Assembly: GCF_004010195.1 (NCBI RefSeq) | Contig: NC_057718.1 | Location: forward strand, 83,650,624 to 83,714,623 | DNA length: 64,000 nucleotides | Direction of reading: 5' to 3' | Source of the DNA: Chiloscyllium plagiosum | Taxonomy: Eukaryota | Shown here: positions 1-64,000 of the stretch, one piece after another | Numbering within the stretch: the first letter of the stretch is position 1 | How the letters are laid out: each line of letters begins with the position of its first letter | Notes under the pieces: model-generated | Told to the model about the DNA's origin: nothing | Seen by the model: only the letters and a program-made list of their open reading frames with translations | Database searches by the model: none | Position numbers and translations under genes: made by a program

Positions 1-599
1 TTGACAACCACTACTGACTGATCTCCATTCCGAAAGGCACCCTTCCACAACTACTGTCTTTTATGAATAGCATATTTTCTGATGGACTTGGCAAACAGTT
101 CTGTGGGACACAAGAAACAGGCCAGAGGAGAAAGGTTCGCCCTATCTGACACATGGTATGAGAGGAAAGATTTATGCTTCCCATCCATTGATTGAAACTA
201 TTTTGAAATTTGTAATTGACCACACTTTTTAGAGAAGTGTTCTGCAGGTTTCATTGCCTATTGCATATCCCTGAAAGAGTGAGATCAATTTTAAGACTTA
301 ATCTATATTTCTATATTTGAAAATAAGTTCCCTCGTCCATTCTACCAACTCCTTTCATCAAGAAAACAGCTAAATTTTATTATCCCTTCATCTTCTACAT
401 TCAATGGAGTCTTTTTAAATGAATACTTAATTGTACAACTGAGATTGATTGAAATTTTTTAGTAACGGCTGCAGTTAGTTGCAAAACTTAGATGGGAAGG
501 TGGAGTTAAGAGGAGGATCAGCCATGAGTTAAAGGGGTTGGAACAGGCAAATAGCCAACTCCTGTTCCGATGTTCCCATCTGCACAGTTTACTCTGCCA

Positions 600-726
600 T
601 GTTGAAGAGCTTATGCCCGAAACATCGACTGTCCTGCTCCTTGGATGCTGCCTGACTTGCTGTGCTTTTTCCAGTGCCACATGTTTTGATTTTGACTCTC
701 CAGCATCTGCAGGCCTCACTTTCTCC
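600..726 (+). mobile_element. Solo PLE terminal-repeat unit (family A), hammerhead decayed
   Basis: gagcttatgcccgaaacatcgac...ctccagcatctgcaggcctcactttctcc matches the other family A termini. Confidence 0.8.
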
Positions 727-1071
727 ACATTATATTGATGAGCAATTTTGGAAAGGCAGTCCTTTCAAGCTTTACAATAACAGCTTATAAATATCATAAA
801 AATACAAGAGTCCTGAGGGACATCACAACACTCTCGTTTAAATTGACTTTCTCCTCACTCTTCACAGGTTCTTTCATTAAAAAAAAACTTGATGAGAACA
901 AAGAGTGAGAGAGGCTGTGGTCATCTCCTCGTTTGAACAGTAAACAACACAGAACTGACTATCTGCAATGTCATTTCCTGCAGGGAAAGACACGGAGGCC
1001 CCATTCCTTCATCTTCATCACTAGAATATAACTGTACAAAAAGAAAATAGTTATTCCTCAAGATACAAGGT

Positions 1072-1432
1072 AATGAGAGGAAGAGTTACAATGTACTAGG
1101 TAATGAGAGGCATAGATAGATTAGGTAGCCAGAGACTTTACCCGAGGGCAGAAATGGCTGTCACGAGCAGTCACAATTTTAAGGTAATTGAATAAGGTAG
1201 AGGTGAGATGTCAGAGGTTGTATCTTTATGCAGAGAGTGGTGTGTGTGTGAAATGCACTGCCTGTGGTGGTAATGTAGTCAGAGACATTAGGGATATTTA
1301 AGTGACTGCTGGACAAGCACATGGACGGCAGTAAATTGAGGCATGTGTAGGTTAGGTTGATCTTAGGTTAAGATAAATGCTCGGTACAACTTCATGGGCT
1401 GAGGGGCCTGTACTGTTCTATGTTCTATGTTC
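1072..1432 (+). mobile_element. CR1 LINE 3' end
   Basis: Degenerate MRGIDR... ORF2 C-terminus and 3' UTR ending in (TTCTATG)n tandem tail. Confidence 0.8.
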
Positions 1433-1669
1433 CTTCTGTGGGAAATGAACTATTTTCTACTATTGCACTCAATTTTATTTACATTGTTTGTTCCTTAGTA
1501 TCGACATTGATTATCAGTGTGGTCACTCAACATGATGCTAAAGAGCTACGAGTGTAATGGATTGAGGGTAAAGTTAGCAATTTATTTAACATACTATAGT
1601 TTCTCTGCAGCTTGTATAAGTCTTTTGCCTTTTACTAAAGACTTCTGTGGAGATAAACACTCCACAGAA

Positions 1670-3037
1670 TAATCCCTCTGCTTGGCTCTACTGCTTCCCC
1701 AAGATCCACAAGTCCAACTACCTCGGCTGACCCATTGTCTCCGCGTGCTCCTGTCGCACTGAACTAATTTCTTCCTGCCTCAACTCTATTCTCTTCCCCC
1801 TTGGTCTCGGCACTTCCAATCTACATCCAGGACATAAATTATGCTCTCCACTTCTTCAGAAACTTACAGTTCCCTGGCCCCCAGGAGCTTCATCTTTACT
1901 TTGGACATGCAGTCCCTATACATGACCTTATACTGCAATGTTGGCTTGCAGGCCCTCAGTTTTTACCTCTCCAACGGACCCATCCGGATCTCTCCACATC
2001 TCCACTTCGCTGAATTAGTCCTCACCCTCAATCACTTTGCTTTCAATTCTTTCCACTTTCCCCAAATCCAGGGGGTGGCATAGGCACTTGCATGGGCCTT
2101 AGCTACGCCTAAGTGAGGACTGCAGATGCTGGAGATTAGAGTCGAAAACACAGCAGGTCAGGCAGCATCCGAGGATCAGGAGAGTCGACGTTTTGGGCAA
2201 GAGCCCTTCATCAGGAATGCCCGCCTCTTTGGCAGTTATGTTGAACAATCCTTCATCAGAATGTACACTGGTACTGTTCCCCAATTCTTCTGCCGTTACT
2301 TCAGTGACTACATCGGTGTTCTATCCTGCACCAAGGCTGAACTGGAGCAGTTCATCGACTTCATGAACAACTTCCACCCCACTCTCAAATTCACTTGGTC
2401 TATCTTGGACATCTCCCTCCCCTTTCTTGACCTCTCTGATTCCATTTCCGGTGACAGTTTATGGTCCGACATTTACTATAAGCCCACTTCCATAGCAATC
2501 TGGACTACACCTCCTCCCACACCATATCCTGCAAAAACTATATCATTTTCCCAAATCCTCCGTCTCTGTTGCATCTGCTCCGACAAGAAGACGTTCCACT
2601 CCCCAGCATACCAGATGTCTTCCTATTTCCAAGGTGCTTTTCCACCCTCTGTCATCCAGACAACCCTCCACTGCACCTCTTCCATTCCCCACTTCACTGT
2701 TCTAAACCCTGCCCCCAACATAATAAAGATGGGCTCCCCCTTATCCTCACTTTCCACCCCACCAGCCTCGACATCCAACATATCCTCAAACACTTCCGCC
2801 AACTTCAATTAGACCCTATTACCCAGAACATCTTCCTCTTCCCACAAGGACCGTTCCCTTCACCACTCCTTGATTCACACCACACTCCCCACCAACCCCT
2901 CTAACACCCCGGTACCTTCCCCTGCAACCAAAAAAGATGCAACACCTGCCTATACACCACCTTCCTCACATCCATCCATGGCCCCAAAACAGTCCTTCCA
3001 GATGAGACAGAGGTTCACCTGCCTCTCCTCCAACCTA
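1670..3037 (+). mobile_element. Penelope-like element (family A) RT-region fragment, disrupted
   Basis: PKIHK, FTLDMQSLY, QIQGVA..GPSYA-like, ELEQFIDFMNNFHPTLKFTWS and DIYYKPT motifs; frameshifted. Confidence 0.85.
2111..2218 (-). mobile_element. Solo family A PLE terminal unit inserted in the opposite orientation into the PLE RT region
   Basis: Reverse complement reads attc-CTGATGA-a-gggc-tctt-gccc-aaaa-cgtc-gac; GAAA has decayed to AAAA. It splits the SYA/CLF coding segment. Confidence 0.8.
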
Positions 3038-3040
3038 GGT

Positions 3041-3165
3041 AAAAACAATGACTGCAGATGCTGGAAACCAGATTCTGGATCAATGGTGCTGGAAGAGCAC
3101 AGCAGTTCAGGCAGCATCGAGGAGCTTCAGCAAAATCGACATTTCGGGCAAAAGCCATTCATCCA
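3041..3165 (-). mobile_element. Variant PLE terminal unit (family A relative)
   Basis: gactgcagatgctggaaaccag...cagcagttcaggcagcatc...tcgacatttcgggcaaaagcc. Confidence 0.7.
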
Positions 3166-3486
3166 GGGTTGTTAAGAAGGCATACAGTGTTTTAGCTTTT
3201 ATTGGTAGAGGGATTGAGTTTCGGAGCCATGAGGTTATGCTGCAGCTGTTCAAAACTCTGGTGCGGCCGCACTTGGAGTATTGTGTACAGTTCTGGTCAC
3301 CGCATTATAAGGAGGATGTGGGAGCTTTGGAAAGGGTGCAGAGGAGATTTACTAGGATGTTGCCTGGTATGGAGGGAAGGTCTTACGAGGAAAGGCTGAG
3401 GGCCTTGAGGCTGTTCTCGTTAGAGAGAAGAAGGTTAAGAGGTGACTTAATAGAGACATACAAGATAATCAGAGGGTTAGATAGAC
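3166..3486 (+). mobile_element. CR1 LINE ORF2 C-terminal fragment
   Basis: LFKTLVRPHLEYCVQFWSPHYK..LERVQRRFTRMLPG..LERRRLRGDLIETYKIIRGLDR, a classic CR1 ORF2 segment. Confidence 0.92.
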
Positions 3487-5208
3487 AATGAATTAATGAT
3501 ACAAGCTCTTCTCCTTGAATTAGTTTGTTTCACTGAATGAATGAGTTTAGCTTGACATATTGAATGAACGAGAGAGGATCTGCTCATTGAATTAACACGT
3601 GCAGTTTGAATCATTGAATGTGTGCAGTTTGATTCAGTGTATGAATATGCAAAGTTTGTGTCATTGAATCAATGAATGCAGTTTTAGTGACTGAATGAAT
3701 ATGTCAAGATTGTTGCATTAAATCAATGAATAACGTTCGATTAATTGAACTTCCTATGGACGTTTGATTCAATGAATGAATGAATGAATGTAGATTGCTC
3801 CATTGAATGTACTTTTCGAGTTTGGTTTATTGAATGTACTTTTGTCGTTTGATTAAATGAATCAATGGATGTAGATTGCTTCGTTGAATGAATGATGGCG
3901 GTTTGATTCACTGAATGAATATGTTAAATTTGTTGCATTAAATCAATAAATAACTTTGGATTAATTGAACATACTAATGACGTTTGATTCAATGAATGAA
4001 TGAATGAATGTAGATTGCTCCATTGAATGTACTTTTCGCGTTTGGTTTATTGAATTTTCTTTTGTCGTTTGATTCAATGAATCAATGGCTGTAGATTGCT
4101 TCGTTGAATGAATGATGGCGGTTTGATTCACTGAATGAATATGTTAAATTTGTTGCATTAAATCAATGAAAAACTTTGGATTAATTGAACATACTAATGA
4201 CGTTTGATTCAATGAATGAATGAATGCATTCTTTGAATGAATGCATTAAACTCGAGACAATGAATTAATGATACAAGCTCTTCTCCTTGAATTAACACGT
4301 TCAGTTTGTTTCACTGAATGCATGAGTTTAGCTTGACATATTGAATGAACGAGAGAGGATCTGCTCATTGAATTAACACGTGCAGTTTGAATCATTGAAT
4401 GTGTGCAGTTTGATTCAGTGTATGAATATGCTAAGTTTGTGTCATTGAATCAATGAATGCAGTTTGAGTCACTGAATGAATATGTCAAGATTGTTGCATT
4501 AAATCAATGAATAACGTTCGATTAATTGAACTTCCTATGGACGTTTGATTCAATGAATGAATGAATGAATGTAGATTGCTCCATTGAATGTACTTTTCGA
4601 GTTTGGTTTATTATATGTATTTTTGTCGTTTGATTCAATGAATCAATGGATGTAGATTGCTTCGTTGAATGAATGATGGCGGTTTGATTCACTGAATGAA
4701 TATGTTAAGTTCGTTGCATGGAATCAAACAATAACGTTAGATGAATTGAACTTAAAATTGACATTTGATTAAATGAGTGAATGAGTGCAGATTCTTTCAT
4801 TGAATGAAAGCATTAAGCTCGAGGCAATGAATTAATGATACAAGCACTACTCATTGAATTAACACGGGCAGCTTGAATCATTGAATATGTGCAGTTTGAT
4901 TCACTGTATGAATATGCTAAGATTGTTTCATTGAATCAATGAATAGTGTTTGGTTCAATGAATGTATTTTCGTCATTTGATTCAATGAATGAATGAATGT
5001 AGATTGCTTCATTGAATGAATGATGGCAGTTTGATTCACTGAATGAATATATGAAATTCGTTGATTGGAATCAATTAAATATGTTAAGATTGTTTCGTTG
5101 AATCAATGAATAACGTTTGCTTCATTGAATGTACTATTGGCGTTTGATTCAATGAATGAATGCATGCAGATTGTTTCGTTGAATGAATGCATTAAACTCG
5201 AGACAATG
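3483..5208. repeat. AATG/TGAA-rich complex satellite with higher-order structure
   Basis: Short diverged TGAATGAAT units. A 220-bp subrepeat recurs at 3771, 3991 and 4211. The GACAATG register recurs at 3484, 4256, 4823 and 5202, preceded by CTCGAG at the last three. Confidence 0.92.
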
Positions 5209-5765
5209 GGTCCACGGAGCGGGATGAATGTGAGTCCTTTGCTGAGGACTGAACGTTCGTCCTCATGAGTGGGAGGTCCGGGGGAATGGTGAAAACTCGG
5301 CAGGGCTGGGAGCTGGGATCTGGTGTGGCTAAGGAGCTGGGAGTAGGGTCAGAGCCAGTACCTGGAGTGGGTGTGATGGTGGGGGCAATGGGGGTGGAGG
5401 CATGAGTGCTCCCATCGGAGTTCTTGGCGGTGGGGATAGTGACATTGGGGTCTGTTGGGGGGCGTGTCAGCAGAATGCAGATGAGTGGCGCTGGTGGGGC
5501 CGGATGTGGTGGCAGACACGGCAGTAGGGGTGGCGGAAGTCACTGAGCATGTGGCATCGGCGATGATGTGAGGGCCGGAAGTGGCTGTGGGAGTGGCCAT
5601 GATGGGGGCGGAAGTGACATCATCAATCAGCGTGGGGGTGGCAGCTGCATCAGCCACGTGGCTAATAGCGTTTCCGAGGCCAGGGGAATCTTCTGGAATG
5701 TTTGAGGAGCGCTGGTTATGGAGGTGGGTGGATAAAAGTTTGTTGTACTTACAGTTTTTGATGTT
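5209..5765 (-). mobile_element. Penelope-like element upstream-ORF fragment
   Basis: Thr/Ala/Pro-rich segment followed by PCRVFTIPPDLPL..(E)RSVLSKGLTFIP. A homologous motif occurs at about 27040-27140 in the larger PLE copy. Confidence 0.75.
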
Positions 5766-8540
5766 TGAGCCTGAAGGCAGAAGATGGTTCGGTATTGTCA
5801 TCTCAGTCTTATACTGAGGATTAGCAAATCTTTTTATGCCAGTCTGAATGAAATGAAAGCCACAGACAGCATGATCTCCCAATCTTTCCTGTCCTCTATC
5901 ATGGAGGTCTTAAAGGACAGCATGTGGGAGAGGCTGGACCAGCTGTTACATCTGGATGAGCTGATCAAGGCCCTTGCATCCATCAGACAGAATCAAATTC
6001 CCAGAAGCAATGGCTTACCAAACAAGTTATACTCAGCTCTGTGAGCCTTGATTGGCCAGAACCTGCTGGAGATGAATGACAGTATGCTTCTGTTAGGTAG
6101 CATGTGCAAATCCATGATGAAAGGCATCACTCTCATCTACAAGTGGAAGGGGAGAGGGAAGAAATCAGAAATTGGTGACCAATTTCATTGCTGGACACAG
6201 GCTACAAAATCCTGTCAAAGGTCATTGCAAGCCAGATCTGCTCTGGGATTTGTGATTCACCATGACCAAACTTGCGCTGTACTGGGGAAAAAGATCTCTG
6301 AGAGTCTGCAATCCTCAGGGGAATGATTGCCGAGGTACAGGACAGGAGGATGGACGTCTGTCTTATCAGCCCCTGGACCAGGAGAAGGCCTTTAACAGGA
6401 TATTGCACACCTACATATGGGACATGCTCTCCAAAATGGGCTTTGGGGAGGGAATTTGCAACTGGACCGACTACTTTATTTCTCATTTCCTCCCCTCCCC
6501 ACACTTTATTCCAGTCCCAAGCCTCCAACTCGGCACTACCCCCTTGACCTGTCCATTGTCTTTCCCATCCATCCGCTCCACCCTCCTCTCCGACCTATCA
6601 CCCTCTCCCCCAGCTTCATCTACTTATTACATTCCCAGCTACCTCCTGCAGTCCCACCCCCCCTCCCATTTATCACTCAGCGCCCCCTTTCTGGCCCACA
6701 AGCCTCATTCCTGATAAAGGGCTTATGCCCGAAACGTTGATTCTCCTGGTCTTCGGATGCTGCCTGACTTGCTGTACTTTTCCAACATCACACTCTTGAC
6801 TCTGATCTCCAGCATCTGCAGTCCTCACTTTCTCCTGACTATTTTATATCAATCATTCGTGCAGTCTCAATCAATGGGTGGGCATCAAAAAGCTTCCTGA
6901 TCAGATCCGGGGTCAGGCAGGGCTGCCCACTCTCTCCTGCCTTGTTTGTGTGTTGTACAGAGTCATTTACTGAATCTATCAGGAACGATGTGAGCCCGAG
7001 AGGAGTGACTATTCCAGGCAGCAGAGGTTAGTAGCTCAAAGCCTTCCTCCACATGGACAATTTGCTGTTTTCTACTTGGATCCGCAGTCAGTGTGCAGAC
7101 ATCTGTGTCCAGTTTGAACTAGCCTTGAGAGCCAAGATAAATTGAGGCAAGAGTGAGGCCATGTTTTTTGGGAACTGGGCCAATCGATCCTTTACCCCTT
7201 TCACCTTCAGAACAGATAACCTGAAGGTGCTGGGAATGTGGTTCGGAGAGGCCGGGGCATGTGCAAAATCTTGAGAGGAATGCATCGCCAAGGTGAGGCA
7301 GAAACTGGTCTTGCGGGAACATTGTTCCCTCTCCATTGTGGGTAAAAATCTGGTCAGCAGGTGTGAAGCACTGTCTGTTGTTTGTGGTACAGGTCTGGTC
7401 CATTCTCTGAAACTGTGCTGTTGTAGTCACACGAACTATCTTCCACTTCTTCTGGAGATCAAAGATGTCCGCAGGGACTATGTCCAAAATTCTGGACAAG
7501 AAGGCGAAGAACGTACCCAACATTACCCTCATCCTGATGACCACTCTCGTACACAACTGCATCAAGCTGTGAGTAAACCCTTGGTATGCAAACACCAAGT
7601 GTCGCTACATACTGAGGTTCTATGTGTCCCCAGTGTTGTAGGGGACTGGCTTGTTTGCTTGAATGCTCCCCATAGTTGGACTGTTTCATATCCCTGTCCT
7701 TTGTGGAGAAATTTGCAAAGAAAAACACTTTTGACCACAAGTCCATCAGGAAGTGGTCAGCACGTAGTGTCCTTTAGATCCTGAGGAAAAAGGAGAGAGT
7801 GGATTCTGTCGCTTGGAAGCCAACTGGCAGACTAAGTCATCACCAAAACTTTCCAACACGCACCAAAACATTGCTTGGCTTGTGGTGAAAAGGTGAGAAG
7901 GACACTACCTGTGAGATCCTTCATGTATGCTTGATGTGTGTGTGCCACCACATGCTGCCCTCAAAGCAGCTGTGGTGGAGTAGAGACTATCACACATCGC
8001 CTGCTTGAAGTCTGGAGAGAGATGCAATGTTTTTTGTCGAGGTTTGTCCTGAGCAGCTTTGTGACACAGGATTCTGTGCTCTATGGTCTGTTCTCTAGGA
8101 CACACAGCAAGACAAACGTCAATATTTCCTGGAGGACCATCAACTTGGTGAAAGCCACTCTTTGATCTGTCCGAAACTTGTTGGTCTTCCAGAACAAGGA
8201 GTTGACCCCAACCGAGTGTTGCAGACTGACACATTCCAAGGTCCAGGACTACATGCTGAGGGATGCAGAAATGCTTGGGGCAGCTGCTGCCAAGGCGCCC
8301 TAGGTCTTCCTGTTGAAGTTAAATTGGGGGTCCATTCAGTTATCGGACCCTCCGATTGCCTCAAATGCATGTGAATATAGTGTGGTTTAAGCCAGAGACA
8401 CTTTTGGTTTGTTTGGATAGAGTCAAACTCCCATGTTTGTTTATTTCCCCGATATGCTACTGTCCAGAAGCAAATTGCTTTTATGACCATGTGTGTGTAT
8501 AGGTATTTTTTATGAATGAATTATATTTAAAACAAGAAAA
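5766..8540 (+). mobile_element. L1/Tx1-clade LINE, 5'-truncated and degraded (RT to 3' UTR)
   Basis: Collinear with the element at 46940-49374 (KGITLIYK, LDQEKAF, GVRQGCPLSP, SKVQDYMLRDA); many stops and frameshifts. Confidence 0.9.
6480..6836 (+). mobile_element. PLE family A 3' fragment inserted in Tx1
   Basis: Pyrimidine-rich 3' region plus terminal unit. Flanked by GACTACTTTAT (6469-6479) and GACTATTTTAT (6837-6847). Hammerhead core mutated to CTGATAA. Confidence 0.85.
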
Positions 8541-9368
8541 GCATGTAAATATAATTTTGGACAAGCCTTTGGTTTGTTTGTTGGATAGAGCCAAACTCCA
8601 ATGTTTGTGTCTTCATATGATAATTTACAGAACTGACTGTTTAAGTGGCTGAGTATGTACATCAAGATATTTTATGAATAGGTATATATTTGAGAATAAA
8701 ACCTTGTATGAAAAAGTGAGTGAAAGAAGGAATGTTAACATTGGAAAAGTGATAGGGGAAGGTGCTTGGCTTCTATGTTCCCCATTTCCCGATTCCAGGT
8801 CCCTCAAGGTTCTCTCTGGGAAGCAGTTGGTAAACTCAGTCTAACCACATTGTAAGGGAAAACCACGTGACTCCCATCGAATCCCTGTACCATCACTATA
8901 TTGCAGTGGTCTCAAGGAAACTGTGTTAATTGTCTCATTAATGAGTTGAATTGACATCCTGGTGCAGGTGGGAATGTTGCACTCTGCCTCATTTCTGAAC
9001 TTTAGCCCTTTTGTTTTTTGGACGAGACTGCAGTGAGGCCATGAGCACCTGGAAGAAACCAAACTGAGCAGATAGAGTCAGAGAGTTATACAGCATGGAA
9101 ACAGACAGTTCATTCCAACTCATCCTCAGTGACCTGACATCCTAAACTTATCTAAACCCATTTGCCAGTTTTTGGCCCATATCCCTCTAAACCCAGTCTA
9201 TTATATGGCAATCGAGATGCGTTTCAAATGTTGTAACTGTACCTGCTCCCACCACCTCCTCTGGCAGCTTGTTTCATGTATGCACCAGCCTCTGTGATAA
9301 AAGGCCACTTTTAAATATACCCCCCCCCCCGCCCCAACTTAAACCTATGCCGTCTAGTTTTGGACTCC

Positions 9369-10137
9369 TAAGAAGAAGAGGAACACCTATACAAGGTATT
9401 CGCCAAAAACGGATACCCGCGCAACTTCATCAACAGATGCCTAAGAGAAAGACCACGGAACGAGGACATACCACAACCAAAAGGACTAGCCACACTGCCA
9501 TACATCAGGAGCATCTCAGAACTGACAGCCAGACTACTGCGACCCCTAGGAGTCATAACGGCACACAAACTAACAGCCACGCTCAGACAACAACTCACCA
9601 GAACGAAGGACCCGATACCCAACATGAGCAAAACTAATGTAGTGTACAAAATACCATGCAAGGACTGCACAAAACACTATATAGGAAAAACAGGAAGACA
9701 GCTAACAATCCGCATCCATGAACATCAACTAGCCACAAAACGACACGACCAGCTATCCTTAGTAGCCACACACGCAGACAACAAGCAACATGAATTCGAC
9801 TGGGACAACACTAATATCATAGGGCAAGCCAGACAGAGGACAGCCAGGGAATTCCTAGAGGCATGGCATTCATCCACAAACTCCATCAACAAACACATCG
9901 ACCTGGACCCAATATACCAACCACTACAGCAGACAGCTGAAACTGACAACCGGAAGCGGCAGGGACAGACCACTATAAACACCGGAGGAAACATCAAAGA
10001 AGCGCTTCGCAGGAGGCTCCCAAGCACTGATGATGTCGCCTCGCCAGGGGACGAAACGTTTGCAACAAAATCTTTCAGCTCGGCGAACAGAACCACAACA
10101 ACGAGCACCCGAGCTACAAATCTTTGCACAAACTTTG
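9369..10137 (+). mobile_element. Penelope-like element family B (Penelope/Poseidon-type), 5'-truncated, GIY-YIG endonuclease plus terminal repeat
   Basis: Open frame from 9372 (EEEHLYKVFAKNGYP...LPYI...NVVYKIPCKDCTKHYIGKTGRQLTIRIHEH). Perfect 13-bp TSD AGTTTTGGACTCC at 9356-9368 and 10138-10150. Confidence 0.93.
10024..10063 (+). ncRNA. Minimal type I hammerhead ribozyme motif (PLE family B)
   Basis: GCA-CTGATGA-T-GTC(g)CCT cgcc AGG(g)GAC-GAAA-CG-TT-TGC. Stem I GCA/TGC, intact catalytic boxes, palindromic AACGTT stem III. Confidence 0.8.
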
Positions 10138-10689
10138 AGTTTTGGACTCCCTTACCCTGGGAAAATAACCTTGGCTATTCACCCTATCCATGCTCATGAT
10201 TTTATAAACCTCGATAAGGTCATCCCTCAGCCTCCAACACCCCAGGAAAAAAAAAATGCCCCAGTCTATTCAGCCTCTCCCTTTGGCTCAAACCTTCCAA
10301 TCCTGGCAACATCCTTGCAAATCTTATCTGAACCCTCTCAAATTTAACACTTCCTACCGCACAGAGACCATTATTGCTAAGCAATTGCCACTTGTCAGCT
10401 CTGCTGACAACCCCTATTATCAGTTTACAGACGACTAAATAGACCCATAAGGTGGAAAATAAATGGGTTGGAATTGTCCTGCTTTTTGCGTTAAGCTAGG
10501 TGTATGACTAGGTCTGGAGGACATGAACTGAAAATCTTTATCTTAAACATAGGGTTCAAAATTACTGGCATCAGCATGTACATTAATAAAGCAGCTGCAT
10601 AAGGAGTTTCCCCACTGGCTTATCTGGCTAATATAAAATCTACAGCACTACAGCAGATACAGAAAATGTTTGAGCTAGTGTCTCCAATG

Positions 10690-12280
10690 GATCAGTGATT
10701 TGGTCAGGAGGTAACAATGCCATTCCTTCAGCTTGGATATTGTGCTGCAGGGAGCTACTCTTACTGTCAGAAGTAAAGGAGGTGGTGGGTGGGCACCTCA
10801 CACAGCACATATTTTGTACAAAACAGTCTAAGATAAACTAATGTGCACATCTCACTGGTAAAGAGTGACCAACTGGCCATCTTCCAATACCTCCCACTGC
10901 TGCTGTCAGTCACACTGGGTAATGATTTCAGCCACACAATTGAAGTGGTTGGATGACCTGGAGGGTCTTACAGCAAACTGGATGTCACATGTAGATTCCT
11001 GGTAGCAATGGTAAAAGATGCCAAGTTGCATGACACCTTCAGCATCCTTGCAGGTCAAGTGTAGCTTAGGTGCATCTATTTGTGGCTAGAAGGCTTTGTC
11101 TTCTTCAGTATAGACTTTCAGTATAGACTTCCAGTTTGTGTCCTGAGCATTCCTGGCCTAATCCACCAAAGTCGAATGGGTGTTCTTCTGTGACTACTGC
11201 CTTCTACTGGCCAATTATCATCTACAGGAGGTTCAGAGGGATGGCAGGGCAACACAGAGGCTGAATGCCAAACTGTTCACTCCAGAAAACATTGAGGAAC
11301 TCAAAATTGCATACAATGGCAGGACAATAGTGAATTCCCTCAATAAGTCTCCAACATATGGTTTGGGAAGCAGTCAGGTGAACATTAAAAGGTTCTTCAT
11401 CTCAAAGGTGTTCAGAAGACAAAAGGGTGATGGGTGAGATTGTTCTGACTTTGGAAAAGCATGCAGACCTGTGCCTGCTGCAGCTCATTGGGGGTCAATG
11501 ACAAGGAGGATTTTTAAGATACGTGAAGACAGCAAGCCTTGTTCTTTGTCTTGAAAACTCTCAAAATAATCTTCAGATCCTGCACCCGTTCTGTGGAACA
11601 GGATGAAATATGCTCGTGTTTCTTCTTTCGAAGGTGTACAGGGAGAACTGTGATCAGCAGCCTGAAGGAAGAAAATGGCTCAGGAAAATTATTTCACTGG
11701 CATTTTGAGGATCAGAAAATTCTTTCATGCAAGTCTGTATGATGTGAAGGCTCATGATATAATGTATGATATGGTAGTTTAGCGCCTCAGTAATATTGGT
11801 CCTCCATCATGGAAGTTTTAGATTATAGTATGTGGGGATCTCTGGAAATGCCAATATCTCTTGATCTAAGATAATGTAAGACCCTTGAGAACAGTTGAAT
11901 TCCTGAAAGCAACAGTTTACTCGCCAAGTTGAATTGGAATCTGTACAACTTGTTTGGCCAGGACCTGCCAGAAGTATGCAAGAATAGGTTTCTGACTGGC
12001 AACATGTATAAATCCATGAGGATCCATCACTCCCATCTACAACAGGAAGAGGGAGAGGAAGGCAATTAGGAATTGGCAACTAATCGCACTCAAATGTAGA
12101 CTACAAAATTCTATCCAGTGTCATTGCCAACTAGGTTAGACCTGTTCAGAGGTTGGTGATTAACTGGTTTTAGTTGGCGACATCAACTGTATCATCAGTT
12201 GGATGATCCAAGAGAGTTGACAGCAAACTGGATGTAGGAGCAGATTTCTAATAGATCTGGTAAAAAAATACTAAGCTTCA
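10690..12280 (+). mobile_element. Old degraded Tx1 LINE fragment (endonuclease to start of RT)
   Basis: FSDHCLLL-like, TPENIEELK, NIKRFFI and SVEQDEICSCFFF segments homologous to 45900-47400. Confidence 0.75.
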
Positions 12281-13158
12281 CAATGTCTTCACTAATCCTG
12301 CACAGAAAGTACAGCACAGACACTATTGCACAAGGCCAGACTCTAAAAGGTAATGTTGTTAAAAACAAATTAGTTTTAATGTTTCTCCCTCTCCCCCCAA
12401 TCTTGTATGTAAGTTCCACCGTTGAATTTACTCTACATAAACATGTTTATTTGTATTTTTTGTTTCCTCTTTTCCTGGTTGTTTGGTTGCTGACTGCAAA
12501 TACCTGGCCAACAGGTCATTTAGTTCAAATGTCATTCAGTTTTAATTATAACAACTAAGTCCCATCCTGAGAAAATCAAAAAAAAAAATTTCATACAATT
12601 AAATTAATGGCAGGAGCAAAATGTTATGGGCGATTGATTATCAAACTTTTGCTTGATATTAAATTGAAAGGTTCTTACCAGTGAAGATCCACAGTACATT
12701 GATATACACTACAAAAAGCAAGGGCCAATACTATGATTTATACTCAAATATAGGAGTTTGTCAATGATTTTTAATGAATGGCCACGTAATAGATAGAGAG
12801 AAAAGAAATACACTCAGTGGACTGGTAAGGTGTACAGAAAAATAGCAAATGGAATTCAACAGAAAAGTAGGAGGTAATGTATTTGGGGAGGGCATAAGTA
12901 ATAAATGGTAAGTTACTGATAAGTGTGAAGATACTGGAAGATCTTGGAATGCATGTGGATACATTCCTGGAGGCAGCATTCCAGGAACAATGTGATCCTA
13001 CTAGGAAGGCTAGAGGATATTTCAGGTTGTTTTGGGGACGAGAGAACTGTAGCTTTGAAGTAAGATTGGACAGGTTGGAGTTGTTTTCTCTTGCATTGAT
13101 GTTTCAAAGCCATCAGGAAAAATACACATTCTTCAACTGCAAATAAACACATTTTCAA

Positions 13159-13334
13159 ATCAGAGTTGTGTGTGTGGTGCTGGAAAAGCACAGCAGGTCA
13201 GGCACATTCCTGATGAAGGGCTTATACCCGAAACATTAATTCTCCTGCTCCTTGGATGCTGCCTGACCTGCTGTGCTTTTAACCGCGCCACGCTCTCGAC
13301 TCTGATCTCCAGTTTCTGCAGTCCTCACTTTCTC
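13159..13334 (+). mobile_element. Fold-back solo PLE family A terminal unit with hammerhead motif
   Basis: Inverted partial copy (13159-13204), then CTGATGA(13210)-a-ggg..ccc-GAAA. 11-bp TSD CACATTTTCAA at 13148-13158 and 13335-13345. Confidence 0.85.
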
Positions 13335-14640
13335 CACATTTTCAATACAGACCAGTTCAATATCAGTTTCTATTGTGCGCCTCCTTACTGTGCGTATGCA
13401 GTTTCTTCTGATGCAGGAAATATGATTTGCAATTAATACACATGTTCATATCAATTGGCTCTATGCACGCACAAGCAGGCTGCATAACGGAGCAGATTTT
13501 CTCTTCTCTTACACACACACGTGGTGTCGAGTCTCGAGCACATGATAGATCAGAAGCCTAAGCATGCATGGCTCTGGAAGCCTGCACATACACAGTTGAT
13601 AGGGCAGCTGGTATTAGCAGATACTGCCTTCATTTGACACTGGCGCTCTGGAGGAGACTGAAAGCATGGACGGGGCAGAGATGTTTGGGTAAAGTGGCAT
13701 TGCTTCCTGAAAATGTTGCTGCTTGTTTCTCACCTTGCTGCACAGTGGTTGGGAAACTAGACCAGAGCAGAGAGCAGTTAAAAGTCAACTGTACATATAT
13801 TTTTGAAAATATACGTTATTCATAAAATTTGTAAATAAAAACAATTCAACTTGAACATTACAGGATTTTCAAGAAAATTTAATATGTTCCAAGAAAAATA
13901 TGCCTCACTCGATAACATTTTAACTATCTTAAGGTTTACAAAATATATTTCATGTCAGCTATACAACTTGGAGGCAAAATATTTCAAATTTGAATTAATA
14001 AGTGTAGCAGATATAATGTTCTCCACACAACACATGTAGAGGTGGCTAAATAAAATTTACAACATACATTCTTGGGAGAGTAACAGTCTGGGTGATCTAC
14101 AGTTTCTGACCCCTAGGTATACTGTGGCCAAATGGTCCTAGGAGCGCAATTTTTCCCCATTGTACCCCTGCAATGGCTACCCCAAGTTTTAGCATGTCTT
14201 GCAACAAATAAACCTGGAACCGGAAATATGCTGGTCTGTAAACCTCAGTCATGGTCAACTCTTTTCACTGGAGGACCTGCAAGCTTTTGGCAGACTTAGA
14301 AGCATCTTGACAGAGGTTCCTTCAGACACAGTTGGAGTTTAAGAGTCAAACACACTGTGGATCTGAAATAACAGATAGGCCAGACCAGATTTCCTTCCTT
14401 AAAGTTGATGAGTTTTATGATAATTGAGAATAGTTTTATACTCACAATTACCCAGATTAAATTAAAGTCCTACGATGGTATTTGAACCGGATGCTTAGGA
14501 TTACTCACATATTGATATTAGCATTGCGCCGCCTGTTTCCTGCTTTGTCTTTAGTGTGTAGTGATTTCATTGGTTTTTGTTCAACTTGAGTAAATAATAC
14601 TCTTGGCTTAGTTTGTTTTCAGGAACAAATACAAAAGTAA

Positions 14641-14726
14641 CGACATAGTGATGGAAAAGCACAGCAGGTCAGGTAGCATCTGAAGAGCAGGAGAATTGGT
14701 GTTTCGGGCATGTGCTCTTCATCAGG
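14641..14726 (-). mobile_element. Solo PLE family A terminal unit
   Basis: Reverse complement CTGATGA-a-gagc-acat-gccc-GAAA. 13-bp TSD AATACAAAAGTAA at 14628-14640 and 14727-14739. Confidence 0.85.
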
Positions 14727-15234
14727 AATACAAAAGTAAACCGTATAGCTTGGTATGTTAAAATAGTTTAGACCAAGTTAACAGAAGTAGGTATAGCTTT
14801 GTTACCTCACAGGAGTTCTTTTGTTGTTTACGGCTGTAAGATTTAGCTGACAACGCCCTGGCATGAGTAACTATGACTCTTTGTGATGGGGCGTCCCCAA
14901 AGCATCTTGCAGGTATAGTTACTGCTGCAAGAGTTTTCACATCTTTTGCAGTAATTGATCAATCCTCCTCCTGGTTCTCACTGGTAACAATAGATTTATC
15001 TAGGATTGGCTTATTGATCACATAAAAAGTATGACATGGTTGCAGATCTACATGGATCATGATACTATACATTAGAGGTGCCACCTTGCCAAAAAATAAA
15101 TCTACAGTACGGAAGATTTTACAGATCGCCCCAAGTCCAGGTGGGGGTATCCCAGACAAACAACTGCCCCGCTAGTTCACTGTTGGTGGTGACTGGTGTA
15201 AAATATAGCAGTCACACTATACCCGAGATAAAAA

Positions 15235-16045
15235 AAACACAACACTAGGGGATAGTCCAACAGTCTTATTTGGAAGGACAGGTAGAAGATCCTTTATTCC
15301 AACATCCAAAAATGGAAAAGCTCCGAAATCCGGTCTTTTTTGTGAAGCTTTTTCTCATTAACAAGGTTGTTTGGTGAGCAAACAGTTAACCCAAGTCAAC
15401 ATCCACTCAATGTGTGTCACTCAGATGCGATGTGGGGGGTGGGGGGCGTGTGGCCAAGCACCGACAGGCCTGGGGTCTCTCTGTAAATATCCCCAAATCG
15501 ACACCCACTTGACGCGTATCACTCAGATCTGATGTGGGGGGGCGTGGCTAAGCACTGATGGCCTGTTCTTACTTAGAAGTCTGTTCTTCCAGTAAGATTC
15601 TTAAAAATTTCATCATTAAATTTACTCTGAAAACTGAAAAGTTCCTGTGCATTTTGGACAAAGGACAGTCTACCTGTACAAGTTTTCAGAGCACTGCTCC
15701 TTTGTCAGGTAGCTAGTGGGGCAGGATCACAGGACATAGAATTTATAGCATAAAATCAAAGTGTCAAACAACTGATGTGATGTATTGAACAAACTTGGAA
15801 GGGGGTTGCAGGTTTTGATTCATAAATATGTAAATCCCAGAACCTCTTTCAAGTCACATGCCTGAGATAACTTAAGGTTTATTAAAAAAGTGATCTCAGC
15901 TCAGACAATGCATTGAAAGGTGAGGTTAGAATCTGTCTGTATCCCAATCTTGAGTCAGACTAGTTCTATTTCCAAAGTAGGAATTTATAAAGTGTCACAT
16001 CTATTATAAAAATCATTGACTGCCTAAAAATTGTGTGCTTTTTAA
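15235..16045 (-). mobile_element. PLE family C-related 3' end, interrupted by a MITE
   Basis: Reverse complement of the aaacctgttggactataacctggtgttg terminus. Decayed hammerhead cCTGACAAaggagcagtgctctGAAA at about 15683-15712. Confidence 0.7.
15279..15676. mobile_element. Tc1/mariner-pogo (Tigger-like) MITE
   Basis: Imperfect ~26-bp TIRs: CAGGTAGAAGATCCTTTATTCCAACAT versus reverse complement CAGGTAGACTGTCCTTTGTCCAAAAT. TA on the right flank, GA on the left. Confidence 0.7.
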
Positions 16046-16076
16046 GAGCTATAGGGAGAGGCTAAATAGGTAGGAA

Positions 16077-16356
16077 GGCACGGTAGCTCAGTGGTCAGCT
16101 CCTCCGCCTCACAGCGCCAGGGATCTGGGTTCGATTCTAGCCCAGGCAACTGCCTGTGTGGTGTTTGCGCATTCTCCCAGTGTGTGCATGGGTTTGCTAC
16201 AGGTGCTCCGGTTTCCATCCACGAGTGTTCAGGGATGTGTAGATTAGATGCATTAGTCTAGGGGAAATGCAGAGTAATAGGGGAATGGATCTGGGTGGGT
16301 TGCTCTTCAGCGGGTCGCTCTTCAGCGGGTCAGTGTAGACTTGTATGGGGATTCTA
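16077..16356 (+). mobile_element. tRNA-derived SINE (HE1/V-SINE-like)
   Basis: A box (gtagctcagtgg), B box (ggttcgattc), V-domain-like core (gtgtggtgtttgc..ttctccc..tgggttt..ggtgctccggtttcc) and CR1-like tail. Confidence 0.85.
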
Positions 16357-16404
16357 AGCCAGAGAATTATAGACTGGTGAGCCTGCTATCAGTGGTGGGC
16401 AAGT

Positions 16405-16640
16405 TTAGATTACTTACTTACAGTGGGGAAACAGCCCTTTGGCCCAACGAAGTGCAACCCATCCAGACCCATTCTCCTAACCTGCACATTTTTGGACTGT
16501 GAGAGGGAACTGGAGCACCTGGAGGAAACCCACACAGGCATGGGGAGAATGTGTAAACTCCACACAGTCAGTCGCCTGAGGTGGGAATTGAACCCGGGTC
16601 TCTGGCGCTGTGAGGCAGCAGTGCTAGTCACCGTGCTGCC
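16405..16640 (-). mobile_element. tRNA-derived SINE (HE1/V-SINE-like)
   Basis: Reverse complement ggcagcacggtgactagcactgctgcctcacagcgccagagacccgggttcaattcc...; (TAAG)n tail. Confidence 0.85.
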
Positions 16641-16644
16641 CAGA

Positions 16645-17947
16645 GGAAATTCGGAGGGACAGGATTGACATATATTTGGAAAGGCAAGTACTGTTCGGGA
16701 GAGTCAACATGGCTTTATATATGGGAAATCACGTCTTACTAACTTGTTTGAGGTTTTTCAATAAGTGACAAAGATGACCGAAGATGGTAGAGCAGTGGAT
16801 GCTGTCTATGTAGGCCTCAGTCAGGCATTTGGCGAGGTAGACAGGTTAGCAAAGTTAGATTACATAGAACACTGGGAGAACTTGACACTTGGATATCGAA
16901 CTGGCTCGAAGGTAAGAGAGAGGATGGTAGTGGAGGGCTGCTTTTCAGACTGGAGGCCTGTGACCAGCAGTGCACAGCAAGGTTTGGTGCTGGGTCCACT
17001 GCTTTTTGTCATTTATATAAATGATTTTCATATGAACATAGAAGGTGTGGTTAGTAAGTTTGCAGATGACACCAAAATTGGTCATGCAGTCGACAGCAAA
17101 GGAGGTTACCTCAGAGTACAGCAGGACCTTGGTCAGATGGGCTGAGGAGTGTTAGATGGAGTTTAATTTAGACAAATGTGAGGTGCTGCACTTTGGAAAG
17201 GCAAATCAGGGCAGGACTTTTACACTTAATAGTATAGGCCTGAGGAGTGTTGCCAAACAAGTAGACCTTGGAGTGCAGATTCATAGCTCCTTGAAAGTGA
17301 AGTACAGATAGACAGGGTCGTGAAGGCAGCGTTGCGTATGCTTGTCTTTATTGGTCAGTGCATTGAATATAGGAATCGGGAGGTCATGTTGTGGCTGTAC
17401 AAGACATTGGTTAGCCCACTTTTGGAACGCTGCGTTCAATTCTGGTCTCCTTAGTGTAGGAAGGATGTTGCAAAATCTGAAAGGGTTCAGAAAAGATTTA
17501 GAAGGGTTTTGCCAGGGTTGGGGGGTGAAGGTTAAGCGATAGGGAAAGGCTGAATAGGCTAGGACTATGTACCCTGGAGTGGAGACTGAGGGGCGACCTT
17601 ATAGAAGTTTATAAAATTATGAGGGGCATGGATAGGGTGAATAACCAAGCTCTTTTCCATAAGACGGGGCGTCCAAACCTAGATGGCATAGGTTTAAGGT
17701 GAGAGGGAAAAGATTTAAAAGGGACTCAAGGGGAACCTTTTCATTATACACAGCGTATCTGGAGTGAGCTGCCAAAGGTAGTGAAGGCTGTACAATTACA
17801 ACATTTAAAAAGGCCTCAGGATGGGTATATGAAAGGAAAGGTTTAAAGGGATATAGGCCAAATGGGACTTGACTTATTTAGGATATCTGGTCGGTACAGA
17901 CGACTTGTAGCAAAAGGGTCTGTTGCTATGCTGTACAGCTCTATGAT
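16645..17947 (+). mobile_element. CR1 LINE RT to 3' end
   Basis: QGLVLGPLLFVIYIND, SKFADDTKIG (RT motifs) through to the 3' UTR ending ctctatga. Confidence 0.92.
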
Positions 17948-18398
17948 ACCGTCAGCTCTAAGTGTGGGAAATGTATTTGTTTTGAACAAAGTATATTTCT
18001 GCAAAAAGTACAGCATCAGGATTAAATGGGCTATACCAGATATGGAAACAGGAAAGGCTGGAGGAACTCAGAAGATCTCCCGGTATCAATGAAAAGGGAA
18101 AGATATTAAGGTGAAGCACGAGAGGATTTCTTCAGAATTAACAGAGTCCAAACTGACTCTTCAGGTTTTGAAGTAGTATTAACACTGGACTTAAAACGTG
18201 AACTTTGTTCTCTCTCCAACAATGTTTCCAGTTTTTTTCCTGCTTTATTTCAGATTTCCAGCAACCACTTTATTCCGCTTTTATATACGAAGCAACCTGC
18301 TGCGGCAGTTGTCTCAACAATTACAAGCAGCAATAAAGTCTTATGCCACCTGTTGGATTAAATTAGAACTGCAGGTCATTGCTAACTACACATTTAAA

Positions 18399-19750
18399 GT
18401 ATTTCCCAGGAGCTGAAAAATTACACCATGTTCTTCTTGACATGCAACACATTATCAATGAGTGTGAGCACCTCACCAAGACCTTCCCCACACCTCCACT
18501 ACTTGCCTTTAAACAACCGCCAAACCTCAAACAGATCGTTGTTCGTAACAAGCTGCCCGGATCTCAGGACAACTCCATACAACCCTGTCACGGTAGGGCT
18601 GCAAGACGTGTCAGAGTGTGGACATAGATACCACCATTATGCATGGGGACACCTCCCACCTTGTACATGGCAGGTACTCATGTGACTCAGCCAACTTGGC
18701 TATCTTATATGTTGCAGGCAAGGATGCCCGGAGGCATGGTACATTGGGGAAACTGAGCAAAGTCTACAACAACAGATGAATGGGCACCGCACAACAAATC
18801 AACAGACAGGAGGGCTCCCTCCCAGTTGGGGAACTCTTCAGTGGTCCAGGACATTCAGCCTCGGACCTTCGGGTGACCATCCTCCAAGGTAGACTTCGGG
18901 ACTGGCAGCAGAGAAAAGTGGCCGAGCAGAGGCTGAGAACTAAATTTGGTACCCATAGGGAGGGCCTCAACCGGGACCTTAGGTTCATGTCACATTACAG
19001 GAGACCACCATTGCACCACACACACACACACACACAGACACACACACTCCCACACATGCACCCCCCTCACAGACTTAAGACACTCTGCACTCACTAAACA
19101 CACACATACACTCACAATCCCCAACCCAGACAGACACACACACACAAAGACCCACATGCACACACATACTTTGTGGGGTGAATTTGTACTTGCAGGGTTA
19201 CTTTGTACTTTGCTCAAAAACTGCATGCATTCATGTCGAACTCCGTTATCTCACTTTTTAGATTAGAATCAATCTAAACATCATGGCATAGACAGAGAAC
19301 ACAGGGGGCCAACACCTTCAACATATTGTCTAGCTATCACCATTGTTAACAGCTAACCCGTGAATGCAACTTATTTTAAAAAAAGATTTGTGATTTACAC
19401 ATGAAAAAAGTGAAACTATCACTATATTCTAACAGATGAAAGGCTTAACAATCAATTTTTCAATGTATAATTTCAGTTACATCACACTAAATTTTTGCTA
19501 TAAATTCTGTTAGGATTGAGCCTCCACTACCACCTAGATGAAGGAGTGTCGCTCCGAAAGCTAGTGTGCTTCCAATTAAACCTGTTGGACTATAACCTGG
19601 TGTTGTGTTACATCACACTAAATTTTTGCTATAAATTCTTAGGATTGAGCCTCCACTACCACCTAATGAAGGAGTGTCGCTCTGAAAGCTAGTGTGCTTT
19701 CAATTAAACCTGTTGGACTATAACCTGGTGTTGTATGATTTTTAACTTTG
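18399..19750 (+). mobile_element. Penelope-like element family C (Neptune-like), 5'-truncated, with tandem terminal repeat
   Basis: PPLLAFKQPPNLKQ and YLICCRQGCPEAWYIGKTEQ (GIY-YIG). ~130-bp tandem terminus starting at about 19476 and 19607. Perfect 12-bp TSD TACACATTTAAA at 18387-18398 and 19751-19762. Confidence 0.9.
19014..19170 (+). repeat. Imperfect (CA)n microsatellite within the PLE 3' region
   Basis: Interrupted CACACA runs. Confidence 0.85.
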
Positions 19751-20234
19751 TACACATTTAAACAATTTTACAGATGGCAATATGACATTGCTACCAAATT
19801 CCTTAAATGTTAATAATGGAATTTTAAGTTCTTTCCCATATATTTGTTCGATCATTAGAGGGACTCATTATGCAGGCTATTTGCATAAAAATGATGGAGA
19901 CACAATATCTCCACAATGAGGCAGAAATCACCATGTGGATTTCTGTGAAGAATTACGCTTCGGTGGTTGCTTAAAGAATGTACAATAGGATCACACCAAT
20001 TTAGGAACATTTGGAGAACAGAAAAGGTCCTTTATTGATTTTGCAGCCTATTTAGCCATTCAAACCAAGCCCAGTACCTCTTATAAAATGGGAAATCTCA
20101 AAATTCCTGCTGCATGTAGTAGACATACATGGAACATCAAGTCAGTTTCTAGAGTAATTTGAGTTAAGGCAGGCTGATTGTGCTTTAACATATTGAAACA
20201 TTTATCATACTTCACACAACAGTTACCTGGTACA

Positions 20235-20707
20235 CATCTGAATTTAGTGTTTAAGATCCTCTATCAGTTGAAAAATTTATTTGTTGCTAATGCAGGGAAA
20301 ATGGACTATCTTGCTTCAATGGATGGAAGAATAGTTAGGGATCTTAATTTGGGAATGAGCCAATATCACATAACATTTACTCCTGCCCATCAACAGTTCA
20401 GCTGATGCAATACAATCCTCTGCTCTATCTCAAAACTGTCATCCTTTAGGAATGTTCTGACTCAGTCAAGTTGGAATTGAACCAGCAACCTAAGGATGAT
20501 AGTTTTGTGATGTAATATAGTCCTCTGCTCCATCAACTTAACTATTGACAGGCAAGAGTAAATGTTATGTGATTGTCTCATTCCCAAATTCATATCCCTA
20601 ATTATTCTTCCATCCATTGAAGCAAGGTAAGCCATTAATCAATTTCCCTTCATTAGCAACAAATATATTTTTCAACTGATAGAAGATCTTAACACTGAAT
20701 TCAGATG
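20235..20707. repeat. Long imperfect inverted repeat (~175-bp arms, ~125-bp spacer)
   Basis: 20235-20407 is the reverse complement of 20531-20707, e.g. tcttgcttcaatggatggaagaatagttagggat versus atccctaattattcttccatccattgaagcaagg. Confidence 0.9.
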
Positions 20708-20826
20708 AAGGGCTTATTGCCAAAATGTTGATTCTCTTGCTCCTTGGATGCTGCCTGACTTGCTGTGCTTTTCCAGTGCCACACTTTTCATCTCTGATCT
20801 CCAGCATCTGCAGTATTATTTTCTCC
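20700..20826 (+). mobile_element. Solo PLE family A terminal unit, decayed hammerhead
   Basis: cagatgaagggcttattgccaaaatgttgattctc...ctccagcatctgcagt. Confidence 0.8.
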
Positions 20827-22152
20827 GGAATCGGAACATTTATTGCCATAGACATGATGAGCTAAATGGTTTTTTTCTCTGCTGTAGGACTGTTTAAATG
20901 ACTAATTTGGGCCATTTCTACACTATCTTGTAATTGAAAATGGAGTGTGTCTGCAGGGACAAACTTCTAAATGCATACACCTATGGATCAATGGGTAAAC
21001 ATACTTGTTACTGCTCGCATCCTGAAGATTACCTATGTGAGTATCAAGTTGTGTGGAGACCCTTGATATGCAAACACTGTTTCATAACATAATGAGGTTC
21101 TGTCTGCCCTAATGTCAAGGAAGGACCTGGTTGCATGAAATGATCTGTTCAGTTGGGCTGCAGTACAGCATGGGCCTCTTTTGAAAACGTGTGCAGAAGT
21201 ACATATTTGATCACAAATAAATGTTTTTGTGCAGTGTCCTCGAGACCCTACGGGAAAAGGAATATGGACGGACATATTGAATGGCTGCCTCAGCATGCTG
21301 CCTTTGAAGCAACTGTAGTGGGGAGACCATCACCCACCTCCCTGGGTGAAGAAGAATGTGAGGACACAGATTTAAAGTCAAGTAATTTGCAAAAGCAGCA
21401 AGGGTGATGTCACAAAAAGATTTTTCATGCAGCGAGTAGTTACGGCATGGAAAATAAAATGCCTGGAAGTTTGGTAAAGACAGGTTCAGTTGAGGCAGTC
21501 AAGAGGGCATTGGATGATTATTTGAATAACACATCATGTGCATAGAAAAATCATTAGATTGGCACTAGGTAATGACGCTCATTTAAACAGCTGCTGCAAA
21601 CATAAAGAACCAAATGGCCTCCTTCCGCAACTCAAGACATCTGAAATGGCCCTTTGCAAAACATGCCCAAAAGGAGATGCAGTGGCTTTTGTTGCAGTTG
21701 ATCCCAAGCAACTCCATAACATAGGATGTGTCCTTTATGCGCTGTTGCCAACATAGTGGAAAATGCCCTCTGATCTGGAATGGAATCAAAAGGTGACTAG
21801 GACAAAAGCATGAAAGTTGAGTGGAGGATTATTAGATCAGCCATGATCTCATTGAATACTGCAGCAGACTCAAATGGGTTGAATGGCCTGCTTCTGCTCC
21901 TATATCTTTTGGTCTTATAGCTGAGTGTTGCAGGTTGGTGCATTCCAAGGTCCAGGACAGTGTGCATGTGCGTTGGGGGGGAGGGGGGAGAAGAGGGAGG
22001 TGGTTTAAGCTGCGTCAATGGCTTTATGAGGAAAGGCTACGTCATACCCAGGAACTGGAAATCATGTGGAACCCTTGAAGCTGTAAGCACTAGAGTCCAA
22101 ATATCCATTTGCGGAATAATCTGCCAAGGCAAGTGCAATGAATGAAATGTAC

Positions 22153-22158
22153 TTTATT
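22153..22158 (-). promoter_or_regulatory. Candidate RDH13 polyadenylation signal AATAAA
   Basis: TTTATT on the plus strand, about 430 nt downstream of the stop codon in AT-rich sequence. Not verifiable without transcripts. Confidence 0.4.
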
Positions 22159-22587
22159 AGGAAAAAAATGGGTTTATATTTTTGTAGTGCCAAATTTGAA
22201 CTATTATACCTTAAAAATTATGGATACAAGATATTTTTGTAAAATCTTCTGGTATTTTAAATTGTGATTCAAGTACTTAATCAATCACATTGCTGTAGGT
22301 CTGCAGTCACATGTCGGCCTGTAGACACATGTCGGCCAGACCATTCGTCCTCTAAAGTGAACCAGATTTAATTCATTAAGTAGCCTAACATTGCATTGAC
22401 TATGATGAAACAAGGTAAACAGATCAGTACAGCCTCACATGCAATAAAAAGCAATGATGTAATTGTATTTTGAAGAAAATTAACTAAGAGTGATCAGCAG
22501 TATAAATAAATACCTTCCAATGCATGATTAAACATAATTTTCCTTGATGCCGTTTCTATAGTTCTCCTGCTATTCTGACTGCCTACA

Positions 22588-22829
22588 TTAACATTGGAAG
22601 TTTGAGGGCTGTGGATCAGAATTGTCATTTTTCAGTCCCACGAGTTCTGCACTTACTTCCCACAAATGCTTGGCTGTCTCATCATCCAGAGCCTGCGGAG
22701 CAGGGTCTTTTTCTTCATTAACATCAAAGTATTTTCCAGATACCCCTTCCAGCTCCTCTGCTACAGCCAGATATATGGAGGGTTGTGCTCCTAAAAGTGG
22801 GGATTTTACTAGAAGTGAGAAAAATGGTC
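22588..22829 (-). CDS. RDH13: RDH13 last coding exon (242 bp including TAA)
   Basis: PFFSLLVKSPLLGAQPSIYLAVAEELEGVSGKYFD...LWEVSAELVGL...QC*; ttttcag acceptor. Confidence 0.95.
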
Positions 22830-23162
22830 CTGAAAAAGAACAAATGCAATTTTGAAATAAACAAATACAAATAATCAATGTCTTCATGACACCCAGTGTA
22901 TCAGGAAACACTATTTAGGTACTCACAAATACTTCCAAGTGAGGTTTTGACGGAAGATTTAAAAAATTCCTGAACATCGAAAAAACGTTGAAAGATAAAA
23001 TGAAACAGATTACAAATGGTAATCTACTGAATGAGGATCCCTCACTTTCCTCAGTGAGGAGTGGCAACAAAATCAAATTGAGGTGGTTGTTAAAAGCCAC
23101 AAGAGATCCTTGCCTTTATTAAGAAAAGCTTAGGACTAATAAGCAATTGAAATTACACTAAA

Positions 23163-23362
23163 CAGTCAGTTCTTCTGTAATGTGATAATTGGATTCTTGT
23201 GCAACCCTGCGTGAGCAGAAAAATTGCACTTTAGAAACAGCGTTTAAAGTGTTGGTGCTGTAATTGAGATACAGCCAACACCTATTTTAAAAGTTCACAC
23301 TATAGGAAGTGTTCCCAATTCGTCAATCACATTACAGCAACACATTATAACAGATTGACCTG
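23163..23362. mobile_element. Possible Tigger-like MITE
   Basis: Degenerate TIRs CAGTCAGTTCTTCTGTAATGTG and reverse complement CAGGTCAATCTGTTATAATGTG; TA on the right flank. Confidence 0.45.
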
Positions 23363-24528
23363 TATTTTTATGAAACACTGGTTAAAATCACTTGTTACTG
23401 ACATATGCCTTTAGTTTTGTTTTAATTTAAATAGTGTTGTGTCTTAAGAAATTAACGCTTTACTTGTGCGTTGTGCTTTGATATGAAACAGCTGTGTTGG
23501 TTATTTAGGATATTGATGAATTCTTCTAATTCTGATGCTGTTAAGAGTTAAAATATCCTATTATATCAACACAAATAAAGAAAGGTATTTTTACTATGTG
23601 ATGGCATCTCCTAACGAAGAATTGAGAGAGACTGTAAAAATAGCCCAAAAGAAATTGAGCCCTGGTATGGTGTCAATGCAAACAGCTAGCTGAGTTCCAA
23701 TGTCATCACAATTTTTCTTGGAATCAATGTTGTAATTAGAATGTTTATAAGATGATAGAAGTCGGAGTGTGGGAAGCCAGAGACCTTGACAGGGCAGTAT
23801 TTTAAGTTATTCAAGTAATAGAAATTTAAAGATTGGATTATATTGATCTTTTGAGTGAGAAAAGACTTAAGAGGAGATGCCTTGAATATTAAAACTGACA
23901 GTATTTTATTGGTCACTGACTGGTGTAACTGTACCTTGGGGTATACAGTCATTGCAGGGGGATAATAATCCTACTGAAAGTTTAACTGTCACAACTGAGG
24001 ACTTGAATAAAGTACTAAAGGGTTAACTGAATCTGATAACCCAAGTTCCAAAATGACTTTTAGCATTTGCCAAGCAGGAAAAGATGATGGTAGATGCAGT
24101 TAATTGGTTTGTTAGTACATGAAGGTCATTTGGGAGAATGTCTCATTGTCAGAAGTGTCAAACACACACCAAAACACAACTGGTGTTGGAAGGGCCATCC
24201 CACCTGATCCTTCTTACATTCAGGTATCTCAACCACTTGGCTTGTTGCCCTCATGGTAACTGTGGCAGGGAAGAGATCATTGTTTATTTCCACGTGGAGA
24301 ATACTTTTGCAAAAGAGGTCTGGAGAAAGATGCTGTAGTTATTAAAGCAAGTTTAATTTGGAGCGGCTCCATGGTATAGGACTGAATAGTGTATGGTGTG
24401 CTTCCACGGGAGCAACCAAGGTAAATAACAAAAGTGGCTGGAAGACTGTCAACTTGGTGAAGGATGCTCTTTCCCAGAAAGACTCTTGTCATTTAGAAAA
24501 GTGAAATGAAAGCAGTTTCATCTCTTAC

Positions 24529-24630
24529 CCAATGTTGTCCTGGAAAATTTTGATTTATGCATCCCTGTGTGTCTGCCTAGTTCAGTGTTCACCACTCCTG
24601 GGTGCACAGCATTGACTGTAACTTTACTTC
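24529..24630 (-). CDS. RDH13: RDH13 coding exon 6 (102 bp; not in the ORF track)
   Basis: Manual translation gives SKVTVNAVHPGVVNTELGRHTGMHKSKFSRTTL. aag acceptor, GTAAGA donor, phase 1-1. Confidence 0.93.
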
Positions 24631-26233
24631 CTTTATTCAGAAAATAAAAATAAATTCTTGTTACTTTTTCTGTGAAATTACATTTGAAGCATCAAAAACG
24701 CATCTACACTCCTCCTGATGGTTCAGCAAGCTAATGCAGCAAGTAGCTGTGACATTCAAACTGGATATTGTTCAATGGTTCTCACTGTCAAGGTTCATAA
24801 TGAATAATGCTCAAGACTCGCTTGGAGATCAGTCAATATACACGGGTTGTGAAAAGATAATAAAATAGAGTCTGGGAATTGCATTTTGGGATCTTTCTGG
24901 TTAGATAATTTTGAGTCAGCTCACCTTACTAATTGAGTCATTAGGGAAGTTCACATTGCATGCTTTTCACGTTTTGTTTTAGTTGTGAAAGGAAACCTTC
25001 CTCAACAGTGAGAAAACACACTGTAGCTGAAACGCACTGACTCCCCCCAAAAAACTGAGTATTTTGGAAATTCCTTATGATACTAATCCTATAGCTTGTT
25101 ATAGGCTCACCCTTTTTCTGCTGTGTGTTGATGTATCTTTACTGGTTTATTTCTCTATAAGGGAATGAAAGTAATCAGAAACAAAATTTGCTAAGGTATT
25201 GCTATAGCCGCTAATTTAGTGTAATGTTAACTTATCTAAAGTCAGACAAAAATGTTTTATACAGGTCCATAAATAACATTTCGTAGAAATGGTAACCAAC
25301 TTGGAGCATGTATATATGTGTGAACTGCTGGATTTAAGAATGCAGTTCAACTTCATTTGATAATAGTGACTGTGTTATGACCTCAGCTGAAGTTATTACT
25401 TGACAAGACAGCTCCCAAACAGAAACCTTGCTTGATTCATCATATTTTGGATTTGTTTTGATTCTAACAATTCAATCTCTCGCTGAAATATAAGCATGCT
25501 ATGCTGCATACTTTGCAGTAACAATAAAACAGAAGTTTAACAACAAAAGACAGTAAAATAAACTAAACCATTTAGTGATTCAAACATGTTTAAACACAAA
25601 AATATAATTCCACTAAACCCAAAACCATCTCCATAAATTGAAAAATCAAAATCAAAACTGGCTTTGTATTATACCTAAACACCCTTAGGTACAGTACCCA
25701 AACTAGCATGCAGAGTTCCTTTATCAAACACTTGAGAAGATTTAAATTACTATAACGTCAACTTTTAGATGAGAATTGAAGGTAGCTCCAGGAATTAGCT
25801 TTCACACACCTGACTTTTACAACATGGAGACAGATCGAACCAAACCAGTCCTTTCTACCTCTGCATTCACGACACTAAAATTAAACTGAACACACTCAAA
25901 TATTCACTGCAAGCATTTGTAACCAGACCTTTAAATAATCAATACCAGCACTTGTGAATAATTGCAGACACCAGTTTTTCATCTTAACTATTAAATACAC
26001 AATAATTTCAGCAGAGAAATTAAACACCAGATTAACAGATTAATGCCTGTGCTTTAAATATGAAACATTTGTTCTTAGCCCTACTTACATAAAAGACAAA
26101 CACATGCAGTTAAGGGATGATTGAAAGAAAACAACATTGACTTAAATGGCTTTCATAATGAGCTGTTTCACAGGCATAAGTAGACTCCTTGGTCATTTAT
26201 CAGAAATGTTGCTTTGGTCATCTTCTCAGTTCA

Positions 26234-29200
26234 GAGTTGAAAAGTTTGGTGCTGGAAAAGTACAGCCAGTCAGGCAATATCCAAGAAGCAGTAGAGTTGA
26301 CGTTTTGAGCATTAGGTCTTCATCGGGAATGGGAGGGGGTTGGGGAGAAGGTAGCTTGGAATGCGATAGTAAGATGAAGGCAGGGGTGAAGGTGACATGT
26401 CAGAGAGGAGTGGAATGGCCAGTTCAAGAGGGCTGTGCTGAGTTAGAGGGTAGAATCTGGGATAAGGTGGGGGGGCAGGGGAAATGAGGAAACTGGTGAA
26501 ATCCACATCGATCCAGTGTGGTTGCAGGGTCCCAAGGCAGAAGAAGAGGCATTGTTCCTTCAGGCGTGAGATGGCTAGAGTTTGGCGGTGGAGGTGGTCA
26601 AGGACTTGCATGTCCTTGGCGGAGTGGAAAGAGATTTGAAGTGTTCGGCCACAGGGTGGTGGGGTTGATTGGTGCACGTCCCCCTGAGATGTTCTCTGAA
26701 ACATTCCACAAGTTGGCGTCCTGTCTCCCAAATGAAGAGGAGACCATATTGAGAGCGAGAGACATGGGAGATGACGTGTTTGGACGTATAGATTTGTCAC
26801 CTCAACCACTTCTGCCCTCACCGATACCACTCACCAGAACACTGCCCAAGACATCACGAGTGTCATCTGTTAAGTCACTTCCGCCCCTGTGGATGCCAGC
26901 AAAGGCACCGCTTCTGCATACCCCCACCCCCAAGGTGAACGTCACTTCCATTGGTGATATCAGCCACGATCCCATAACCACCCACTCCAGAGAGTCTCTG
27001 CCCTCACTCCCAACTCCAGCCCCATATCAGGTCCTAACTCCCAGCCCTGCCATGGTTTTACCCTCCGCCCCCATGACCTCGCCCTCACTGAAGATGAGCA
27101 ATGAGTCCTCAGTAAAGGCCTCACCTGTGTCCCCTTACGCACCTGATCAATGAATGCAACACAAGTGACAACCTCGAACTTTACTTCTGTCGCTTCTGCA
27201 CTTGCTTTTTGCCAATCAGGACACCAGTCCACCTTCCAAGGACCCCTTCTCCCACCTCCAACACACCCCATCCATGTGGGCACCCTGTACCTGTCTATTA
27301 CCCATCCTCAATCTTTTCACCTCCAAAGGTCGCCACAATGTTGACTGCCTCAATCTGTTCACCTCTCACCCACCCCAATCTCACTCTCGCAACGCACAGC
27401 CCTCCAATCCAACCCCAACCTCACCATCAAACCAGCAGACTGGGGGTGGGGTGGGGCGCAGGGGTAGGTTGGCGCACCGACAACCTCTACACTGCTGAAA
27501 CCAAGTACCAACTTGCAGACAACTCCTCCTACTGCCCCCTCATTCACGACCTCACCTCCCATCACCAAACCATCTCCCAGATGTCCCACCACCAGCCTCC
27601 AACCTCAGTGTCCACGAACCCCGCACCACCTGGTTCCACCTTTTACACAAAATTCACAAACATGACTACCCTGGTCAACCCATTGTCTCAGCCTACGCCT
27701 GCCTCACCGAACTTATCTCCTCATATCCTGACACTGTCTTGTCCCCCTTGGTCCAGGAATACTCCACATACATTTGGGACATCACCCACGCCCATCACCT
27801 CCTCCGTGACTTTAATTTCCCCGGCCCCCAACCCCTCATCTTCACCATGGATATCCAATCCCTGTACACATCCATCCGCCACGACTAAGGCCTTCAAGCC
27901 CTCAGTTTCTTCCTCTGCCGCCGACCCAATCAGTATCCTTCCCTTGACACACACATTTGATTGACTGAACTGGTCCTCACCCTTAATTTCTCCTTCGAAT
28001 CCTCCCACTTCCTTCAGACCAAAGGGATGGCCCTGAGCCTCTCTCTTCGTTGGGTACATGAAACAGTCCATCCCCCACAGTTACACTGGCACCATTCCCC
28101 ACCTTTTCCTCTGCTACATCGATGACTGCATCGGCGCCACCTTGTGCTCCCACTAGGAGGTTTAACAGTTCATCAACTTCACAAACACTTTCCACCCTGA
28201 CCTGAAGCTCACCCAGACCATCTTGGATACCTCCCTCCACTCCCTGGGGCTCTCTGTCTTCATTTCCAGCGACCGACTTAACACTGACATATATTTCAAA
28301 TTACCAACCTGCTAATACCCTCTTGCAGATTCCTTATGTCTGCATCACCATATCGCCTGCCACCTATTTTTGTCTTCAAACCCACTGACTCACAGCTACC
28401 TGGACGACACCTCCTGCCACCCTGCTTCCTGCTAAAACTCTAGCCCTTACTCCCAACTTCTCTGCTGCACCTATTCCCAGAACCAATTACACCACAGAAC
28501 ATTGGAAATGGCCTCCTTCTTCAGGGGCTGCAATTTCCCCTCCCACATGGTCAACAATGCCCTCCAATACATCGCCTCCACTTTCTGCACCTCTGCCCTT
28601 GAACCCCACCCCTCCAATCGCAACCAGGACAGAACTCCTTGGTCCTCATCTTCCACCCCACCAACCTCTGGATACAACGCATCATCTTCTGCCATTTCCA
28701 CCACTGACAAACAGACCCCACCAGGGAAATATTTCCCTCCCCACTCCTGTCTGTGTTTTATAGAGACCACTCCCTCCTTGACAAGTCCATGCCCCTTACC
28801 AACCTACCCTCCCTTCCTGACACCTTCCCTTGCCACTGCAAGTGTAAAACCTTTGCCTACACCTTCCCCCTTACCTCTGTCCAAAGCCCCAAGGAAACCT
28901 TTCTCATCTGACAGATTCACCTGTACTTCCAAACACATCATCTACTGTGTTCGTTGCTCTCGAAGTTGTCTCCTCGACGTTGGTGAGGCAGGACACCAAC
29001 TTGTGGAATGTTTGAGAAAACATCTCTGGGACACGCGTCAGATCAACCCTGCTGCCCTGTGGCCGAACACTTCAACTCCCCTTCCCACTCTGCCAAAGAC
29101 ATGCAAGTCCTTGGCCTCCTCCACCGCCAAATTCTAGCCATCTGACACCTGGAGGAAGAATGCCTCATCTTCTGCCTTAGGATCCTGCAACCATACTGGA

Positions 29201-29561
29201 TCAATGTTGATTTCACCAGTTTCCTCATTTCCCCAGCCTCCATATTATCCCAAATCCAACCCTCTAAATCAGCACCGCCCTTTTGAACTGTCCATCTCCC
29301 TTCCCACCGACCCACTCCACCTTCCTCTCCAACCTATCACCATCACCCCCACCTTCACCTACCTATCACATTCCCAGCTACCTTACCCCCACCGGCCCTA
29401 CCCCCCTCTCATTTATCTCTCAGCTCCTTTGGGCCACCCTCATTCCTAATAAGAGCTGATTCTCGAAACATCGACTCTCCTACTCCTCGGATGCTATGCT
29501 TCTCCTGCGCCATGCCTTTTGACACTGATCTCCAGCATCTGCAGTCCTCACTTTCTCCGAC
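26234..29561 (+). mobile_element. Large PLE family A copy with inverted 3'-end copy at its 5' side
   Basis: 26234 to ~26800 is an inverted 3' end. From ~26810 it runs forward through VLSKGL, KIHK, FTMDIQSLYTSI, CYIDD (RT) and IYCVRCSRSCLLDVGE (GIY-YIG) to the terminus. TSD CTTCTCAGTTCA (26222-26233) and CTTCTCGGTTCA (29562-29573). Confidence 0.88.
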
Positions 29562-31054
29562 CTTCTCGGTTCATCCAGGCAAAGGCAGCAATACTTCTAA
29601 CACCTCATAGAAAACAGTTTAAAAAAAAAATTAATTCTTGTTCGACAGAGACAGAATGATATACTATTCAGCGGCCTCAATTGCCAACTGCTTGAACGTA
29701 ATTCCAGCATATCTGGAAGAGACCCTAATTCCCAGGTATTAACCTTGTTCAGGTAAACCTTGCTAACAAGTCATCTCTTTTGTTGTCCGAATGCAGACAG
29801 CATTTGTAAAGTGTGTTAAATTTAATTTTTAAAGTATTGTTACTGTTTCTAATTTTGGCAGCACTTGTTTATATTTTTTACCCCTTCCTGTCACAATTTA
29901 ATTTGCCTCATTACCCTGCATCTCTGCTCTCTCTCTTACTTTGGATTTTTAAATTTAAAAACACTTCCCTTCAACTGAACCCCTCCCCTCACTAAATTAG
30001 TTTAAAATCCTATCTACAGGATAGCTTCTTCCCCACTGTTAGAGTTATGAATAGGCCTCTCATTAGAGCTGCTGATCTTTTCTGTACCTGTAATGTTAAA
30101 GTCTATACTCTGTTTTATTACCCCGGTGTACTTTTGTAAGGTATGATTTGTCTGGTTAGCACAAAAAACACTATTTTTCACCATCTCAGTACATGTGACA
30201 ATAATAAATCAAAATCAACCCTAGTTATATGTTTTGCCAGGACATTGCAGCCCATCCCAACAGAACAGCTTTCTCTTCCTCTACTGCTGGTACCAGTACT
30301 CCATGAATCGGAACCAACATTGCCCACATCAATCTTTGAGTCAAACATTTAACTCTAACTTTATTTACGCAGTACCAATTTGCATGCAACTCAGGTAGCA
30401 ACTTTTGGTATTACCCTTCAGGGCTCTGCTTTTTAAGCCTGAGCTGCTCATAACCACTCAGCAGGATCTTTTAGTCCTACCTACTTATTGGTAACTAACA
30501 TGGACCACAGCAACTGGATCCTTCCCCTCCCATCAAGTTCTCTCCAGCCAGAAAAGATGTTCTGAACCATGGCATCAGTTAGGCAACATAGCCTTCAGAA
30601 TTCTCTGTTCTGAATACAGAGTTCAGCATCTGTTCCCCTAATAATACTATTGTCTTTTTCTATTAAGTTTCTCTCCCCCCCGCCACCACACCTCAATTTA
30701 ATGGTGCTCTGTACCATGGTGCTGTGGCCAATACATCAAATCTTCCTGCAGTCGGTACTCTCGTCCTCATTGAACAAGGGCATTGGCTAAGGCCCCTCCA
30801 AAGCTGAATTCCGATCTCCATACCTGCCTCATTTGCAGTCATATCTTCTCGCCCCTGACCACAGATCAAATTCAATATAGTTAATCTAAGGGGGGTGTGA
30901 CTTCCTCCTGAAACTTTATCCAGGTACATCGTTCCCTATCTGATGTGTACAAGAGCCTGCAGTTCAGTCTTAAGCTCATCAACTCTAAGCCAAAAGTTCC
31001 TTAAGCAGCCAAAACTTGCTGTAGATCTCACGGAAGAACCCACTCACAACAGGT

Positions 31055-31650
31055 CACGCAAGGTCTTGGTGCTTGTTGGGCAGTTCTGGGGATGAAGTGT
31101 TCTGCCAAATGACTGATATTCTGCTCAGGAAACAAACAACCTGACAGAATCCGCCCCCTCTTTTTCCTGTCGGGTCTTGAGGACACTACGTGCTGACCAC
31201 TTTCCGACGGCCTTGTGTTCAAAGGTGTTTTCATTTCAGATTTCTCCATGAAGGACAGATGATACAGAACAGTCCAACTATTTTAAGTGTCCATGACATC
31301 GAAGCCAGTCCCATCCTTTGCAACTCCAGGCACAGGTAAAATGTCAGTACACAATGACATTTGGTGTTTACAAGGTGAGGGTCTAATGCACAGCTTGATG
31401 CAGCCGCACAAAAGTGGTCATCGGGATGAGGGAGGCACTGAGTCCATCCTTCCCACCCAAGAGAGAGCACCTCAGACCTGATGACCAGATGTTTACCTGC
31501 AACAGATAGGGAGCAGTGCTCCCAAAAGCCCTGTTTCTGCCTCACCTTGGCAATGCGCTCCTAGCAAGTTTTTGCACAGGCCTCGGCCCCTGCAAACTAT
31601 ATTCCCAGCATCTTAAGGTAATCTGTCTTGTTAGAGACGGGGAAGGACTA
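31055..31650 (-). mobile_element. Tx1 LINE fragment
   Basis: KVRQKQGFWEHCSLSVAGKHLVIRSE, homologous to 48100-48720. Confidence 0.8.
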
Positions 31651-31829
31651 CGTGAGGCTCATTCTCAATAAATTACTCCCAAAGAAAAACCTCTTGCTTC
31701 TGCTCAAGCAGAAATTGTTTCAGCAAATAAAAAGGAGATAGTGAGAATAAAAAGGACCCCAAAAACCAAAAATGTAACCCACTAAAATTAAAAAGGCACT
31801 GCAAAAAAATTTAAGAGACTGCATTAACA

Positions 31830-32800
31830 ACTATTTTTGATCCATTTACACTTGTGTCCCACCAATTGCTGTATATGCCCTTGCCTTGTTTGACAACTCT
31901 GGAACATTTCCCGAGATTGACTTTCACTTGCCACATTTCTGTCCACTTGACTAGTCCATTGACGTTTTATTGTAATCTACCACTTTCTTCCACTCTATCA
32001 ACCATACAACCACTTTTAATAGATCTACAAACTTGTTAATCATTCCTACATTTAAGTTTAAAATGATTTATGTATGCCACTAAAAGCAACAGACCTCGTA
32101 TCGAGCCCTGCAGAAATCCCACTGGCAACAGCCATCCAGTCAAAAACACCACTTGGGTATAATCGTTTGGTTCCCATCATTAAACCAATTTTGGACCAAA
32201 CTTTGCACTTTTCCTTGGATAACATGGGCTTACTTTTCTGACCAGCATGCCAAGTGGACCTTGTCAAAAGTTTTGCTAAACTCTGTTGGAGATAAACTCT
32301 ATTCATCATCAAAAAAAAGCCAGTCAGATATAAACTTCCCTTAATAAATCCATGATGATATCCTTAATTAAACTTTGCCTTTCTAAACAATGATTCATAC
32401 TGTAACTCAATATTTTTGTAATAATTTGCCTATGACAAAGATCAGGCTGACTGGCCCTTAATGACCTGATCAACCCATTTTTCAATGTTTTCACCAATTA
32501 TACCACATGCCATTGGTATCATCTTCGCAACCAGAAAATATTTTTAAATGATGGTCAGAGCTTCCATTAATTCTATCCTTTCTTCCCTTAGCTTCTGGAA
32601 TAAATTTTATTCAGATGATTTACCTACCTTCAAACTAAACACCTCGACATTTCTTCTCATTTTATACCAAATCTTTCACACTTAATTACACCATCAACAT
32701 CAAGCCCTTCTTTTGTGAAGAAAGACACAAAGTACTCAAAGAACAATTCCCACGGACTTCTTCCCCCATATATCAGTCACTCTTTTCAGAGCTGTTGTAG
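31830..32800 (-). mobile_element. Old CR1 RT fragment
   Basis: Degenerate KAFDKV, VASGI..G.VL and KFVD segments on the minus strand. Confidence 0.6.
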
Positions 32801-33501
32801 CACAATGGGAGATGCACTAAGCTAGGAGGCCCAAGTTTCAAGTCCCATCAGGTGTTGAATAATAATACCTCTGAACAAATTGATTAGCAAGCATTTGCAA
32901 GTTACCTATTTGATCTTTAATCTTTTCGGACTTTATTTGTCCTTGAATGCTTTATTTAGCTTTTGAGCATCTTTGGGTCTTTCTTGATTTTACTTACCAA
33001 TGTTCGAAACTTTCCCTGACTGGAAACTCACTCCCCTGGGATTGTTTTTTAACTGTTGAGTGTAATATTTACCTCCGACAACAGAATATCATCCTGGAGT
33101 CATATCTACAGCTGTAAAAAGCATGTCTGTTCCTTGAACTAATGAATCCCTTTCATTGTTGCTTTTCTGACTTGCCTCCTTTCTCTGTGCTCAAATAGAG
33201 CCACTGATGGCATTGTAGACTAGGTTCTGACTGTAGTCACCAAAGGAACCAATGTCAAAGCAGTGTTCAAAGCTGCATACTGATTACAGAGCAAGATGCT
33301 CTTGGGGAATTCTTGTACTCTATGCCTGGCCCTCCTCATATCTATGCCCTCTGTCTGCAAACTCTTAAGCTGAAACATGCTATCCAAACAACTTCTGTAG
33401 CTTAGAAAATGCACAACAGTGACACAAGCTACTGTTCATGTTCCAAAACCTGATGACACCACTTTTCGCACATGCAGTTGTACTGGGCATAAGAAATGTA
33501 T

Positions 33502-33629
33502 GAGGAGAAAGTGAGGTCTGCAGATGCTGGAGATCAGAGCTGGAAATGAGTTGCTGGAAAAGCGCAGCAGGTCAGGCAGCATCCAGGGAACAGGAGAATC
33601 GACGTTTCGGGCATAAGCCCTTCTTCAGG
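33502..33629 (-). mobile_element. Solo 128-bp PLE family A terminal unit with intact hammerhead core
   Basis: Perfect 11-bp TSD AAGAAATGTAT at 33491-33501 and 33630-33640; no coding sequence. Confidence 0.9.
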
Positions 33630-33631
33630 AA
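33596..33631 (-). ncRNA. Minimal hammerhead ribozyme motif (family A)
   Basis: TTC-CTGAAGA-A-GGGC-TTAT-GCCC-GAAA-CG-TC-GATTC; predicted cleavage after 33601. Stem I is only about 2 bp in this copy. Confidence 0.72.
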
Positions 33632-34074
33632 GAAATGTATACCTTGTAATCCAGACTAAAATTTACTTACTTTAGTTCTTACTCTCTGAAAACCATTTTT
33701 CTTAATTAAAATCTGTGCCCATTTTCCCTCAGCTCAAATAGACTCTTCCATGCAAAAATATAGGGCTGATAAACACAGAATCAAGCCGTCAGCTCAACTA
33801 ATTATATACCCCTAATCACAACAAAAAGACAGTTGATTAAAATATTTTTCATGATTCTGTTGGCACCCAATCCTAGTATGCCAGATAAGGACAACCCAGC
33901 TCCTCTCTTATCACTCTTACTGGAAGTCTGCACTTCACTTCCATTTTCCCCACTCTGCTATAGTTGCTCATCTACACATACCACTGACATCAGAAACATT
34001 TGACCAGGGAAAGGTAAATACTAATTGTTAAATATGAGGATAACAGTAGTTCATGGAGTAAATTGGGGACCAAT

Positions 34075-35335
34075 TGCACTGCTGAATGCAGATTACAAAA
34101 CCCTGTTTAACAATACTGGGCCAGGTCTGCTCGAGGATCAGTGATTCACCCTGACCAAACCTGTGCTGTACCGGGTAGGATGATCTGAGAGCCTTGCACT
34201 CCTCAGGAATATGATCGCTATGTGTAGGATAGAAGGGTGGATGCCTGCCTCATCAGCCTGGGTGAGAAGAAGGCCTTTGACAAGGTATCGTACATTTACA
34301 TGTAGGGTGCATTCTCCATAATGGGCTTTTGAGGGGAGGGGGGGGGGGGGGGAGATGGAGGGTGGAGGAGGAAATCAGATCTTCTGCATGCAAACACCAG
34401 ATGTCATGACATACTGTGGTTTCACCGGTCCCTCGTGTTGCAAAAGATGGGACTGGCCCCATTGCCGCAGAATGCTCCAAGTAGTTGGACTGTTCCGCAT
34501 CATCTGTCCATCGTGGAGAAATTTATAAAGAAAAACACCTTTGACTATCAGTCCATTAGGAAGTGGTCAGCACAGTGTCCTTGAAAACCTACAGGGGAAA
34601 AAAAAGAGGGTGGATCCAGCAGACATTCATAGTCACTTAGCAGAATGCCGAATCATAACTTTCCAACAAGCACCAAGACATTGCTTGACTGGTGGTGAGA
34701 AGGGCGTTACCGGTGAGATCCTTCATGTACACCTGGACTCTCAGCGCCACCACACTCTGCCCTTGAAGCAGCTGCGATCAGTAGAACCTGTCATACATAT
34801 CCTGCTGGAATATGCCTTTGCAAAGGAAGTCTGGAAAGAGATGTAGTGATTTTTGTCGAGGTTTGTCCTGAGCAGCTCCATGCCACAGGGCTTTGTGCTC
34901 TACGGTCTGTTCCCCAGGACTCACACCAAGAAAAACAAACATCGAGTCCACCGAGAGGACCACCAACTCAGTGAAGGACACTCTTTGGTCTGCTGGAAAT
35001 TTGTCTGTCTTCCAGAGCAGAGGAGTTGACCTCAGTGTTGCAGATTGGCACATTCCAATGTCCAGGATTACATGCTCAGGGATGCACTAAAACCTGGGGC
35101 ACCTGTGCCAAGATTTAGTGGGGAAAAACCATTGTCTGAGGTCTTTCTGAAGTTAAGTGGGGGCCCATTCAGTTATCAGACCCAAGTGGTGCCTCAATTG
35201 TATGTTAATGTACAAGTAAGGAATGCTTTTGGTTTGTTTGTTAGATAGTCAAACTCAATGTTTGCGTCTTAGTATGCTACTCTGTAGAATCAAACTGCTT
35301 CAATGACTGAATAAATTATGTTTTTGAAACAAAAC
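34075..35335 (+). mobile_element. Tx1 LINE fragment with internal deletions
   Basis: SVIHPDQTCAVPGR, EKAFD, NTFDYQSIRKWSA and VQDYMLRDALK, plus 3' UTR. Confidence 0.85.
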
Positions 35336-35788
35336 AACTTACAAGAGACAGTTATTTGTTGCAGATATCGAAAGATTATTCACTTGCCACCTGGTCACGA
35401 TCTCACATCAAGAAAAGGTTCTGATTCAGCCGGTGACATTGGGACCTGTTTGAGTTTTTGAGAAAAGGAGACAGCAACTGATCGGCTGAAGGCCTCTACA
35501 AAGAGAGTAAACCTACTGAGACTACATCTTACCAGTCAATATTAGCAGAATTCCAGTCAGCATTTGAGTCTCACAGCAAACAGCGACAAGCACAAGGTAA
35601 CATGACAGTCCAGCCTCCCGATTAAAGAAGGCATCTAGGCATTTGTTGAAATTTCTCCATTGCTTACTTCCCTTCATCTGTAATCTCCTCAAACCACATG
35701 ATTGAGATACTGCACTTCTCCAGCTCTTGCCTCTTCAGCATTCTTGATTTTAACTGCCTTCAGCTGCCTTGGCTCAAACCCTGGAATG

Positions 35789-35995
35789 GGAAAAAGTGAG
35801 GACTGCAGATGCTGGAGATCAGAGCTGAAAATGTGTTGCTGGAAAAGCGCAACAGGTCAGGCAGCATCCAAGGAGCAGGAGAATCGACGTTTCGGGCACG
35901 AGCCCTTCCTGAAGAAGGGCTCATGTCCGAAACGTCGATTCTCCTGCTCCTTGGAGCTGCCTGACCTGCTGCGCTTTTCCAACAACACATTTTCA
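35789..35995. mobile_element. Fold-back (palindromic) PLE family A terminal unit
   Basis: Arms about 35824-35908 and 35914-35999. 17-bp TSD GCTCAAACCCTGGAATG at 35772-35788 and 35996-36012. Confidence 0.9.
35906..35941 (+). ncRNA. Minimal hammerhead ribozyme motif (family A)
   Basis: TTC-CTGAAGA-A-GGGC-TCAT-GTCC-GAAA-CG-TC-GATTC; stem II retained with one G:U pair. Confidence 0.7.
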
Positions 35996-36474
35996 GCTCA
36001 AACCCTGGAATGTTTTGAAACTACCCTCCCTACCACTGTACCGCTCATTACTTCTTTATGGCACTGCTTAAAATTTACCTCTGACATAACATATGGTCAT
36101 TTGCTTGAATATCTCTGTGAGGATTAGTGTCAAAGTTTGTCTTATAATGCTGTGAAGTGCCTTGGTATATTTTTAATATGCTAAAGCAGCTATATAAATC
36201 CAAGTTCTTATAAATGTTGCCAGAACAATTGGGTTGAGACAACACCTTTGAGAAAAAGAATCCTAAAATGTATCACTTTTGTTTTTTCAAGGAGTGTAGA
36301 CAAATAAACTAACTATATAACACAGTAATGTATGTTCGGTAAATGAAGCCACTTCTTACTCTGTGATCAATGTCTCATTCGGTGGGTCTATCCAACAAGT
36401 CATTTGAAGGGAGGGCAATTACACTGTGCCATGTCAAAAACTTCAGTTGCTCAAGTATGATTAACTCAACTTAC

Positions 36475-36687
36475 CATGAAGTCTTTTAGCCAGTTCCCTT
36501 GTAAACAATATGTTTGCAAGTTTGCTCTGACAGTATGCTGCCTTGGTGTCATATTTTTTATTTTCCCAGTTGAGATCATTGAAATCAATTTGTCCCACTT
36601 TGTGAGCAAGTGACGATACATTTATGATGCGACCATTTCCAGAATTCTTTAATTTTTCAAGTAGCAGGTTTGTCAACAAAAAATGAC
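36475..36687 (-). CDS. RDH13: RDH13 coding exon 5 (213 bp)
   Basis: [28 protein letters not shown]...[23 protein letters not shown], containing the catalytic Ser and YxxxK motif. cag acceptor, GTAAG donor. Confidence 0.96.
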
Positions 36688-38303
36688 CTGCGTTAAAAGA
36701 GAAACCTGACATCACTAAGCTTTAAAAACAATGTTTTAAGACAGAAAACATAAACCTGTTAAAAAATGATCTAAAATTAGTTGCAGCAAATCCAGTAACT
36801 GGTTCATTTCACACTTCGGATCAGCTTTTACCCTTGAAAACTTGCAATTTGCTGCAAATTTGTAGTCCCAGATTTAAAAAAAATTAACTATTCTCAAATC
36901 GTTTGCAATGATCAAATGTGTCCTTAACAGTGCTATCAAGCAACATTTCTGCTACACAAGTATTGTGCATCTCCAGAGAATCCAACCATTGTCTCTTGAC
37001 ATTCAATGGTATTATCATTACTGAATCCTGCCAACTCTTGTAGGCCATCAATGGCTTTAAACTTAATACAAAAACCATGGCTCCATGAGTAGGTGAAAAG
37101 CTCAGAATTCAGAGTGATAACTGACTAGCTTCCACCCCCTCTGAACAATCCAAGAAGCTTGACACTAATCAGAACAAAACAGCTGTCTTGATTGAAGCCC
37201 TCACCTAACATCTTCAACATTGCTTTCACTGCACATTCGTGCAGCAGTCCAAGTGTATGAATTACAAGATGCACTACAACATCTCATCAAGGCTGCATGT
37301 ACAGCAACTTCCAAACATGCAGATTCTACCAGCGAGAAGGACAAGGTCACCAGGTACGTGAGAACTACAAATTCTCCTCAGAGCCACACCACCTTGATTT
37401 GAAACTGTATGACCCTTCCTTGAACATTGCAGGATTAAAATTCTGGAATACCTTCCCAAACAGCACTCAGCAGAAGGCAGCTCACTACCAACTTCTCTAG
37501 GGCAATAGAGGGGTAATAAATACTGGCCCAGCCGTAAACATTTGCATACCTTGAATTAATTAAAAATAAATTTGTTCTTGTGTGAGTCTAAGCATAACGT
37601 TCAATTACCAGAGACTTAGTAGCATCTTCCAATCTTACTTTAAAGTGAGTGTCTGTTTGTCTGACCAACATCCATACCAAAACGTTATTGGTGATGTGAA
37701 TTAATTCTTACAGGAGTGAAGAAGTGTTGTTTGGGTTTCAGCAACTCCAGCCAATCTTATCAACTTTCCTAACTGATGACTTGACTCAGCTTATGAGAAC
37801 AAGTCAATATCCCTTGCTCTGCCTTTATACACGCTCAACTCGAGAACACGTGTGAAACAAAATGAACTGTGAAAAACTATAAAGTCAGTTTTAAACCTTT
37901 TGGTGAGCTTTAAACATGCAAGTGTTTCGAAGTATTCTGCAGTTGAATTGAAAAATAAATCTACATCAAACTAACATTTTTCAGACCTTTGGAATAAAGA
38001 TAACATGACAGTTTCTTCAAAAACATGCAGCCCTGCCTTCCAGAGAATCGACCAACACATAATTTACTTTCACACATGATATTTGGTTTCAGTGTTTTAA
38101 TACAACAGTATTACTGAATGATTAAACTTGGCAAGTCTTTTCAATTATATTTCATTAAGGAACAGGTTGAAGTGCAAGTTTCTCAGTCACAGGTAGTGAA
38201 GTGGAATTCCAACTAACCATAGGAAACTGCCAAAAGTTCTCCAAATAATAGCTACATCATCAAACTGAGTAGCAGAGTGAAATCTGAAGGCCTTCCACCA
38301 AAA

Positions 38304-38637
38304 GGGGCGGCATAGTGCCTCAGTGGTTAGCATTGCTACCTCACAATGCCAGGGATCTGGGTTCGATTCCAGGCTCAGGCGACTGTTTGTGTGAAGCTTG
38401 CACAGTTGCCCCATGTCCGCGTGGGTTTCCTCCCACAGTCCAAAGATGTGCAGCTTAGGTGAACTGGCCATGCTAAATTGCCCATAGTGTTCAGGGATGT
38501 GTAGGTTAGTTGCATTAGTCAGGGTAAATGTAGAGTTATAGGATAGGGGAATGAGTCTGGGTGGGTAACTCTTCGGAGGGACAGCGTGGACGTGTTGGGC
38601 TGAAGGGCCTGTTTCCACACTGTAGGGATTCTATGAT
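38304..38637 (+). mobile_element. tRNA-derived SINE (HE1/V-SINE-like), near full length
   Basis: A/B boxes, V-domain-like core and tail gggcctgtttccacactgtagggattctatga. Confidence 0.9.
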
Positions 38638-39019
38638 TTGAAGAAAAGGAGAGAATGAAATGTTGGAATGTGAGCTAACTCTTGTGCATCTCCTGTTGAT
38701 TTCATAACAGAATATCAGCAGAGGACTGAGAGCAAGTCTGCCTTCTCATTTGGGGAATAGCAATGGGACACTTCAAGACAAGAAAAAAAACAAAAAAACC
38801 CACCAGTTTAAACAAGGCAGTAAATTTAGCCTAATGAGGGGAGAGAATTAAATTTGGTGGGGTACAATAGGCAAAGCTGATTTGATTTCATTAGTTGTTT
38901 GCTAGGCAAGTTAAAATTATCCCCAGTTAAAATACTTTCTAACTCTCAAACAATTATACTTGGAATAAACTGAAAGCAAAGCCATCATTACAAACCTGAA
39001 ACCTTTCTACAGAGCTTAC

Positions 39020-39124
39020 CAAGGTGATTTACGCCGAACTGCATTTCAAATCCATCTTCTGTTTTCCAGTGAGGACATCTCATAATACCAGCATTGTTAA
39101 TTAACACATTTATATTCTCTTCCT
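39020..39124 (-). CDS. RDH13: RDH13 coding exon 4 (105 bp; not in the ORF track)
   Basis: Manual translation gives [34 protein letters not shown], with the SDR NNAG motif. tttag acceptor, GTAAG donor. Confidence 0.95.
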
Positions 39125-39259
39125 CTAAACAAAGAAAGAAAAACAAACCTTAGGAGTTTGGAATTTCAGGCAAAATTACCATTAGTGTATCTATTGAGGA
39201 CACACCAATTCTCGGCGAGCAGGGAAAGGGAGCAGGCAAGAAGCAGACAAGAGAATTGT

Positions 39260-39920
39260 TAAGAGATAAATGTTGAATGGTTCCTAACAGAAAACATTAA
39301 TTCAAAGTGGGTTGGCAACCCAAAAAGATGATCTGGGGTGTGGAGTTGGATATTAAACATGGACGAAGGTGATCACACTCTGAAATTTAAATGAGTCCAG
39401 AGGCACTCTTAGGTACCCAAGCAGAAGATGAGAAAGTGTTCCTGCAGCTTGTGCTGAGCTTCACAGCAGCACTGCAGCAGACCTGAGACAAACACTGTAT
39501 GGGTACAGAGTCTTTGATGTGTGGCAGATGATTGGAAGCTCAGGGTCATTGTTACATACCAAGTGGAGGTGCGCTGCAAAACGGTCACCCAATCTGCTTT
39601 TCATCTACCCAGTGTAGAGGGGGCCACATTGTGAGTAGCAAATATAGTCAACAAGACTGAATGAAGTGCAGGTAAATCACTGCTTCAGCAGGAAAGTATG
39701 CTGAGGACATTGAACAGTGAGAAAGGAGGTGGCAAATAGGTAAATGTTGTACCTTCTGCAATTCCTTCAGAAGTTACCAAGAGGGTGAGGGGAGGTGTTG
39801 GGGAGGGAGAAAGAATGATCCAGAGTGAACGCTCCCTGCAGAACGTTGACAAGGGAGGGGAGGGGAATGTATGTCCGAAATGGTACTACATGATCCTTTG
39901 GATGTGGAGGCTGGTAGGAT
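39260..39920 (-). mobile_element. Old PLE 3' fragment
   Basis: Degenerate YC..CGPLYTG (GIY-YIG) region, collinear with 28600-29250. Confidence 0.55.
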
Positions 39921-40030
39921 GGTAAGTGAGGATTTTGGAGGGGAGGGATCTTGTTAGAAAAAAAAGTTACCAGCAATCAATCAATATAAATTCTTACAAA
40001 TGGTTGATGGACATAATCAAATTTTTTTAC

Positions 40031-40186
40031 CTTCATTGACTTGTTTGGCAAACTCTCGAATTGATTTCAGCGATGCAAGGTTAAGAGGCTTTGCATATAC
40101 ATGATGATTCAGGGTTTCACCTCTAATTTCTCGAGCAGCTGTTTCACATTTCTCCATATCGCGACATGCCATTATAATTCTGCCAC
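40031..40186 (-). CDS. RDH13: RDH13 coding exon 3 (156 bp)
   Basis: GRIIMACRDMEKCETAAREIRGETLNHHVYAKPLNLASLKSIREFAKQVNE; AG/GT boundaries, phase 1-1. Confidence 0.95.
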
Positions 40187-42426
40187 CTACAAGGAGACAG
40201 AAAGAATTGCAAATAGCTTTCCAGCCCTTGTTCATTACTACAGATGAACCTCAATTATCTGAATGAAATGGGTGGGCACTGCTTCGTTCAGATAATTGAT
40301 TATTTGGTGAATTGATTCAATGCCCTTCCGCTGGGGCTCAGAGTTGTCTGTTAAGCCTACTTCCATTCAGGAGACTAGGCAGCAGCACACCACCCGTGAC
40401 TGCCCGCAACCCCCAATCCCATCCAACACAATGATCTGCCTGAAACTTGCTGATTTTAGTGCAAGGAGCTCTTTATCAACTGTTTCAAACTGGCACATTC
40501 CAAATGAAAGGATTACATTTTGACTGTTGCACTAAAGCTCAAGATACCCACTATTGAGACAGAAAGGAGAAAGCTAATTGTTTAAGGCTTTTCAGTGAGC
40601 CTAAGAATACAGAAACTGTCAGCCCTTTGATTAAGCACCTTACAAATAACATTATAAACAAGATTACAAAGGGTATACATTGTAAAAGATTATTGATAAT
40701 GTTTTCAGGCAGATAATAATGTAACTTGCAGATACAGGAAAACTTCATGACTTCAGCAGTTACTATTATTACCAATTCCATTTGTGCATTATCGTGCCTA
40801 ACATGGAATGCATTTTGTGAATATTACAAGCATATTGATTGGAACATGCTGTTGGGGGCAACTTGAATATTACTGTAAATTCAGCAAGGTTCAAGTTGGA
40901 ATAATTGTGTTTTTTTAAACAAATTTTATGCATAAAATATATCTTTCTGAAAAAATGTGCAGAGTGTAGACGGTTATAGATAGAATATAGAAAGAGTAGG
41001 CAATTTAGTTCTTTGAGCCTGCTCTGCCATTCAATATGATCATAGGCGATCATCCAACACTGTAGCCTGTTTCCACTTTGTCCCCAAACCCATTATATTT
41101 TCTAATCAATCTGTGCAAAGATATTGTTATACATCTCTGGAGCAGGTAGGACTTGAACCTAGGTCTCCTGACTCAGAGGTATGGGCACTACTATTGCCAC
41201 ATAGACCCTCTTCCCTCTAACCATTAGGAGGCACTATGTTGACACACAGCCGAGACTCAAGGCTACCTTGATTGAAGTTCCCATGGTTAAGATAAGCTAA
41301 TTTGGTCACATTTCTGGTTTTTGTCATTTAATGCTATGCTAGACAATTCCCAGGCCTACAAAGCAGTCAGGGGAGCATACACAAGTAAGCAGTAAAAAAA
41401 ATTTCATTCTACTTCAAAGCAGCCTGCAATTCCCTTGCGAAAAACGCAAGAAATCCGCTCGCAGGCTGATACCATTTGATTCATCACTAGGTGGAGCAGC
41501 TTAGCAACCACAGCCGGTGTGCTTGATGATCTTTCCTCATTCAGCAGACCAACATACGTTCAATCTAGCACAGCAAACTAATTACATCACGCCAGTAATA
41601 TAATAAAAAAAATCCTCTCACGAGAGCATAATAAAACAAAACAAACTGAACAGTCAAAGATGAAATTAAACCATATAATCAAAGGAAAGAACTAGGCTTT
41701 AAAGGAATGTCTTAAAATGATTGAGTTATAGGAAGGGTATTCCAAAGCTTGGGGCCTGAACAGCAGAGTGCAGAGCTGATGGTATAATTAAGATCAGAAT
41801 GCTCATGAGGCCAAAATTAGATGAGCATCAGAATCTTGGAAGGTTGTGGAGCGAGACGAGTTTATAGTTATAGGTTGGAATGAGCTCTGGGAGCAATTTG
41901 GAAGCAAGAATGGGAACTTTAGAATCAGCAAGCAGATCAATGTGACCAACTATGATTTTCCATGAAGGAAATGGGCAAAGTTCTGGGCGACCTCAAGTTT
42001 ATGGATAGAATGCGGGCGATCAACAAGATGTGCATTGGAGTAGTGAAGTCTCGAGGTAACAAGGCACGCATGAGGTTTTCAACAGCTGTTTAGTTGAAAA
42101 AGAGAAGTTGGGCAATGTTAGTGGAGGAAATGGGCACTGGTGGTCAGAAGTCCATTTTGGGCTCAAATATTATACCAAGGTGAAACCATTTAGTCTTAAA
42201 CAGTTGCCAGGTTGAGGGATGAAGGCTGAAGCTGGGGAGCAGAAGTTGAAGTGTGGAAATTGAAAAATTATTTTTCTCCTTGTTCTTTACAAGTTTTGTC
42301 GTGTAGTATTCCTTGATTGCGGGGGAGAAACTGCAGGGATCGTGTTGTGAGTCGGTGGAGTTGCTGGAGACCATCGCTGGATTGTGATTGGACGTTGGAG
42401 GATCATTTGGTTGTGCTGACCTGCTC

Positions 42427-43444
42427 TTTTTTTTATTTCAAAAATATACTTTATTCATAAAATAATTTGATGGTCTGTACAGTTGGTCATGCCATACATA
42501 TGTAAACATGTACATACAGAGATCAGAATTTATCATTTTTATACACGTCTGTACATTTTTCAATCATATGCCCATATGATTAGCTGAGGCGTCAGCAGAG
42601 CCCAAATGACTGCATGGACCCCCTGTTCTTCATTAGGCAGGCAGACTTTACACAGTAGTCTTTCCCCACCGCGCCTTGGCNNNNNNNNNNNNNNNNNNNN
42701 NNNNNNNNNNNNNNNNNNNNNNNNNNNNNNNNNNNNNNNNNNNNNNNNNNNNNNNNNNNNNNNNNNNNNNNTCCTCCAGGCGCAGTTGATGTTCGTCTCG
42801 GTGTGCATCCCGTGGAACAGGCCGTAGAGCACGGAGTCCCGCGGGGCGTGCATAAAGGATCTCACAGGCAGAACTCTTCTCACCACCAGCCAAGCCATGT
42901 CTTGGTGCTTGTTGGAAAGTTCTGGCGATGAGGCATTCTGCCAAATGTCTTTGACAGTCTGCTCAGGGAACCGCTCAACAGGATCTGCCCTCTCCTTTTC
43001 CCGAAGGGTCTCAAGGACACTACGTGCTGACCACTTCCTGATGGACTTGTGGTCAAAGGTGTTTTTCTTCATAAACTTCTCCACGAAGGACAGGTGATAC
43101 GGAACGGTCCAACGACTCGGAGCGTTCCGCGGCAGTGAGGCCAGGCCCATCCTTCGCAACACCAGGGACAGGTAGAACCTCAGTACGTAGAGACACTTGG
43201 TGTTTGCGTACCGGGGATCCACACACAGCTTGATACAGCCACACACAAAGATTACCTTTGACAGAATTTTGTAATCTGCATTCAACAGTGAGATTGGTCT
43301 CCAATTTTTGAGTTCCTCCCTCTCCCCCTTCCGCTTGTAGAGGAGGGTGATGATGCCTTTCCTCATGGATTCACTCATGGTACCTGCCCGAAGCATACTG
43401 ACATACACCTCCAGCAGGTCCTGGCCAACCAAGTCCCACAGAGC
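42427..43444 (-). mobile_element. Tx1 LINE 3' portion with internal deletions (contains an assembly gap)
   Basis: Poly(A) and AATAAA at 42427-42460 on the minus strand; near-identical to parts of 47180-49374. N run at 42681-42771. Confidence 0.9.
42681..42771. other. Assembly gap (N run)
   Basis: Run of N characters. Confidence 0.99.
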
Positions 43445-44455
43445 GGTACAAGACCTGCCCAAGACAGGGGGGCCCCACTTACGCACAGATGGCTGGAGGT
43501 GGCAATGCGAGCCGTGGACACCCAAAGACCAGTAATGTGCACCCAGACAGCAGGGAAACAGAGTCTGGTGGCACCCAGAAAGAAGTACAGGCTGGAGTGG
43601 AGGAGGTGGCAACCAGCGGAGAGACACAGCAGCTGATCCTAGCTCTAGCTGGGCAGATGGAAGCAATGGAGGAGAAGGTAATCGAGCAGGCAGTGGAGTG
43701 GATACCTGTTAAAAACAGGAAGAGAAAATACGGCCAGGCCCCCAGAGCCTCCCAGCAAAGGGGGAAAAGACAGCTGCACGAGGGAGGGATGGCCAGCTCT
43801 CTGGATGGGGAAGACGGGTGCACAGAATGTCATCACCACCAGAAGAAGAGACAGAGCGCCGTAGATAAAGAGGAGGGCATTTCCTCCCAACCAGGAAACA
43901 ACGGACCCCCGAAGTCCACCCTCCACCCAGTGAGAACCAGGGGATAACCACTGCCCCACAACTACAGACAACTGAGAGCTGCGATCCTCTGACAGTCCCA
44001 TTGTCAGACACAGTACTAGACGGTGCGGACCCTTGCCTTGGCTCAATGACTCCAGAGCAGGTAAATGACCACAGTGAGAGCCTGGATAGCTACCTCAGCC
44101 CAGCGAGGGTCCAGCAGTTCGTGCTCACCATGGGGATGCAGACAGCTTCCCCAGAGACAGGACAGTCAAATGGACAACGGTAACCCCATAAACAGGGATT
44201 AAAAAAGGTTCATTTGCTATAGTATAACAGGGCACCCACTCAGTAGGTGGGTTCTGCTGAAGCCACAGCTAAATAATAAGAGACTGGATGGTTAATAAAG
44301 GGAACTGTAAATAGGATAACTGTAAATTTGAGTAATTCAATCTGTTCTTTGTAATGTTAAGACATGCAATGTATATATCTGTGAACAACATGACAAATTA
44401 TACAAGTACCAAAGATTTATTTCTATGAATAAAGTATATTTTGAAATAAAAGAAA
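43445..44455 (+). mobile_element. Tx1-related fragment: ORF1 3' half followed directly by 3' UTR and A-tail, no ORF2
   Basis: 43445-44183 is homologous to 45006-45773 (…DSYLSPARVQQFVLTMGMQTA…*). About 270 bp later it ends in atgaataaagtatattttgaaataaaag. Confidence 0.72.
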
Positions 44456-44459
44456 GGAA

Positions 44460-45773
44460 GTGTACTGCCTGCAGGATTTTCCTGCGGCAGGCTATTTCGA
44501 CGTGACCTTCAGGAGTGTGAAGAATTGCGAGCAGCTCCTGAAGGTCTTCAAGAAGGAAGGGGAACCTCTGTTCTCCATCTTGTCGGCGGTCCCGTTGTGT
44601 GTGCTTCCTGCGCAGAGGAGTCGGGTTGTAACAATCCATTTGTACAACCCCCACGTCCCAGCAGATGTCCTGACCTTCCTGAGAAGATACGTCCAGGTCA
44701 AGGGAGAGAGTACCAATGTGGTCGATCCTTTTGGGATCTGGACCAGCAAACGACAGGTCAGGGTAACCCTGACGGTCGATGCCAGTGGAAGATCCTCCAC
44801 CCACCCTCCAGCTTTGCCATCGGAAGAAGCAGAGGTTACCTGACGTACGCAGGGCAGCCGAAAGTGTGCCGAACCTGCGGGAGGTCAGGCCACATGGCGG
44901 CTGATTGTAAGGTGACCGTCTGCCGAAACTGCAAGCAGGAAGGCCACCTGACCAAGAAATGTAAGGAGGCCAAGATCTGTAATCTGTGCGGCGAGGCGGG
45001 CCACATGTACAAGGCCTGCTCAAGACGAGGGGCCGCCACCTACGCACAGATAGCGGGAGGTGGCAACACGAGCTGTGGACCGCCTAAGACCAGCAAGGTA
45101 CCACCAAACAGCACTGGAACGGTGTCTGAAGGCACCCAGAAGGAAGGGTAGGCTGTAGCGGAGCAGACAGCAGACAGCGGGGAGATGCAGCAGCTGATCC
45201 AAGTTTCTTCAAGACAGACGGAGGTATTGGAAGAGGAGGGATCAAGGAGGCAGAGGATTGGATTACTGTCAAAAGCAGGAAGAGGAAACCTCTCAAGGGC
45301 CCCAAAGCCACCCAGCGAAGGGGGAAGGGACACCTACACGACGTGGATACAGGCAGCTCTTCCGACGGTGAGGACGGGCGGAAGGAGGGTCATCACCAGA
45401 GGAAGAGACAGAGCGCCGTGGGGAAAAGGAAGGCAGCACCGCCCAAGCAGGAAAAGACGATCCCTCTGAGGGGATGGGTAAAGGCCTCCCCCCATCCATT
45501 GAGAACCAAGAGGTACCCACCGGCCCACAGCTCCAGTTAACTGGGAGCAGCGGTCCTGTGACAGGCCCGCTGTCAGATGGAGACCTGGACAGTGCAGATC
45601 CTGGGTCTGACCCGAAGACACCGGAGTGGGGAAATGGCTCCAGCGTGGAGCCGGACAGCTACCTCAGCCCTGGGAGGGTCCAGCAGTTTGCCGTCACCAC
45701 GGGGATGCACACAGCTACCCCAGAGGGGCAAGACCAGCAGCAAATGGACAGTGTTAACCTTGTAAACTGTTAA
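44460..45773 (+). pseudogene. Tx1 ORF1 (gag-like, ZCCHC3-related zinc-knuckle protein), frameshifted
   Basis: YCLQDFPAAGYFDVTF.., CRTCGRSGHMAADC, CRNCKQEGHLTKKC and CNLCGEAGHMYKAC; split over several frames; TAA at 45771-45773. Confidence 0.88.
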
Positions 45774-45774
45774 A

Positions 45775-48700
45775 ATGGGGATAAGAGTTGCCAGCATCAA
45801 TGTGCGTAGCATCAAATCGGCTACGTGACGTGCTTCGACGATGGCCTTCCTGGCCAACGTTAAAGCCGACGTCCTGTTCCTGCAGGAGTGTGGGATACCG
45901 CACCTCAGCAGCTACAGGAGATGGTCGCGCTTGTGGGCCCATGGGCTGTAAGTTTGGTCGGGGGGCAACGATAGCTGCGCCTCCGGCCTGGGTATACTGT
46001 TGCGAGGAGGCAACTTCACCATCTCCGAGGTGAAGGAGGTGGTGGGCGGGCGGGCGCCTCATCGTCACCGACGTCATGTTCAGGAATGGTCCCCTGAGAC
46101 TGATTAATGTGTACGCCCCAGTGGGTAAGAGTGAACGGTTGGCCGTCCTGCAGCAGCTTCCACTGTTGCTGGCTACGTCCAGGCCGGTCATTCTGGCCGG
46201 AGACTTCAACTGTATCATTGATCCGGGGGGGGAGGAGACAGTAAACTGGACACCACGTCCAGAGCCCTGATGGACATGGTAAAAGATGCCAAGCTGTACG
46301 ACGTCTTCAGCACCCCTGCAGACGGAGCGCAGCGTAGATACACCTGGTCACAGGCAGACGGGTCTATCCGCTCAAGGATAAATTACCTGTGTTTGTGTCC
46401 CGAACACTCTCGGCCAGATCCACCGACGTCAAGCCGGTGTTCTTCTCTGACCACTGCCTCCTGCTGGCTGACTGTCACCCATAGGACAAGCAGCGGTCTG
46501 GTAAGGGAACACAGAAGCTGAACACAAAGCTGTTGACCCTGGGAAACATTGAGGAGCTCAAGAGGGACTACGCAGGTTGGAGAACCGTGAAGCCCCTCTT
46601 TGAGTCCCCAGCGGACTGGTGGGAAACAGTAAAAGGGAACATCAAGAGGTTCTTCATCCTCAAAGGTGTTCAGGAGGCGAGAGAGAGGTGGGGAAAACTG
46701 TCCCAGCTCCAGGAAAGTATGCAGAACCTGCTCCTGCTGCAGACGATGGGGGTCGATGTCACGGAGGACCTCAAGGAGGTGAAGGGCCAGCAAGCCTCGC
46801 TGTTTGCCTCGGAGGCCTCCAAGATAATCTTCCGGTCCGTGGTCCGCTTGGTGGAGCAGGACGAGACGTGCTCACATTTCTTCTTCCAGAAGGTGCACAA
46901 AGAGAGCTCCGTGCTCAGCAGCCTGAAGGAAGAAGATTGCTCGATAAAGTCATCTCAGGCTGACGTCATGAGGATCAGCAAATCCTTCTGTGTCAGTCTG
47001 TATGACGCGAAGCCGACTGTCAGCGTCCCAGTCGTTCCTGTCCTACCACGGAGGTCTTAGACGACAGAACATGCGAGAGGCTGGACCAGCCGCTATCTCT
47101 GGACGAGCTGACCAAGGTCCTCGAGTCCTTCGAAAAGAATAAAACTCCCGGAAGCGACGGCTTACCGGTCGAGCTCTATTCCACTCTGTGGGACTTGATT
47201 AGCCAGGACCTGCTGGAGGTGTATGTCAGTATGCTTCGGGCAGGTACCATGAGTGAATCCATGAGGAAAGGCATCATCACCCTCATCTACAAACGGAAGG
47301 GGGAGAGGGAGGCACTCAGAAATTGGAGACCAATCTCACTGTTGAATGCGGATTACAAAATTCTGTCAAAGGTAATCGCCAACCGGGTCAGGTCTGTTCT
47401 GGGGTCGGTGATTCACCCTGACCAAACCTGTGCTGTGCCGGGCAGGAAGATCGCTGAGAGTCTCGCACTCCTCAGGGATACGATCGCCTAAGTACAGCTG
47501 CCTACGTGCAGGACACAGGATTGGACATCTGCCTGATCAGCCTGGACCAGGAGAAAGCGTTTGACAGGATATCACACAGGTATATGAGAGATGTTCTCTC
47601 CAAAATGGGCTTTGGGGAGGGAATCTGCAATTGGATCAGACTGCTCTACACCAACATTGTCAGTGCAGTCTCAATCAATGGGTGGGAATCAGATAGCTTC
47701 CCAGTCAGATCTGGTGTCAGGCAGGGCTGCCCTCTCTCTCCTGCCTTGTTTGTGTGTTGCATAGAGCCATTTGCCGAGTTCATCAGGAAGGATGCGAGCC
47801 TGAGAGGGGTGACTATTCCTGGCAGCGGGTGCCTGCGGGTTGAGGCCTCCCTGTACATGGATGACATCGCCGTGTTCTGCTCGGATCCGCTGTCCGTGCG
47901 CAGACTCATGTGCATATGTGACTAGTTTGAATGGGCCTCGGGGGCCAAGGTAAACCGAGGCAAGAGCGAGGCCATGCTCTTCGGGAACTGGGCCGACCAA
48001 TTCTCGATCCCCTTCACCGTCAGGACCAACCATCTGAAGGTGCTGTGTATTTGGTTCGGGGTGTCTGGGGCGTGCGCCAAGTCTTGGGAGGAGCGTATCA
48101 GCAAAGTGAGGCAGAAACTGGGCAGATGGACGCTACGGTCGCTCTTCATCGCGGGCAAAAACCTGGTCATCAGGTGTGAGGCACTGTCATTGCTATTATA
48201 CGTGGCACAGGTCTGGCCTATTCCCAGAACCTGTGCCGCTGCAGTCACCCGGGCCATCTTCCAGTTCATATGGAGGTCAAAGATGACCGGGTCCGAAGGG
48301 ACTTGCTGTGCAAAGATCTGGGCAACGGGGGAAAAAAAAATACACCCAATGCCACCCTCACCCTGATGGCCACCTTTGTGTGTGCGTGAATCCCCGGTAT
48401 GCAAACACCAAGTGTCACTACGTACTGAGGTTCTACCTGTCCCCGCTGTTGCGAAGGATGGGCCTGGCCTCGCTGCCGCGGAACGCTCCGAGTCGTTGGA
48501 CCATTCCGTATCGCCTGTCCTTCGTGGAGAAGTTTAACAAAAACACCTTTGACCACAAGTCCGTCAGGAAGTGGTCAGCACGTAGTGTCCTTGAGACCCT
48601 TCGGGAAAAGGAGAGGGTGGATCCTATCGAGCGGTTCCCTGAGCAGACTATCAAAGCCATTTGGCAGAATGCCTCATCGCCAGAACTTTCCAACAAGCAC

Positions 48701-49162
48701 CAAGACATGGCTTGGCTGGTGGTGAGAAGGGCTCTGCCTGTGAGATCCTTAATGCACGCCCGGACTCTCAGCCGCAACGCACGCTGCCCTCGAAGTGGCT
48801 GCGGGGGGGTCGAGACTGTCACACACCTCCTTCTGGAATGTGCCCACGCAGAAGTCTGGAGAGGAATGCAGTGGTGTTTGTCGAGGTTTGTCCCGAGCAG
48901 TGCCGAGACGTGGGACTCCGTGCTCTACCGCCTGTTCCCCAGGACGCACACTGAGACGAACATCAACTGTGCCTGGAGGATCATCACCTCGGTGAAGGAT
49001 GCTCTCTGGGCGGTCCGAAACCTGTTGATCTTCCAGCTGAAGGAGTTGACCCCGACTGAGTGTTGCAGACTGGCACATTCCAAGGTCCAGGACTACATGT
49101 TGAGGGACGCGCTGAAGCTTGGGGCAACTGCCGCCAAGGCGCGGTGGGGAAAGACCGTGTAA
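45775..49162 (+). pseudogene. Tx1 ORF2 (APE endonuclease, reverse transcriptase, C-terminal Zn finger), disrupted
   Basis: MGIRVASINVR, LFLQE, LINVYAP, ILAGDFNC, SDH, NWRPISLLN, LDQEKAFD, GVRQGCPLSP, YMDD and CPRSGC..ETVTHLLLEC; several stops and frameshifts. Confidence 0.92.
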
Positions 49163-49835
49163 CATCTGCCTGCTTAAAGAAGAACAGGGGGCTCGCGCAG
49201 TCATTTGGGCTCTGCTGATGCCCAAGCTAAAAATGTAATCGTACAGACCTGTAAATAGGAATGATTACTCTGTTTCGGTATGCAAACAAATGGAATGTTT
49301 ACACATGTATGGCATGTCCAACTGTACAGACCAAAGTATTTTATGAATAAAGTATATTTTTGAAATAAAAAAAAGTTCAGTCAAAATACCAGTCTATGAA
49401 GCTTCACAGCTGACCAGGTATTTGTGTCTGCAAGAGTAATTCAATTGTTATTTTTGAAATTATTCTTTGTTCAAACACCAATTTACCCGAAAAAGAGATC
49501 TTCTCAGGTCTATTAAGTTTCATAGGCTATTCTGAAAATTCAAAATTACTAGTTAATAGCCTGGGGGTCAAAATTGATTAATCCATGCACTCTCATTTCC
49601 ATCGAATACCTGAAATCTTATTGCACATCTCGCAGAATGGACAGCTGTGAATTGTAGCCTTGAAATTAATACCTTCCATGAAATAAGAATTAGAAATTAA
49701 AAAGTAAAGAAGTGCAGTAAAGAAATCCAACCCCCTGAACATGTATTGTAATTTTTACAATGGCAGATATTGAGTCCTACAAGTACCTTGCTATGGCGTG
49801 GTGGGACTTTTATTAACATTGTTAAATTGAACACC

Positions 49836-51370
49836 CCTTCGGCCCTCCAAGCTTACGCCAATCCAGATCCTCTATCTAAACCAGTCGCCTATTTTTCAGG
49901 GTCTGTGCCCTCTGCGCCCTGCCCATTCATGTATCAATCGAAATAGATTTTAAATGTTGCTCTCGTGCCCGCCTCCACCACTTCTGCTGGCAACGCATCC
50001 CAGGCGCCCATCACCCTCTGCATAAACAATGTTCCACTTATGTCTCTCAAACGTCCCCCCCACCCCTTACCTTGAACTCATTACCCCTAGTAATGGAGTC
50101 TCCGACTCTGGGGAAAAAAAAGCTTCTTGCTATCCACCCTGTCGAAACCTCTCATGATTTTGTGGAGCTCAATCACTTCCCCCCCTCAACCTCTGTCTTT
50201 CTAATGAAAATAATGCTAATCTACTGCAAGCGGGCATCAGAACCGCCCCGCATTTGCCACGGGACTATGCCTATATCAGGAAACGATAAGAATTCATTTT
50301 TGTGTTTTAAACAGTAGTCACAGCTTTAAACCCACAAAAACTCAGCAGCTGCCGGTCTGCCCACGTGACTGGGAGATAGGAGACAGAGGACAGATAGAAT
50401 CCACACTAGACCAACATTACCCATGACTCATGGGCCAAAACTCCGGAATTAATTAAATATGGAAACCCATCTCCTAATCACATCAAGAGACTGACTGAAA
50501 CACACACATACCCATCGATACGGAGCCATTCTGACACAAAGGACAGGCATCCATCAGACAGGTACGGACAGACCAATACACACCAACACCCCAAGGGAAC
50601 AAAGAGGGGTGCTAGCCCCGGCCTCACAGAGAGAGAGACAAGCAGATAATACCCGGACCCGTTTTACATAAACCAATTAGCACCCTATTGTGCGTGCCCT
50701 GCAACTCTCCTGGGACGGCAGGAAACAGCCTATTCGCACCTACTCCAGTGATGATGGGGAACTATCATCCCATTCATCCTCAAATCCCACACATCCTGAC
50801 AACTAAAAGTATATAATATGAAGCTGCGCACGGGAACAGCAGAGCAGCCGAGATTTGGACCTCGGTTGATCTCCGCCGGCGTTACTGCAGTAATAAACGT
50901 TACCAATTGTTGAACCGCACTCTGGGCTCGGACTGATATCATTTCATCCGCGCTAACACTACTCAACCTCTCTTCATAGTTAGTGCCCTCCCTACCAGAC
51001 AAGTTCCTGGTGAACCTCCTCTGCACCCTCTCCAAAGCATCCACATCCTTTTGGTAATGTGGCAACCTGAACTGTACGCATTATTCCAAACATGGCCAAC
51101 CAAAGTCCTATACAACTCTAGCATGACCTGCCAACTCTTGTACTCAATACCCCGCCCGATGAAAGAAAACATGCCACATGCCTTCTTGGCCAATCTATCG
51201 ACCTGCGTTGCCACCTTCAGGGAACAATGGACCTGAACACCCAGATCTCTCAGTTCATCAATTTTCCCCAAGGCTTTTCAATTTACTGTATAGTTCACTC
51301 TTGAATCACCTCACATTTGCCTGGGTTGAACTCCATCTGCCATTTCTGCACCTAACTCTCCAATCTAGCT
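49836..51370 (-). mobile_element. CR1 3' fragment split by a solo LTR
   Basis: LERVQRRFTR and RDLGVQVH segments; sequence is continuous across the 50225-50958 insertion. Confidence 0.85.
50225..50958 (+). mobile_element. Solo LTR (734 bp) of an LTR retrotransposon or ERV
   Basis: TG...CA ends with imperfect terminal inverted repeat TGCAAGCG/CGCTAACA. 4-bp TSD CTAC at 50221-50224 and 50959-50962. TATA-like gtatataa at about 50809 and AATAAA at about 50892. Confidence 0.85.
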
Positions 51371-51512
51371 ATTAAGTGAGGTTGAGTAAATTAAGATTGT
51401 TTTCATTTGGCAGATGGAGGTTGAGGGGGGAACCTGTTTGAGGTCTCCAAAATCATGAGAGGTATTGACAGGGTGGATAGCAAAATGCTTTTTCTCCAGC
51501 ATGGGTTCTCAA

Positions 51513-54440
51513 TTTGCCTGAATTGAACTCCAACTGCCATTTTTCCACCCAACTCTCCAATCTATATTCTGGTGCATTCTCAGACAGACAGTCTCCTTCA
51601 CCATATGCTACTTCACCAATCTTAGTGTCATCTGCAAACTTGCTAATCAGACCTATACAAAATCATGAGAGATATACCTTCCTCCAGATCATTTACGTAT
51701 ATCACAAAACAACAGTGATCCCAACCTGGATCCCTGTGGAACAACACTGGTCACAATCCTCCATTTTGAGAAACTCCTTTCCACTACTACTCTGTCTGCT
51801 GCCCAACCAGTTCTCTATCCATCTAGCTAGTACATCTTTGACTCCATGCGACTTCACTTTCTCTATCAGCCTACCATATGTTCTCCAGCAGTTCCGCTCC
51901 TACTGATGTCAGGCTCACCGGTCAATAATCACCTGGATTATCCCTGCTATCCTTCTTAAACAAAGAGACATTAGCAATTCTCCAGTCCTTTGGGACCTCA
52001 GTGTTCAAGGATGCTGCAAAAATATTTGTTAAGGCCCCAGCTACTTCCTCTCTCATTTCCCTCAGTAACCTGGGATAGATCCCAACTGGAACTGGGGACA
52101 TGTCCACCTTAATGCCTTTTAGAATATCCAACACTTCCTCTGTTCTTATGCTGACTTGACCTAGAGTAATCAAACATCTATCCCTAACCTCAACACGCAT
52201 CACGTCCCCCTCATCAGTGGATGTTCATTAAGAATCTCACCCATTTTCTCTGACTTTATGCATAACTTTCCTCCTTTGCCCTTGAGTGGGCCAACCCTTT
52301 CTCTCCTTACCCTCTTGCTCCTTATTTTTGAATAAAAGGCTTTGGGACTTTTCTTATTCCTTACCTTACCTGCTAAAAGATATTTCATGACCCCTTTTAG
52401 TCCTCTTAATTCCTTGTTCCAGATTGGTCCTACATTCCTGATATTCCTTCAAAGCTTTGTCTGTCTTCAGTCACCTTATGTAAACTTTCTTTTGCCTCTT
52501 AGCTAGTCTCTCAAATTTCACCTGTCATCCATGGTTCCCTAATCTTGCTATTTCTATCCCTTATTTTCACAGGGACATACTTCTACTGAACTCTCATCAA
52601 CCTCTCTTTAAAAGCCTCCCACATATCAAATGTGCATTTACCCTCAAACAGTTGCTCCCAAACCATAATCCCCAGCTTCTGCTCAATCTTGCTACCCTTG
52701 GCCTTCCCTCAATTTAGCACTCTTCCTTTAGGACCATACATTTTTTTTTAAAAAAAGAATACTCATGGACACATGGAATGGTGGTCACTATTGCCAAAGT
52801 AATCCCCTACTGAAACTTCAACCACCTGGCCGGGCTCACTCCCCAACACCAGGCCCAGTACGGCCCCTTCCCGAGTTGAACTATTTACATTCTGCTCTAG
52901 AAAATCCTCCTGGGTGCAGGTTACAAATTCTGCTCCACCTAGACCTCACACTCAATGTTGGGAAAATTAAAATCTCCAATCACCACCACCCTATTGCTCC
53001 TACATCTTTCCATAATCTGTCTACATATTTGTCCCTCGACCTCACTCACTGTTGGGAGGCCTGTAGTACAGCCCCAACATTGTTACTGCACCCTTCCTAT
53101 TTCTGAGCTCTGCCCATATTGCCCTCCTTCAGCACAGCTGTGATATCATCTGTGACAGTAACGCAACACCTCCACCGCTTTTACCTCCCTCTCTATCCTG
53201 CCTGAAGCATCTATATCCTGGGATTTTGCCAATCTTGCCCTTGCCTCAATTAGGTCCCAGTAATAGTAATAACATCATACTCGCAGGTACTAATCCAAAC
53301 CTTACCTACTATGCTTTGCGCATTAAAACAAATGCATCTCAGACACCTGTCCCTTTGTGCTCATCATCTGCTCCCTGCCTACTTTACCCCTTCGTCATGC
53401 GGACTTCATTATCTAGTTCCTTACAGGCTTCAGTTATTAACTCCTTACTGTCCACTAACCACCTCATTTGGTTCCCATCCCACTGCCGCATGAGTTTAAA
53501 CCCCTCACTAACAGCATCAGCAATAGCACCTCCAGAACATGGGTTCCAGTCCTGCTCAGGTGTAGACCATCTGATTTACAATAGTCCCACCTTTCCCAGA
53601 ACTGATCGTAAATATCTGAACCCCTCCTTGTGCAGCCTCTCTCAAGTCACTCAGTCAACCTGCCTATTTTTTCATTTCTACTCTGAATAGCATGTGGCAC
53701 TGGTAGCAATCCTCAAACGACTACCTCTCAGGTCCGATATTTTAAACTTGGCTCCTAACTCCCTAAATTCTGCTTGCAGGACCTCATCCTGTTTTTTTTT
53801 GAAACGTATACCACTAGTGCCTGTATATGCACCGTAACAGCTGGCAGTTCACCCTCCCCCTTCAGAATGTCCTGCAGCCCATCTGAGACATGCCTGACCC
53901 GTGCATCTGGGAAGCAACAGGCCATTCAGGAGACTATTTTGACAACAAAACCACCTATCTACTCCCCTTAAAAGCTAAATCCCCTATGACTATAGCCCTT
54001 CCACTCTTTTTCCCACTCCTTCTGTAGAGCACAGCCAGCCATGGTGCCGTGAACCTGGCTACTGCTGCCTTCCCCTGGTGAGCCATCTCCCCTCACAGTA
54101 TCCTAAATAGTACACCTGTTTTGGAGGGAGATGACCACAGGGGACAACTGCACAGCCTTCTGATCTTTCTCTGCTTATTGGTCACCTATTCCCTTTCTTT
54201 CTCATCAATCCTAATCTATTGTGTGACCAATTCACTAAATGTGCTATCCACAATGCCCTCTGCATCGCGGATGCTCCAAAGTGAGTCTACCTGCAGCTCC
54301 AGAGCTCTCATGCAGTCTAACAAGAGCTGCAGATGAATGCACTTCCTGTATGTGAAGGAGTGAGGGATATCAGCCACGTCCCTGAGCTCCCACATTAAGC
54401 AAGAGGAGCATAACACGGGTTTAGGATCTCCTGCCATTTT
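51513..54440 (-). mobile_element. CR1 LINE, long degraded copy including ORF1 start
   Basis: ORF1 N-terminus MAGDPKPVLCSSCLMWEL..CIHLQLLLD..LELQVDSL, then ORF2 pieces (KAFYSKIRSKR, VPKDWRIANV, SKFADDTKIG) with internal deletions. Confidence 0.88.
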
Positions 54441-56097
54441 TACTCTTCAGCTAACTTATTCCAACTATAATATCAGATAGTAGATAAATGAAATCAAATC
54501 AAACAAAAACATTTTTTACAAAACCAGTCACACTATTTACTAGCACACAATAAAAAGGAAAAAGAAAAACCTTATCAACACACCACAGTCTTTTTTTGGG
54601 TAGAGGGCAGTGGCAGGTGGGAGACACTACACGTGTAGTGTCTCAGGTTTAGCCACTGCCCAAATATATCAGTTCACTCACCTTCCCACAGCGCAATTTG
54701 ATCCCTTCAGGGATTGGTTCAAATGTGCTTAAGGAAGTATCCAGCTTCACCACCACTGATTTCCAGTCCACTTTCCCCCAACCCTGACAGCCCATCCGAT
54801 TGCTGACTTTGTTCCACTCCACCTGAATGCTGGCCTTCACTGGCCAAAATTTCCCCAGCTTTCCAATTACTGACTCCTTCTTTACTTCCTGATATCTAGG
54901 ACCATTTCCAAATGAATAGAAGCAGGAGACCTTGCCTGGTAATATTTATTTCATGCCTACTGTCTGGACTATCCCTTTGCCTAGCAGCCAGACAGAAAAC
55001 GGACTGACAAGACAAAAATGAGTGACAGCAGTGCCACTTATCCAGCCTTGCCACATTCTTCATATTTCAGCTTCACCAGCTATTTCACTGCCTTCTGATA
55101 AATATCAATGGCTGTGCATTAATACAATTAATGATCAAGTTTATTGTTGAAACTTGATATTCAACTTCTTCACAATCAATTTCTGTAAAAGCAGGGAACA
55201 GCGAGAGAATTTGGAAAGAAGGTGGGAGAAAGTTCCATGGCAGCCATTGTGATCTTAAAGCTTGCAAACCGTAAGATTACAGCTCACAACTCCAACTGGG
55301 TCCTGAACATTTTCAGAAACCCCGCTTTATGGAGAAAGGAAGTGAGTTAATGGTTTAGGTCAATGATGTGTTATCAAGACAACCAACTCTGGGTTCAAAT
55401 CTTCTCAGCTCTTTGGAGGGGAGGGCAGTCAAAACGGTGGTGGACAACATTGAGACAAGAGCCACATATTTAACAGTTTACAGACATGAAACTTGCAAAG
55501 AGCATTTGGCATTCAAATGGGTTAATCTCTGATTTTGGTAATGCGTGCCAATATCAAGACGTGCTTTGGCCGCTTTACCTACTGCAGTTGGACTAACTTC
55601 TTGGAATTCTTGGGAAAGACAGACATTCTTAATCAAACAATGGCCTTGGTGGCAGCAGGGTAATAAGTTGCCTTATGTCCCAGTTCCAGATCAAGTGGTC
55701 ACTTCTAACTTTCAACCCAGTTAACATGGCTTCCCCACTAATTGCAAAATATATTGCACTGGTTCTGTTCCATTCTTCACAGATGCTGCCAGGTCAGTCG
55801 AGCACTGGCAACATTTCCTGTCTTTATTTCAATTTCCAGCAACCACACTATTTCCCTTTCATTTAAATTTTAGGTAGACTGGTTTGGCCAAATGCATTGT
55901 GTTGCAATTCTGTGCTTTTCCACTCATAAGTGTTAATACTGAGGATTAAGGACTGAGAAAAACATGGTACATTGATTAGCTTGGCAGTAGACTGAGGATG
56001 ATAATGCCAATTTAACAAATAGTGCTGAGAGATTCAGGACAAAAACACAGACAATAGTCCAAGGGTTCTTTCCCTGTTCCCTGTCCTCTGACTTTAC

Positions 56098-56216
56098 CTC
56101 TGCTGGCCAGTTCTCGGGCAGTTTGTTTTCCAATACCAGTGTTTGCTCCAGTTACGATTATAGTTTTTCCCGATACTGTTGCTTTACTTGGACACATTCC
56201 ACCCGTTGCATAGTCT
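56098..56216 (-). CDS. RDH13: Retinol dehydrogenase 13, coding exon 2 (119 bp)
   Basis: Encodes DYATGGMCPSKATVSGKTIIVTGANTGIGKQTARELASR, with the SDR TGxxxGxG cofactor motif. Acceptor tttttag and donor GTAAAGT on the minus strand. Closely matches vertebrate RDH13 as I recall it. Confidence 0.95.
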
Positions 56217-59200
56217 CTAAAAAGTAAATTAGATTACATTGAACTAGTGAGCATTTCAAAAGAAAAAGTAATTTATAAGCACTTTCATCACCACTGGACA
56301 TCCTCGTACTTTACATCAAATTCAGCACTTTTTAAAGCGCAGTCATTGTTGCACTGACTGCAATCTTTTTACCAATATGTTTCCACAATACTTCCACAAA
56401 CAGCAACATAATGGTAAGGTAAAAAAATAGATTAATGCTAACTTGGGATACATAAAGGTAAACTACACTCTCATCAGAGACACAACTGATGGTGGTTTAA
56501 CCAGAGGGTCAGCACTCCTTAAGAGAGGGGGAATAGATTGAGAATAAACATTCACAATAACCTCATTCAGTGCAGGAATTGAATGCGTACTGTTGGCATC
56601 ACAAGCTAGTCATCCAGCCAACTCCAATCCCCCTGAGAGGGGTCAGTTTTAAGAATTGACTATCACCAGGCATAACTCCATGAGATTTTTTACATGCATT
56701 CAAGCAGGTAAGTAGAACTTTGGTTTAATATCTCATTTGGTCCATTTGACAATGCAGACTTTCTTCAGTGCTGCAACACTGATTTGTGTGTTCACGCCTT
56801 AACCTCCTTTGTACCCAAAATCCTGTGATTTCCATGTGAGCGTGCGATCAGTGGAGTCACAGCAGACTTTCAATGACATAAGCATGAACTTGATAAAGCA
56901 ACAAATTTAAAAGGGAACTCTGCATCTAAAACGGACACATTGCATGACCCAGTGCTGACCGAAGTGCCTGAAACAGGTAGAATCTGTCTGTTCTTTGCTG
57001 ATACTACACCTGATATGAGAGGAATTCTATTCCAGAGGGCTGAACCTGATGCTTGGAATGGAAAGACTGCCACTGTACAGAATTAAAAGGCTCAATGTAA
57101 TTCTTAAAAAAGCTATTGCCTTAAGCTAAAATGTACAATTTAGGTTACTCTATTTGCAGCAGTTTGCACTGATCCTTGAATTCCACTTTGAAAGAACCAG
57201 AGGATGGTTGCAGATAATCTCAACTTGAACTACCCAGTGCTTTCTCTCGTGCTCAACTAGTACATAGTGCTGGAAGAATTGCACTTGCTGACAATTTTTC
57301 TCCCTCAAATCAATTAGCTACTGCCCTATTTGTATTACATTACAAAGACAGACTTGAAGGGCCTCCAACGTCTTAATGAGTAGAGGGATTCCGTACAGCA
57401 TAACGACAAGTAACACCAGACATTCCATGGTTCAAGTTTTAACTAGGAGCCAAATTAGATGATCTCAATTAAGGCAATGGTTGGGGTGCCATAATTGATG
57501 TAATACTTCAAGGTATGGAAGGGAATAATTTAGAGTAGGGTTTCCAGATGAGGTTGCAGAAGGTTTTTTCAAGGACCTTTCCCAAACATTCTTTGAGGTT
57601 TGCATGACCTTTTTCAATTTTCAGATGCTCTTTTCTCAATAACTACATTAATATTGATAGTCACTTGGCAACCTTATCTTCTGTATTTGTGTTGACCTTA
57701 ATGTTTACTTCTTTCAAATGGACAAGACAACACAAATTCCAAAGACTGTAGGTTCTTGATAATTATACATAAATCTCCGATTTCTAATTTAAAAGTGAAA
57801 ATTCTAACTAGTTGGCACTTATTGTGAATGCCTACCACATCTGCATCCTGTTAAAAGTAAATTGCAAGTGACGAGCCTCTCCAGCATTCTTCGCTTGTTC
57901 TAGCAACTTTATGTTTCTTACCTCCTAATACTTGATTAAAAATGAATGCTGACAAATGCAGTGTACTAACTTTCAAAAGGTCTAACTGTGCCACAAGGGG
58001 AATACACAAATTAATTCTTTAGCACAAGATAACAATTAGATGAGGAATGATTTAACTCTCATGCTTGACGTTTCAGTGATTTTCTTTCCCCCCAGTGAAA
58101 GCATCCTCTTGCATGATTACTATACTGTACCAAGAGTTTGCTTGAAGTGCTTAACATGGAGGATGTTCTGGTGCTAAGAACACAAATCACTTTAGGGTAA
58201 AAGGTGAACTCACAAACTACATCCACCTCCCACAATATAATGTCACACCTTTTGCCATACACATTTAAAGTTTGTACCCCACCACAGAAATGCTGATTGT
58301 CTCCAACTGCTTAAATCATGGCATAAAGAGGACATTTAGCCTTTAATGTCCATGCTCAGTTCGACCTACTCTTTCCCCATGGCCCTACAAATAGTTTGAA
58401 TATTTATTGAATATCTATCCAAACCTTCACACCTTGCTAATCATGAATTAACGTGAGTTTGACAATCAATTTAAGTAAAGTATAAAGTTACAAAATGAAA
58501 GAAGAAAAAAAAAGGAAAATGTTATCCAGCAACATTGCATCCAATGTACCAATTTCCATAGGCATCCTTAACTTTAACTGATGTCAATTACTTGAACAAA
58601 TCCATTTGATTGCGTAAAACTGGCCAAAACACCTCTATTTCCAAGTCTTATGAAGAGTCCTTTCAGACTTTTCGATATATACTCCAATAGCCGTTTAGGT
58701 TATGACACCACTCTGGTAAAGGTGGGACTTCAACCCAGGCCTCTTGGCTCAAAGGTGTTGCCACTACAGCCCTTAAAAATTATATCATGCTTTCTCTATT
58801 TTAAGCGTTGGTGTAATCCTTCTTATGATGCAAAGGAAGTCAAACACAAATAGCACTCAAGCGTCTCTGAAGGAACAAAGTGCCCTTGTTACAAAAGAAT
58901 TTAAGAGCCGGACAGCAGAGTCTCCAGTATTTCTCCACGAGCTCAACATGTCTCTCCATCACTGGCATCCCAGACCCAATTCAGGGACCATTTCTTGGTC
59001 CTTTCTAGGGGAATTCATTGGCCTCCCCAGTATACTCTGAACCCTAGTTTCTGCTTAGTGCATTTTCCAACTCTGGAAGGCAAACATGTAGAGATCAGAT
59101 AAGGGTAAAATGAGCCTGGCTATTTCCCTGCTCCCAAATTAGTCAAATAACACCTTAACATTCACTGTCTAAGCTCATATTCTGAGCATCTTATTGAAGG

Positions 59201-59997
59201 GTTTATACAGCCAGATTCCAGCAACATCCAACACTTTCATAAGGGAAAGGACAAAACTGGCAAAAATCCTGGCTTCTTGGCATTTCCCTACCCAGAGAGT
59301 TGGCAATTCTAAGTTGCAATCAAAAATTAATTTTATCGTAAAAGAAAAAAAATTGACAGGGGACAAAATGATGAACTAGCTAAATTTTGGATAGAATTCA
59401 AGTTCATACAGTATTTTATACCACTGATCTGTACTGGCAGATACCATTTGAGAGCCTCAATGGATTTGTCAGAGATGCCTCAAACAACCTCCTCATTTAA
59501 CTGAAGGATTTGGAATCCATATCCTTCACAAAATTCCTCTTTAAAAAGAAATATTTCATTTCGGGAATGGAGAAAATGCAAAGAAATCAGGAAAGCCAAA
59601 TGTTACAAAGCTCAGAAATTAAATACGTAAGAAATGAAAAGCATAATTCAATGAACAACCCTCAATGAAATAAATCCAGCTCTGTTTAGAAGTTTCTTAA
59701 TTGCATAATTCATTTCCAGAACTATATAGTAGGACAGGTCACAGAATCCGAAAAAAAGATAGTGAAGTGGGCAGTGGATTCTGGTTGATCTAACATCCAC
59801 AACGAGAAAATATTCAAATACATATTAGAACCTGCTGTTAAGCTTTAGTTTTTTGAGCAGCATTAAGCAAAGATGTGTCTTAGAAGCAATAAAGCCCTTG
59901 GATCAGTCATTTAAAACAGTAAATGTCAGGAGTTTCTCAGATTTGATCAGCAGAGCATCACGTAGAAAGATAGCTGGCCTCTGTAAAAACCTGGCTG

Positions 59998-60651
59998 AAG
60001 ATAGTGAAGGCGGCGTATGGTATGCTTTCCTTTATTGGTCAGAGTATTGAGTACAGGAGTTGGGAGGTCATGTTGTAGCTGTACAGGACATTGGTTAGGC
60101 CACTGTTGGAATATTGCATGCAATTCTGGTCTCCTTCCTATCGGAAAGATGTTATGAAACTTGAAAGAGTTCAGAAAAGATTTACAAGAGATGTTGCCAG
60201 GGTTGGAGGATTTGAGCTATAGGGAGAGGCTGAACAGGCTGGGGCTGTTTCTCCTAGAGCGTCGGAGGCTGAGGGGTGACCTTATAGAGGTTTACAAAAT
60301 TATGAGGGGCATGGATAGGATAAATAGACAAAGTCCTTTCCCTGGGGTAAGGGAGTCCAGAACTAGAGGGCATAGGTTTAGAGTAAGAGGGGAAAGATGT
60401 AAAAGAGACCCAAGGGGCAATGTTTTCACACAGAGGGTGGTACGTGTACGAAATGAGCTGCCAGAGGATGCGGTGGAGGCTGGTACATTGCTACATTTAA
60501 GAGGCATTTGGATGGGTATATGAATAGGAAGGGTTTGGAGGGATATGGGCCGGGTGCTGAGAGGTGGAACTAGATTGGGTTGGGATATCTGGTCGGCATG
60601 GATGGGTTGGACCGAAGGGTGTGTTTCCATGCTGTACATCTCTATGACTCT
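59998..60651 (+). mobile_element. CR1 LINE 3' end
   Basis: LERRRLRGDLIEVYKIMRGMDR..ESRTRGHRF, then a 3' UTR ending ctctatgactcta. Confidence 0.92.
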
Positions 60652-61283
60652 AAGAAGCCAAAACGCTAATACTCCACTACTGCACACTATCCTTTCTTAG
60701 TTAGAAGTACATGTGTGAACACTAGATGAGCCTACAAAGTCTGAGGTCAAACAGCTGACACGAACTTAAATACTGACTTTGTAAACATTGTTAGTAGATT
60801 GTCATGTCTTTGGCAACTGTCCTCAAGAAAGTCAAATATGATCATGAGAGAAAAAAGATGTTCAAAATTAAAAAAAGGTCATCAATGTATTTGAATTCTT
60901 TGATCAGGACATTTAGTGTTCAGTATCAGAACAGCTGTTTGATCCAACTGGCTGAAATCAAACATACATGCTCCAGTTAGTCATTCTCTCAAGCAACATA
61001 ATCCAATCCTAAAAGCACTGTGCTGTATGGCTGTTCTCAGGGGTGCACACCAAAACAAAATGTATCTGGAGGACTATCAACTAATAAAATTCAAGTGGAT
61101 TCAAGACTATTATTTTCAACTTAAATAAAAGGTAATGATGAAGGCATGAAAGCAGAAACAGCTGAAGTGATCTGGCAAATTAGGTTAATGAATAGGTCAA
61201 TGGTGATATTATAGTAGACATGTAAGGGGATATTTCAAAATACACATATTTATAAATTCAAAGGAAAGGACTTGCGGTTAACT

Positions 61284-61636
61284 AGAGTTAGAGCTGTACA
61301 GCACAGAAACAGACCCTTTGGTCTTAGTCATTCGTGCCTAGCAGATATCCTAAACCAACCAAATGTCAGCACTTGGTCCATATCCCTTTTAACCCTTCGT
61401 ATTCATAGGCCCACCCTGATGCCTTTTAAATCTTTTAACTGTACCTGCCCCCACCATCTCCTTTTGGCAGCTCCTTCCAAACACACATCACCCTATGTGT
61501 GAAAAAGTTGCCCCTCAGGTCCCTTTTAAATCTTCCCCCGAACACCTTAAATCTAGGCCCTCTAGTTTTGGACTCCCCTATCCTGCGGAAAAGGCCTGAG
61601 CTATTCACCTGATCATACCCCTCATGATTTGATAAA
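61284..61636 (-). mobile_element. CR1 LINE 3' end
   Basis: Reverse complement similar to 60290-60650. Confidence 0.8.
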
Positions 61637-61779
61637 CTGAAAAGATGAACATTCTTACCAAACTTAAAGTGAACAAAGACGTAAATTGTGCAAAAAATGG
61701 ATTGCAGGTCAGAAATTTGAACAGAATATTAAAAAAACAGAATGACAAAAAATGTAAAGGAGGGAAATTTGAGTAAGAG

Positions 61780-62935
61780 AGCACTAGAGATATTAAAAAT
61801 ATACACTGAAGCACTTTTTTTGTAAGTTAAAGTGAGCAGTGGTCTGAAAGAAAGTGACTCTAAGGAATTTTTAGCGTAAAATATGATGGCATATGAAGTA
61901 AACAGGTATTTTACAATGCTCTTCAATATAGAGGATCCAAATAACATCTCAGAAATAATTTTAAAACCAGGACATGGCATGGAGGGAGGAATTCAAGAAA
62001 GTAACAACCATCAGGGAAGTGGTATTGAGCAAATTATTGGAGCTGCAGATTGACAAGTCCCAGGATCCCAACGTATTTTTATCCTAGGGTCTTGAAAGTA
62101 GTGGCTAGTAATGTAATAAATGCATTGGTTAATTTTTTTCAAAATTTCCTGACTTCAGTTCCATTAGATTGGAAAATATAAAGTGTCATGCCTTTATTCA
62201 GAAAGGAAAGGAGATAGAGCAATAAACTACAGGTCAGTTAACTTGGCAGGGCGAATGTGTTTGAAACTATTATTAAAGCACAACATTACTAAACCTCAAA
62301 GTAATCAGGCAACATGGTTTTGTGAAAAAGAAATGGTGTCCAATTAATTTATTGGAGCTCTTCTGACGAAACAGCATGTGCTATGGATAAAGGGGACTAG
62401 TTGATGTGTAGTACTTGGATTGCCAGAAGATCCATTTTAGCAGGAAAATTAAATATAGCATATTATCCAAATAGTGATAGGAGAGCTTTGAGATAGAGTA
62501 ATCTACATTTCCTGCTATTTAAATGGCATTACTTTAATTTGCAGGTATAGCAAGTAATTATGAAAGCTAATTGAGTGCCACTGATTAAGACTAAGTAGAC
62601 CAGTTATGTTTCAGTTATACATGACACTGGTACCACATCAGGAGTACCACGTAAATGCATTGATTACCTCATTGCAGCTAAGATGTCAGCCTGGTGGACA
62701 TAGTTCAGCAAAGCTTACTCGAGCGATATGGGTGGGTTTTCGAATGAGGAATGGTTGTGGACTGGCAAGGTTTCTCTCTGCTGGAATTGAAGAGTAAGAG
62801 GTGAATTATTTGAAACAAAGATCCTAAGGAGTCTTGACAGTACGCATGTGGAAAAAAAAATGTTTCCTCTGGTGGGACAGTTTAGAACTAAGAATATTCT
62901 TTCAAATGAGGGGTTGCCCTTTTTAGACTGAGGCA
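61780..62935 (+). mobile_element. Old degraded CR1 ORF2 fragment
   Basis: DKSPG, P.DWK, NYRSV, QHGFVK and DVVYLD remnants. Confidence 0.65.
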
Positions 62936-63160
62936 AGAAAGGGGTTAATTGCAGGAAAAGCCGTGTTTTCATACAGACAGCAAACACCGAATGTAACAAG
63001 AAAGACAGGAGTTACTTCTGATAACGTGGAAGCAAAATCTTGAGGTCTCCTGAAGCAGAACCAATATTGGGATGAATGAATCTATTGAAACAACAATAAC
63101 TTGCAAGGTAGAACATTGGATTCTTATACAACACCAGACCAAAACTCCACATGGATCAAA

Positions 63161-63356
63161 AATGTGTTGCTGGAAAAGCGCAGCAGGTCAGGGAGCATCA
63201 AAGGAACAGGAGAATCGACGTTTCGGGAATAAGCCCTTCTTCAGGCTTTTGCCCGAAACGTCGATTCTCCTGTTCCTTTGATGCTCCCTGACCTGCTGCG
63301 CTTTTCCAGCAACACATTTTTAAGCTCTGATCTCCAGCATCTGCAGTCCTCACTTT
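63161..63356. mobile_element. Fold-back PLE family A terminal unit with hammerhead core on the minus strand
   Basis: Inverted arms about 63158-63227 and 63252-63320. CTGAAGA at 63244-63238 (minus). 16-bp TSD CTCCACATGGATCAAA (63145-63160) and CTCCACAAGGATCAAA (63357-63372). Confidence 0.88.
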
Positions 63357-64000
63357 CTCCACAAGGATCAAACCTTGGACACACCCAGAGACAGATTCCA
63401 TTATTAATTGGTAACAACCAAGTTGAGTTGGGAGGCTTAACTTGCTTACTTGAGGGGTCTATGTTGGTTGCTGCATGCAATAAAGTTGAAATCATTGTTT
63501 CAGTACTTGATTGGTTGAGAGATTTCTTAACAAGTTAGCCAAATTAAAAAGGTAGTCTATGGTGATTTACCTACAACAATACCAAAACCTTTTTAATTTT
63601 AGCAAAGTTGGAGCTTTCTCATTTGTTGGAAAACTAACTTCTCTCTCCAATGAGGTATTTTTCAACACACCAACCCTTTCCTATTCCTCACCTCACCTTA
63701 TTTTCCACTAGTTGCCCAATTGAAGTATTTCCCATCCTCAAATAAAGTGACCTTGTTATTTGCACAAAACTACACGCACTATGTGCCCCATTGTAAATTG
63801 AACTTCACCCCAGTTTCATGCTCCCATTCTCTCCCTTTCCTTCCTTCTTATATTATCAACATGATTGTCAAAACATGACAATGTTCCACAGAAAAAAATC
63901 AAAGTTACTTTACAAGGTTAAGTTTCAAATCAGTGGATTGCTCCATGTTAAAATATTATCAAAGACGTTAAGTATTTGTGATGCCAATGAGCTGGCTTTG

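Follow-up and report, generated by a model that had tools for sequence, protein, structure and literature searches.

Short hammerhead-bearing insertions in Chiloscyllium plagiosum are terminal modules of a GIY-YIG Penelope-like retrotransposon

Introduction

Insertions of endonuclease-positive Penelope-like elements (PLEs) are described, in the parts of the accounts drawn on here, as 5'-truncated copies with partial tandems of pseudo-long terminal repeats (pLTRs), an adjacent inverted copy and an optional tail of 30–40 bp (PMC8557442, PMC3846280, PMC2377424). Solo pLTRs are also known (PMC8557442, PMC3846280), while the origin of the inverted repeats and tails has been called undefined (PMC8557442). 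A CX2-5CxxC motif between the reverse transcriptase (RT) and GIY-YIG domains marks the Neptune and Nematis clades (PMC8557442). Dispersed single minimal hammerheads, including close opposite-strand pairs, have been credited to truncated PLEs (PMC4209133, 2014); such hammerheads show no activity as monomers and little as dimers (PMC4209133), and one of nine frog hammerhead dimers cleaved (bioRxiv 10.64898/2026.07.22.740005). In vitro, PAc (Poseidon of Anolis carolinensis) uses two internal RNA start sites that bound the tail (Frangieh et al. 2024, PMC11167929). That system extends the two DNA strands alike, and hammerhead mutants insert normally (PMC11167929). Retrozymes, in turn, are defined by tandem units, a hammerhead in each unit, and cut or circular RNA (bioRxiv 10.64898/2026.07.22.740005, PMC7761336).

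Here we analyze a hammerhead-bearing unit in a 64,000-nucleotide stretch of contig NC_057718.1 of C. plagiosum (hereafter the window, whose positions are used throughout) together with its relatives across the genome. These insertions share with endonuclease-positive PLEs the partial tandem, the inverted 5' copy, the tail at one end, the target duplications and the TATA/Inr-like pLTR motifs, and with Neptune and Nematis a C-terminal GIY-YIG domain, here with a CX4CxxC linker. They differ from the published PLE accounts compared in that most insertions consist of the last 85–130 bp only, with 5' ends at one edge. As in the hammerheads of Cervera and De la Pena (2014, PMC4209133), a type I core is combined with an extra base before stem II and a palindromic stem III remnant, and the motifs are mostly single, with some close opposite-strand pairs; unlike those hammerheads, the young families here have a 4-bp stem II and a mismatched stem I. 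That study reported approximately 4,000–9,000 motifs in coelacanth and frog by structural descriptor, against approximately 4.6 × 10^5 here by homology, so that the methods differ. As in PAc, two 3' end classes lie about 35 nt apart, approximately 100–130 nt downstream of the hammerhead (PMC11167929). In contrast, PAc belongs to the Poseidon clade whereas the present element carries the Neptune/Nematis linker motif, and the PAc ORF starts at stem II whereas the first conserved ATG here is seen further downstream (PMC11167929). The units also resemble animal non-LTR retrozymes in being non-coding, pLTR-derived, dispersed vertebrate monomers with a type I hammerhead (bioRxiv 10.64898/2026.07.22.740005, PMC7761336), but they show no tandem units, their ends lie off the cut site, and they form no independent lineage.

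Results

The 128-bp unit and its relatives in the window

Identical 11-mers at 33491 and 33630 bracket the 128-bp unit at 33502–33629, whose minus strand carries the hammerhead-like string (33628 to 33601; Table 1). The preliminary description of a hammerhead-motif unit lying between perfect 11-bp duplications is thereby confirmed. We number positions from the A that precedes the hammerhead motif in body-attached copies, which marks the common 5' edge (+1); the predicted hammerhead cut then falls between 33601 and 33600, or +32/+33. The 5' junction of the unit shows 2 nt of microhomology with the target duplication. Neither strand gave an exact match to a Pol III A box or B box, in agreement with the earlier statement that this is not a standard SINE; two matches with one mismatch each occur on the antisense strand.

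A BLAST search with the unit yielded 15 matches in the window, query included, and a profile search likewise gave 15. All eight relatives listed previously were recovered, together with one that had been overlooked at 26228–26329. Four further insertions carry the reported duplications of 11–17 bp: 13148/13335 (11 bp), 14628/14727 (13 bp), 35772/35996 (17 bp) and 63145/63357 (16 bp with one mismatch). The claim that the unit inserts alone with target duplications is thus borne out by the 33502–33629 copy and other duplication-flanked copies, while searches at 600, 2111, 3041 and 20700 found no target duplication. The relatives at 13159, 35789 and 63161, described earlier as single units, are head-to-head inverted pairs. 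The unit had also been said to end coding Penelope copies at 6836 and 29561; it does terminate PLE sequence at both, but the copy ending at 6836 is only a 357-bp 3' fragment and not a coding one. The PLE insertion at 26222–29573 contains, in order, an inverted short-ended arm (26228–26791, minus strand), a broken RT/endonuclease body and a long unit ending at 29561.

Table 1. Features of the unit at 33502–33629 and of related insertions in the window
Feature	Position	Strand	Basis or remark
11-bp target-site duplication, left copy	33491..33501	.	sequence
128-bp PLE terminal module, long form, +4 to +131	33502..33629	-	sequence, profile
Optional ~35-nt tail between short (~+95) and long (~+130) 3' ends	33502..33537	-	
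Minimal type I hammerhead motif, predicted	33601..33628	-	core, 4-bp stem II, palindromic CG replacing stem III
11-bp target-site duplication, right copy	33630..33640	.	sequence
Solo long unit from near +11	601..730	+	no duplication found
Solo unit from near +1, internal deletion	2110..2217	-	no duplication found
Solo long unit, sister subfamily B	3038..3164	-	
5'-truncated PLE 3' end: ~230 bp of body plus long unit	6479..6836	+	
Head-to-head pair: short arm (+55 to +100, minus), long arm (plus)	13148..13345		11-bp duplication
Solo short unit, +1 to ~+81	14628..14739	-	13-bp duplication
Solo long unit from near +7	20702..20829	+	adjoins tRNA-like palindrome
3.3-kb degraded PLE insertion	26222..29573	+	12-bp duplication with 1 mismatch
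Head-to-head pair: long arm (minus), short arm (plus)	35772..36012		17-bp duplication
Head-to-head pair: short arm (minus), long arm (plus)	63145..63372		16-bp duplication, 1 mismatch

Several other features were observed in the window. A 470-bp palindrome at 20235–20707, with 78% arm identity and a tRNA-like segment at 20462–20551, adjoins one unit. Positions 3483–5790 hold a fragment from the N-terminal part of the same PLE and, after it, a degenerate tandem repeat of approximately 1.7 kb. A second PLE family at 9372–10134 (plus strand) has a GIY-YIG-like frame in which no cysteine linker was seen, and carries its own minimal hammerhead at 10027, the core of which is preceded by a TATAAA some 53 nt upstream. 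A U5 snRNA-like copy at 1591–1704 (plus strand; 51.8 bits, above the Rfam gathering score) has a degraded 3' part and is probably a pseudogene. The region 42400–49400 holds several broken copies of a non-LTR retroelement that has a zinc-knuckle-like ORF1 frame and an RT frame, with further pieces at 5768–8487, 31024–31626 and 34060–35307; we take this element to be Tx1/L1-like. The inverted pairs at 35789–35999 and 63156–63363 give weak Rfam scores as unrelated miRNA precursor families, and such pairs are a likely source of false miRNA calls.

The source element

A GIY-YIG Penelope-like retrotransposon has this unit as its terminal module. The earlier identification of the unit as a terminal PLE sequence that bears a minimal type I hammerhead motif is supported. 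Two copies, L104 and L106, are full-length partial tandems in which the unit stands directly before the ORF and again at the 3' end (1336–1459 and 4816–4940 in L104, whose front is formed by an inverted short-ended copy). The module therefore constitutes both the first ~130 nt, or leader, of the downstream element and its last 130 nt. L104 and L106 belong to sister subfamily B. Bodies of the young subfamily carry the same terminal unit as 33502–33629, but none of the 12 fetched was a full-length tandem copy, so the 5' position of the module is demonstrated in sister subfamily B only.

An ORF with PLE-type RT and, at its C terminus, GIY-YIG is attached to the unit. The open frame of L118 contains a C-x4-C-xx-C linker and a GIY-YIG-like motif; it matches an RT+GIY-YIG protein with an E value of 1e-56, and the Pfam GIY-YIG model weakly, at 0.0012 and below the curated cutoff. 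The RT region of L106 shows a 42% match to an RT+GIY-YIG protein. Pfam searches of seven degraded window frames and two RT pieces returned nothing, and a search of solved structures gave no match. The linker is of the type found in Neptune and Nematis, and this motif would place the source element with those clades. Partial tandem, inverted 5' copy, optional tail and target duplication are represented among L104, L106 and the insertion at 26222–29573.

Abundance across the genome

Genome-wide abundance was estimated from 20 blocks of 40 kb, taken at a fixed position on 20 large contigs and comprising 770,430 non-N bases. A profile built from eight window copies found 181 matches in this 800-kb sample and none in the reversed sequence. 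Since target duplications are also rarely found at random (14 of 300 random trials), the family is not a product of chance. Together with the 15 window matches, 196 were available; 53 from old or weakly aligned families were left out, which retained 143 arms in 111 insertions over 864 kb of sample and window. Of these insertions, 43 are single arms whose start lies within 14 nt of +1 and 32 are inverted pairs; 21 include body sequence, 10 begin within the unit and 5 lie at assembly gaps. The classification was automatic. Among the 43 "solos", at least 7 in fact belong to pairs in which the second arm was excluded or overlooked, and one of these 7, at 26228, has a body. Extrapolation from the 99 sample insertions gives approximately 4.6 × 10^5 related insertions in the 3.56-Gb genome. 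The very high density previously noted, about a dozen copies in 64 kb, thus reflects a family abundant genome-wide, and the 12 insertions of the window are ordinary for this genome (8.2 expected, P = 0.13).

A sharp 5' edge upstream of the ribozyme cut site

The 5' boundary is discrete and not a smooth series of truncations, as had been proposed. Among 74 single-arm copies, 25 start at −1 to +4 and 14 at +5 to +14, so that 39 fall within 16 nt, where 3.1 or 1.7 would be expected from the densities of the 46 nt on either side. The arms of pairs behave similarly, with 44 of 64 starting at −1 to +14. A second pile-up at the ribozyme cut site was also considered, since seven single-arm starts fall at +30 to +45; by eye, several of these are internal deletions and only two to four are clean. 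On a reference made of young body plus unit, read depth rises several-fold at the edge in DNA-like contigs and RNA reads, and loose read ends are listed at +1/+2. The edge lies some 30 nt upstream of the cut site, which points to a template RNA that the ribozyme had not cleaved.

Of 19 body-attached copies, drawn from diverged subfamilies, 14 have a motif of the TTATCT/TATAAA type that starts at −33 to −28; it lies at −38 to −41 in three others and is absent from two. The spacer between this motif and +1 differs in sequence among subfamilies. The context of +1 is TCATTC, TTATTC or TCAGTT, which we take to fit the initiator consensus. An initiator-like motif at the edge with a TATA-like motif about 30 nt upstream points to a likely transcription start, and the 5' edge is probably an RNA polymerase II start, as predicted from these motifs. 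In PLEs, transcription is known to begin within the pLTR (PMC2377424), and one rotifer pLTR has been noted to contain a TATA motif together with an Inr-like one (PMC3846280). No pile of RNA starts at +1 appeared in one usable poly(A) single-cell library, of which approximately 2% was read; 91% of its 2,205 placed reads continue into unlike sequence. The library showed mainly passenger reads, and one of this type would miss circular RNAs. A cap-derived extra G was not evident at the junctions when inspected by eye, the clean cases being too few.

Alternatively, the edge could be a hotspot at which RT stalls or switches template while copying from the 3' module copy, owing to the hammerhead fold, a bound protein or an old splice junction, and the solos would then be the shortest ordinary 5' truncations. 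Bodies occur in all lengths (21 single-arm copies start from −30 to −635), the poly(A) library showed no RNA start, and in one older family here AG stands at the edge; moreover, in Drosophila Penelope the intron terminates where hammerhead helix I has its 5' edge (PMC4209133). However, a hairpin barrier would halt synthesis at its 3' side (about +24), and only one copy starts in +15 to +29. The unit also folds no better than its shuffles (z −0.47), AG is lacking from this edge in the young families, and the conserved −30 motif would be left unexplained. We therefore consider a stall hotspot unlikely and favor the transcription start.

Two classes of 3' ends and their combination in head-to-head pairs

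The 3' ends fall into two classes, at approximately +130 and at about +79 to +102, and the difference between them is the known 30–40-bp PLE tail. Long ends are sharp, with 57 of 76 at profile position 128–129, whereas short ends are spread over their range, which counts against the explanation favored below. Single arms comprise 42 long and 32 short copies. In contrast, 28 of the 32 inverted pairs combine a long with a short arm, 2 being long-long and 2 short-short (P = 1e-5 against 0.5). No such counts are given in the published PLE descriptions compared; PAc, with two internal start sites and extension of both strands in vitro, supports priming of both target strands at two RNA sites, but it shows no strand preference between its start sites (PMC11167929), whereas the genomic pairs here are nearly always long plus short. 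The same arrangement recurs in the long insertions at 26222–29573, L104 and L106. Target duplications were found for 26 of the 32 pairs, against 14 in 300 by chance.

The two arms of a pair agree at 217 of 245 family-diagnostic cells, compared with 53% after shuffling, and two source subfamilies per pair were accordingly rejected for most pairs. In one head-to-head pair, L012 (block C1, 15733–15899), the arms seem by eye to be of a young and an old family; if chimeric, this pair would represent two different RNA templates in one insertion.

The pairs are best fitted by two independently primed cDNAs joined at microhomology. Both arms of a pair cover the same bases, which L1-type twin priming, a single pass on one RNA, would not produce. 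The 28 long-plus-short pairs were further scored for asymmetry, one arm being taken to extend further 5' if it did so by at least 11 nt. The short arm extends further in 10 of the 12 asymmetric pairs and the long arm in 2 (P = 0.04); the other 16 are ties and uninformative on mechanism. In these 10 pairs each arm holds bases missing from its partner, and fold-back copying of one arm from the other is thereby precluded, unless later deletions intervened.

This asymmetry bears on a different model, in which a self-priming fold-back generates the inverted pairs and endonuclease resolution the tail difference, the solos still running off the RNA end. Fold-back has been proposed for rotifer PLEs, in the passages of PMC3846280 and PMC8557442 that treat them, and agrees with the diagnostic and private variants shared by pair arms and with the quasi-palindromic junctions in many pairs. 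It does not account for the 10 of 12 asymmetric pairs in which the short arm has extra 5' bases and the long arm extra 3' bases, nor for the short ends of 32 of 74 single-arm copies, and the pair near 15820 of block C1 seemingly joins arms of two families. Fold-back thus appears quite improbable, and priming of both target strands is marginally favored.

The hammerhead motif and the question of a separate family

A descriptor search found 66 intact minimal hammerhead motifs in sample and window, against 3 in reversed DNA. The motifs show the conserved core, a well-paired stem II and a palindromic stem III remnant, mostly CG, that characterize minimal type I hammerheads. The third pair of stem I is a U-U mismatch in 36 of 66: most young copies have 2 bp, the U-U and 1 bp, some older families have 4 bp, and the 33502–33629 copy has 2 bp left. 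An Rfam search gave no hammerhead family at E ≤ 1. Ribozyme activity of this copy would be unlikely. Other hammerhead families, in blocks L011–L090, combine a compensated 3–4-bp stem I with GC in what remains of stem III, and may be better candidates for active ribozymes than the 33502–33629 family.

The unit had been proposed to be a separate retrozyme- or SINE-like family, which our results do not support, given the lack of a solo subfamily and of head-to-tail arrays and a 5' boundary in the wrong place. A solo-specific diagnostic subfamily, the absence of which the original proposal itself named as refuting it, was not found: the nearest neighbor was of the same class for 37 of 69 copies, against a shuffled mean of 36.2 (P = 0.49), the short 128-bp marker and the small sample reducing the power of this test. 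Own subfamilies derived from master copies, as expected of SINEs or other non-autonomous elements, were thus not seen in this 69-copy sample, and exact internal Pol III promoter boxes are likewise lacking. Four body-attached copies match 33502–33629 at 125–126 of 128 positions, and a fifth at 123 of 124 aligned. The best 40 genomic matches, a set biased to full-length units, comprise 10 solo, 15 inverted and 13 body-attached copies and 2 that are inverted with body. A T at +84 of the 33502–33629 copy was considered as a subfamily marker and rejected; it occurs in 39 of these 40 but in none of the 14 partner arms covering the position and in one sample arm, indicating a recurrent mutation selected by the query.

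A non-autonomous retrozyme would consist of hammerhead-cut short RNAs, possibly circularized, re-inserted as a family of their own. The clear minimal hammerhead motif, with its 66 descriptor matches against 3 reversed, and the discrete, duplication-flanked units are compatible with this, and two sample copies start at +34, adjoining the cut site. Vertebrate retrozymes derived from PLE pLTRs, including one chondrichthyan example, are also reported in the section of bioRxiv 10.64898/2026.07.22.740005 consulted. Units bounded by cut sites were, however, not observed: 39 of 74 start at −1 to +14, some 30 nt before the cut at +32/+33, and each has a single ribozyme. Among the 143 arms, representing 864 kb of the 3.56-Gb genome, no head-to-tail array of whole units occurs, and neither of the two same-strand neighbors flagged is a tandem of whole units. 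The absent solo subfamily, the stem I mismatch in most copies with only 2 bp in 33502–33629, and RNA loose ends that consist of varied flanking sequence, none of those listed being poly(A), also argue against a retrozyme. This reading is very improbable and has been largely refuted already; the unit is very probably a by-product of the PLE machinery without a separate family.

Discussion

Our explanation starts from direct observations, namely the two module positions, the sharp 5' edge, the two 3' classes, the target duplications and the absence of a solo subfamily. We propose that RT starts inside the element RNA approximately 130 nt from the 5' end, and that the cDNA would run off at the predicted RNA polymerase II start site, which would be set by the TATA-like motif at about −30 and the initiator-like motif at +1, both in the upstream body. 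The template would be uncut RNA from any copy that keeps the promoter, whether full-length or truncated, and solos, which lack it, would be dead ends. The two target strands would each prime a copy of the same source RNA, the long site being used from one strand and the short site from the other; the two cDNA ends would then join by microhomology to give head-to-head pairs, and loss of one side would leave a single arm. The hammerhead would be a passenger in the insertion step. We favor this explanation as a whole, comprising the PLE terminal module, internal RT start, run-off at the transcription start and two-strand priming, with some reservation.

The preliminary description was correct in recognizing a discrete, abundant PLE-derived unit, whereas its separate retrozyme family is not supported. 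Nor would an unrecognized vertebrate retrozyme-like family be new in kind, as truncated-PLE hammerheads and vertebrate retrozyme monomers are already in print, as far as the sources compared extend. The element class is already known, and the value of the present work lies in the mechanistic proposal of start-site run-off and two-strand priming, which is unproven but testable. We found no report of start-site run-off, two-strand priming or a long-plus-short rule for PLE stubs in the open literature, a scope that mostly excludes subscription papers; the shark-specific literature within that scope likewise gave no description of run-off or two-strand priming for them. The unit family may already be catalogued in Repbase or in the subscription literature.

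Approximately half a million inserts of 85–220 bp, among them many hairpins with weak scores as microRNA precursors, carry a risk of misannotation as SINEs, MITEs or miRNAs. The long-plus-short rule and the sharp 5' edge provide quantitative predictions for the existing in vitro PLE system. We suggest tentatively, with slightly more doubt than confidence, that the stubs are a fossil record of PLE insertion, preserving fixed long and short two-strand priming, synthesis to the capped 5' end and joining by microhomology. If so, one mechanism would account for the unexplained inverted pLTRs and the one-sided tail, and promoter-bearing truncated copies would be Pol II-driven sources of hundreds of thousands of SINE-sized inserts, arising without a Pol III promoter, poly(A) or a ribozyme cut.
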